Below are positions 1-62,412 of a stretch of DNA of 62,412 nt, in pieces. Position numbers and translations under genes: made by a program. The notes under the pieces are model-generated. The model searched no databases and had not been told where the DNA came from. It was given only the letters and a program-made list of their open reading frames with translations. The stretch's first letter is position 1. The number at the start of each line of letters is the position of its first letter. Origin of the DNA: Paraspadella gotoi (lineage: Eukaryota > Animalia > Chaetognatha); NCBI GenBank assembly GCA_051294375.1, contig JBJCIZ010000282.1:627878-690289 (forward strand), written 5' to 3'.

Positions 1-318
1 TTAATTTTTAACAATTTTTTATGAAAATACTTATCTTTTAAAATCACTCAATATTTATACAAACATATTTTTTTTGTATTTTTATGGATAAAAATGGGTT
101 TAAATTCTTTGTTTTAACTATATTTTACTTTAAAAAGTGAACTTAACCAGCTTTCTCTGATATAAAATTTTGCTATTTTTTTACAATTTTTTTGCATCAA
201 ATTGCTTTATAAAATCGATAGAACGGGAAAATTGAGCGAACGAATTTTCATTTTTTTTATCTTGGGGCATAGTATTATATCAAATACAAAAAATTAAGGG
301 GACACAAGAGGTAATATA

Positions 319-3300
319 TCATATATTGTATTTATGCTCCGCGCTATTATACATGTCTAAGGCTTCCTGATAGTCACTCTCCGAAATGTTTTTTCGTTTG
401 AGTCGGGAATAAAAATCTTCGTGTTTAGGGAATTCCGTTTGTTGTAACACATTCACTCCTTGAAGAAAATCGTAGAAAAAGTTTGCTTTTCTGAGAAACC
501 TGGGGGCCAAGGATTCGTCATAATTATTGTTGTTTACAAATTGATGGGTATAAAAAAAAATTTTTTTAAATTTTTCCGCGCAGTCTGCGCAGGGGGGTTC
601 AGAACCCTTTTTCGTTCGACACAAATCGCAAACGTTATTTTCGAATAATTTGTTCACCAGGGAGTCCAGACTCTCGAAATTAAAGTAGTTACACAAATCG
701 ATGAAGCGAAAAGGTCTCAGTCTTTTACACTTTTTACACGATTTTTTTCTTTCGTTGTTTATAAAACTTCTAATCCTTTTCCCGTTCTTTTTCAGCGGTT
801 CGTCATCATCATCGTCGTCGTTCTCTGAGTCGTCGTCCTTGTCCTCGCGGAGCACAGCCTCTAAGTCCGGCTCCCCGTCGTTCGAATCGAACTCCCACTC
901 GTTGTCTTCGTCGTCTGGGCAGACCTTCTCGCCGGCTTCAGTCGCTTTCCGCGCCTCCAGCGCCTCCAGACGGTCGTAAGCTTCGGAGATCCCGGGCATG
1001 TCGGCGAAACCCATCTTTCTCCCTTTTTTTCTCTCTTCGATCAAATTGGGAACCGTGCCCTTTCTGTACTCTTCGATCTTTCGTTTCTTTTCGGCTCTCT
1101 GCAGTTCAGGCATAAGAAACGTATGCTGACGCTCATGACCTTTTCTTCCGTCTTACCAAGACATCCACTCTGCGAAAATAATGGCTAAGTTCGCTATGGA
1201 AGAGAGAGGGATCTGGGTAAGTCATAACTGAGATTTTAGTAGCTATAGTTATTTCGCTCTTGTCTATCAATGCTAAATTATCATCGATTGCAAACTATAG
1301 CATATATTTTATTGTTAAATGTGTAATCAAATCAATATTTACCGGATAAATGTTCGTGATGTAAAACTTTACTATGTTTCTGAAATAATAAATCATTTTT
1401 TTGGAAATGGAATCTTACATAATTCACAGTTTTTTGGCTTTTGTACTCTTTGCGAATTTTATCTGTTATTTTCTTAAATTCATTGTTGGTATATGAGTTC
1501 GTTTTAATTTCGTAAGAGTCGTTATACAGAGAATCCAAAAAATGTTTTTGAACCTGTGTAATTTTCAAAATTCTTTTCCTCCGGCCTCCCTTTGCTGACC
1601 CAATCGTGATATGTGGGTCAGCGTTTGACCACAATTTGGTATTGTCAGGGTCGTTAAACCAAAATCTATGCTTCATGCGTTTGACCAAATTTATTGCCAA
1701 GTTCGATTAAAATTATGCAAGTTTGAAAACAAGTTTAGCTTATCTAACCACTTTATAATTTATCGATAATGACCTGGAATTTGGTATGTGAGTTAGAAAA
1801 GCTGATAGTGCCTGATAGGAAAGGTATGTGTTTTATCATAGGTATTTGAATTATCTGATAGGCGTTATGATAAACCAATTTTTAAGATTACTTATAATGT
1901 TTACATATCGTTTTAAAAATTTTTGTATGTATTGGCTGCCACTACCGCAGTCCCTACTGTTGTTTCGGTTATTTCGTAGCCTTGAATAGGGCACCAAGGT
2001 CTGTTCTTACCTTCTCCTCTTCCACAAGGGACAATGCTAACTCATCTGTTCAGATTCAGATTTTTATTTCAGGAGTATTTAAATCGCATTCCGTAGGGGT
2101 TCTCAGGGACGCCTTATGAGATTCTTGCAGCCAGTAAACGAAGACCAAGCATTTTAAAATATCGATTGATGCCCGGTGTGAGTCTTAGTTACAAATTTTT
2201 GGTGTTCTTTGTTCTGTGTAAGAGCAAGTTTTCAGTAAATGTGTTGATACTTTTAAATATAGGTTTACTTATAACAGATCTTAAAAAAACATTTGTAACG
2301 CAGAAGAGCTTAATGCGGGAGAAATATTCCTGCTTATGAGAGGAATGGAACGACAGAAAAGTCTGGAGACAGAGAACCAGAATAGACCATGAGAGCTGAC
2401 GCTGCTTTCCGAGCTGTAAAATTGTGATGGTCTCTCAGACACTGCGGTATTTTATACAGTTGCACGAGTGAATATGGAAAGATCTAGGTGGAAAAAAATA
2501 TTTCTCAATTTCTTTTTCCTTAATTATTATAATTATTCTTGATATTCTCGTATGTTTATAAATATGAATAGCAATAATAATTATTATATTCAGAGCTTTC
2601 TCTGATTTTTACGATTTGTCTTCGGAACATTGGTGATCGAGGAAAATTCTACGCCTTCTCGTGAATAAATATAATTTTCTATTTATAAAAAGAGGAGTTT
2701 ATAATTTTTTTTTCGATTATCGGAGCTATTTGGCAAGAAAAATTTAAAAATTGATAGACTATTTTTATGCAATTCCAGCAAAGCATTTTTACACAATTCC
2801 TTTATACTGGAACGATTTTAAAAAACCGTTATTTTATTTTTGAGGGAATTAATTTGGGATTTTTGGGATGTCACTCCTACCGACACTCATGATAATTATT
2901 TTCCAGAGGTAAATTAATTTTAATTTTAAGAAAATTAATATTTGTATAGCAATAGACGAGGTGTTCCGGATTGTTCAATCTCTCGTCAAAGTTTGGAAAT
3001 TTTCATTTAACAACAATCAATTATTCCAAGTATCCTTGTCATTTAATCGCTGTCCCGCAATCCGGTCACCGCGGGTGCTATCAAGCATTCTCTCACTGGT
3101 GTATGATGACTTGTCGTCCTTAATAATATCAGTCAGGCGAGCTCTCTTCCGATGGTGTTCCTCGACGTCGCTCTTTCCCACCCCATCTATAGTGAGCGAT
3201 CTCTGGTCAAGCGACGAGGTTGGAATACATGTTGGGCAATAGAGAACAAATTTTTACTGAAAGACACTTGAATAAGATATTTTGTGTTTTTTAGTTCTCT

Positions 3301-4602
3301 CGAAGTATATATATTACTAAAAAGCGTTTGGCTCTTTAGCAATTCGACAAAATCGGGCCGACTCTTCGCGAGGAACGAATCTACGATTGAATTATTTTGC
3401 CTAATGATTTTTGATACGAACTTAAAATAAAATCACGTATTCTTGGAATAAACCGAATAAAGACTCTCTGTTTCGTGCCTCTTTACCGAGTTGGACAATT
3501 TTTTTTTTTAAATTTTGTTAGTAAAATGCTTACGGGGTTAAATCTCTTCGTTCCTCCCAGTCGTCGGGGACTCTTCCTCTCGAAGCCTCGAGGGCGTTTC
3601 CCTTCGTCGGCTCGTTTGTGTGTGTAGGCGGTTTAACTGTGTCGTAGTGGCTGGAAGTGGTGTGGGCTCGCTGTGTAGGATAAGGAACTCGTTGCTGACA
3701 GTGTAGGTGGGGAGGTCGCGTTCGTGCGGGATTCGCATTTGACTCTGTAAATTTGGCATATTTTGTGAATATCCTTTACGTGAGGGTGGTGTGAATTGAA
3801 GTTCTCGTGATTCGCTTCGGTCTGGACAGATGGCATTGGGGACTTGACCTCGAGTGACCGAATCTATACATCCCGGTGCCTACTCTTGCCGAAGAATCTG
3901 AATATCCTATATATGAGAAGTGTCTGATGGAAGGCTGCTGTAATCCGAAAAAGTCGCATGGATTAGGGAGATACGGTAGGGATGTTCAAATTTTTTTAGT
4001 TCGGAACGGCATGGTTTGGATCGTGGATTCTTTAAAAACTGCATATGGAGAGACTGTCGGGAGAGTTCAGCGTTTTTCACAAGACATTTTTTTAAGGGTG
4101 GTTTTTGGTTTTTATTCAATTGTGATCCGTGATTACAGTGTTTTAAAGAATACAATGTCAAGTGTTTGTTGTGAGTAAGAAAAATTTTACCATGATCCGC
4201 AATTTGGATTCTGATAGAATCTAGCGAATTTGGAAGATCATTAGTAATTTTTGTTTCCTTCTCGTTTTTTCGTTTCCCTATGTAGGATTTAAGTTTGTGA
4301 TTAGGAAGACGTGCTGGTGGAGTTTTGCTAAGTGGGGTGGCCGAAAGTTAGTAATGTCCAAATGGATTTACCGCTCGTTCGCTGACCGATGTCCATGGAT
4401 TTTCTGCGGGTGGAATCGTAATTCGGTGTGGATGTTTAATGACGAAATTTCATTGAGACATATCGTCTTCTTCGCGGATGAGTAAAGCAAGTTGATCGAG
4501 GAAATCATAGTCTATATACATCTCTTTACTCTGGTGTAGACGTGGGTGAAGCTGGGTCGATTAAGATTCAATTCACGGCGTCGTTAAAAATAGTCATTTC
4601 CT
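319..4602 (-). pseudogene. pPolB: Protein-primed family B DNA polymerase, N-terminal two-thirds, frameshifted and truncated after the exonuclease region
   Basis: ORF 319..1113 has RFIDLCNYF..SLDSLVNKL and FLRKANFFYD...PKHEDFYSRLKRKNISESDYQEA, matching the Polinton LRFIDS/LLRKGxFPY/FYSxL..ISDEDY blocks; ORF 1332..1700 has KVLHHEHLSGKY (endonuclease VII-like). Confidence 0.85.
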
Positions 4603-4691
4603 ATATTTTAATTAGAAAGCAATTCGTTTAATCACTTTGGCAATGTGAAGTTCTTGTTAGGCATAAAATAATACTATTCTTTCTGATTTTT

Positions 4692-5518
4692 TTTAATAAT
4701 CAGATACGCTTTCGTACGAGTTGTTGTAGGTTAACTTTGCTATGTAGGGTTCTTCCTCGCTCCCGGTTCGTCGAATCGTGACGCGATAAATAGCAGTATG
4801 AATTTTTGATTTCGATCTTGAAATTGGTGAGTGGAAGATCGGTGTGTCGTTGAAATCGTAGCGGGAAGACGGGGGATAGGAAAGTGGGTGTGATGATCGG
4901 GGGAAATGGTCGGAAGTCAGGATTGGATATCGTAGGGAAAATTCTTGGGATTGTTCGAAATTAGCGAAGTACGGAATACTACCTTTTCTGCGGCATCGAT
5001 CGCAGCGTTTTGAAATTTTTTGTGTGGGAACAGAAAGGTCCAGTGCGTGAAGTGTTGTTTGTCGTTTGATCCTTAGCGATAATTCTCTGAGATGTTCTCT
5101 TGCGGTTTGTCAACGGTTTTGACGTTGAACGAATCGAGTGGTTCGGGAGCAGAATTTTTTTATTTCGATTTGTTCACAAAAAGTTTATAAAGGACGAAAT
5201 TTATGATTCGTTTGGTTCCTGCTTGCGCAGGCGGTTGAGGTAGTGAGATAATGTTTTGCTATATGTTTTGGCAAAATTTTGTTCGTGGTAGCAAACAAAA
5301 TATTATAATGTACTTTTACTATGACTCTGAGGAAAATCTCGATTTCTTACGTTTACATTATTTCATCTTGTTTGAAAATATGTTTAGCTTTATCGGTCTG
5401 TAAAATATATAATTTGTATACTGTTTGAGTTTATCGTTCCGTCTTCTTCCTCAGGTCTAGAAATTATAGGAGAAAGAAATGGGAGAGAGAGAGAGCAGAA
5501 AGGACCATATGATGCCAT
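4692..5518 (-). pseudogene. Degraded copy of the E1A-like PLDLS ORF
   Basis: Homologous to 59146-59763; reverse complement near 5027-5044 reads ctg gac ctt tct gtt ccc = LDLSVP. Confidence 0.6.
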
Positions 5519-5952
5519 GAGGTGCTGGGCAAATATAGGGGATTGGCGTCGAATCGACATTGCAAAGACGGACGGTTCGAAATTACGAGTTAGTGTAGTT
5601 AGCAGGAACAGAGATTCGAGAGAGTTCCGATAAAGGGAAATACGCACGTAATTTCGTTCATGGTGCTTCTCGGTGAGGCAACTCGCAATTTGCACAATGA
5701 GAGCAGGCAGAGAGAGCGAGAGAGAGCGGACGGTATACACGGGAGAATAAAAGCAAGTATGACAAAATGTAGAGTTGATGTATTTGTCTGTCGTGTGTCT
5801 CTCTCCTGACTACTACTCATACATTGTCTTTCTCCCTTGTCTATATCTCCTCTCTAGTAATTTTATACCTCAATCGTGGATTTAATTTCGTCATACTCTA
5901 CTCCTCTCCCAAATTGTAGTAACATGCCCATACTTCCCGTCAGATACACAAT

Positions 5953-6030
5953 ACGGCATTGAACGGCATTGAAAGGCAATTGAACGCGCATTGAACGACC
6001 ATAAAACGCACATGGAAACGGGCATTGGAA
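5953..6030 (+). repeat. Degenerate ~10-bp tandem repeat (ACGGCATTGA)n
   Basis: acggcattga acggcattga aaggcaattga acgcgcattga ... seen directly. Confidence 0.7.
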
Positions 6031-8199
6031 GCGCTGGACTTATAAAAAGATAATATAAACGAAATAATAAAAACCTTAATATAATACTAAAATCAAGTAA
6101 AGAAACATTAAAACAAAACCTGCCTTCACGCTTCACGAAAGCTTGACGATGTGTCTCTCTAAACGCTACTACTTAAAAATATTGAATTTCCCTTACTCTT
6201 TTCTACCTCTACACATCTATCTTGGCCTTCACAGTCCTCTTCTTCTCCTTTTCACTTTCACTTACTCTCTTTCTCTCTCTCTCTCTATATTAGGGTAAAG
6301 CGTTTTTTAGGCATGGCATTAAATTAAGTGTTCATTCTTTCAGCCTGGCTCATATACGATCTATTTTTGAGAAATATGAAACTTGAAACACGGAAAATAT
6401 TTAACAGACTAATTGACCTTTACAGGCGTCAGCGCTTGTTAGAAGAACCCTAAGGAAGTTAAAATTTTGGAAACGTTCAGAGAAATTACATAAGTTTAAT
6501 TTTTCTTTTCCATAATTTTTTTGACAATTACAAAATTAGTTCTGTAAAAAATAAAAATTAGTATATACATATAATTCTCTCCTTACAAAAAATTCATCAT
6601 CATTTCATCATTTGGTATTGGTCGCCGTTGTTTATTAATTTTCTTTTATTTTTTCTCACTTTTTTCGCTTATATTTTTCATAATTACAAACAGCACATTT
6701 AAAAACATGAAAGTAATTTTTTGTTCCGACTTTATTCTGTTCTCTCTCTGCTCTTCTTACTTCTTTCTCATTTATCAACACATTTAATAATACTACAAAC
6801 TTTTAAACGCACGAAAGAATTTCGAAATTACTCAGAGATCTCTATAAAAAAAATTATATAGTGACGGCGCAAAATTTTCTTAGAAATAAATTGCTATGTT
6901 TTTTTCTACTCCTCTTCATATTATTTGCCACCACTCAGTTCGCTCTAAACATCTAACCATTAAGCCTCACCTTTTTTGGAGCCGTCGCTCTGTCCCAAGT
7001 GCAATCGAACCCCTTTCAAGAGTTAAATGTGGCAACCGACTAATTGTTTCGAGGTTACCTAATATACTCGTAGTAGTAGGCAGGGCCAAAATTGAACACG
7101 GCGTTGATTTATTTTCTATAACTTAAACCTAGTCCTTCGTCTTTAAAATTTTTTGTCTCCTACTCCGTTTTGACTACTCGTCAAATCCGTGATTGAAATG
7201 TTCAATTTGTCAACTTTTTGAGTATTAGGTTCATTGGGTTGGTGGCAGGCTTAAGGATGAACGCTGCGGTCTAGACATGATCCTTGGGTTTCCAAACTCC
7301 GATGTAGTTGATTTTTTATACGACTAAACCTCGTATATACCACCTGCACCGTGTTGACCAAACAACCGGAATTGGATCGCCAGTCGGACCAATTCGAGTT
7401 TAGATGGAATAGCTAAAAACATCTAGATGTGGGAGTCACAAAACCCTATATACTTGATATCTTTAATAAGTATTAATGATGATTACCTAATACAATTGTT
7501 TTTAATTAATTACGTTAATTAAATCGTAAATGGTTTTAATATCCCAAAAAAATGATGCAAAGTATAAAAATAATAATGATGGCCTTAAAAGCATAAGATT
7601 TCGGTCGCGGCAATTGCATTTAAAAAGAGAGAGAGGAGAGACGGCAAGTGAGAGGTGGTGAGCGGAGTGAGAAGAGAGACCAAGGAGAGACATAAAATAA
7701 AAATAAAGAATTTGGTTTGTTTTGATAAAATGCCAAACAAAAACATATTTAATAAAACTGTCCTAACCCAAAATTTTAAGGACGAGTCGCATTTGGCTCA
7801 TGATGAGTTTTGAATTATAAGATTTAAGGAATTGAATTAAAATTCACGAGTAAAGTTTGAAAATTTAATTAATTAATTAATTAATCGCATTTAATTTTAA
7901 TTAATTAACCACTTAAGTATATCTGCAGGCAGATCCGTACATCGAATCTGTTTGGCCTCGCGACAACGATCTGTTATTGTATGGTATGTACTCTTCGGAG
8001 TCTGTCTTTGATGGTAGATGACTTTAAACCATTCCGCGGGCTTTTCTCGACGGTACCGATACCTCACGTACGCGAGTACGAAATATCGGTTTGTGTTATT
8101 TCGTATAATAACGCTAGTTATGACCTGCGCCGTGAAGGTAGAGTGTCGGTGTTCGCAAAAATAACCAGCGGAACTAATAATTTTCGCAGTTGTTCCCGG

Positions 8200-8950
8200 T
8201 CGGCTAAATAATGCCGTGATCGCTGGACTGTGTCCTGCAGCACCAGTAAAACAGACTGCGAACCGCCCAGGTTGCGCCTTCAAGCGACAACTGCTCCCTC
8301 CTTTTGAGGCGCTGGAGGCACCGATCTTGATGGCCAAAGCAAGGGATCCATCGGGGAGAAGGAAAACCCAAGTCTAAAATTGCGCCACGTTCGTTATTGA
8401 AAGGACATGACAACGGATGAGTTTGGGGGGATACGCGGAATCTCCTGTGGGCCATCGTTTGTGTCGAGGCAATTTTTTGTTTTACCCGTTTCAGCTTAGC
8501 GACTGACCTCGAACACATTTTGACGGTGGGCGTGGCCGCATTAGCCGACGCAGCGTAGGAAACAGCGTTTGTTTTAACCGTTCTAGCCTACTCTGTTCCA
8601 CCGAGAACCCGTGTGGTTGGCGCGCTCGTTGCCGACGACGACGGGTAGAGTGCGCCGCGCCGCCCCAGATCGGAGGAGAGCGCAAGCTTTCAAGCGCTTG
8701 CTTGTTTCTATCATTAGGATGCCATTGACTCGAATGCGGATTTGTCGGGTTTCGAGTGGGTGTCACCAGCTGTTAAGATGCGCAAGGCATTGCATAGTGC
8801 GCGAATTCTGGTTTCCCCTCGCGCAAGATTTTGATGAGTGCTTACCTTAAAAAGTCATGGGTGTGACGAACGACATCTCTCCAGATTAAAACTTCGAAAC
8901 GCTTGTTGCGAGACAATTCGTCCCCCTCGATGGGAAATCAGATCTCGCAG
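8200..8950 (-). pseudogene. Possible Ty3/gypsy LTR retrotransposon integrase remnant
   Basis: Minus-strand fragments across frameshifts: LCNALRI ... SNGI.IE..KRLK (resembles LCxxLGI..YHPQSNGxxERxxRTLK) and KAQPGRFAV (GPY/F-like). Confidence 0.4.
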
Positions 8951-10125
8951 CACAGGTTAAGAAGAAAATGATGTGCGGTCTCGCGTCTTGTGAGGGCAAT
9001 CGTCACACTATTAGATATCCCAAAAAAAAAAAACTTTATCATGGCGTCGTCAGGGCAGATGGCTTGGCCGAAAAATCCTGAGGGACTTTTCGTTTTCCAA
9101 TCGGTCATGAGACCGACGAGATTAAAATTGCCCCGCCCAGCCTAGCACACCCATTTTATTTATTATTTTTTTTTTTTTTCTGAAAGAAAACAGCAAACAA
9201 ATAATTCCGGGAATGGTTTGCAAAAAAGTACTATGCTTTCCGGCAAATAATCGAACAAAAAAGGGAGGGAAAAAGAAAGAAAAACAAAGGGGGAAAAAAA
9301 AAAAAAAAAAAAAGGATTATCAGGGGAGAAATTTTGATTTGAAAATAGTGTTACAATGATCAAATCAATATTTGAACTCTGTTTAAACTTTTAACTTTTT
9401 TTTAAATTAATGTTTTCCTTGAATTTTTAACAGATTAAAGAATGGAAAACCAAAAAATGACTTTTACCCTTACTTATGACGTTCGCCAAAAGCGCGAATT
9501 TTGATCACGAAGGTAAATTGACATAAATTGACATAAATTCTAATATTCGTTGGTCCAATTGAAAGTTAAAACCTAAATAATGTGTGGGTACTAGATATAA
9601 ATTTTTAAGTTTTATTTTTTTTTTAACGTTCTATTTAAATAGTTCCCCTGAGTAGTGGCAAAACAAGCTAAATCGACTCCTCTCTTGCATAGCGCCACTT
9701 TTTAACATTGTAAAGTGAACCGTAAAGATTGATTCAAAGCCCTATCCTTGTCGACGGGTTACGATTATTACTCCGGGACCCTACATGCGGCTTGCTTTAG
9801 GTTAGTGTCTGCTGTTCGCTTTTGTTTCTTTTATTGTTTGTTATTTTACTAAAAAGAAAAGATGCTAACCTTTCATTATATTTTATTCCAGGCGTTTTCA
9901 TACCCAAATAAGTTTTTTCTTTAAAATTAGGGGATCGCCTTCCTTTTCCGGGCCAACGGCGCCCCAAAGATGGAGTCAATAGGCAGCGCGGCTAGCGCGG
10001 TAATAAGTCGTGTCGATTAAGTATCTTCATTAGTCTCGAATAATTTTCCAACCGCTTTCGCTTATTTTCTCGACTTCCTCGAACCAACCAGCTCGCGCAG
10101 TTCATGGCGGTTAAATCATGACGGC

Positions 10126-13100
10126 TTGGCAAGACTACGCCGCCACCACGAGTCCAAAGGTAGATTTTTATTCTCTAGGAATTTTCCTCTTTTATGCCTC
10201 CCGGTGCGTCGTCATCCTCTTCCCCTATATTCAACCCATCATCTCCCCGTTTCCTCTTTAGCTTCAAACAAGGAGGGAAGAGGACTCGACGTCCTTCGCG
10301 AACCGTGGGCAGCAGCGGAAAGCTTCGGCGGGACGACATGCCGCTTTTCCGATGCTGCCCCGTCTCAAGACATTCTACCTGGTCGTCTGCGAGCCACCCT
10401 GCGACATCGTTGTCAAGCCCAAGCCGCTTCGCAGCCACATCGAGCTTGCGTCACCGCAGGTCGCTGCGACGCTCGGTTGGTCGGACTCGCCCGCCAGCGA
10501 CGGCGGTTCGGCCCCGGCGGCGACCGCGGGCGTCGAAGGCCGCCTCGTAGTCGAACACTTCTGGTGACAACCCCGTCGCCCAGTCGCCGCCGGCCGAGTC
10601 AAAATCCTCGGAGTCTCTCAGCGTCTGGCGCGCGGCCTTCCTCGAGGAGCACGCCTTCGCCAGCGCTTTCGGTCTTTCGCGCTAAGAGTACGAACCCCAG
10701 TATGTATCGAATGAATGGCGAAAAAACAATTTGTTAATTTATAAATTTTTTGAAATTAACTCTGAGATGCGAGCTTCAAGATTAGGTTATACATGTGACT
10801 TGCATTTAAAAATACTTTTTCGATATAATTTATATTTTGAACAAAAATATTAATTAAAGAATATATTTTTCAGGTTCTTCTCAAAAGGAAACCGAAATCG
10901 AAATCAAAGGAAAAAGCGGTAGAGTCGGGGATGAGGGGGAGACGAGAAGAATGTGAGTGCTTATGCCTATGGCGTCCCCTGATGTCTTGCATTCTCGTTC
11001 CTCTCTTACCGGTTTCCGTCGATCGGGCGAACGACGCCCCCTCTCTCACGAAAACACTCGTGTCCGCCCTCTCTGGGCCAATCCTGCAAGTTATGTTCTC
11101 GCAAAGAATTTCCTATCTCGCTTTTGGTATACAGGCCCGACAGCGACTTCCTCGTCCAAGTCTGGGGTCCCGTCGCACTCGTCGAGTGTCGGAGATTTAA
11201 ATTGCTTTGCGGCATCTGGCCGGAGGTGGACGCGCGGTCAAATGTTCTCGACTCTGACGATTCACATCTAGCTCGGGCGTGGCTTGCACGCGCTCCCTTG
11301 GAAGTCGTCGCCAAATCCGGGGCGCCAAGGACCGTCGCGGGCGACGCCAGCTGAGACAAGGTCCATAACGAGGCGTTCGACGCAGGAGCGCCGCCTCTTG
11401 CCTCACTGAACAAACTGAACAACACAAGAGACCCACCACCGTCGACGACTTCTTTCCTCCCCACTCCCTGAGCCGTCCGCCGGGGGATGCGAACTCCCCG
11501 TCCGGGTGCCACTCATTCTCTCCCGTCGGGCCTCCCCGGCTTCCCGACCCTTCCACGCCCCCGCCGATATCCACCCTCTTCCTTTTCTCGTAACCCGAAC
11601 GACCTGTCTCCGCGGGATTACCCGCTGCCCGACGACAAAACAGATTTTTGGACCCGAGCTCCCATCCAACTTCACGGCCCGGCCTCTTCGGTCGGGAGAT
11701 CGGAGGCCTCCGGAATCGCGTCACTGGGTGGGCCGTATCGCGGGACTGGTTTCTCGGCCAGTTTCTCGGCCAGGATTCTCGCGGAGTGGGAGTCTCGGCC
11801 TCCGGTGTTCCGAGGAGGCTCGAGGCCGGTTCAAGGACAGTGACTCGACGGGGCGCTGGGTCTGCACGCGTCCGTAGCTCCCGATTCTGGTGGGATGGGA
11901 TCTCGGCAGTCTTCCCGCTCTGGGCTCCCCCGGCGTGGTGCCGCCCCAAGCCGGTGCGTGTTCACAAGGCCGTGGACGTCGTCCCTGGGAGGCGCAGAAG
12001 ATCATGATCCGTACTCCTGTCTTCTCAACGACGCCTGGCTTTCGACTTCTGTCCTCAAAGACCACATGCGTTTCGCCGTTCCCCGCGACCCACCTGGAGA
12101 TTGGTTTCCGGCTCTCTGNNNNNNNNNNNNNNNNNNNNNNNNNGGACGAAGAGAGGGAAAAGGGACGAGGAGGACGAATGGATTCCGAGGCGGCGGGGCA
12201 TTCGATCGTCAGGAGAAAGGTCGCGAGAGGAACGTCACGACTTGCGAGCGGTCAGTCGGCGACGATGGCCGGGACAAGGAAGCGTCCCTCCTTCCCTCCT
12301 CGCCCTGGAGGGAGAAGGAGAGTCGATGCCCATCCCAAGCGTTACTCGCTTGGTATTCGCCCATTCGAGCGTAAGCCCTATCCTACGTCAGTCCCTTACG
12401 ACAATCCCGATCGCGCGAGGACGACGACCTGACGACACGCCGACGACGGGAAAGCGAGCACGCTGAGAGGAGGAGAGAGGAGGAGGCGACAGAGGAGAGA
12501 AGAAGAAGGCAGACCGGTCTCCTTTCGAGCTTCCTCCCCGAGAGAGAGGTAGCGAGAGAATGAGGAGGAGAGATGGAAGAAGATTCCCTCGACCAGTCCG
12601 ATGCCGAAGCGTCCTGATTTCTCCTTTCCTCCTCTCGCCTTGACGCCGGACCGTTCATAGACTCGCGCGGTTTCGGAGCGTCTCTCCCCTGAAAAAGAGG
12701 AAGGTTCTCGCCGATTCCGACGCTTCTTCTTACTCGGAATCCCGGAACGCCCAAAACGCGTCGCCAGAAGTGGCTCGTCGACGACGGGATGTTCCTTCCC
12801 CAGTGAGGCCACAATCGAGAAAAGCCGACAAGGCAGAACCGGAAGACCGTCTCTCGGCGTACAAACTCGGACCCCATCATACCCGGGATCGCTCCAAGCG
12901 GCGGCTCCCGATACGAGAAGACGAGAAGACGGACGAAGAGGACGACCGGACGCGCCCACGATACGATAGAGGACGACAAGGACGGACGATCGAAGGGTCC
13001 GTCATAGACGAAGGCGCGGCGACGATCGAGCGCAAGATCCTCAGGAACTTTTCGACGAGACGAGGAGCGAAGCGGAAGCGTGACGAGGTCGCGCTGCGGA

Positions 13101-13222
13101 CATCGATTAGTTGGCACTCTTACACCGGACGCTCGTTAATTCTCGGTACACCCTCTTTCCTCTCTCTTCTCTCTCGTATAAATTCTACATTCTCTCTTCT
13201 CTCTCTTCTCTCTCTCTCATGA
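10126..13222 (+). other. GC-rich, coding-like region of unknown product, probably spliced; possible alternative cargo of copy B
   Basis: Long overlapping ORFs, an AT-rich intron-like block at ~10735-10873 ending ttttcag, and a charged R/D/E-rich ORF 12770..13222; no family motif recognised. Confidence 0.35.
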
Positions 13223-13283
13223 TAAATATTTACGTAACATTTCTGTTAATTAAATAATTTTAATACAATTTGCCCCTTCTCCT

Positions 13284-13316
<33 letters not shown>

Positions 13317-13438
13317 CATCGATCCGTGTGTAATATTTAAAAAATTGTCTATTGATTATAATAACTTATAACAAACATTTGTCTGTTTCGACGTGTATAT
13401 ATAAAATAATTACTACACCAAAAATTTCCTCACTTCCT

Positions 13439-13478
<40 letters not shown>

Positions 13479-13878
13479 AAATGTTTATAGAATTTATATA
13501 ATTGTATTTGTACAGACGCAAGTTCGCTTCGTTTATCGATAACTAATCCCCTTTTAACCATTATGTACACGTATTTCCGGACGTATTTAGAATGTGGGTC
13601 TGTTAATAATAGTTTTTTCTTCTTTGCCTCGGAAGCGAGTTTCGTTCGCCTATTTGAGAAATTTTTAAACTTACAGCGACCCACGTTTTTCTAAACTGTT
13701 ATATATTGTAATTCACTAAACCGAAAAATTAAAATACCAAAAAAACTTAAAAAATAAAAAATAAAATAAAAAATTGTTGCTATTTCGTCTACTTTAACAA
13801 ACAAAATTATCTACTATATTCTTTTATCGTATTTGTTTAACAAAAAATTCTATCTATAAATATTCTTTGTATGATATT

Positions 13879-14088
13879 TCACATTCGAAAACCAAAAAAA
13901 AATGTTTCGGTGTCCTTTTTGTAATGATAAATGCATTGTAATTGTATTTCCCTAACCCAGACATCATTTAAAAAACGTGTTTTCTCTATTTTTTCGTTTC
14001 TCTGTACATAGTAGTTTCCCTCATCATCCTGATAATAAAATGTAAAAATTTTAACAAAATTCTTTTTTTTTTTCTCTCGATCAGACAT
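13879..14088 (-). CDS. Small hypothetical protein downstream of pPolB in copy B (may continue into 13430..13684)
   Basis: 69-aa ORF MSDREKKKKNFVKIFTFYY; its ATG sits at the point where homology with copy D (~52820) ends. Confidence 0.4.
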   Translation of the reverse strand: MSDREKKKKNFVKIFTFYYQDDEGNYYVQRNEKIEKTRFLNDVWVREIQLQCIYHYKKDTETFFFGFRM

Positions 14089-14288
14089 CTTTATGGTTCG
14101 AATCGTCCATCAACGGTTTACGAAGAAATCGTGCTAAGAGAGAAGGAAAAGGAAGAAGGGAAACGTGTCGTAACCGACGACGACCGCCGACGACTCGACC
14201 GAACACCACCAACCGTCTTCGAAAAACGTTTTTCGTTATAGGTACAAAAAATATTAAATTACGAAATGACGAAATGTCACTCGATCGG

Positions 14289-14327
<39 letters not shown>

Positions 14328-14408
14328 CTATCTCGAATCTTCGGAATTCTTTCTTCTCTCTCATCTCTCTCTCTCTCTCTCTTCTGAACTTCGAATCTCG
14401 AAATTCGG

Positions 14409-14458
<50 letters not shown>

Positions 14459-14569
14459 GACTCTCGAATCTCGAAAATCGGATTTCGGATCTCTCTCTCT
14501 CTTCCTCTCCCTCTCTCTCTCTCTCTCAGGGAAGACTGCTAACTGACGGTCGAAGAAAAGGCTCTTCAT

Positions 14570-17500
14570 TTTTTACTAGGTAAAAAAGTAAGATTCAATC
14601 TATGTACATATATTTACAAATTATCATTGGCAAACAATAATTAGGTGAGAAATTATTTATATTACATATTTACAAGGTCAAATTATTCCCCTTCTTTTTT
14701 TTTTCTCAAAAATTTCCTTTCATTCTCTTTGAGGGCGGTGGTATTTCGTAACATTCTTTTTCGGTATGATTTGATATGGAGGGTGATTAAAGGGCAAGTT
14801 TCTTAACTGGCATTACGAGAAAAACTTTAAGTCGACAGGATTAAACTTTTTTGATAATTCAACAAGATACATTAAATGTCTATGGACTACGTAACAACAT
14901 GATTTAGTTATATTGTACATTTTGAAAATATAACTTTTTACGTAGTCCTTCATACCGATTTTTCCGCCGCAGCGCTATCCACCCTTTCAGTCTAATCTTT
15001 TTATCATAATTCTTTTTATAGTCGGAAGTCAAAAAACTTGTAAGCTTTGGCCTTCAGACCGGCAAACTGCCGCTATTTGGTTCGGTGGTAAGTCGATTCT
15101 TAAATTTCCATTAACTTTTTTCGTTCTTTTCCATTCGAAAAGAGTTCCTTTATATTCATTATGGGTGAATAAGGATGATCTTTATCCGATTGCTACATCC
15201 ACAACTTTGTAATTTAGCCATGTGATTTATAAAGAAAAATCCGGACCGTCTGACTTTGAATTGAATAATACTTTTAGGCATACCGAATCTGTATCGGAGG
15301 CGAGGACTCTCACGTATGTCGTTCCGGGGAAGGTGCGGAAACTGGGCAATATGAATTCATGGAGGCATATCTGGAGGTAATATTTGAAAGGTCTAACACG
15401 CCACCCTCGTAAAGATACAGTCGTCACAGTACCTTTTTTTGTAAGATTTGCGTAAATCAATTTTCTGATAAGGATCATCGCGTCGATGAAGGCGTGGTCG
15501 GATATGGTCTTCAACGCCTCCTCCTTCGCTAGTAATAAACTTAAAATTTAGTGATTTGCCTCCCGCGCCGACTAACTTGCCGTAGACTACGTTCGAGACA
15601 ATTTTGCTCTAGAACATTGTATTTTGCTCTTAGATTTTGCCCTTAGATCATATTTCCTGCACAACTCTCGAAACAGCACCTTTTGGCGAAAAAAAAATAA
15701 TATTATTGACTCTGGTCAGTTTCACTCCTTTCGTCAGCAAATACTTAAGAAAAAGGAAATGTATGAGATTTTTTTTTTCTTGTTAAAATCTACAAGATTA
15801 ATTTTTGAACTTTAGCATTTTTCGTTCCGGTTTTAGCCATAAGAATCTTAGTGAATGGGGACAGTTCGTCGGGTCAGGATTCTGTTTTCGGTCAGGGGGG
15901 GAACACGTCGAACAAATGCTTCGTCTTTCGTGTAAACTAAATCCACATTAAGAAATAAAACCTATTTTACCAAAATTATCTATATTATTACCGGAATTGA
16001 TTAAAACTTCTCTTTTAATTTCTTTCAGTTCCCGACCCCTAATATCGTAACCGCGTAAGGCAATTTATACTTTAATAAAATACGGCATATAAAGAGTTGA
16101 TTTCTAAGCAAAATGAGCAGGAATCGTAAAGAGGGGTGAGGTGATATCTCAGACCTCGCCAAATTTCTTCACCCCCCCTCCTTCCTTCCCTCTCCTGTTC
16201 TCCGAATCGATGCCCTCCCGATTGTGTATGATTTTTTAGCTAAAATTAAAGCTTCTTTCCGCTTCCTCTAATAATTTATCGCTTATTTTGCGATATCTTT
16301 CGGATGGGTTTGGTAATTAATTCGTCGTTCGATTGAGCGATAATTCACGAAAAACCCGACCAACCCCCGTATGTGATCGCGAATTTCTTTGTAAATATCG
16401 ATGGATCTGAGCATTCTAATTTTACGTTAGATTTATACTTACAAGCGTCAAATGCGAAATGCAATGGTAACGAAAATAACGAGTTATGTCTAATTTAAAA
16501 TAGATATAATTTCTTTTTCTTAAATTAACGATATTGTCTAATAATAGAATGGTGTCAATTTTACATAAATGCTGGCGTACTCTCCCAATTTTTTGCATTT
16601 TAATTTTTATACATGTCTAAAGCTTCCTGATAGTCCTCTCCGAAATGTTTTTTCGTTTGAGTCGGAATAGAAATCTTCGTGCTTAGGGAATTCCGTTGTT
16701 TGAACACTTCACCCTTGAAGAAAATCGTAGAAAAAGTTTGCTTTTCTGAGGAACCTGGGGGCTAGGATTCATCATATATTCTTTACAAATTGATGGTATA
16801 AAAAAAATTTTCTTAGTTTTTGCGCATTCTGGGCATGGGGTTCCGACCCTTTTCGCGACACGAGTCGCAAGTTTATTTTCGACTAATTTCTCACAGGGAG
16901 TCCAGGCTCTCAAATTAAAGTAGTTACACGAATCGAGAAGCGAAAAGGCTCAGTCTTTACACTCTTACAGATTTTTTTCCTTTCGTTGTTTATTAAAACT
17001 CTAATCCTTCTCTTTCTTCTTTTTAGGTGATTCATTCGTCTCGTTCACCGCGTTCATCATCGTCACTGTCATCTCGTATTGGAGTACTCGTTCGAATCGG
17101 CCCCCGTCGTGAGTCGAACTCCCATCCGTCATCGTCGGACTGGCATCGGGTTTCTCACCGGCTTCCACCGCTCCCGGGCCTCCAACGTTTCCACTCGGTC
17201 GTAAGCTTCGTAATACGGGCATGTCGGCGAAACCCATCTTTCTCCTCTTTTTTCTCTCTTCTGCTATGTTGGAACGCCCCTTGTATATTCTTCGATCTTT
17301 TCTCTTCTTTCTCGGCTCTGCAATTCAGGCAAAAGAAGCGATATGCTGACCTCATGACCTTTTCTTCCGTCTTACCCAATACGTCCACTCTGCGAAAATA
17401 AATGGCTAAGTTCGCTATGAGAGGAAGAATCTGGGTAAAATCATAACTGAGATTTTGTATGGCATAATTATTTCGCTCTTGTCTATCAATGCCAAATTCA

Positions 17501-20070
17501 TCGATTGCAAACTATAGCATATATTTTATGTTAAATGTGTAATTCAGTCAAATGTTACCGGATAAATGTTCGTGATGTAAAACTTTACTTGTTTCTGAAA
17601 TAATAAATCATTTTTCTAGGGAAGAAATCTTACATAATTCACAATTTTTTGCTCTTTTGTACTCTTTGCGGATTTTATCCGTTATTTTAATTCTTATTTG
17701 TAGTTATGAGTTTGTTTTGTTCATATGAATCGTTATACAGAGAATCCAAAAAATGTTTTTGAACCTGGTAATTTTCAAATTTTCTTCCTCTCAGCCTGAT
17801 AGTGTCTGATAGGAAAGGTATGTGTTTTATCATAGGTATTAATTATCTGATAAGCGTATGAAACCAATCTTAAATTACTTAGATTTACTTCGTTTTAAAA
17901 ATTCATGCATGGCATGTCGCTATGCCATTTTTCGCAGTCCTGCGTGTCGTTTTCGTGCTTGAATTGACACAAGGTCTGTTCTTGGTCTCTCCCTCCAATG
18001 GATGTATCTCTATTCAGATTCAAATTTTTATTCAAGTATTTATCGCTTCGGTGTCGCAAGCGGCCATGAATTCGAACAGTAAAACGAAGACCATGATTTA
18101 AATTCGATGTGAGTGCCCGGTGGGGTCAGTACAAATTTTTGATTTCTTTTCTTTGAAAACATGTTTCGTAATGCTGATCTTTTTAAGTATTAACTTCCAA
18201 AGGATCTTAAACATTTAACGCAGAAGAACTTCGTACGAGTATTCCTGCTTATGGATGACGCAAGGAGTCTGGAGATGATCAATGACCATGAAGTGGCTGC
18301 GCCTTTTCCGGCTGTATATAGTGAGATCGAACTGCGGTTCTCGTTGCACGAGCTAATGAAAAACGGGAAAATTTCTAATTTCTTATTCTTATATTCGTAT
18401 GTGTAAATATGAATGGCAAATAAATTTTTATTAAGTTTCTCTAGTTTTTCAATTTGCTTCGGACTGGTGATCGGAAAATTCACGCCTTCGTAATTAATGT
18501 ATTTGAAAATGGTCTAAAATTTTTTTCGTATTTCTGCGCGTTTTTGCGAAAAAATTGAAAATTGATGCTATTATACAATTCAACAGACATTTACCCCCTT
18601 ACTTGGAACGTTTTAAAAGCGCGTTCTTTCTTGCGATGAATTTTGGATTTTTGGTGACCCTCCACCGACACTCATAATATTTTTAAAACGAAATATATTT
18701 AAATTTTTAAAAATTACTGTGTATAGATAGACGAGTCCGGATCGTTTCAGCGTCAGTTTGGAAATTTCATAAAACAAATTTTCGAATATCCTGTTTAACG
18801 TGTCCCGTAACCCGTCACCGCGGATCAAGATTTCTACGGGTTGTTGACTTTCGTAATATATCAAGTCGGCGTCTTCGATGTGTTCGACGTCGCTCTCTTC
18901 CCCCCATCTGTGGACGTGCCAACGGCGGAAAATAATGCTAAACAAATTTTTACTGAAAACTTGATAGATTTTTGTTTTTTTAGTTCTCGAAGTATAATAT
19001 TACTAAAAAGCGGTTTGGCTCTCTTAAGCAATTCGACAAAATCGGCCGACTCTTCGCGAGGAACGAATCTAAACGATTGAATTATTTTGCCTAATGATTT
19101 TTGATACGAACTTAAAATAAAATCAACGTTATTTTGAGAATAAACCGAATAAAGACTCTCGTATTCGTCCTCTTTACCGAGTTGGCTATTTTTTTTTTTA
19201 AATTATTGTTAGTAAAATGCTTACGGGTTACAATCTCTTCGTCCTCCCAGTCGTCGGACTCTTCCTCTCGAAGCTCCGGCGGTTCCTTCGTCGTCGTTGG
19301 TTCCTCTTCGTTGCTGGGTGGTGTGGGCTCGCTGTGTGGTAAGAACTCGTTGCTGGGTGGTGGGGGGTCGGCGTTCGCGGGATTCGGTTTGGCGGTATCC
19401 TTGTTACGTGGGGTGGAATTGAAGTTCTCGTGATTCGCTTCGGTGGAAGATGGCATTGGGGGAACTTGACCTCGTGCCGAACTTTCTCCCGTTCCTCTTT
19501 GCGAAGAATGGATCCATGAGTCGATGGGGCGCTGAATCCAAAAGTCGCGAGAACGATAGGGATCGAACGGCATGGTGGATCGTTGATTCTTTAAAAACGA
19601 TATGATGTCGGGAGAGTTCAGCGTTTTCACAAGAAGTTTTTTAACTTTTTTTGTTTTTTATTTCAAAGTGATCCGTGATTACGTGTTTAAAGTACAATGT
19701 CAAGTNNNNNNNNNNNNNNNNNNNNNNNNNGTGGTAAATGTTTGTGTGTTAGAAAAAATTTACATGATCCGCAATTTGGGTTCTGATAATTACGAATTTG
19801 TGATATTAGTAATTTTTTTCTTTTCGTTTTTCCGTTTCCATGATTTAGTTGTAGGGGGGGGTTGTGGGGGGTAAGGGGGGCGTTAGTAATTCCATGATGA
19901 TCGCTTCGTTCGCCGCAATATCCTGACGGTCTCCTTCGCTCGGTGGTGGAGTTGGTGAGTTCATCATCACATCTTCTTCTGCGGGTGGACGGGTCGAAAA
20001 AATAATCGTTTATGTACATTCTTCGTGGTATGGGTAGCTTCGAGAATTCGGCGTAAAAAGTCATTTCCAT
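14570..20070 (-). CDS. pPolB: Protein-primed family B DNA polymerase, full length (~5.5 kb, many 1-nt indels): N-terminal extension, terminal-protein region, EndoVII-like Zn finger, 3'-5' exonuclease, polymerase
   Basis: ExoI CDTEA (~18044-18058), CELC..HHEHLSG..CN (~17500-17650), ExoII NLSYD (~17445), ExoIII YVKIDTILL (~16550), motif A EINSLY (~16090-16106), motif B KLSxNVVYGK (~15577-15606), motif C ASDTDS (~15286-15303), QFAGLKAKAY (~15040-15070); some motifs need single-base frame corrections. Confidence 0.92.
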
Positions 20071-20142
20071 GTTTAGTAGAAAACATTCGTAACAGGCGCA
20101 ATTAAGTTCTTGTTGGCATAAATTATCGTTTGTCCATTTTTT

Positions 20143-20748
20143 TTAAATAGGTCGTCGATGAGTTGCTGTATGAAATCTGGGGGTCTTCCGCTTCCGGATT
20201 CATCGAATCGTGATGGACGACGTTGTCGGTTGTGAGAACGGCGTCGTGAAACTCGTTGTTGGGTGACGGTGACGGGGGGTACGGTGTCAGGATCGGTATC
20301 GTAGAAAAATCGGATATTTTCGAAGCGAAAATACGAATCTACTTTTCGGCGCTCGATCGCGCGTGGAATTTTTTTCGGTGGGAACGAAAGTCCAGGGGGG
20401 CGTCGTTGTCGTCGGTCCTTAGCGACAATTCTCTGAGATGTTCTCCGGCGGTTTGTAACGGTTTGGTAACGCTGACGGTTCGGGAGTAGAATTTTTTATT
20501 TCGATTTGTTTCGCAAAAAGTTTAAAGGACGAAATGAGTTGTTCCTGTTGCGCGCGGATGGTGTGGCAATTTTCACAGTGTTTGGCAATTTCGTTCTTGC
20601 ATAACAAAATTATTTTGTCTTTTACTTGTTGAGGAAAATCATTTGTTCGCTTACTTTGTATATGGTTAGAGACTGTCGAAAAAAGTTTCGTTCTGTTTTC
20701 GTTCGTTCTTCTTCGAAGAAATTAAGGAAAATGAGGACTCGATGCCAT
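20143..20748 (-). CDS. E1A-like/'oncoid' PLDLS ORF, copy B (frameshifted)
   Basis: ORF 20419..20607 LCKNEIAKHCENCHTIRAQQEQLISSFK matches 59146..59763; DDNDAPLD is retained. Confidence 0.7.
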
Positions 20749-20875
20749 GGTGCGAAATGGGGAGAATGACGTCGATTCGTTTTTCCGTCGAATCGAAACG
20801 CGATCGTCATGGTTCAGATGGCACGCCGACCGCCGCGTTTACGGAAAACATTGACAGATGTTTTGAGTTTGCGGT

Positions 20876-20877
<2 letters not shown>

Positions 20878-20923
<46 letters not shown>

Positions 20924-20994
20924 CGTTATGTCTCCCCTCTCTCTTCTCTCTCTCTCTTCTCTCCTCTCTCTCTCTCTCTCTTAACGTTTTTATG

Positions 20995-21047
<53 letters not shown>

Positions 21048-21067
21048 TCTAACTATTCTTCTCTCTC

Positions 21068-21100
<33 letters not shown>
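20878..21100. repeat. (CT)n microsatellite block, representative of many that fill intergenic spaces of the element (also 13150-13480, 14295-14530, 36015-36140, 53035-53255, 59900-60048)
   Basis: Seen directly, at equivalent positions in different copies. Confidence 0.95.
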
Positions 21101-21309
21101 TTCGGTGGTTTTCATTCTTTGCCTTCTTATCTATAAATGACTAATGACCCTAGAGTCTCGCGAAAGTTTTTCTTCCTGTCAACTGATAAGTTTTCTTCCA
21201 TTGTTCGCTTTTCACTTTCACTTTTCACTTTTCACTTTCTCGCTTCTCACTTTTTTTTCGCTGCTTTTTCCGACTTCAAGTTTTTTCTCGACTTTTCTCT
21301 TTCTTCCTG

Positions 21310-21348
<39 letters not shown>

Positions 21349-21358
21349 AACAACGAAG

Positions 21359-21665
21359 ATGATTGGCTCATGATCACGATATACTGCTTCACGCGTCGCC
21401 GTCGCCTCGTCCAGTCATCCCGATGACTATTATATTATTGCGGGGTTCTATACCGAGCCGCCGGCCGTCACAGCTTCAACGTTGAGAGATGACGCCGCGC
21501 CTTCCACCTTCGGCTTTTTCTGACCGTCGCGCCGACGACCCCGCCAATCGATTGGAACAATTTTTTTCGGCGGGTATTTCGAATTGGCGCGGGCGAAGGC
21601 CGACGCTTCTCGGGGAACCACGAGGATCGCTACGACGCCGGCGATCGAAACGAAGCCCCGCCGGT

Positions 21666-21696
<31 letters not shown>

Positions 21697-22668
21697 TCGC
21701 ATCGTGAAGTACACGCCGACGACGAGCGCGTTGCCGTGGCCGCGATCGTCGAGCGCCGCGTCGCGACAACTAAGCCGCGCGACGACGACTGATGCCGCGC
21801 ACGTATCGACGACTGATGACCGCGCCGCCCTGACGACGACGACCGCTGTGTGTCATCTCGCCGGCGTTCGAATGCCGTTTCGGCGACGAGAGACGACGAT
21901 GTGATGGTGATTCTCTCGGAATGAGACTGATCGAACGCCGGGGCATCATCGTCCGATGGAACCGAGGTAAAAAATATGCGGGTCTTCGCGTCTTTAGGGC
22001 AATCGTTATATCCGAAAAAAACTTTTTTCAGTCGTCGTGGGCAGATGGCGAGTCCGAAAGCTGGGCGCGGGGACGAATCGGTGATGACGAGGTAATCGAT
22101 GCTAATAGCCAATTTTTCTCTTTCGTTCAAATTGATTAGTTTTTTAATTTTTTTTACAGCTGGTGATAATTCCTCCGTTAGCTTCGCGAGTTATGCCGGG
22201 GCCTACGGTCACTTGTCTGCGTGATCGTAGGTTTATTCTACGTCATTCATCGAGTGAAGCGACGTGGACGTCGTCCCGGGGAGACGCCCGAGCCCTCCCC
22301 CCTCGAGAGAGTGTCTCGAGATGACATTTGCTGCCCGGACGCGAAAGGAAGAGATCGATCGAAGCGAGGACTCTCCCGGGTTCGAGTACGACGTTGCCCG
22401 CCGACGAGCGATTCTCCTTAACGTCGATCTAACGCCCGAATTTCGGTCAGCCTTTGCGGCGTTCATAATACGCTGCCGAGGTCTTTCGTTCATCGGGTCA
22501 AGTTCACGGCCCCGGCCGGTGCGGAGAAAACATTTATGGAGGTATAGAAAGGGTTGTGGAAAGCGAGGAGGATCTCGCTAGTTGGGGACGATGGGGGGAT
22601 GATGAATCTGGTGGGGGGATCGCCTATTTGACTCCCCTCGCTTTCCCACTTACGAGAGCGTGGATTGA
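21359..22668 (+). CDS. Spliced type I membrane mucin-like glycoprotein, copy B (divergent variant, indels)
   Basis: Homologous to 60257-61569; GT-AG introns at 21967-22031 and 22092-22159; transmembrane segment VIVGLFYVIHR. Confidence 0.75.
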
Positions 22669-22670
22669 TC

Positions 22671-22716
<46 letters not shown>

Positions 22717-22734
22717 GGTCTTTCCCGCTGTCGG

Positions 22735-22775
<41 letters not shown>

Positions 22776-22896
22776 TCTCTCTCTCTCTCGTGTCTGATAA
22801 TAAATTTAAATTTTTTTGGCACGAGTTCGAACACTTTCCCCGTTTGAACGATTGAATCTTGTTAAACGAAGAAACTAAAATTCGAAAATTCTAAAA

Positions 22897-23250
22897 ATGG
22901 CTATCAAAAAATATTATTTGAAACGACTTGCGAATCCAGTGACGATCGCGTAAGTAATAATAGTATATTTAAAATTGAAAATAGATTTTAAAAATATTTG
23001 TTTGTTATACTTTAAAGCTATCCACTACGATGAACGGGAAGGTGTTTCAAGCTCAGCCATCCTGGCACGAGACGGAGATTATACTCGTAGTAGTTGTAGC
23101 CATATGATTATTGTGTCTGTCATTGTTTATTATTGATGTGCATGCCAAAAATAAACTGCGTAGGTTAGTTTCTAGATTTATTTCCTACTGTTCCTAACAT
23201 GTTCGTAGTTAGTCTCGTTCCTTTGATAGATGTAGAAACCTATGTCTTGA
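22897..23250 (+). CDS. Spliced small single-pass membrane protein with ..DVETYV, copy B (indels)
   Basis: Homologous to 61729-62077; intron 22950-23017 (gtaagt...tttaaag); gat gta gaa acc tat gtc followed by AATAAA. Confidence 0.7.
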
Positions 23251-23545
23251 ACAATAAAAAATTATTTGCCAATGAATAATTCTATTGCTGTAGTTAACTG
23301 CTGGAATAAGATATCGGGGAACCCGCAATCACGAAAGTTTTTTATGGGCACGCGTCCATCAGAGTGGCAGAAGTAAACATTGCCTCTGGGTATGAGCTGT
23401 CAACGATGTGACGAGTTTTGAAGGAATATGCAGCGGCGCCGCAGTTTAGCCCGTAAAAAGAGGACATCGATGGTTTCTAGATGTATGTTCGCGCCTGGAT
23501 TTGGAACAGACGCCGGTATATTCTGTCTGTCTCTCTCTCTCTTCT

Positions 23546-23596
<51 letters not shown>

Positions 23597-25000
23597 ATAA
23601 CCTGAAATGTCTGTTCGCGCAGCGGGTTGGAATCGCGGCGTAATCATTTATCTTCGCGCGCCGCGTTTGCACAGGCTCGATTCGTTGATTTGCATTGTGA
23701 CCGACGCGCCTCTCGGTGTCCTAATGCCACCTACTCATGCGGTGATGAATATAAAAAACTATGACAATACTAGTTGGATGAAAATACGTTGATGAACTAA
23801 TTTAAATATCTCCTGTAATATAACGAGAAATTTTATTAATGCCTAATATTCGACTTTGCCTTTAAAAATAAGTCATTAATATGGGTTGCTCCATGTAAGT
23901 TTCTGCCGTCAATTGTACATCCTAGAAAGCTAACTATACTGTTGTCACAAACAGGGATCTCTCAGAATAAAAAAGTTGTACATCCCATAGTTTTTAAAGA
24001 CAGGACATCTTTGTAACTAGGATACATTTAATTTTGCTTGGGCATAGTCCTAAAAACACGTGTTTGCCACCATTCCTTCCAGACGAGAAGGGTTGCTTGT
24101 AGAGATCTACACGCTGCATCTTAAGCTTTCGTTGAGACTGACCAGCGCAGAAGAGCTCATCGGCGCATATTGTGAGGCATTATCTATGACCTTTGTCTTA
24201 GGTCGAATTGTTAGTGCGTGGTTGGTGCATGAATAATCATTTTGTATTAGCAAGTGGTTTTTATTATAGGAAGATCCTCTATTATAGAACGCAAATAGTT
24301 TCTGGACTTAGCGACTGCTCCTTGTGGTGAGCCACACAGAATTGTCAATCAAATCAGAACTTTTCTCCTAGTGAAACAACACCGAAATTTTCTATTTGTC
24401 AAAAATGAGCAAATTATTTTTAACATGCCATATGTGTAGTTTAACTATTGGATTAATTTGTGCTATATGAGACCTTGTAGCCAAATGTTGTCAAAAGCTT
24501 TTTGCATAGTCTAGCGCTTGACAAGGAGAAAAAGAGAGAGAGAGAGAGCGACATATAATTTAAAAACGTTTTCTGCTTTGTAAATAAACATAAACAGAAT
24601 ACCAATATTGAATATGAAACATGCAGAATTGTTTAAAAGATCTGATGATAAAGAAGCCATATATGAAAATTCAACTCCTATGATATCACACTTTCAGAAG
24701 CCCATGCTGATGCCCAAAAAAGCGAGACGAAAGCTAAACCGAAAAAAAAAAATCTAGACAGGACGGGCTTTGCCCCCGCCTGGCTCGATAATAGAGGATA
24801 TTTGTTTGTTTTGAATAAAATCCGTAAACAAAACATTTAAATAACTGCTCCTGACTCAATTTTTAAGGACATCGATGATGACAAGCTTTGAATATAAATT
24901 ATAATTAATCTATAATTAATTAATTAATTATAATCTATAATTAATTAATTAATCTATTAGATTAGATTAATTAATTAATCAATAATTAATTAATTATCGC

Positions 25001-25746
25001 TAGGCCAGATCCGACATTGTTTGCTCAAACTTGTTTTATACTGAATTAGAAAAAAATGCTAATAGAGCAGACATTTTTAAATCAAATTTGAAACGTTTTT
25101 AAACTTTAACCCTTAAAATTCTTTACTAACTGGAACGCGTTTATCAAAATGCTCTCTCTATTACATTTTTACAAATGTTTTTAAGATTGTTCATCAAATT
25201 TTTAAATCAATATTATTGCAGTCGTTTAGGCCATGCCAAACTCTCACTATTCAGTGTAGATTCATTGTAGCTCGAATTTACTTTACCTTTCATTTAACTG
25301 AAGATTTTTAATGACTGCTAAAACCAACTAGAGAAACAAGATTAATTGTTTTAATCCTTCCTTCTAAATTTGCCTTTACCGCTGTTTTAATTGCTTACCT
25401 AAAAATTTTTAACAACCAGATGAAAAAACAAATCTATAGAAAATGTGTTTGTCTATTTACCGATTAAAAAAAATTAAAACAGAATTTTTTACATATAAAT
25501 AAAAAAACTTTTTTTTTTCTTGGTTGATTACTTGCGTGATTTTATAATGTATTTCTCGATATATTAGCTCTTTAAACATCAATGATTATGCTCATTGTTA
25601 AGTTTGAATGACCTCCTCTAACCGCGATTCTTTTTTAGTCCTACCACCGAAGTTATGTATCTTTCCATCTTTTCTAATAGCTATAATAGTTACTTTTAAT
25701 AAACCAAATAAAAACAAGTTTGAGCAACACATGTCGTAACTGCCTA
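25001..25746. mobile_element. MITE-like non-autonomous DNA transposon with ~36-bp imperfect terminal inverted repeats
   Basis: taggccagatccgacattgtttgctcaaacttgtttt (25001-25037) is inverted at aaaacaagtttgagcaacacatgtcgtaactgccta (25711-25746); related ends at ~7925 and ~28075, all next to (TTAA)n tracts. Confidence 0.7.
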
Positions 25747-26499
25747 CGAAAATTAATTAATTTAATTAAATCGATTAATTTAATTAATTCAAATAATCAC
25801 TGATGTTTTCTCTTTCTGATATAGGTTTTTATTTCCTCTTGCTTTTTAACAAAAAAGCCTACTAAAAAGGAATGCCCACATTACTTGAATTTGCTCTGCG
25901 CCGTTTTTAGAGCCTTAATTATGTTAATTACTACTAATTTATGTTACATGTTATACTATTAAGAAGGCTCCATTAAGTATATAGAAATTAACTCCTTGAC
26001 TTCTAAATGCGGTGAAATTCAAGTCAATTCAATCTCATCAGCCCGAGTCCGCATTAGGAGGCTATACCAAAACCAAACAATATGCATAATAATTAGACTC
26101 TTCTCTAACTGAAACGGAAAATCTTAAAGTGAGCAAATGAAGAACTCCATAGAAATATAACTAGCGACCATCTATTACTATCCTATGGCCAACTGAACTG
26201 ATTATTCGGGCTTGGAAAATATTCCACATCTAATTCCCGTCAAACTGTGCACTCAGTAGTGGGACGTTTTTAAAGCGGGAGAAGGCCCTTATTGACTTTC
26301 AACCAAAATTGGACCCCAATCTTTCAGAAGCGTTTATGAAGAGCAGATGTCATTCTTTTAAGCTGCCCGTGTCACATAGTGGTTTTTGCCAATTGTTCTT
26401 GTCGTATTGCCCTTTAATAGTTTAGAACAAGCTCTGGTTATGTTAAGTATTCTTCAATTAAAATTTTAGTCGGCTCTGCTTATATCAGCAGATCGTCGA

Positions 26500-27150
26500 C
26501 TCTATAATTCACTAAGACGGTCCGGTCGGCCGCCCCTCAATTTTGTCGGGCATTCACTTATACATGCCTAAGAACATCGAAATTAGGATAAAATTATGGC
26601 CAAAAAAAAAAAAACGATGATCCGTCCGTCCGGTCTGCTCGTCCATCCCACCTCTAGCAAAAAACTCTATTAATCATTTATGTTTAATTAATTAGTCAAT
26701 AATTAATTAATCAGTCAATCAATTAATTATTATATCAATCAATTTATTATCTATTAATTAATATTCAATCAATCGATTCTATTTATCAATTAATTAAATT
26801 ATTTAATTCAATCAAGCAATCAAGTCAATCGTTATCGGCATTTATTGTCGTCGCGCCATCATCGTCGTTGCCCTTTTGTCATTGGTAAGTGACGAAAAAA
26901 CAAAACATTTTGGTATCAAATTAATTAGTTTATTAATTTATTAATATTATTACCGCTTAATGATTCGTGCCGAGTAGGAAATGAAGTTTCAATGGAAAAA
27001 ACAAAAGTCATATTTACTTGGAAGAATTTTTTACTATATATTTACTCATAATTGAATAAAAATTGGATAGATAATGAAAATGAAATTTTGTGTGTGTAGG
27101 AAACTTATTGAGCATTAAGCTGCTATATAAGTTTTTTATGGAATCGTAGG
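26500..27150 (+). repeat. Dispersed repeat, second copy at ~38330-38890
   Basis: Shared blocks such as cgtccgtcc..tagca(c)aaaaaactc and tggaaaaaacaaaagtcatatt..tactcataatt. Confidence 0.7.
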
Positions 27151-28728
27151 AGTGGAAAAGTTTAAACAAAAAAACCAAAAGGCCACATTTATGTCAATTG
27201 TTCCCTTAATTTTGTCAGTGGACCTAATTAAGCAAGTTAAACCAAATTATGCAGTTTTTTTCTTTTTTTTTTTTTTTAACCAAATTATGCCAGCTGACCA
27301 AATTATGTCACTTGACCAAATTACATCAATAGACCATTATTATTACAATTGTCCAAATTATGCCTGTTTACCTGTTTTCTCCATCCATTCCTTACCTTCA
27401 TCTCTCTCGCCCTACGCGTGTAAAGCCTGCCCGATCCGACCTCTTGCCAACTCGAGGGAAGCGGAGAATTCGATATTCCACTGCGTTGATGTCGTCCATC
27501 GTTTTCAGGCAATTATCTAAACCAAAATCTAGAGACCCTATGCTATCTTATGAATCCGTCCGTGGTTAATAATCTGAACCGAACTGCCACCAAACACCAG
27601 CGCTATCCTTCGCACAATTTCAAGCGAGCCATTGACGTGCTCGGAGGCACCAGTCATTCGCCTCCCGACCCAAAGGGTCGGGGTTTTCTAGCCCCGGTGG
27701 CCACACGCCTAGCAGTTACGAGGGACGGGGCGCTTAACCCGCCTGTAACATGGTGTTACAGGCCTGTTCCGAAGCTCAGGGAACTCGCTCGATTGTTTGA
27801 ACGGGTTCTTCAACTAACACATAACAAAATTACTTATCTCGTGCATTGGTGAGCACCGACTCCAACACACAACCAGCAACAACAATAACTTTCAGGCGAT
27901 ATGCCTTCAACCTGGCGATGCCAATTTCCGCCCACAACACAGTGGAAAATATAAGTCATCATTTTTACTTTTATTTTAAAGCGACATCAATATGATAGCT
28001 GTATATAAATTTATTATTAAATATTAAAATTAATTAATTAATTAAATTATCGATTATTTAATTAATTAATTTTTTGTAGCAGACTCCGATAATGTTTGCT
28101 CAAACTGGTTTTTGTTGTATTCTTGTGCACTTCGTTGCCCGATTTAAATCGATGTTAAAAACAAACCGCCTTGAAGTAGACAGTAATTATTGTTTGTGCT
28201 AGTAGACTAGAAACCATTCAATATAAGAGTATGTTACTGAGATCCAGACAGTGGATCCCTTATTAACCGCCGCGCTCTCAAGCTCGTATCCCTCTTAATT
28301 ATATAATTTGCTAGTATGGGGGGGAGGGGACTAGGCGTGGCTAGAACCATCCAGACCTGGCGGTGTCTTGGCAGAGGATCTGACAGTTAGCCTTGCGCTC
28401 TCGGGCAAAACCCATGGTATGGAATGGCCCGCTGATCTAAGAATTCGAAGGAAACGCCTGTTTGTCGTGGAGTATTTAGCAAATATCCACCATCACCCCC
28501 TTCTCTCCAGTACACCCTGAGCCCTAGCATTCGTAAAACTCCATTTATAATACAATAAAATGAATATCATAATAACTCAGCTATATAATATATTTATATA
28601 TCCCCATGCCACCATCTTTCCAACGGTAAAACACATGTACTCACACTACACACTACTATCTCACCACCGCGACTTCTTGTTTAGTTCTGTTCAACCCACT
28701 AGATTGGTTTTCCGCGCTTAATTAATTC

Positions 28729-29066
28729 TTAGGGCCTCACAATTCTGTCCGGAAAGGTGGCGTTTAATAAACCAACATTAAACAGTTTGAAATCTTTTAT
28801 AGTTGTCATAAACGCACTTGGACATTCGCGGCGGTCAGCTTTAATGATAATAGATTTTTGGATATGAAATTTAATTGTAGACATTTCAATGTCCCGGGAC
28901 AGGAATGCATTATCGCGATATATTTCTTCATCGTGCGGCAGAAGTCTTTTAACCAAAATTTATCCCATTTGGATTTCTGAGACAGCCATGGGATTTTATC
29001 TTTAACCTCGTGGCTGAGCAGCCATAACAAAAGTGTCTGCTAGAGCTTGTGACTCGCTGAGACCCT
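28729..29066 (-). other. Possible host exon or coding fragment
   Basis: Polypyrimidine tract and cag acceptor on the minus strand at ~29066, followed by ORFs 28806..29030 and 28729..28956; no recognisable domain. Confidence 0.25.
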
Positions 29067-29916
29067 GAGAGAAGAGAGAGAAAGAGAGAGAAAGCGAGAG
29101 AAAGAGAGCAGATGACGAATGCATTAAAATTACTGCTAAAAAACGCCCACGGATGGAGGAGAAACTGTTACCCTTAGGCGATCCTTTTTTTGCCGGGTAC
29201 CCCTCCGAGTTTTTTAACGCTAATATGACCCCGGCGGGTAGTCTTACCGATTAACTTCTATACTTATAAACTATCGAGTTTGCTTAAAAGTACCAAAGTT
29301 ACTTTAAAAAAAGCACCAGGGTAGCCATACATAAAGAAAATGCACATAATACCCCACCATAATACGTTTATAATACGTTATTGAATCAACGGAAACCAGT
29401 GCTGCGCCAAATACATGTAAATCACTTCAAAGCGTCTTAAATCTTTGAACTGTTAAGACCTGCGGCACAAATAACATTTTGCTACTTGCAAAAATATTTT
29501 GTAAATCAACAATAATATTTTTTTTTTGTTTCAATATTATGATTAAAATGCTTTTGATCAATTATCGTCGCTTTAAATTTTTTTTTTTTTTACCCGTTTA
29601 ATAAATTCGACTCGAGTTATCGTATTATTTGACGAAAAGGGAATTAAAATGAAAAGAAGAAAGCCGAAAGCCGATAGGAGGCCTAAAGGTAAACGGGTTA
29701 GCGGGTTGGATAGGAGCAATGGCTGAACATGGACTTATGCGTGGCCAGATTTACAAGAGAGCCCTTCCCCTTGCGGTTTCGATCATCCGACTCGATTAAA
29801 AAAAAAAATATACTTAATATGTCAACTACAAGGAATTTGTCGCGTTGAAAAAAAAAAATACTAATTATCTCTGGAAAATCTCGTTAAGGCCGCAGAGGTT
29901 TTTGCAAGAAAAATGT

Positions 29917-29960
<44 letters not shown>

Positions 29961-32900
29961 GGGGAGGGGGGCGTGAGAGATTTAAAAATCCCTTTCAAAA
30001 CCCATGACAGTCCAATTTTTCCTCCGATTCCAAGCGGAAAGTCGTTATTTTTTTCCGACTTTAGCGAGTCTAAGCGCCCATCGTATGCGGCGCTCATTCG
30101 ATTCGAAATGACAAAGGATAATGAGACTGCACGAATTTTCTAAAAAAAAATTAATTCACGCGAACAATCTGCGCCAGCCGCTGCCGAGCATTAGCTGTAA
30201 AAGGAGGGCGGGCAGGAGCGGGCTGCGGTCGCGAGCACGGCCTTTCTCGATTTGAAAATTAGTTGTATACCCGTGTCAGGTGATCGTCGAGAAAAAAAAA
30301 AGGAATTTAGCGTGAACATGGAGACGGGCGTCCAATCGAGAGCCGTCGCCCCTGACACCGACGAATCGGGCGGCGCTCGAATCAAGCCAGCGTTCCGATA
30401 TCCGACGCCATCCGACGCCGCAAATTAAATTATTCTTCCACGGCTGGAGATAAGGAGGAAACTGGGAGGAGGGTAGGCCGAGTGGGAGAAGGTTTGGATC
30501 AAGAGCTAGCTAAAAAAAAAAAGGGCCTTATTTTCCTGGAACGCCAAATTTCGTTTTCTAAAATTTCGGAATAATAAATTTTTTTGGATTAAAAATTAGG
30601 TTAGAGGTTTTGGGTAGAGATTAAAGATTAGGGTTTAAGGATAGCGCGTAAGGGTTAATTATTACTGATGAATATTCTTGGTTGGCGTTAAGCATTAGGA
30701 TTATAGGGCGTTAGGCAATTGCGGTAGGTAATAAGTTTGTAATTAGATTTAAATTAAATTCAGGGTTAAAATTAAGTTCTCAGGAAATAGAATCTGAAAC
30801 TGCAGGCACCATTAGGAAAAGAGAGCGAAAAAACGGCACACGATGAACTTATTTAATGAAATAAACAAGGGAGAAAAGGCGAAGACCTTGGAATCCAGTT
30901 CATACCTTGATATTTAAGGGATGAGAGAATAAAGAACGAAAAGAGGGCGCTTTTGAAACTTATAAGCAAGATTCAAAAGCGAGAATATTGGCTAAGCGAG
31001 ACAGCGAAGCTCTAGAAAGGATGACTTTAAGAAAAAAAAGTCAGAGTTCCGCCGAGAAAGCGAAAAAGACGCCTAAGAACAATGCGCGAGGGCGGCCGAA
31101 ATCAAAGCCAAAAAGTTTAATTTGAGAAAAGAGGAGTTTAAGGAAACGCGTAACGAGAGAAGAGAGGACGGGTAAAAAAAAAGGTGAGACAGGTTACGCA
31201 AGCGCAGCGACCGCAGAAGGTGCGTCCTTAACGCTAGAGCCGCTCACGGGTCCAAATCGGTATGGGGTTTTTAATCCTGTTTTGTTGCTACCTTAACATT
31301 GGTAAGAGATAGAAGGGAAGAGATCACAAAATAAATTTATGAAAAACATGCCTAATGTTATAATTATTGTGAACGCTTACTGTCGAATCCTTTGCCTCAA
31401 CATCTCGGGGGGTTCGGCGAGATTTCCGACCGAAGGCTTCGTAGTGGATGCTAAATCTCGACCCTGGAGCCCCATAGAAAATAATAAACATTTTTTCTAC
31501 ACCTTACTTTAAAATTACTTTTTGTCTATTTCAAAACTATTTGAAACGCTTTTAAGCGGCTAGAAATAAAGGAGCGGTGAGACACCGAGGGGGAAGAAGT
31601 TACGGATTTTGTAGCTCAATTTTTCCATTTCTTGTCGAAAAGTCCTGTCAACTCTTCGTTTTAAACCACATTTCTGCATCCTTCTGCAAATCATTTTCCG
31701 TTGCCTCACTTCAAGCTAATCTTCCTGTAATAACATTTGATTTGCTTTGCCACATCAATTTTTCGCTCCCTTTGCCACTGCCTTGACACCTCTACTTGGC
31801 CATTTTTATTCCCATTCTTTTTTCCCTCCATCATCCCCATTTTTTTTCTCTCCCCGCCCACGTTCACTGGCGCGCCTGGAGTGGACGGGGGCGAAGGCCG
31901 CCCCTTTCGACAGCGGGCCGTCGCTAAATTCCATTTTGCGAAAACAAAGAATTTGGAAAAATCCGAAAACAGATTTAGCGGCGCTGGTGAAAAAAAAGCG
32001 GAGGAAATTGAAGGCGTGATGAATAATGAAATATTGTGGAACCAGGAAAGAACGTTTAGTTTTCAGAAGTGATCGTCATCTTCCCCCCAAAAAAATTATT
32101 TTAAAATTAAAAAAAAAATAAATAAATAAAAAACTAATAGTAGGTTAGTTGACGCTTTCACCTTGGCAAAGGTCGACTTAAAATCCAATTTTTATATTGC
32201 AGAAAAAAATCTTCAAAATCTCTTTAAGTTTTAGTTTCGCGTTTCATTTATTTTTTTTTTTCCCGGGAATTGTTCCCCCCCCCTTCCCGTTTTTAAAAAA
32301 AATTTCGGAGGGATACTTGAATATTCAAGTTAATCAGTTAAATATGACGAAAAATTCATAGAGAAAAATAAAAATAGATAAGAGCGAATATATAATTATT
32401 CAAAAATTTGTGAGAAAAAAAAATGTGATAGAAAATCAGCTCGGAATAATTTTTTTTTTTATGTAAAAAAAAAAAAAAAAGAAAACCAAAAAAAATTATT
32501 CCCTTTTTACGAAACTTCACTCCACTTCCTTTGTTAAATCTTATCTCTCACAATTCTTTCCTTTCCTCCTCACCCTCATTTCTTTTTATTCCTTCGTTCT
32601 TTTTTTTTTCCCCCCGGACTTCCTTGGCTCGCTATTTTTTCTTTTCCTCTCCTTTCCTTTCCTTCCTTCCTTCCCTCCCTCTTTCTTTCTATTCACAGAT
32701 GGAAAAGAGGAACGGTTCGAGTTACGTTTTATCTGGAGACTCAAAAGACTCTCCTGCTGCAGCCGTCGTTCGTCGACATCCGTCTCTAAAGGTAAAGCCG
32801 CTCCGCAGCCGACGCGATCTTCCATTTCACCTTTCACTAGTTTTGATAAAAATAAAAGATTTTCAATTCGACCTTCTTTTGAAATTCACTCTTTTTTTTT

Positions 32901-33469
32901 TTTTTTTCAAATTATACAATTTTTTAAAACCAAAACGGTAATTCAAATTCTGAGTTGCGTCCGTGTAGTTCGACCACGCATACCATTTAGACCATATATA
33001 TAAATATATATATAAACACATATATAATAAATTGATGAATGACGAAGTATTCCCTAAGATGTTGAGATTTTTTTAACGTAAGTTGGACAGACCAACGAGA
33101 GACAGACAGAGTCAAAGAGAGAGAAAATGAAAGCTAATTATTAAATGGTTGAATAAGAAAAAAAAAAACACGCTCACAGAAAAGTAAGTTTGCTAACAGA
33201 CCAGCTCATCTTTCTTATTTTACGAATAACTGTCACTAAACCAATTATAGAAATATTAATCAATCGCCTTTGAAACGTCCCTAACTATTAGACCAGCCAT
33301 CCAAAACATACTCTCTCTGAATTTGGGATATTAGTAATTTTTTTTCTTCTCGTTTTTTCGTTTCCATGATTTAGTTGTTAGGGAGGGTTGCTGGTGGGGT
33401 AAGTGGGGCGTTAGTAATGTCCATGATGACCGCTTCGTTCGCTGCGATATCCTGATGATNNNNNNNNNN

Positions 33470-35208
33470 TCAGATTTTTATTCAGAGTATTTATCGCTTC
33501 CGTGTCACAGGCGCCTATGAATTTTGAGCAATAAAACGAAGACCAAGATTTAAATTCGATGTGAGTGCCCGGTGGAGTCAGTACAAATTTTTGGTTTCTT
33601 TTTTCTTTGAAACATGTTTCGTAATGTTGATCTTTTAAATATAGCTTACTAAACGATCTTAAACATTTAACGCAGAAGAGCTTAATGCGGGTATTCCTGC
33701 TTATGGATGACGACAGAAGTCTGGAGAGAGACCGAATGACCATGAAGTGGCTGACGCCTTTTCCGAGCTGTAAAATTGTGAGGTCGAACTGCGGTTTTTC
33801 GTTGCACGAGGAAATGAAGAACGGGAAAATTTCTAATTTCTTATTCTTATATTCGTATGTATAAATATGAATAGCAAATAAATTTTTATTGAGTTTCTCT
33901 AATTTTTCGATTTGTCTCGGACAGGTGATCGGGAAATTCACGCCTTCGTGATTAATATATTTATAAAAGGGTTTATAATTTTTTTCGTATCGGGCTATTT
34001 TGGCAGAAAAATTAAAAATTGATGCTATTATGCAATTCAGCAAACATTTACCATCCTTACTTGGAACGTTTAAAAGCGCGTTTTTTCTTTTGAGGAAATT
34101 TGGGATTTTTGGGAAGCCTCCTCCGACACTCATGATATTTTTAAAACAATATATTTAATTTTAAGAATACTGTGTATAGATAGACGAGTCCGGATCGTTT
34201 CAGCGTCAGTTCGGAAATTTCGTAAAACAAATTTTCGAATATCCTGTTTGTGTCCCGTAACCCGTCACCGCGGATCAAGATCTCCACGGGTTGTTGACTT
34301 TCGTAATATATCAAGTTGGCGTCTTCGATGTGTTCGACGTCGCTCTCTAGCCCCCCATTCGTGGACGTGCCAACGGCGGAAAATAATGCTAAACGAATTT
34401 TTACTGAAAATTTGATAGATTTTTGTTTTTTTAGTTCTCGAAGAATGGATCCATGAGTCGATGGGGCGTTGAATCCAAAAGTCGCGAGAACGATAGGGAT
34501 CGAACGGCATGATGGATCGTTGATTCTTTAAAAACGATATGATGTCGGGAGAGTTCAGCGTTTTCACAAGAAGTTTGTTAACTTTTTTTGATTTTTTTAT
34601 TTCGAAGTGATCCGTGATTACGTGTTTAAAGNNNNNNNNNNNNNNNNNNNNNNNNNNNNNNNNNNNNNNNNNNNNNNNNNNNNNNNNNNNNNNNNNNNNN
34701 NNNNNNNNNNNNNNNNNNNNNNNNNNNNNNNNNNNNNNNNNNNNNNNNNNNNNNNNNNNNNNNNNNNNNNNNNNNNNNNNNNNNNNNNNNNNNNNNNNNN
34801 NNNNNNNNNNNNNNNNNNNNNNNNNNNNNNNNNNNNNNNNNNNNNNNNNNNNNNNNNNNNNNNNNNNNNNNNNNGAATTTGGGATATTAGTAATTTTTTT
34901 TCTTCTCGTTTTTTTGTTTCCATGATTTAGTTGTTAGGGGGGGTTGCTGGTGGGGTAAGTGGGGCGTTAGTAATATCCATGATGATTGCTTTGTTCGCCG
35001 CGATATCCTGATGATCTCCTTCGATCCGCTTCGTTCGCGCGAATATCCTGACGATCTCCTTCGTTCGGGTGGTGGAGTTGAGAGAGTTCATATACATCTC
35101 TTCTTGGCGTGGAACGTCTGATCAGAAATCATATATCGTTTATGTACATCTCCTTCGTCTGGGTGCGGTAAGCTTCGAAGACATCGGGCGGTAAAAAGTC
35201 ATTTCCAT
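33470..35208 (-). pseudogene. pPolB: pPolB N-terminal part (terminal-protein region to ExoI) with an internal deletion and an N gap
   Basis: Clean ORF 33411..34133: KIPNFLKRKNALLNVPSKDGKCLLNCI..GVNFPI..IEKLEKLN..SHFMVIRSLSRLL..FCVKCLRSF..HYETC..FIGACDTEA, the typical Polinton pPolB N-terminal pattern. Confidence 0.9.
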
Positions 35209-35279
35209 ATTTAATAGAAAACATTCGTAACAGACGGCAATTAAGTTCTTGTTGGCATAAATATCATTTTCCATTTTTT

Positions 35280-35884
35280 TTAAACAGATCGTCGACGAGT
35301 TGTTGTAGGAACTCTGGGGGTCTTCCGCTTCCGGTTCCGTCGAATCGTGACGGATGAAATTCTCGGTGATGAGATCGGTGTCGGAAAATCGTTGGGAGAC
35401 GGTGCGGGGGTGGTGTCAGGATTGGTATCGTAGGAAAATCTGGGATGTTTTCGAAGCGAAAGTACGAATCTACTTTTTGCGCTCGATTCGTGTAGAATTT
35501 TTTTTGTGGAAACGACAGAGTCCAGCGGAGGTCGTCGTTGTCTGATCCTTAGCGATAATTTCTCTGAGATGTTCTCTTGCGGTTTGTAAACGGTTTTGGA
35601 TACGATCGATGGTTCGGGAGCAGAATTTTTTATTTCGATTTCTTCACAAAAAGGTTTTAAAGGACGAAATGAGTTGTTCCTGTTGCGCGCGAGATAGTGT
35701 GCAATTTTCAATGTTTGGCAAGTTTGTTCTTGGCATAACAAATTATTTTGTCTTTTACTTGTGAGGAAATCGATTTGCTGCTACTTTGTAAATGGTTAGG
35801 GACTGTCGAAAAAAAATTTGTTCTGTTTCGTTCGTCTTCTTCTTCTCTAGAAATTAAGGAAAAATTGAGAGACCTTGATGCCAT
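35280..35884 (-). CDS. E1A-like PLDLS ORF, copy C (frameshifted)
   Basis: Homologous to 59146..59763 (IKNSAPEPSIV, PLD). Confidence 0.65.
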
Positions 35885-36059
35885 GGTAATGGGGGAGAAT
35901 GGAGTCGATTCGTTTTTTGGTCGAATCGAGAACGCAATCGTTATGGTTCGGTGGCACGCGCGCCGCGCGTTAACGGAAAAACATTGACAGATGTTGAATT
36001 GTCAGTCTGTTTCTAGTCTCTCTCTCTCTTCTCTCTCTCTCTCTCTCTCTAACGTATTG

Positions 36060-36090
<31 letters not shown>

Positions 36091-36094
36091 AACG

Positions 36095-36143
<49 letters not shown>

Positions 36144-36349
36144 TTTCATTCTTTCCCTTCTTATCTATAAATGACTAATGACCCTAAGCTCGCGAAAGTT
36201 TTTCTTCTGTCAACTGATAAGTTTCTTTTCCATTGTTCGCTTTCACTTTTCATTTCACTTCTCGTTTTCTTTTTCGCTTTTTCTGAAATTTTTTCCGACT
36301 CTTTCTGTCTCTCTCTTCTCTCTCTCTCTCTTTTCAAATAACCAAAGAG

Positions 36350-37630
36350 ATGATTCGGCTCATGCTCGCGATATGCTGTTTCGCGTCCGCGTGCTCGTCC
36401 AGTCATCCCAGATGACTATTACTACTAGGTGGATATTATACCGACACCCGGCCGTCACCAGTTTGACGTTGAAGATGACGCCCGCCGGTCCTTCCCTTGG
36501 TGTTTTCGGACCGCTGCGCCAACAAACGCCCGCTATCGATTGGAACAATTTTTTTGACGAGTATTCAAATTGGCGGGGCGAAGGCCGACGTCTTCTCGGG
36601 GAACGACGACGATCGCTAGACGCCGGCGATCGAAACGAGCCGGGGTGACGACGACGACGGCGACGACGACGACCGACGACCGGTGAGGAAGAGTAGCCGC
36701 GCCGACGACGCGAGTTGAGGAAGAGTACCGCGCCGCGGCGACGAGCGCGGTGCCGTGGGCGCGGTCGTCGAGCGCCCGGACACCGACGACGACGTAATAC
36801 CGCGCGACGACGACCTGGCCGCGCCGACGAACGACCGGGCCGAGCCGCGCCGGCCCGACGACGACGACGACGACCGCGGTGCCATTGTCGCGGTCGTCGA
36901 GTCTGTTCCGACACGAGAGCGACGATGTCGGGATTTCTCGTGAATGGGACGATCGAACGCCTGGAGCATCGCCCCGATGGAATCGAGGTAAAAAATATGC
37001 GGGGTCTTGCGTCGTTAGGGCAATCGTTTATATCAAAAAAAAATTTTCAGGCGTCGGGGCAGATGGCGAAATCGAAAGGGGGCGGGGAAACGAACCGATG
37101 ATGATGACGAGGTAATCGATGATAATAGCCATTTTTTCTCTTTAGTTCGAAATTGATTAGTTTTTAATTTTTACAGGCTGGCGATAATTCCTCTGTTCAC
37201 TTGCGACCTACGCGGGACCTACGGCACTTGTCTGGTGGTCGTAGGTTTTTTTATCGCGTGTTCGCGGAAAGCGGGTGGACGTCGTCCTGGAGGACGCGGA
37301 CTCCTCCCCTCGAAGGGAAGTGTCGAGATGAATCGACGCTCCCCCCAGGAGAGAAGAGGTCGATTCGAGCGATAGACTCTCCCGGACGTACGAACGCTCT
37401 GCGCGCGATGACTCCTTACTGATTTAACACCAATTTGGTCAGTCGTTCGGGGTCTTCGTCACCATCCTCAACGTTCACGCCCCCGCCGATTGGGGAGAAA
37501 ACATTACGGGGGCTGAAAGGGTGGTGGGGAGAGCGAGGAGGATCTTCGCTAGTTGGGACGGACTGAGGGAGGATGACGAGGGGATCGTTATAACTCCCGT
37601 CGCTTTCCCCAGTACAAAGCGGTATGACTC
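36350..37630 (+). CDS. Spliced type I membrane mucin-like glycoprotein, copy C (indels)
   Basis: TPAIDWNNFF, acgacg Thr repeats, and both introns (gag|gtaaaaaatatg..ttttcag; gag|gtaatcgat..ttacag) are conserved. Confidence 0.72.
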
Positions 37631-37645
37631 ATCTCTCTCTATCTT

Positions 37646-37682
<37 letters not shown>

Positions 37683-38329
37683 CTCTTCTCGTCAAACCTG
37701 TCTCAATCATCCAGTTAAATGTCATTCACGTTACAATGAAAGACTTAATCAGAGGTACTATAAGACGTATGCAACACTAGTCCACCTATTTTAGATAAAT
37801 TAAAACCTATCATACAGGAATACTCGATTGAATGCTTGTTGTCTAATTACACTTCAAACATTCAGGAGATGTATTATTGATCTCTTCGCTATAGAGAGTG
37901 TGCATCATCTATATCATTGACCTTAACAAAATGAAATAAGATGAGGTTATATCTATCGCTATACTACAAACTTTGAGAGATATGGACTCTACTCATCCGA
38001 GACAACTACACCTCCCCTCTCACAACTAACCTCTTTATGGTCCTAACCCGTATTCGCATTAATCCCCAATTTTTTTGCTTAATCTTGTTCTCAAATCACT
38101 TCAGGTATATCAATCGTGAATATCAAAATATATTGAGTTAATACATTAGACATTAAAGTAGTATTATATAGTCTCGATTAATATCATAATCAGCACTACA
38201 AATTTATTTGAATCTAAGTTCAAATTTCAACAAACGCAGAAGCTATCTCAGAAATCAACCTAATGCATTTTAAGATATTATCTTCAAGATCGATTAAAAT
38301 AGTTGACAAATCACAAACTGCTATAATCA

Positions 38330-38890
38330 CCTGTCGGGCTCGGTCCGCCCACCTCAAAATATATGATCAGGGCACAAACACTTTATATCATGCTCAGAAC
38401 ATCAGACAGTTATCTATAAATTATGCAAAAAAAGATGTTACCGTCGTGTCTGCTCGCCGTCCGCCGTCCGTACCGATCTCGTCCGTCCGTCCGTCCGCTT
38501 TCGCGATCCCTTACTTCCCTTAGCACAAAAAACTCACAGTATACTCGTGAGTTGTGAGTATGATGTAATGATTGTACATAGATCAACTATATTAGTGCAG
38601 TGAGGTGTGGAAAAAGGAGCAAGTGTTGAATTGAACGAATAGAAAGATTTCAAATGAGTTCTCAATAGGAATCGTGCGAGTGAAATGAGTATGTTAAATT
38701 GGAAAAAAACAAAAGTCATATTACTTTGAAGATTTTTACTTAAACTTTACTCATAATTCTTATGGTTTTATTAAAATTGGATTAGATAAATCTTGAAATT
38801 GAGTTATTTGATGTACAAGCATACGCGGAAAGACTCATGGGTTGAGTAATCCATAACTTGATGATTTTAATTTTGTATGGAACCGTGGGT
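38330..38890 (+). repeat. Dispersed repeat, copy of ~26500-27150
   Basis: Shared sequence blocks in the same order. Confidence 0.65.
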
Positions 38891-39659
38891 GATGCGATAC
38901 GAAGAAAGTTTTCAGATAATTAGAAAAGATATAACACGAAGAAAAGAATCTCAAACAGTTTTATATGTTTGATATTTGTGGTTTTAATATAAAACACTTG
39001 ATTATTAAAGTTTTTCAAGAGTGGATATGAACAGGTAGGAAGAAGTCAAATGTGGCTACCTGGACCTTGTCGCTCCGTCTCTGTCCCTAGGCGCAATATT
39101 CACAGGATCTGTCAAACTGCGCGCGTGCGAGATATAAATATAGCTTCCAGAACTGGAACCTCGTCGAATTCCTTCCGTCGCGATTACCATATTGCTGGAA
39201 GGTTTTACTCTGGAACAAGTAGCGACACATTTTGAAGAGTTAAATAAGGAGTGAGTGATAGAGCAGTATGGTAGCCGCGCTGAACTTAAATAGTTATTCT
39301 ATCTCTTGATAAATAAAATTAAAACGTATTACCGATATTATCCAAAACGAGCTCGCTCTCTCCGTCACTACTTTTTAACCCGCCGCGCAACATACATCTA
39401 GACCATCGACTGGTGCTCCGCGTAACTTTTTCGTTCACGTGAATCCGAGCAGCGCGACAGCCGCATATTTTTCCAACTCGATCAACTCGCTCTACAGCGT
39501 CGATACCCAGGAGCCACAATGTTTTACCTTCTTACAGCTACTGTTATGACGCGTCACCATAGAAACTTCGTGAATAGCGGGTTTCCCCGGCTATCATTAT
39601 TAACTAAGATAACCTAACATCAATAATTTGTATATCATTGCAAATATTTTTTTATTGTT

Positions 39660-40130
39660 CAAAATAGGTTCTCTACATCTCTACAAAAGAATCGAGAACT
39701 AAACTACTAGTACATGTTAGGCAGAAACCTCTCGAATGGTAAGGATCAATAAGATATAGCTGAAAGAAAGAGAATACTAACGTGAGCGCTCATGTTAAAT
39801 TTATTATGCCTAAGCACAACTAATTTCACAACAATGAAGCAGAGACAATAATCAATAGGGTACAACATCGTAACGAGAGGTTAATGGATCTCATGTCATC
39901 ATTTGCCCAGATTCGGGCTTGGGCAGGGACGACTAGTGAACACCTTCCCCGTTTCATCGTAGGTGGATAATCTTTTAGATTGATCAAACGATCAGAAATC
40001 TGAGATTTATTATACTTTAAACTATTCCTAATATTATTTAAATATTACTTATAACTTACCTCGCTCTCTTGATCCGTCGACTCTGTGCTCTTTCTCTCTC
40101 CATTAAAATAAAAAATATTATGTATAGACC
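39660..40130 (-). pseudogene. Inverted, noisy copy of the small membrane protein gene
   Basis: Reverse complement matches 22900-23250 and 61730-62077 (agatgtagagaacctat; attgattattgtctct; ccacctacgatgaaacggggaaggtgtt). Confidence 0.65.
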
Positions 40131-40519
40131 TCTTTTTAGCAATAATTCTGTAATTTTTTAGCTTCTCTCTTTTTCTCCCAAATTTCAAATCTCAAACGGG
40201 AGATAAGTTCTCCAAAGTTATCTCCGTGCCTCTCTAAACATAAAATCATCATACACCCATTCTCTCATCTCTTCACTCTCCCAGACATCGTACGTATTTC
40301 GGTATGATCGCTACGAAGATAATTTCAGACGAGCGCAGTATGTAGTTGGCCGTACGCCACACCTCTGCAGACAGCAGTTGGTGCCTCCATGTACCTGAGA
40401 GAGATGAAGTGAGTTGTATGAGAGATGTATGCAGAGATTATGAGAGAGACGAGAGATGCATAGACATTCTACGATCTCTCTTAGATGCATGAGACTATCG
40501 TTTCATACTTCTCTGCCTC

Positions 40520-42130
40520 TCTCTTCTCTTGCTCCTGCTTCATCTTGGGAAAGCGACGGCCCGGGCTTTAGTAACGATCCCCTATCCTCTCCCCCTCAGT
40601 CTCGTTCCCCCACATCTACCTGAGATTCCTCTCCTCTCGCTTCCTTCCACCCAACCCTTCCTATGCATTCTCTCCTAGTAAGTGCTTTCTCCTCCTCCCT
40701 CTCGTGCTCTCGGGGAACGATGAACCATGCGGCCTCGTATTGCCGCCAACATGAAGATCTCTCGGCAGGTATTATTGACGCCGACTGATAGGCCCCTGAC
40801 CGAAATTAGGCAGTTAAATCCATTGTAAGTTGAATCACTTCTGTCGCGGGCAAACCGTCTGTACTTACCCGGGAGAGTCCTCGCTTCAGATTTGTATGGT
40901 ACGACCTCTCTACCTCATCCGTCGCGACTCGGCTACGCGTTCTTCATTTCACTCTCTGACACTCCTCAGCAGAGGAGTCGGCGTCTCCTCCCGGACGACG
41001 CCCACGCCGCTTTATCCGTCGAACCGCCGAAAACATAACCTAAGACCACTAGGCAGGTGGCCGTAGGTCCCTCGCATTAGGATCGCTAAGCGAACGGAGA
41101 ATTATTACCCAGCTTGTAAAAAAAATTAAAAACTAATCAATTTCGAAACTAATAGAGAAAAAATTGGCTATTTAGCATCGATTACCTCGTCTATCATCGA
41201 GTCTCCCTCCGCCCCGTCTTTTCGACTCGCCATCTGCTCCCGACGCCCTTGAATACATTTTTTGGATTCTCTACTAATACCGATCGCCCTAAAGTACGGC
41301 CAAGAAACCTCGCATATTTTTACCTCCGGTTCCCATTGGTAGAGAGGCTGCTCCCGGGGCGTTCGATCATCTTCAGTCACAGAGAAATCACCGACATCGT
41401 TCGTCCTTCGTCGTTCTGTCGCCGAAGACCATTGGTTGTTCTGTCACGACCGCGACAATGACACCATGTGCGGTCGTCGTCGTCGTTCGTCGGCGGCCCG
41501 ATGTCAAATGGACATCGGTCGTCCTAGGATCGCGTCGCACCTTTGGCAATACGTCTGTATCCGGCGCCCGGTGTATCTAATACGATTCAGTACAGTCAAA
41601 CAGGCAAGAGCTTTCGAGAACGACCGCAACCATGGCCACCAAGACGCCACATACAGTCTCGGCCGCAGGTATCTTCCTACAAATCGTCGTCGTCGGCGCG
41701 GACTCTTCCTCACCCAGTCGTCGTGTTCGTCGTCGCCGTTAAGCGTACGCTCGTCACCGGCTTCAATAGATTTTCAGATCGCGCAAGAACAAAAGGCTCG
41801 TATGCAGGGCATCTTCGTTGGTTCCCCGAGAAGCGTCCGGGCTCTCCGCCCGCTCCCAATTCGAATTACCCGCCGAAAAAATTGTTCCAATCGATTATGG
41901 GGGTCGTCGCGCAAGTCGAAAAACCAAAGTGGAAGGCGGCGGCGTCTATCTCTCATGTACGTTTTGAAGCTGTTTTGTGTACGGAGCGCATGTTGGTTCC
42001 GTGCAACTAAATCTCATAACGCCCCCGATAGTTTGTTGAAATAAAGTTCCACTCTAGTATTGTGACTGGCGGAGCAACAGCGGTTCGTTGAAAAGAGTAT
42101 ATTCAGTGATTCATGAACCAAATCCACTTA
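40520..42130 (-). pseudogene. Inverted, noisy copy of the mucin-like membrane protein gene
   Basis: Reverse complement contains atcgattggaacaattttttcggcggg (IDWNNFF) and the intron gtaatcgatgct..agtttcgaaattgattagtttttaattttttttacaag at ~41113-41186. Confidence 0.75.
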
Positions 42131-43429
42131 CTCTTTCTATTTTCGATTAATTATATGAGAGAGAAGAATCTAGAGATGAGGGGTAGATTGAGCCATGCAC
42201 AAGAGAAAAGTCGGGAAAAACTTGGAATGTCAGCAAAAGCTGTAAATGAGTGTGAAAAGCGAGAAAGTGGTATATATATGAAAAGGAATAGTGTGGAAAG
42301 AGCGAACAATGGAAAAAGAAACTTATCAGTTTGACAAGGAAGAAAAACTTTCCCGAGCTCTTAGGGTCATTTATCAGTGTTATAGAATTAAAGACGAGTG
42401 CAAAAATGATAGAGCCACCGAGAGAGAGGAGAGAGGACTGAGAGGAGAATGTAAGAGGACCACTTTTGCGACGGAGAGAGATTACAACCTAATCAGCGAG
42501 GAGTTAGCAGGAAGCAGATTGGAGAATTGAAGATTCTTTCGAGATGATAGATGAAAGAGAATGAAAAAGATTCTAGGATTATGACCAATGCAATCGATTA
42601 TTGTGTGAAGAGTAGTGTCTTACTGATTGAAGAATATGACACATTACTTTTTTCCCCAAAAATTTTAATTTTCGCGCGTATATCACTTTCCCTGTGTCAT
42701 AATATACTCTCTTTCACTCTTTCGTCATTACAGATTCTCATTTATTTTGTATCTCATCAGTCGTTACCCCGTCAAAGAGACGGCAGGCCGGGTCGATATC
42801 GATAATTAGACATGTGTGCACCTCTAGCGTCCTCCTTCGCATTCTCTATTTATCTCGTCTCTTCCTCTGAATTATGATCGGTACAACACAGCAACTTGAT
42901 ATCTCTCTATTCTTCATAATCTCCTCTCGTTATCCCTACACCCATGGTATCTGTGAATCTCCCATTTTTACTCACCTTAATTTCTATCAGAAGAAGTGTC
43001 TACGTGATATTAGCTACTGCAACTCATTATACTCTACAATATATCTGACATCTATATTATTTGTTCGGATGTTCGGTGGAGGTCGGGGCTTCCGAGTAGG
43101 GACAGCTTAAGCTAGGGAAAAGGAGGAGAAAAGAGTGAGTGTAGAGAAAATAGTTATATGAGTATTTATTATGTTATTGATTAATTTATTATCTGGGGTT
43201 AATGTTTCGTCACGAAGTATTATGTCTCGGCACGGTTTTTCGTTGTCTTTGTTTGTGAATTGCAAATTCGCAATCGAGAAGATATACAATTATCATCGTT
43301 TATTTTTTATGTCTATTTCTAAAATGTACATCCTGAGGATAGAAATAAACTAATCCTACGAGTAGTATTAGTATATTATATATATTTAATTCACACACTA
43401 AGTTTATTTACACTACGACGATGAATAAA

Positions 43430-44490
43430 AAATGTCATGCCTAGTATCTATCTGTTGGAGCCTGGAAGTTCCATGAGGCATATTGATTGAAAGCGACGTC
43501 GATGATAGAACTCTGAGGTATACGGCAGCTAGTCGAGATGCAACGATAATGGTTGCCGGTCGATTCCCTACAACATTAATGGAGAGACCTGAAATATCCT
43601 TTTGACCTTGATTCTCGTTTGTTGCTGTTCCGGTCATGAATCAGAGATCCACGTATCTGGCCAGGACTAAGATGACGACCCTTATCTCTTCTGGTCGTCT
43701 GTAGGTTTTTTTTCTTTATCCTGGCCGATATGGTTTGTAATAAGACTTTGGATGACCGCTGGTTCAGCCAGCTGTGCGTAAAGAGCTTCTTTCTGCTTGT
43801 CGGCCTTGTTGTCTTATAAAGTTCGAATGAGATTCCTTTTAAGTGAAGTGTCGGGCACTGAAAATAATCGCAACTAAAATGCATGAGCCATGATGGCACA
43901 AAACTGGATGTATAACATAGCCACGATGACAGACTGTCACGCAGTAAGCTTCCAAAGGCGAAATATATGGAGTTGCCATTTAGGAAGTAGCATCAGAGAT
44001 GTGGCAAGCTGTTCCAGCCATCTGTTTTTTAGGGTTGAACGTCAGACAGCTTGCGTAGGGCCTTGGCGGATTCGGCTAGTCCGCTCTCGGCCTGTTCGCT
44101 ATCTTTCTGTCTATCAAGGACTCGCCTGCCTACTGAGAAGTAGAAATTTATAGAGTATTGAAACTTCATTGCTGGATGCCGTTTAGATGTGAGATTGACA
44201 AACGAAGCCGAGAGAGAAATTATACTGTATCCAATGTGAAGGACCCCAGTGTATATGGGAAGAAATAAAATTTCTTGTCGAGAGCTTTTAACGATGGTAC
44301 GTAAAAGAGAGATGTACGTATGCGTCGACGTAAAATATGGAGGAATTTGCCCAGGATGTAGGGAACAGATAAGAAAGTCTGAAGCAAAAATCTTAGAATA
44401 GATATTGAGTATGGTCTCAGCGAAACAGAGGCAAGAGATGCATGACATCGTATGCTCATGATTCCCCAGGGTGCATGGCTAGTTGAGGAT
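43430..44490 (+). pseudogene. Probable Polinton retroviral-type integrase, very noisy
   Basis: Fragments in the expected order across indels: EMQ...LKY.LTL...VAVP; VR..P..(K/Q)G...EIYRV; VKD..(G)EEIK. Position at the start of the structural module also fits. Confidence 0.35.
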
Positions 44491-44539
44491 GCTGATGGGA
44501 GTTTTCCATTGTGTCTTGTGTCCTGTTGCCTTAGCGCAA

Positions 44540-45000
44540 TTATCAACAGTTTCTGAGGAGAATCATTTAATCCTACTGCGGCCCGCTGATAGTCCGGGGG
44601 AAAACATATTGGGCAGTTATAAAGCCGTACGCATTCGTGAGGGCGGGACGTCGCGAGATACTTTCGTTAGGTAATTCATTTGTTTGTGATATATTCTACT
44701 TTCTGACGAGAGATACAGAGAATTTAATGATGTTAGGTGTTAATGCGATCTCGAGGAGCGCCTCTGATGGATGAAATGCCTAGTTGTGGGTAGGTGGACG
44801 TCGGAGAGGAATGCAGTGCCAGACAATTTGACAAATATTTTTCAGCATTTTTATTTTTTCTTTTGCATTTTACTGACGGATTTAATTTTGCTTTGGCTTT
44901 TTCGCCGGGTACACTCGCATTCCTTGAGGGCGTCAAATAGAACCAGTTTGTAGAGAGAAATGCAATACCGTTGATTATGACCGACATTGATATATATAAA
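44540..45000 (+). pseudogene. Probable A32/FtsK-like packaging ATPase, noisy
   Basis: Walker A-like ggc ccg ... ggg aaa aca tat tgg (GP....GKTYW, ~44579-44612) and Walker B-like CILLTDLIL..LF...HSH (ORF 44771..44953), resembling the Polinton LIILDDLM..LFT.GSHH. Confidence 0.45.
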
Positions 45001-45049
45001 ATTTAATGTATGAGGACGAAGTAGGGAGCGTGAGAGGAGATTTGATTGC

Positions 45050-47020
45050 CTTACGATTGTTGGTGTGGGTAAGTTTCGCCATGGCAACCTCGGGCCTTCC
45101 GTGGTGTCGATGTCCGCCTCGAGGGGTGCTGTCTGTCATGCAGTTCACACAGAATGACGGCGGCTCGGCGGGGGACTGGTCGCCTTTGGATAATAAATGA
45201 CTATATCTGGGTCGATGCAAGAACAGTGGACACCCGGGTGAACGGCGTGGGGAGCGATCGACGATCACGGATGAGAGTGCTGCGGCGTCGCAGCTGGTGG
45301 ATGGCTTTACGAAATCCTGTTGGGAGCGCGTCGATATCGTTCGCTACTAACCTTATCGTGGAGATTATCCCTGGGTCGTACCCATGACGTTGTTCGGCGA
45401 AGGATTGTATATGAGTCGGCAGAAATCACACGCGAAAGTTGCGAATAGCGGCGGGATTGGCGCGCCCACAGCTACGAATTTGTGGTTTCGTAACAGTGGA
45501 CAGTTAGACTGGCGAGCTAAATCATCGTATTGTGAATATGGCTATATCATAAGTGTTGTGGTATTGTGAGTCTGAGAGATTGAACTTTTTTCAAGTGTTC
45601 TCCTAAGCACTGTTCAGGGGAGGCAATGAATAACCACGTTATTCGTAATTTTGCATAGGACCGTCATACTCTACGAGTTTCGATGTCTTTCGAGAATAAT
45701 TAAACAATAAGATATATGGATAAATTGTAGAAAATCCTACAAATTTACCCACACTGAGGATTTCCAAGTTGGATGATGGCCGAGACTCCATCTTTTGATG
45801 GAGTTAAATACCGTTACGCATGTAATAGCTTAAAGTAAGCAACCAAAGCAATATACATACATATGAGTGCACTTATGGTTGTATAGATATAATCTTAAAT
45901 GTATAATAACCACTAATATGTGGCATTTGGTATTTTGCTGAATATATAAGAGAGAAATCAACTGTTAGCGAGAACTTTCAAAAAAATTTTGAGACACGTC
46001 CTCGTGAATGGATTCTATTGCGGTGGAACCTCGTTTTAGTATCTTTGCTACTAATGTGCGTGAGTCTGTTTGGGCGTTGTTCCTGTTTATTTCAATTTGT
46101 TATGAATGTTCGAGAATGGTCTTCTTGGCCAGAGGTTTCTGGTTATATAGGAAGGGAATGTGATCCACGGCGAAACACTGTTCATACTCTCCTGTACGTC
46201 GAATCCCCTGGGAAGAACTGCGATATCAGCGAAAGGATGCAGCGATCACTTTGAACGCTTCGGATCGACTAAACGAATGTACGGGTAGATAAGGAAGTCA
46301 AGCTCTCCGGTGTTGAGTATATATCGCTTTTAACGAGGATAACCTTTCCTTATGTGGTTGGCATATCTCTATGTTTGATTTCCGTAATCCACCTGAGGTA
46401 CGTTCGTACAATGTAGCTGTGCTAGTCGTGTATGAAGAGATCCAAATAGCACACCTTTGAAATATTGGTGGAATCACTATGATGACACGCAAAACGTAGA
46501 CGCTACGCCCATCATTATGTAAGCAACACTTAAATTATATGCAACCATCAACTTTAGGATTGAAGCGCGAAGTGTCCTCCAGAATGTGATAACTGTTTTT
46601 TATATCCTGTATATACTCTGGGAATGATTTTGTATGTGGAAATGGACAATGGATACTCTCAGAACCGCATTCTTGTCGGTATGGCGGTGAATTAAACCGC
46701 CATTACGAGACTCGACCCCCTGAGCATATAGTTATAACGTGATGTCATTTTAAGGGGGAGTATTCTGTATAGAAACTCCGACAATAAGATTACAAAATTG
46801 AGAGTGAAGAAAATGAAAAATATTACTAATAGAAAGTAAATATTCTATAAAAAGAAATACATTATTAGATCCAAATCCGAGTACCGCAAAATAATTGAGC
46901 CCTTTAAAAGAACCACACTATATACGATTACTTACAAAGAAAAGGGGCGCCCTGACGAACCTCAGAATAAACAAATAATCTCTCCTCAAAATATAAATAT
47001 CATGATTTATTTTTAACACC
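45050..47020 (+). pseudogene. Probable minor capsid protein (penton, single jelly roll), noisy; boundaries approximate
   Basis: GDW near the N-terminus (~45175), VEIIPGSY (~45360; Polinton penton IxIPxGxY) and LLYVE...CDISE (~46190; LYVYCDIxE). Confidence 0.45.
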
Positions 47021-47171
47021 CACTCTTTTCTTGTAATAAATCACATTATTTTTTAAGAGAATCGTCCGATACTTAATAATTCTGAACATGAAATAGAAAA
47101 TTCAGAATATACGGAATTAACATTGACCGATACCGAAATGATAAAGCTGTAAACGGTTCTCAGTCACTAAC

Positions 47172-47645
47172 ATGCCCGTCCGTCATGTTTATGTTCCGAA
47201 CCTGGAGCGATTGATCCGAAAGCTGTTTGGATGTTGTGGATGCTATGTGTGACCGTAAACAGGGCATATACTATGCGGTATAATGTTCATGTTGCCGATA
47301 ACGATGTTTGTTTTGAATGTTATAAAGGCCAAATTGAGTTTAGAAAATGGCTAGCTTGGGAGGCTCCCATCTCGCTTTGATCAGCTCATGTTCCGGTTTT
47401 CGTCGATGCGGAGGAATGCCTTGTGGCTCATGCATCAGGAGATCGTAGCGGCGCGGACAATTGGGGACGTGTGGGCGTGACCCAAGGAATCGCGAAGGAT
47501 GTCAAGGGACAACGGCGGCGCGCTGGTGGCGTGGCAGGCGGCGCAGCTGGCGGCGACGAAATGATGACGACGACGGCGAAATCGGTTTGGATTAAGGATG
47601 GTAAAGACAGAATCGAGTCACCGGTCGTGATCCAAAAACCGTAAG
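47172..47645 (+). pseudogene. Possible Gly-rich virion core protein(s) between the minor and major capsid genes
   Basis: MPVRHVYVPNLE.. and GVTQGIAKDVKGQRRRAGGVAGGAAGG; position typical of the Polinton PZ-like ORF. Confidence 0.3.
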
Positions 47646-47949
47646 TCTCGTTCTCTTCTCGCGAGAAATTACGTCATTTCGTCTTAAAATGCTGGGGCAA
47701 ATATAAAAAATATAATGGCTTCCTCCAGAAGATTTTTCGTCCAATGGTTCGATTTTTTAAATTAGCGGGCGGATTACTTTAGAGCTAGAAGAAGCAAGAA
47801 ATAAGGATTTTTTTATTAAATAATATGGGAATCAACGGTCTAAACTCGGCAGTATTAGATCAATTGGCGTGAATCAATCAATCTTTCATTTGAAAGCACG
47901 TCGGCGCTCAAGCTTGCCAATCTTGGTTTGGAAGCCAAAGTCACGTGAC

Positions 47950-48578
47950 TTGGCTAAGTGTCGTGAGTCGAAACCATTGAACGGCATTGAGGGAGAAATC
48001 GCGATCGAGTTCATTTGCTATTAAGTCAGGGAGCCCTCTGACGGGTCGGTAAACTCTGCTATGCTCGATGGTGAAAAAAATGATAAGGTCTTCAATTGTT
48101 TGAGGGAAGATAATTTGCTCTATTTCAAGGGGTTTAAGAAGTCAATTTTTTACGAAAGTTGTTGTATTAAAAAAGGAGGCAAAAACGGTCGGGAAGCCCA
48201 TCATTGCAATCCGTAACAGGAATGGGCAAGTGTTCCAGGATTGATATGACGGCGAGAAGATGACTATGCAATGGAACAAGGATAAAAGGGCCAGTTCACG
48301 GAACACACAACTGGGAAATTTCTTTGTTAATTCCATTGCAAACACTTAGTCTGGAGACTTGATGATCAGGGTCAATGCATTTGTCATGAGGATGTGGTCA
48401 ATCAGGTGCAAGCTCCGGGCGCTATCAATTTCAAAGAAACCCTGGAAGGGTATCTGGGGGTGTGGAATGTGGTAAAACATCTCATTTAACAAAGATGAAT
48501 TGCCCTGCAAAGGGGATGGTTGCTGTTTGGGCTTGGTAAGGTGTTGGGACACTTCGGGAAAGTGCTGTCGAAAAGGAT
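47950..48578 (+). pseudogene. Ty3/gypsy gag remnant with paired CCHC zinc knuckles
   Basis: Across frameshifts, 48455-48575 reads ECGKTSH....CPAKG..C.....GHFGK.C, the tandem knuckle pattern of Mag-like gypsy gag. Confidence 0.55.
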
Positions 48579-48603
48579 NNNNNNNNNNNNNNNNNNNNNN
48601 NNN

Positions 48604-49899
48604 ACGTGCGTGGAAAGGATTGAACGTGTTCGACAAAGAGCATAGTGGAAGTCATCAATACGACAGCGCTTACTTTTTAGAGTTGAAGCCTCAAATTCCT
48701 CTCGACTCAAGTCTTCCTAGATCGTCTTCAAACGGGAGCCCCATGAACGAATTCATCGATTTTGGAGATTCCTACATGAAACTTCACGTTAAGATCACTA
48801 AGGGGATAATACGGCTATCGATGCCGCATCGGCGGTTATATTCAGTCGGCTTCAAGCAGATACCAACGCCTCAATTTTTAAAAATTTTGGATATTGTTTA
48901 GGTGGGACAGTCTCTAACAGCGCAGGATAATTGTCACGGGTATACATCGTGGTTGACATGCTGATGAACATGGATAAGCAATGGTTGAGAACGAAAGGGA
49001 AATTTATTAGGCTGTTATTACGAAAGTAACCCAGTACTAACCGAGCGGACACGGGCTTTTTCGGTTTCAAGGAACGCCTCCGAAACCACAAAACTTCCCA
49101 CGTAGCCGTATACGTAGCCCCCATTCTTTCACAGTTTCGCTCTTTCGGCACAATACTGATGCTTTCATGATGGACGTGAGTATAGCTTACGAAGACAGGT
49201 CGACGCCTTCCCCATCCTCTCGGACATCACCACCGGCACCTTCAAATACGAAAATCGTCGACATGTCCGTCATGCTCAAGCAGGTCGTCGTGAACCCGAG
49301 TTATAACCTAAGATTGGAAGCGACATTGCGAAAAAAATGCTAGGTACGAATTTAATATATTGCGATGCTTCGAATATAGCTTACCATCGGGCCAGAAGAT
49401 CCTATTCTTTCGACGACGTCTCGCGAAAAACGAGATCCCTCAAATCGCCATAGTCGGTATCGTCGACGCCGACGCCTTCGAAGGTACTTTTAAAGTCACC
49501 GTATTATTTTCAGCATCGCAACTAAAAAATTGGTATATCAAATCTCCGGAAAAAATTACCCCCAGTCCGAACGGTTTCACCTCGATTTCGAATCGACGAC
49601 GGCGCCCGATTGGATCGAAGGGTTTCCTTCGTTATTTCAGCTGACGGCATTTATTCCAAGGATTCGTTATGTATAGACTACGAAAGATACGACAGCGGAT
49701 ACACGTTGATATGCACACGTTCGACGCCCCCAGCACGTCTCCCGATATCCACTCTTTACCAAATTCGCGCCGGCCAAAATAACGCTGGAATTCCGGCACC
49801 GATCTCCCCAACAATAGTAAACTTTGGTATATTCTATTTTTAATCGCGAAATCTTCATAAATTCTCAAAGACGAGATCTTGCTAAATTATAATCTGTAA
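48604..49899 (+). CDS. MCP: Double-jelly-roll major capsid protein (Polinton PY/hexon-like), frameshifted; start hidden by the N gap
   Basis: LNVFD..YDSAYFLELKPQIPLD..NEFIDFGDSYMKLHVKITK; MSVMLKQVVVNP..RYEFNILRCFEYSLPSG..IPQIAIVGIVDADAFEG; IDYERYDSGYTL; ends ILLNYNL*. These match Polinton MCP blocks (EYIDL..L.VK.KI, IP..I.IG.V...AF.G, GYTL). Confidence 0.88.
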
Positions 49900-49914
49900 A
49901 AGAAAGAAAAAAGG

Positions 49915-49982
49915 AAAAGTTCCAAGCGAAAAAAAGTTCCAAACAAAGAAAAAAGTTCCAAACGAAAAAAGTTCCAAGCGAA
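49915..49982 (+). repeat. Four tandem AAAAGTTCCAA units between MCP and protease
   Basis: Seen directly, ~16-19-bp spacing. Confidence 0.8.
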
Positions 49983-50053
49983 AAAAAAAACCGAGCGGAC
50001 ATTTTGTCTTTTCATTGCGCCTCGATCGCTGCGTCTGCGCTACGGACCTCATC

Positions 50054-50527
50054 ATGGATACTCGATCGCTCGATCAACTAGCATTTTTCAGATCCGCTGA
50101 TCGCTTTTTTTTTCATCGGAAAACTAAGGCATTGGATCAAAATACCGACTATTATTAAACCTAAACGTTGCTAATTTATAAACACAGAAAGCATCCTCGG
50201 CCGGACGGCACTGGATAGCTATTTTCGAGTTTAAACGCGCCGAATCTGCTAGAAATCGTGATTCCCGCTAGGGGATCCGCTTCAGCCGACCTCGCTCGAC
50301 TCCATCTTTAAAGCGTCTGCTCGCGAAATCGTATACAACGATAAATTGAAACAAAGGGAAAATGGCTTCTTCTGCGACTACATTGTCTATTTTTTTTGTA
50401 TTTCTTTGCCAGAGACTTTTCCGCCTGCGAAATATTAAACAAAATATTATACTTCTACCTCGTATATAAACGATGTTTTCATATCTAATTTTATTTCATC
50501 CGCTTTTTTTAAATTCGAAGAACATAA
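50054..50527 (+). CDS. PRO: Adenain-like (C5 family) maturation cysteine protease, frameshifted
   Basis: MDTRSLDQLA..; INTE..(P)GRHWIAIF (catalytic His ~50209); QRENGFFCDYIVYFF (oxyanion Gln ~50352, catalytic Cys ~50373); lies directly after MCP. Confidence 0.8.
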
Positions 50528-50673
50528 TTTTTCTCTCACCGGTTAATTTTTCGAATTTTTTACAGCGTCTTTCTCTCTCTCTCTCTCTCTCTCTGTCTTA
50601 TTTATGAGAACGAAAAAAGAAACCGGCGTGTTCGGAGAAAATTCACCAATTCGAAAGCAGTTATCTCAAGGCC

Positions 50674-51150
50674 ATGGCGAAGAACCGCAAACATCAAGCT
50701 CGCATCGACCAAGATCGCTGCTGGCGTCAAATTGGTGGAACTTCGCGTCGACGAAAAGCGCAGAGAGGGGAGGCAAGAAAGCGCCGTCTCAAAGAGGAAA
50801 GGGGGGAAGAAATCTCGCACGCAAAAAACAAGAACTAAAAGACCTCGTCGGCGCCGGGCCGGGAGGACAAGGGAAAGTCAAGGGGAAAGGAAAGAAAAGA
50901 GAAACGCGGGAACGGGACGTGGCGGGAAACGCCGCTAATGGATCTTCAAGCTCCCAGGAGGGATCTAAGCGTTCCTCTACAAACACTCTCGCTCAAGAGC
51001 GCTTAACAAAGATGAGTCGACTAGGTACTTATTTGTCCCGCCTATAAAATCTAAAAATATCGGTCGGCGTATGCGCGGCCTGAGCCCCGAATATCTCGTT
51101 AATTTTACCATCGAGCTTTTCAAAACCCTTCAGGCGTCCTTCGCTTGCGT
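50674..51150 (+). CDS. Lys/Arg-rich hypothetical protein(s), candidate virion core/DNA-condensing protein
   Basis: MAKNRKHQARIDQDRCWRQIGG.. and ORF 50604..51047 with VGAG/GKGKK basic Gly-rich tracts; frameshifted. Confidence 0.4.
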
Positions 51151-51346
51151 GCTCAGAGAAGGCCGCCGAGTTTCACCGCCGTCTTCCTCTTTCCTCTTCC
51201 CCTTCGACCGAAACGGGCTCCGCCGTCGTCAAAATTAACGACGCTCTCTCTCTCTCTCTCTTTCTTCTCGTCGATCTTCGACGTCCTCGCCCTCGTCCTC
51301 GTCCTCTTCCCCGACCTCACCATCGTCAGACAAAAATTAATAGGCC

Positions 51347-51377
<31 letters not shown>

Positions 51378-51779
51378 CGTCGCCGTCGATCTTCAACGTC
51401 CTCGTCCTCTTCCCGCCCTCGGCCATCGTCATAGACAAAATTAACGATGCTCTCTCTCTCTCTCTCTCTCTCGATCGCAGCGCGCGCGCGCGAGAGCGGA
51501 AACATATCGACGCCGCTTTCTCCCGCGAAGGCGCTCTTCCCCTCAAAAAAAACGCCGCCAGGCACGCCTCTCTCTTTAAATTCGGTCGTCGGAGGCGAAA
51601 ACTTTCCACTCGCCGATTTTTCTTTTCCCGAATCGAGTTTTCATCACTATCGAAAAAAGAAAAAAAGAACTCTAAACTCGAAATTTTCGCCATTCATTCG
51701 TTCATCAAAAAAACAAAAACTTTTACCCCTTTCTCTCGATCTCCAATTTTTTTCGCCAACGACGAAAAAACGACGCAAA

Positions 51780-52364
51780 ATGGTCAAGGCGTTCTACGAC
51801 GAGTACGACAGGCCATGCTTCGCCGGTTTCCATCACCGGAAATTGGATCGCCATGCGGAGGTAAAAACAAAACCCGTTACGTCGCTCCCCGCGTTGGGTT
51901 CGCGTCAGCGTCGAGAGACTCCGTCGCTTCGACTCCGGCGCTTCGACTTCCGCGCGGCGGGGTCGGGAGACCGGGGACCGCCGATGACCTCGTCCCCCAA
52001 GGGAAGCAAGGATTCTTTTTTTTCAAAGCAAATCCGCCGTCAAACGCCAACAACCAGAGTCGGCAGCGGGGCCGGCTTCCTCAACTTCGCTCAGGGGTCG
52101 GGCGCAACGAAACCGCGACGCCCGCTCATCGCCGACGCCAATTTGACGAAGGCGCTGAAGGACCCGCGCCTCCACGCCAGAATGGTCGCCCCTCCGCCGT
52201 CTTCCAGCCAGAATTTCTACGGCAGCGGGAAACTGCGAGCGACGGGAGTGGCTTTCCGGTACGTTGAAGAAGGGAACCTTGACCGGAGATTGTCACGTGG
52301 TCGTTATAGGAAAATACCGGAGGGGTTAAGAGCGAGAGCGAGAGTAAAAGAGAGCCGTCGATAA
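51780..52364 (+). CDS. 194-aa basic protein with four xxGSG motifs, candidate protease-processed core protein
   Basis: ATG at 51780 within ORF 51447..52364 (MVKAFYDEYD..); AAGSG, RVGSG, AQGSG, FYGSG. Confidence 0.55.
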   Translation: MVKAFYDEYDRPCFAGFHHRKLDRHAEVKTKPVTSLPALGSRQRRETPSLRLRRFDFRAAGSGDRGPPMTSSPKGSKDSFFSKQIRRQTPTTRVGSGAGFLNFAQGSGATKPRRPLIADANLTKALKDPRLHARMVAPPPSSSQNFYGSGKLRATGVAFRYVEEGNLDRRLSRGRYRKIPEGLRARARVKESRR

Positions 52365-53128
52365 CGGGGGAGTTTGGAATTTGATTGAGCAGAAACCGAA
52401 CGTGAATTCGCGATCGGGGAACAGATCCTCATCAAAATCCGTAATTCCGGACTCTCGCTCGAAAAGAAGGTAAATGTCGGCGACGAGAGGTCGACCGCAT
52501 GCTGTTCAAGAAAACGTGGGAATCTCCTTTGGCGATTGGTGCGTCTATTCCATAACTTTGATAGATAAGTTTGAGCTTCGCCGAAAACACGTCCAGTGGG
52601 CGGCGTATCTGAACGATATCGCCAACGAGACCGGAGAACCTCGAACAGAACGATTTTAACCGGTCAGGTGACTCCGCCGATATCGTTCGATGCCAACGAA
52701 CGTCATCTGAAAGATGGGAGTTTTTTACCCGCTTTCGCGACCAGGGGGTCTTCGTAACCGTAGAATACGGGAGAAACGATCCTCCCGAAGGGTTTTTCCC
52801 GCCCTCCAAAATAGCTCAGACTCTTTACGATTCGAATCGTCATAACGTTACGATAAATCGTGCTAAAGAGAGAAAAGGAGAAATAAGGAGAAACGTGTCG
52901 TAACGACCGACGCGACCGACCGACGAACCCGACCGAGACACCAACCAACCGTCTTCGAAAGCATTTTTTTATTTGGTGAAGGTAAAAAAAATATTAAAAT
53001 ACGAAATGACAAAATGTCGTCAGGCTGGGAATTAATCTCTCTCTCTCTCTCTCTCTCTCTCCGAACGTTCTGAATCTCGAAATCTTTGAAAATTCTCTCT
53101 CTCTCTCTCTCCAACGTCAATCTCGTTC

Positions 53129-53162
<34 letters not shown>

Positions 53163-53181
53163 ACGTATCGACTGAACTCGA

Positions 53182-53212
<31 letters not shown>

Positions 53213-53289
53213 CGAACGTTCGACTCGAAATCTCGGGAACTCTTCTCTCTCTCTCAGGGAAAAACCGCTAACTAACGGTCGAAGTGAAA

Positions 53290-53508
53290 AGAGGCTCTCT
53301 ATCGTTTTTAATAGGTAAAAAAAACAGTAATGATTCAAGGGTATGTACATATATTTACAATTATCATTGGCAAACAATAATCATGTTGTGAGAATTATTT
53401 ATATACATAGTTACAAGTATCAAATTATTCGCCCTCTTTTTTTTCTCTAAAATTTCCTTTATATTTCTCTTTGAGGCTGGTGGTATTTCGTGTAACATTT
53501 TTTTTTGG
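53290..53508 (-). pseudogene. pPolB: C-terminal stub of pPolB in copy D
   Basis: Nucleotide match to 14555-14764 (FANDNCKYMYIPLNHY). Confidence 0.75.
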
Positions 53509-54804
53509 AAGGAAGCCTACCCAATCCAGCACTAACATATTCAGTCGAAACTGTCTTTCTCAACCAATGACACGTCATGTCCCGGCCTCATCGTCAAGCC
53601 TCTCATTTGCAAAAGCCAAGGGGCCCCGAATCTCATTTTGAGGCTCTTTCTTAATTCTTAACCTTTCACTTTACTTAATTACTTTGCTATCCCTACCAAA
53701 TGTATCTTCTTCACTTTGATTTTTCTTTTCTTTTCTTCAATTATTTATTATAGTTTAAATTGTTAATTATTTAAAATTTCAGTATTACAAAAAAATCTTT
53801 TTAACTGTTTTTCATTAAGGAAATGTATTATTTCTTTCTTCCCTGTCTCTTTCTCTCTTATCTTGCTCTCTCTTCCCAATTGACCATTTCCCTTTCTTTT
53901 CAAAACTAAATTCAATCTGTCCTTTACCCTTGGCCTATTCTCACCACTGGATCATGTCCTTTCTAAACTCTGTGTTTGGAAACTTTGCTCGCTCTCTCTC
54001 TCTCTCTCTCTCTTCTCTCACTTGTTAATTCGATCATAATCATTTCTCTGGAAGAAGATCGGCTGTATGGAACCGTATTACTGAAAAAATGTTTATTATT
54101 TTCTATGCACGCAGGGTCACGCGTTCGATTCGTCGGCTGTGGTTAACTGGCTTAACTGGAGCAAGGTTTTTTTAAAATCTCGAAATGACGTAAATGGGTC
54201 GAATAAATGACGAATAAATCGTGAATAAGTTTAATTTATTGTAGAGGTAAATAAATGCCGAATTTAAAGTAGTACAATACAGGTTCATGAGAAAATCCTT
54301 GGATTTTCCGTAAAAAACTTCTGTTTCAGTTACAGCCGATCTTTTCCAGCAGAAACGATTATGATCCGAAAAACAAGTGACGAGGTTTATCGGCTAAAAA
54401 GAAAGTTACAAGAAGCGACTAGAACGGTGAAAAAACTGGTCTGAAAAGGTCAACTTAATTACAAGGGAAAAATGACCAACGCTAGAGGTCACAAAATCTT
54501 TCTTTCTTCTCCCCTTCTTTAATTATGAAACAATGTGAATAATTCACAAAAACATTTGGCGCTTGAAGAGGCTCAAATTTGAGCCGAAACAAGTACGTCT
54601 ATAATTATATAAAATTGTTTTTGTTAAAGTTATTCACACTATTCCTTTAATATCTAATTATTTATTGTAAGGAAATAACATCCTTGTTATACAGACTAAA
54701 TGAGTCAATAAAATGTTAAACAAAATTGATAAGAGGTTATGAAAATAGTGATAAAATTTATTTTGCTGAACAATTGTTAATAGTAATTATTATTATTTAT
54801 TATT

Positions 54805-54843
<39 letters not shown>

Positions 54844-55487
54844 GTATTATTAATTGTACTATATTTAACAGAGTATTCTTATTTTTAGAAACGATTTTTA
54901 CCCATCTTTCATGAGAATTTCGTCATTTTGATTAAAAAAAAAGACAGATCGGCCAGAGCAATCTACGGAAGGGAGGAGAGTGGTAATGGGTAAGGCCGTA
55001 TGGTAAGTCAAGCTGGTAAAGCCTTAATTATAAGCTGTATTAAAGTTTAAGTAGGCTACTAAAAGCGTTTAAAACTTTTAAAAAGGATATTGACTCGCTT
55101 ATGTGGCTTAGCGGTACTTATTTTCCATTTTGCTTAATTTTTAACAATTTTTTATGAAAATACTTGTATCTTTTTAAAATCACTCTAATATAACAAACAT
55201 ATTTTTTTTGTATTTTTATGGATAAAAATGGGTTTAAAATTCTTTGTTTTAACTATATTTTTACTTTAAAGTGAAAACTTAACCAGCTTTCTTCTGATAT
55301 AAAATTTTTGCTATTTTTTAAATTTTGCATTTCAAATGCTTTATAAAATCGATAGAACGGGAAAATTGAAAATGCGAACGAAATTTTCATTTTTTTTATC
55401 TTGGGGCCATAGTACTTATATTCAATACAAAAAAATTAAGGGGACACAAGAGGTAATATTCATAATATTGTATTTTATGCTCGCGCT

Positions 55488-58400
55488 ATTATACATGTCT
55501 TAGGCTTCCTGATAGTCACTCTCGAAATGTTTTTCGTTTGAGTCGGGGGATAAAAATCTTTCGTGGTTAGGGAATTCCGTTTGTTGCTAAACACATTCAC
55601 TCCTTGAAGAAAATCGTAGGAAAAAGTTTGCTTTCTGAGAAACTGGGGGCCAAGGATTCGTTCATAATTATTGTTGTTTACAAATTGATGGGTATAAAAA
55701 AAAAATTTTTTTTAAATTTTTTCGCGCAGTCTTGCGCAGGGGGGTTCAGAACCCTTTTCGTTCGACACAAATCGCCAAAACGTTATTTTCGAATAATTTG
55801 TTCACCAGGGAGCCAGACTCTCGAAATTAAAGTAGTTACACAATCGAATTTTTTGAACGCGAAAAGTCTCAGTCTTTACACTTTTTACACGAATTTTTTT
55901 CTTTCGTTGTTTTATGAAAAACTTCTAATCCTTTTCCCGTTCTTTTTCAGCGGTTCGTCAATCATCATCGTCGTGTTCTCTGAGTCGTCGTCCTTGTCCT
56001 CGCGAGCACAGCCTCTAAGCCGGCTCCCCGTCGTTCGAATCTAACTCCCACTCGTGTCTTCGTCGTCTGGCAGACCTTCTCGCCGGCTTCAGTCGCTTTC
56101 CGCGCCTCCAGCGCCTCCAGACGGTCGTAAGCTTCGGAGATTCCCGGGCATGTCGGCGAAACCATCTTTCTCCCTTTCTCCGAACTAAATGGGAACGTGC
56201 CCTTTTCTGTACTCTTCGATCTTTTCGGTTTCGTTTCGCTCTGCAGGTCCAGGCATTAAGAAACGTATTGCTGACGCTCATGACCTTTTCTTCCGTCTTA
56301 CCCAAGACACCACTCTTGCGAAAATAATGGCTTAAGTTCGCTATGGAAGAGGAGCCAGGATGCTGGGTGAAGTCATAACTTGAGATTTGTATAGCTATAG
56401 TATTTCGCTCTTGTCTATCAATGCTAAATTACATCAGATTGCAAAACTATAGCATATATTTTATGTTAAATGTGTAATCCAAATCAATATTACCGGATAA
56501 ATGTTCGTTGATGTAAATACTGTTACTTGTTTCTGAATAATAAATCATTTTTTTTGGAAAGGAATCTTACATAATTCACAGTTTTTTGCGCTTTGTACTC
56601 TTTGCGAATTTATCTGTTTATTTCTAACATGTTGGTAGTTATGAGTTCATTTAATTTCGTAAGAGTCGTTATTACAGAGGAATCCAAAAATGTTTTTTGA
56701 AACTGTGTAATTTCATTCTTCCTCGCTCTTTGCCTGATAGTGCCTGATTAGAAGGTATGTGTTTATCATAGTAATTAAATTATACTGATAGGCGTATGAA
56801 ACCAATTTAAATACTTTATAATGTTTACTTCGTTTATAAAATTTGATGCATGCATGTCACTACCGCACATCCCTACTGTGTTCGTTTTTCGTTGCTGAAT
56901 CGGCACCAAGGTTGTTCTTGATCCTCTCCCTCTTCCAAGGGATGTACTCTCTGTTCAGATTCAGGAATTTTTATTCAGAGTATTTATATCGCTTCCGTGT
57001 CACAGGCGCCCTATGAATTTTGAAAGCAATAAAACGAAGGACCAAGATTTAAATTGATTGTGAGTGCCGGTGGAGTCAGCTACAAATTTTTTGTTTCTTT
57101 TTTCTTTTGAAACCGTTTCGTAATGTTGATCTTTAAATATAGCTACTAAACGATTTCTTAAACATTTAACGCAGTTAAGAGCTTAATGCGGGTATATTTC
57201 CTTAGCTTATTGGATGACGACAGAAGGTCTGGAGAGAGACGGAATGACATGAAGTGGCTGACGCCTTTTCGAGCTGTAAAATGTGAGGTCGAACTGCTGG
57301 GTTTCGTTTTGCACGAGGAAATGAAGAACTGGGAAAATTCAATTTCTTTATTCTTATTTGTATGTATAAATATTGAATTAGCAAATTAAATTTTATTGAG
57401 TTTCCTAATTTGTTCGATTTGTTCTCGGACAGGTGATCGGGAAATTCACGCCTCGTGATTAAATAATTTATAAAAGGGTTTATATTTTTTTTCGTATCGG
57501 GCTATTTTTGGCATAAAAAGTTAAAAATTGATGCTTATTATGCAATTCAGCAAACATTTACCATCCTTACTTTGGAACGTTTAAAAAGGCGTTTTTTCTT
57601 TTGGAGGAATTTTGGGTTTTTGGGAAGCCTCTGCCGACACTCATTGATATTTTTAAAGCGGAATATATTTTATTTTAAGAATACTGTTGTATAAGATAGA
57701 CGAGTGCCGGGATTGTTTCAGCGTCAGTTTTTGGAAATTTCATAATAACAAATTTTCGAATATCCTTGTTTAACGTGATCCCGTAACCCGTCACGCGGAT
57801 CAAGATTTCTACGGGTTGTTGACTTTCCGTATATATTTCAAGTCGCGTCTTCGAGTGTTCGACGTCGCTCTCTTCCCCCCATCTGTGGGACGTGCCAACG
57901 GCGGAAAATAATGCTAAAACAATTTTTACTGAAAACTTTGATAGATTTTTGTTTTTTAGTTCTCGAAGTATAAATTCTAAAAAGCGGTTTTGGCTCTCTT
58001 AAGCAATTCGACAAAATCGGCCGACTCTTCGCGAGGAACGAATTCTTTAAACGATTGAATTATTTTGCCTAATGATTTTTGATACGAACTTAAATAAATC
58101 AACGTTATTTTGAGATAAACCGAATAAAGACTCTCGTATTCGTCCTCTTTTATCCGGAGTTGGCTATTTTTTTTTTTCTTTAAATTTATTGTTAGTAAAA
58201 TGCTTACGGGTTACAATCTCTTTCGTCCTCCCAGTCGTCGGACTCTTCCTCTCGAAGCTCGCGTTCCTTCGTCGTCGTTGGTTCCTCTTCGTTGCTGGGT
58301 GGTGTGGGCTCGCTGTGTGGTAAGAACTCGTTGGCTGCGGTGGTGGGTGGGTCGGCGTTTCGCGGGAATTCGGTGATTTGGCCGGTATCCTTGTTACGTG

Positions 58401-59070
58401 TGGGTGGAATTGAAGTTCTCGTGATTCGCTTCGGTGGAAGGATGCATTGGAGGGAACTTTGACCCTCTGCCGAACTTTCCCCGTTCCTCTTTGCGGAAAG
58501 AATGGATCCATGAGTCGATGGGGCGCTGAATCCAAAAGTCGCGAAGAGAACGATAGGGATTTCGAACGGCTACATGGTGGACGTTGATTCTTTAAAACCG
58601 ATATGATGTCGGTGAGAGCTTTCACGTTTCACAAGAAGTTTTTTAACTTTTTTGTTTTTTATTTCAACAGTGATCCGTGATTACTGTGTTTAAGTACAAT
58701 GTCAAGTGTTGTTGTGTAAGAAAAATTTACTATTACCTCCTCCAATCCTAATGGATTCTGATAATCGCGAATTTGGGATATTAAAGTAATTTTTTTCTCT
58801 CGTTTTTTCGTTTCATGATTAGTGTTAGGGAGGGTTGCTGTGGGGGTAAGTGGGCAGTTAGTAATTGTCCAATGATGACCGCTTTCGTTCGCTGCGATAT
58901 CCTGATGTATTTTCCTTCGTTTCGGGGGGTGGAGTACGAACTTACATTGCTCGGTCTTCTTCGCGATGGTAAGGCGTTGTCGTCAGGGGAAATCATTAGT
59001 CTATTGACATCTTCTTCCCTTGGAGTCGGTAAGCTTCCGATAATTCGGCGAAGAAAAGTCATTTACCATA
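55488..59070 (-). pseudogene. pPolB: pPolB N-terminal two-thirds in copy D, frameshifted; polymerase motifs A-C absent
   Basis: Collinear with 16605-20070 and 347-4600. Confidence 0.88.
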
Positions 59071-59145
59071 TTTAATTTTAATAGAAAGCATTCGTAACAC
59101 TGGCAATTAAGTTCTTATTGGCATAAAATATCGTTTTCCATTTTT

Positions 59146-59763
59146 TTAAAACAGATCGTCGACGAGTTGTTGTAGGAACGCCGTGGGGTCTTCCGCTTCC
59201 GGTTCCGTCGAATCGTGGCGGACGAAATTCTCGGTGGTGAAATCGGTGTCATGAAAATCGTTGTGGGAAGACGGTGTCGGGGGATGTGGAGTCAGGATTG
59301 GTATCGTAGGAAAATCTGGGATGTTTTTGAAGCGAAAGTACGAATCTACCTCTTCTGCGCTCGATCGCGTAGAACTTTTTTGTGTGGGAACAGACAGGTC
59401 CAACGGAGTGTCGTTGTCGTCGATCCTTAGCGATAATTCTCTGAGATGTTCTCTTGCGGTTTGTAAACGGTTTTGGTGAACGATCGATGGTTCGGGGGCA
59501 GAATTTTTTATTTGGATTTGTTCACAAAAAGTTTTAAAGGACGAAATGAGTTGTTCCTGTTGCGCGCGGATGGTGTGACAATTTTCGCAATGTTTGGCAA
59601 TTTCGTTCTTGCATAACAAAATTATTTTGTCTTTTACTTGTTGAGGAAAATCGATTTCTTCGCTTACTTTGTAAATGTTTAGGGACTGGTCGAAAAAAAA
59701 TTCGCTCTGTTTTCGTTCGTCTTCTTCGGTAGAAATTAAGGAAAAATGGGGACTCAATGCCAT
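59146..59763 (-). CDS. 205-aa E1A-like/'oncoid' putative transcriptional regulator with a CtBP-binding PLDLS motif
   Basis: Intact ORF: CENC, predicted coiled coil, DDNDTPLDLSVP (PLDLS at 59392-59406), Pro/acidic region, C-terminal FLQQLVDDLF; present in four copies. Confidence 0.8.
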   Translation of the reverse strand: MALSPHFSLISTEEDERKQSEFFFDQSLNIYKVSEEIDFPQQVKDKIILLCKNEIAKHCENCHTIRAQQEQLISSFKTFCEQIQIKNSAPEPSIVHQNRLQTAREHLRELSLRIDDNDTPLDLSVPTQKSSTRSSAEEVDSYFRFKNIPDFPTIPILTPHPPTPSSHNDFHDTDFTTENFVRHDSTEPEAEDPTAFLQQLVDDLF

Positions 59764-60017
59764 GGCGCGAAATGGGGGGAATGACGTCGACTCGTTTTTC
59801 GGTCGAATCGAAACACGATCGTTATGGTTCGGTGGGCACGCGCGCGCGCGTTTACGGAAAACATTGACGAAGATAGATGTTTTGAATTTGTCTAGTCTGC
59901 TTCTCTCTGCATCTCTCTCCTTCTCTTCTCTCTCTCTCTCTCTCTCTAACGTATGTTCTCCTTCTCTCTCTTCTTCTGCTTGTCTCTCTAACGATGTCTC
60001 TATCTCTCTCTTCTCTC

Positions 60018-60044
<27 letters not shown>

Positions 60045-60048
<4 letters not shown>

Positions 60049-60250
60049 GGTGGTTTTTTCATTCTTTCCCTTCTTATCTATAAATGACTAATGACCTTAA
60101 GGCTCGCGAAAGTTTTTCTTTCTGTCAACTGATAAGTTTCTTTTTCCATTGTTCGCTTTTTCACTTTTCACTTTTTCGCTTTTTCGCTTTCTGAAATTTT
60201 TTTCCGACTTTTCTGTCTCTCTCTCTCTCTCTCTCTCTTTCAAATAACCA
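60045..60250 (+). promoter_or_regulatory. Divergent promoter/5' region between the PLDLS ORF and the mucin-like gene: TATA box, GATA site and TTTCAC/TTTCGC repeats
   Basis: TATAAA at 60079-60084, tgataag at ~60130, ttttcacttttcactttttcgc at 60157-60191; conserved at ~21100-21300, ~36140-36300 and inverted at ~42200-42430. Confidence 0.5.
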
Positions 60251-60256
60251 ACGAAG

Positions 60257-61569
60257 ATGATTCGGCTCATGCTCGCGATATGCTGTTTCGCGCTCGCCGT
60301 CGCTCGTCCAGTCATCCCAGATGACTATTATTACTACGGTGGATATTATACCGAGCCACCGGCCGTCACCGTTTTGACGTTGAGGATGACGCCGCCGGTT
60401 TCCACTCCGGTGTTTTCGACCGCTGCGCCAACAACGCCCGCTATCGATTGGAACAATTTTTTTAGACGAGTATTCAAATTGGCGTGGGCGAAGGCCGACG
60501 TCTCTCGGGGAACGACGACGATCGCTATGACGCCGGCGATCGAGACGCGGCCCGCGCCGACAACGACGACGACGACGACGACGAGTGCCGCGCCGGTGAG
60601 GAAGAGTGCCGCGCCGTCGATCGCGACTGCCGCGCCGACGACGAGCGCGGTGCCGTGGGCGCGGTCGTCGAGCGCCGCGCCGACGACGACGAGGGGCGCC
60701 GCGCCGACGACGACGGGTGCCGCGCCGACGACGACGGGTGGCGCGCCGCCGACGACGACGGGTGGCGCGCCGCCGACGACGACCGCGGTGCCATTGTCGC
60801 GGTCGTCGAGTGCCGCTTCGACAATGCAGGCGATTTTCGCGGTGAATGGGGACGATCGAACGCCTGGAGCATTCGCGCCCGATGGAATCGAGGTAAAAAA
60901 TATGCGGGTCTCGCGTCTTTAGGGCAATCGTTATATCAAAAAAAAATTTTCAGGCGTCGGGGGCAGATGGCGAAATCGAGGAAGGGCGGGGAAACGAACC
61001 CGATGATGATGACGAGGTAATCGATGATAATAGCCATTTTTTCTCTTTAGTTCGAAATTGATTAGTTTTTAATTTTTTTACAGCTGGGCGATAATTCCTC
61101 TGTTCACTTGGCGACCTACGCGGGACCTACGATCACTTGTCTGGTGGTCGTAGGTTTATTTTATGTGATTCGGCGTGATGTGAAGCGGGCGTGGACGTCG
61201 TCCTGGGAGGAGCCCGGACTCCTTCCCCTTCGAGAGAGTGTCTCGAGATGTCGACCTTACCGAGAATCGGCGCAGGAAGATCGATCGAGGCGAAAACTCT
61301 TCCTGGACGCGTTCGACGTCTCGACGCGAGACTCGCCTTACCTCGATTTAACCACCAATTTTGGTCAGTCGTTGCGGTCTTTCGTCCACCATCCTCAAGT
61401 TCACGCCCCCGCCGATGGGGGAGAAAACATTTACGGGGGGCTGGAAAGGGTGGGGGAGAGCGAGGAGGATCTTGCTAGTTGGGGAACGGACTGGGGAGAG
61501 GATGAAGTGGACGAAGGGGATCGTTATTTAACTCCCGTCGCTTTCACCACGTACAAAGCGGTTGACTAA
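60257..61569 (+). CDS. 3-exon, 394-aa type I membrane mucin/proteoglycan-like glycoprotein (exons 60257-60892, 60954-61016, 61084-61569)
   Basis: Signal peptide MIRLMLAICCFALAVA, Thr/Ala/Pro-rich stalk, two phase-0 GT-AG introns (61 and 67 nt) that give one open frame without any correction, transmembrane LATYAGPTITCLVVVGLFYVI followed by RR, acidic Tyr-containing tail. Confidence 0.85.
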
Positions 61570-61728
61570 TCTCTCTCTCTCGGTCTCGGTCTTTCCGCTG
61601 TCGTTCGGTCTCTCTCTCTCTCTCTGGATAATATATTTTAACTTTTTTTGGCACGAGTTTCGAACACTTTCCCCATTTGAAACGATCGAGATTTGTAAAG
61701 AAGAAACAAATTTTAAAATTCGAAAAAA

Positions 61729-62077
61729 ATGGCTATCAAAAAATATTATTTTGAAACAAGTGTGAATCCAATGACGATCGCGTAAGTAATAATAGTATAT
61801 TTAAAATTGAAAATAGATTTTAAAAATATTTTGTTTATTACTTTAAAGATTATCCACTACGATGATCGGGGAAGATGTTCGAGCTCAGTCATCCGGACAC
61901 GAGACGGAGATCGTACTCATAATTTTAACCATATTGATTATTGTTTCTCTCATTGTATTATTGATGTGTGCATGCAGAAATAAACTTCGTAGGTTAGTTT
62001 CTAGGTTATTTCCTGATGCCCGTAACAATGTCGTAGTTAGTTTCGTTCCTTTGTTAGATGTAGAAACCTATGTTTGA
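61729..62077 (+). CDS. 2-exon, 93-aa single-pass membrane protein with C-terminal PDZ-binding motif ETYV (exons 61729-61781, 61849-62077)
   Basis: A 67-nt intron gtaagt..ctttaaag joins MAIKKYYFETSVNPMTIA in frame to LSTTMIGED..; transmembrane IVLIILTILIIVSLIVLLM, then CAC and a basic stretch; AATAAA at 62080-62085. Confidence 0.82.
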
Positions 62078-62412
62078 ATAATAAAAAATATTTGCCAATG
62101 AATAGTTCTATTGATGCCAGTTAACTATTGAATAAGATAGCCGGGGGAACCCGCATATTCGTGAAAAAGTTTTTATGTGGACGCGTTCTCTCTGTGTGAC
62201 AGAAGGTAAACATTGCCTCTGGCTAGAAGCTGTCAACGGTTTGACGAGTTTTGGAATATAGGGGCACCATGGCTTTAAGCCGTAAAAAAGTAGGAACCTT
62301 GATGGTTCCGATTGTTTGTTCCGTTGTAGGACGGAACAGACGTCGATATATGGGGGATGGAACAGACGTCGGTCTCTCTCTCTCTCTCTCTCGTCCCGAA
62401 ATGTCTGTTCGC

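Follow-up and report, generated by a model that had tools for sequence, protein, structure and literature searches.

Organization of the accessory region

Three accessory genes are located at the end of the window, i.e. the whole 62,412-nt stretch of DNA that was analysed, in what we call copy D of the element (Table 1). Gene 1, on the minus strand, is divergent from the mucin-like gene and the small membrane protein gene on the plus strand, as the first-pass annotation had proposed, and the region between them would act as a bidirectional promoter, directing gene 1 towards a Cys-rich frame and PolB and the two membrane genes the other way. All three accessory frames are open in copy D.

The gene 1 product consists of an acidic N-terminus, a predicted helical region (residues 13-115), the PLDLS motif, a Pro/acidic disordered region and an acidic C-terminal helix. 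As estimated from 200,000 residue shuffles, the chance of an exact PLDLS in gene 1 is 0.0007 and that of a broad CtBP-type pattern 0.04. The protein contains a single CxxC (residues 59-62), and a motif scan detected no LxCxE ([LI]xCx[DE]), no CR1 pattern and no basic NLS cluster. The broken frame next to gene 1, lying between it and PolB, is Cys-rich and had been missed in the first reading.

For the mucin-like gene, a GT-AG exon model with predicted splicing gives a type I protein of 394 aa that is open across the predicted exons in D, which bears out the membrane mucin-like ORF described earlier. Ser, Thr and Pro make up 51% of residues 86-200 in the stalk, and the predicted transmembrane segment (residues ~244-262, hydropathy 1.76) is only moderately hydrophobic. 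The tail contains five tyrosines (292, 319, 350, 381 and 390), and its ENIY, YLTP and terminal YxxV are also found in copy B as it stands.

The small protein has 93 aa, with a 38-aa ectodomain lacking N-x-S/T and Cys, a strongly hydrophobic transmembrane segment (hydropathy 3.54) and an endodomain of about 35 aa (34-36) with a hydrophobic moment of 0.83 at residues 62-72; there is no Gly2 at its N-terminus. The chance of a terminal E[ST]xV is 0.001 and that of any class I PDZ end 0.056 (200,000 residue shuffles). The expected small membrane protein ending in ETYV is thus present in D, but ETYV is terminal there only; copy B, as it stands, does not stop after it. None of the three predicted introns is divisible by three in length, and reading through introns 1 and 3 leads to an immediate stop.

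Table 1. Features of the window (positions in the window; PolB, DNA polymerase B; TM, transmembrane segment)
Feature	Position	Strand	Remarks
Copy A	1..5359		Part of PolB and part of gene 1; shares the PolB breakpoint of D
Copy B	14800..23740		Diverged variant; polymerase-core protein-primed PolB on -; all three accessory genes
Copy B gene 1	~20145-20748		
Copy B mucin-like gene	~21370-22670		
Copy B small gene	~22899-23250		
Copy C	33474..37686		N-terminal part of PolB, gene 1, mucin-like gene; two N gaps; small gene absent
Copy E	39340..42450 (limits approximate)	-	Inverted, very noisy; promoter, mucin-like gene, small gene
Major capsid protein remnant	48674..49484	+	E 0.001 to L013 capsid (weak)
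Adenain-type protease remnant	50181..50501	+	phmmer E 0.0019 (weak); collinear His/Cys motifs
Copy D protein-primed PolB	55490..58200 (limits approximate)	-	Frameshifted; N-terminal and exonuclease part only
Fourth, Cys-rich frame	58660..59139 (limits approximate)	-	Broken in D; CxCxxC near start; CxxC and His near end in B
Gene 1	59146-59763	-	Single exon, 205 aa; open in copy D
PLDLS codons (CtBP-type motif)	59392..59406	-	Residues 120-124
Divergent intergenic region	59764..60256	.	CT microsatellite; TATAAA at 60079; presumed bidirectional promoter
Mucin-like gene exon 1	60257..60892	+	Signal-like hydrophobic N-terminus, acidic Tyr cluster, Ser/Thr/Pro-rich stalk
Predicted intron 1	60893..60953	+	61 nt, GT-AG, phase 0
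Mucin-like gene exon 2	60954..61016	+	21 acidic codons
Predicted intron 2	61017..61083	+	67 nt, GT-AG, phase 0
Mucin-like gene exon 3	61084..61569	+	Predicted TM and 130-aa tail
Small gene exon 1	61729..61781	+	
Predicted intron 3	61782..61848	+	67 nt, GT-AG, phase 2
Small gene exon 2	61849..62077	+	TM 39-57, Cys58 and Cys60, basic amphipathic helix 61-72, C-terminal ETYV
AATAAA polyadenylation-type signal	62080..62085	+	

As judged from the protein-primed PolB downstream of the trio and the capsid and protease remnants in the element, the predicted genes form the terminal accessory region of an adintovirus-type Polinton. A profile of 10 Polinton-like PolBs of IMG/VR matches window frames (E 2e-28 at 34169-33492), and the PolB of locus L013, which also contains an A32 ATPase, an rve-chromo integrase and a C5 protease, matches that of the window with an E of 6e-18. 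The L013 capsid and protease matches are weak: for the capsid, a second segment is collinear and the window gene is frameshifted, and for the protease the E-value applies over the window and the remnant sits after the capsid gene, the same place as in L013. These matches and the PolB linkage bear out the Polinton/adintovirus origin suggested in the first pass, the window holding a protein-primed PolB together with weakly matching double jelly-roll major capsid and adenain-type protease genes. No match to an rve integrase or a packaging ATPase was obtained with profiles of 7 and 8 sequences and the L013 proteins, in window sequence that is frameshifted and has no whole copy; other homology searches with the PolB fragments gave no match. 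Every core gene is frameshifted in this assembly, and no intact element lies in the window. The CpG observed/expected ratio is 1.6-1.7 in the three accessory genes, 1.4-1.6 in the PolB and capsid regions and 1.0-1.1 in the flanks.

The linkage of accessory genes to PolB, claimed for several copies, is seen in A, B, C and D. D is complete for the trio and C lacks the small gene, as reported, whereas B is complete in gene content only: aligned with D it shows 2.8-9.1 indels for every 100 nt, and all three accessory frames are interrupted. In D, PolB ends at ~55490 without the polymerase core, which is found in copy B only. Copies B and C, as they stand, read past D's gene 1 stop within a homopolymer tract. 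Between-copy indels (3-12 per 100 nt) and three 25-N gaps point to raw long-read sequence; D is gap-free from 48604 to the window end. Since A and C differ from D mostly at the level of read noise, A, C and D may be one variant, and there may be no more than two or three independent variants in the window. GC and CpG fall after ~23740, at the right end of copy B, for which no terminal inverted repeat partner was found in the window; D runs beyond the window end. The inverted partial copy E, absent from the first-pass annotation, was considered as the other terminal inverted repeat of D and rejected, its letters following B.

Divergence, selection and homology searches

All divergence figures come from one noisy pair (D vs B) and one sequencing run (X1); dN/dS values are given for D vs B, or C vs B for PolB, with 95% bootstrap intervals. 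Gene 1 (0.23, 0.13-0.41) and the mucin-like gene (0.42, 0.27-0.65) are under purifying selection, and PolB is more constrained (0.08, 0.04-0.16). Within the mucin, the transmembrane segment and tail give 0.33 and the stalk, taken by itself, is close to neutrality (0.74, p 0.44). In the small gene no constraint could be measured: of the changes in 66 of its 93 codons, 5 are silent and 16 are replacements, giving 1.00 (0.42-4.14), not distinguishable from neutral. The B-D comparison proposed in the first pass speaks for two of the genes and not for the third. Shifted same-strand control frames gave 0.81 and 1.40 for gene 1 (n=2) and 0.65-1.51 for the mucin (n=4); one antisense control frame of gene 1 gave 0.43, as expected because third positions coincide. 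Positive selection on the membrane genes was rejected, no estimate being significantly above 1. D vs C differ by 0-7% substitutions in the accessory genes, with dN/dS not different from 1. The proportions of silent differences (pS) are similar in PolB (0.36), gene 1 (0.30) and the mucin (0.27), which indicates a joint divergence of the three as a unit.

Run X1 has the character of a DNA run: its 203 contigs extend over 29 of 30 bins, with at least three variant contigs at each site, and PolB is covered too. Nine of these independent contigs cover 59290-59620 of gene 1 without a single indel relative to the D frame, and 25 of the 40 listed differences are silent against 11.8 expected, a number reached in none of 10,000 simulations. 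The PLDLS of the nuclear-regulator-like ORF, present in D as first described, is kept in X1: among the differences listed in the three contigs covering the motif, two fall inside it, and both are silent. One X1 contig spans intron 3 unspliced and no joint was seen at any of the three introns, which in a DNA-like run is uninformative on expression.

The predicted introns are unusually conserved. Between D and B, 5 of 163 intron sites differ (5 of 153 without splice dinucleotides) vs 42 of 178 fourfold sites, with p values of 2e-7 at A/T and 0.007 at G/C positions; intron 3 differs at none of its 56 scored sites, and the 63-nt exon between the two mucin introns at 8 of 43. CpG decay after insertion was rejected as the cause of the higher exon divergence, since non-CpG sites behave likewise (142 of 1143 in exons vs 2 of 149 in introns), and the lack of a stop in 469 clean codons of B also opposes it.

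No homolog was detected for any of the three proteins, with gene 1 searched in proteins, PDB and contigs, and mucin exon 3 and small gene exon 2 in contigs. For gene 1, none of 48 candidates from 5.8 billion proteins was confirmed and none was found in 1.84 billion representatives; PDB sequences gave a single match (E 0.24), and viral and metagenome contigs none among 7 and 118 candidates, the exact look-up also being empty. Small gene exon 2 gave 0 of 96 candidates in viral contigs. Mucin exon 3 gave 2 of 11 there, both a 28-aa match on large contigs that was rejected as chance, leaving no credible homolog. Among 142 ORFs and 24 read-through frames, Pfam yielded no useful match; these blanks are uninformative because the intact PolB and capsid of L013 are missed too. 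On small gene exon 2, Pfam gave a weak Orthoreo_P10 match below cut-off (E 0.14) and no adenoviral family at E 1. An AlphaFold2 model of gene 1 made without alignment had a pLDDT of 54 and a pTM of 0.26; none of its at least 500 BFVD matches reached E 0.001, and residues 10-118 modelled as a dimer with zinc scored 0.01. ESM Atlas placed E1A first (0.87; 168 of 256 features; recognition 1333; 3 of 10 family hits agreeing), which we take as a lead only. In a small, mostly unrelated IMG/VR sample (200 ORFs, 13 loci), the only PxDLS lay in a capsid gene, and no ORF ended in E[ST]xV.

Proposed role and alternative explanations

The three genes probably constitute an early host-control module of an adintovirus-type Polinton, with binding, cellular location and splicing predicted. 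Gene 1 would likely bind the corepressor CtBP via PLDLS; its helical N-terminus probably provides the scaffold and the acidic helix at its C-terminus a surface of the activation type, CtBP being sequestered or redirected and repression relieved. The mucin, as a predicted spliced product, would be placed in the plasma membrane, with the glycosylated stalk outside and tyrosine docking motifs inside. We lean towards a protein that protects the cell surface as a shield or changes adhesion, and that attracts SH2 proteins via motifs that we take to be ITIM/ITSM-like and ENIY. The predicted small protein would anchor to junction or polarity scaffolds via its PDZ-type end; more tentatively, it could be palmitoylated at Cys58/60 and remodel junctions or membranes, aiding release or spread. 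The idea of a dedicated host-acting cassette gains from the Polinton linkage and the purifying selection on gene 1 and the mucin, not from the small gene. It is plausible that the element has a working infectious cycle; the selection seen means that the genes are of use to the element, but does not separate such a cycle from action in the integrated state.

The latter could be sufficient if the genes were functional cargo with selfish or protective effects (superinfection exclusion, germ-line or embryo effects), for which no infectious cycle is needed. Nematode Mavericks provide a model, as their available description reports intron-bearing cargo near one end, one gene of which became a selfish toxin (bioRxiv 10.1101/2022.07.12.499685). 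The host-type short introns of the accessory genes would fit, as would a polymerase truncated in D and A next to accessory frames that are open in D, and surface mucins could block the entry of related viruses. However, PolB is more tightly constrained than the accessory genes at the same silent divergence, indicating that the element was replicating while they were selected. Capsid and protease genes are also present, and the combination of motifs is that of lytic DNA viruses, so we regard cargo acting only from the integrated element as unlikely, if not negligibly so.

That the trio consists of ordinary host genes adjoining, or recently captured by, a decayed Polinton seems very improbable. 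Predicted spliceosomal introns, a poly(A) signal and good start contexts would suit host genes, and a signal peptide, mucin stalk, transmembrane segment and tyrosine tail fit many host receptors. Yet the order beside PolB is the same in four copies of two diverged variants, the accessory CpG content is element-like, X1 has at least three variant contigs per site and also covers PolB, and a gene 1 homolog is absent among the 1.84 billion representatives. The gaps, the frequent indels and the chance that A, C and D are a single locus read three times might instead suggest an assembly patchwork with motifs arising by chance. This is extremely improbable. The gap-free stretch of D speaks against it, and it is largely refuted by the short-read X1 contigs that track the gene 1 frame of D and by the fact that read noise gives a dN/dS near 1 (D vs C) and cannot yield codon-level selection.

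If the three genes do form a host-control module, the consequences are wider than this locus. The debate over animal Polintons as infectious viruses or as transposons still draws chiefly on the conservation of capsid genes, and a selected accessory module with predicted CtBP, SH2 and PDZ ligands opens direct tests of host manipulation. Moreover, accessory genes spliced as predicted here escape ORF-only annotation of Polintons.

Comparison with known systems

The first-pass annotation did not recognise such a cassette among described Polintons. No description of such a trio was found in the published literature, but E1A-like 'Oncoid' genes of adintoviruses, typically upstream of PolB, are known from the available text of Starrett et al. 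2021 (PMC8502044), where LxCxE, a CK2 site, CR1 and paired CxxC define the class. Gene 1 is likewise an orphan, E1A-like short-linear-motif protein upstream of PolB, with one Cys-rich frame between, and contains a CxxC; however, it has PLDLS instead of LxCxE with CK2 or CR1, and its CxxC is not paired. In the supplement text of that paper, up to ~4 million characters, PLDLS, CtBP, mucin and transmembrane do not occur, and 'splic' is absent from the main text. Our data would widen the Oncoid idea from Rb-binding motifs to CtBP and the cell surface.

Intron-bearing cargo and a membrane protein have precedents as well. In the accessible part of bioRxiv 10.1101/2022.07.12.499685, nematode Mavericks carry intron-bearing cargo (wasp, krma) in a 2-5 kb GC-rich terminal region, and MFUS-1, an 866-aa class III fusogen, is a type I membrane protein. 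A GC-rich terminal region of that size with genes that bear introns, as predicted here, and an element-encoded type I membrane protein are shared features, whereas the nematode cargo consists of proteases and kinases beside the integrase and the genes described here are motif-rich orphans without a folded ectodomain at the PolB end. The layout also matches that of vertebrate Mavericks, in which accessory regions flank two core modules of opposite strand (Barreat and Katzourakis 2021, PMC8097293): here, capsid and protease are on the plus strand, PolB on the minus strand and the accessory genes beyond PolB. In the available text of PMC8097293, intact elements were seen without introns and the accessory genes are uncharacterised.

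Among adenovirus proteins, RID belongs to the E3 group and the PDZ ligand of E4-ORF1 is carried by a dUTPase-derived protein; here the PDZ-type ligand is on a membrane protein. The likeness that had been drawn to E1A holds for one motif, the PLDLS of CR4, and for position; LxCxE (CR2), CR1, CR3, a basic NLS cluster and sequence homology (Pfam at E 1) are absent. E1A, EBNA3C and Meq use PLDLS as their ligand for CtBP (PMC11209466, as available). The terminal early region of a virus with protein-primed PolB, a C-terminal PDZ ligand and an adenovirus death protein (ADP)-like small membrane protein of type III in which two Cys follow the transmembrane segment are further similarities, within the parts of PMC8449131, PMC7449217 and PMC11209466 at hand; for ADP the likeness is one of sequence pattern only, with neither homology nor an N-glycosylated luminal domain. 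The small protein also resembles the FAST proteins of reovirus, which have an ectodomain of <40 residues, a single transmembrane segment and an endodomain of 40-140 aa (PMC7412057, in part). Shared with them are the size (~95 aa), a short ectodomain, a single transmembrane segment rich in beta-branched residues, juxtamembrane Cys, a basic cluster, an amphipathic helix and the weak Orthoreo_P10 match; the Gly2 myristoylation site, ectodomain fusion motif and cystine noose are lacking, and the endodomain is shorter than 40 aa.

A complete adenovirus-like early region in an invertebrate-type Polinton, with gene 1 as a CtBP antagonist resembling E1A, the mucin as an E3-like signalling protein and the 93-aa product as a FAST/ADP-like protein that fuses or lyses cells, is rather improbable. 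If true, the last of these would be the first small protein of this fusion or egress type in a Polinton, these elements would run true infection in animal tissue and spread from cell to cell, and the small-DNA-tumour-virus toolkit of CtBP, phosphotyrosine and PDZ mimicry would have arisen again, or earlier, in the Polinton relatives of adenoviruses. Most likely, the likeness to adenovirus E1A, E3 and E4-ORF1 is convergent motif mimicry and not homology. What is new, as predicted from these sequences, is the presence together of a CtBP-type motif protein, a tyrosine-motif mucin and a FAST/ADP-like small protein.

Partial copies of a Polinton/adintovirus-type element

Self-comparison identified five partial copies (A to E) of one element, and no intact element, within the window. 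Three 25-N gaps, and copies that differ from one another by 2.6-12 indel events per 100 nt, indicate that the window is raw long-read sequence. Pfam named none of the element core genes, and likewise misses Polinton PolB and capsid proteins that are themselves intact. The comparison set consisted of 13 Polinton-like loci from IMG/VR, picked with two motifs. A profile of 10 IMG/VR PolBs (protein-primed DNA polymerases) matched copies A, B, C and D on the minus strand (best E 2e-28). The animal-type Polinton locus L013, in which A32 ATPase, rve-chromo integrase and C5 protease genes are found, matched the window's PolB (E 6e-18) and remnants of capsid (E 0.001) and protease (E 0.0019). These matches bear out the first-pass annotation in placing the three accessory genes in a Polinton/adintovirus, beside PolB. 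Copy D reads capsid, protease, unknown frames, PolB on the opposite strand and accessory region, sharing the two-module layout of vertebrate Mavericks as the consulted part of PMC8097293 describes it.

The polymerase core is present in copy B only. PolB of copies D and A ends abruptly at one common point, which would reflect either a non-autonomous subfamily or a single locus assembled twice. Profiles, L013 proteins and repeat comparison found no integrase, ATPase or TIRs in the window's partial, frameshifted copies. GC and CpG drop in copy B about 500 nt past the small gene, likely at the end of the element; no inverted partner of this right end was found in the window.

Features of the window and of locus L013
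Feature	Position	Strand	Remarks
Copy A	1-5359
Copy B	about 14100-23700
Copy C	33470-37686
Copy D	to window end
Copy E	about 39340-42450	-	inverted, very noisy; promoter, mucin and small gene; letters B-like; ends at CT microsatellite
Capsid remnant	from 48674
Protease remnant	50181-50501
Gene 1	59146-59763	-	205 aa, open in copy D
Frames between protease and PolB	50530-52900	+	CpG-rich, one very basic, one of ~200 aa from 51780; no Pfam match; probably further element genes
Stretch common to B and D	14081-14769; 52816-53513		no Pfam match; probably further element genes
Sequence beyond PolB break in D and A	55134-55489 (D); 1-347 (A)		~350 nt of non-PolB sequence, shared by D and A
Stretch in PolB 5' region	58165-58207	-	also in A and B; 39-43 nt; starts GTAAG, contains TACTAAC; AG end in B and D
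Fourth frame	58660-59139 (D); 19690-20142 (B)	-	begins a few bases past the gene 1 stop; CxCxxC near start, CxxC and His near end; 151 open codons in B (across N gap), broken in D
Right end of copy B	23620-23740		CpG-rich; could be element terminus and replication origin
Sole ATTTGCAT octamer of window	23688
CCTACT	23730		copy B, immediately before GC drop
Region left of copy B	10000-13220		GC-rich, long frames; differs from region left of D
Small AT-rich repeat	24932-25068; 25680-25834; 28008-28116		direct and inverted, in flank, MITE-like
Mucin-like stretch	8970-9065		by eye like mucin intron 1 and exon 2 start; not reported by blastn
Cys-rich frame of L013	L013:867-1232		several CxxC; directly upstream of PolB (Oncoid position); no Pfam match

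The three accessory genes

Gene 1 opens with acidic residues, followed by a predicted helical segment that contains a single CxxC and, at residues 120-124, by the CtBP-type motif PLDLS. Beyond the motif lie a disordered Pro/acidic stretch and, at the end, an acidic helix that is also present in copies B and C. Among shuffled sequences, 0.07% contain exact PLDLS and 4% a looser CtBP-type pattern. The proposed likeness of gene 1 to adenovirus E1A comes down to PLDLS and position; a motif scan of the 205 aa found no LxCxE, CR1 or basic cluster. No homolog was found in protein, PDB-sequence, viral-contig or metagenome-contig libraries. From its sequence, the fourth frame may be a second zinc protein in the Oncoid position, or may be joined to gene 1.

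The mucin frame is open in copy D after removal of two predicted GT-AG introns (61 and 67 nt), and the predicted splicing places a signal-like N-terminus and an S/T/P stalk ahead of a TM and a tail of 130 aa that contains five tyrosines. The tail motifs ENIY, YLTP and terminal YxxV are also found in copy B as it stands. We take S-x-Y-x-x-L, T-x-Y-x-x-V and ENIY to resemble ITIM, ITSM and EPIYA-type sites. Behind the signal, the acidic Tyr cluster presumably resembles sulfotyrosine sites. The small gene (93 aa, one predicted 67-nt intron), also open in copy D, encodes an N-terminus of 38 aa that lacks a signal peptide, then a strong predicted TM, two Cys and a basic amphipathic helix (moment 0.83) before the PDZ-type end ETYV. 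A terminal E[ST]xV arises in 0.1% of shuffles and a looser class I PDZ end in 5.6%. No homolog of either membrane protein was identified in Pfam and viral contigs. Reading in B and C continues past D's gene 1 stop, within a homopolymer tract, and B as it stands has no stop after ETYV; thus both C-termini rest on D, where the ETYV end noted at first pass is indeed terminal.

Selection and intron conservation

Copies D and B are true variants, and dN/dS was counted between them on gap-free codons only. Values were 0.23 (0.13-0.41; 170/205 codons) for gene 1, 0.42 (0.27-0.65; 233/394) for the mucin and 1.00 (0.42-4.14; 66/93) for the small gene; the PolB N-terminus, C versus B, gave 0.08 (0.04-0.16; 182/227). 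Relaxing or tightening the gap filters left these values stable except for the small gene (0.55 to 1.15), in which no measurable constraint was detected between D and B. The selection expected at first pass is therefore found in two of the three genes. Constraint on the mucin falls on its N-terminus (0.29) and on TM plus tail (0.33) and spares the stalk (0.74). The few changes that separate D from C yielded 0.60 and 1.33, values that read noise would produce, so that A, C and D could belong to a single variant.

Contigs from X1, an independent sequencing run, are DNA-like and span the whole region. Over 59290-59620, nine contigs had zero indels relative to D, and 25 of the 40 listed among 52 differing places were silent (11.8 expected). 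PLDLS itself is covered by three contigs, which bear out its retention: the two listed differences inside the motif are both silent, whereas adjoining residues 119, 125 and 126 do change.

Between D and B, 5/163 intron sites differ against 42/178 fourfold sites, a contrast that holds within base classes too; in the short exon flanked by introns 1 and 2, 8/43 differ. This low divergence indirectly favours splicing of the predicted introns. The stretch of 39-43 nt in the 5' region of PolB could represent a very short intron or else coding sequence.

Host control, integrated cargo and known systems

The cassette is real, element-borne, partly under purifying selection and orphan. We consider it probable that the three genes form an early host-control module, in which gene 1 would capture CtBP through PLDLS, the mucin would offer phosphotyrosine docking sites at the cell surface, and the small membrane protein, acylated, would bind PDZ scaffolds. 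PLDLS is a CtBP ligand in E1A, EBNA3C and Meq, and E4-ORF1 binds PDZ scaffolds, according to the consulted parts of PMC11209466 and PMC8449131, respectively. The main rival, that the genes are cargo acting from the integrated state, appears rather unlikely; selection by itself does not separate it from the host-control module.

In layout the small protein agrees both with adenovirus ADP, a type III protein with two Cys next to its TM (PMC7449217, in part), and with reovirus FAST proteins (PMC7412057, in part), and Pfam Orthoreo_P10 matched at E 0.14, below cut-off. It was assigned to neither, because no homology to ADP was found and the FAST ectodomain fusion motifs are absent.

In line with the first-pass proposal, no description of such a trio was found in the literature covered; E1A-like genes in this position and intron-bearing cargo have been described before. 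In the sections consulted, Starrett et al. report E1A-like Oncoid genes upstream of PolB (PMC8502044), defined by Rb-type motifs that gene 1 lacks (LxCxE, CR1); Widen et al. report nematode Mavericks with intron-bearing cargo and a membrane fusogen (bioRxiv 10.1101/2022.07.12.499685); and dinoflagellate Polinton-like elements contain introners (PMC11957031). Such a cassette is absent from the consulted parts of the main texts of bioRxiv 10.1101/2025.02.07.637071, 10.64898/2026.10.13.758929 and 10.1101/2024.03.25.586562, and a search with most subscription papers and Repbase outside its scope found no literature linking Polinton/Maverick with PLDLS/CtBP. The region is of a known kind, a Polinton accessory region, and what is new is its unusual and testable motif set.
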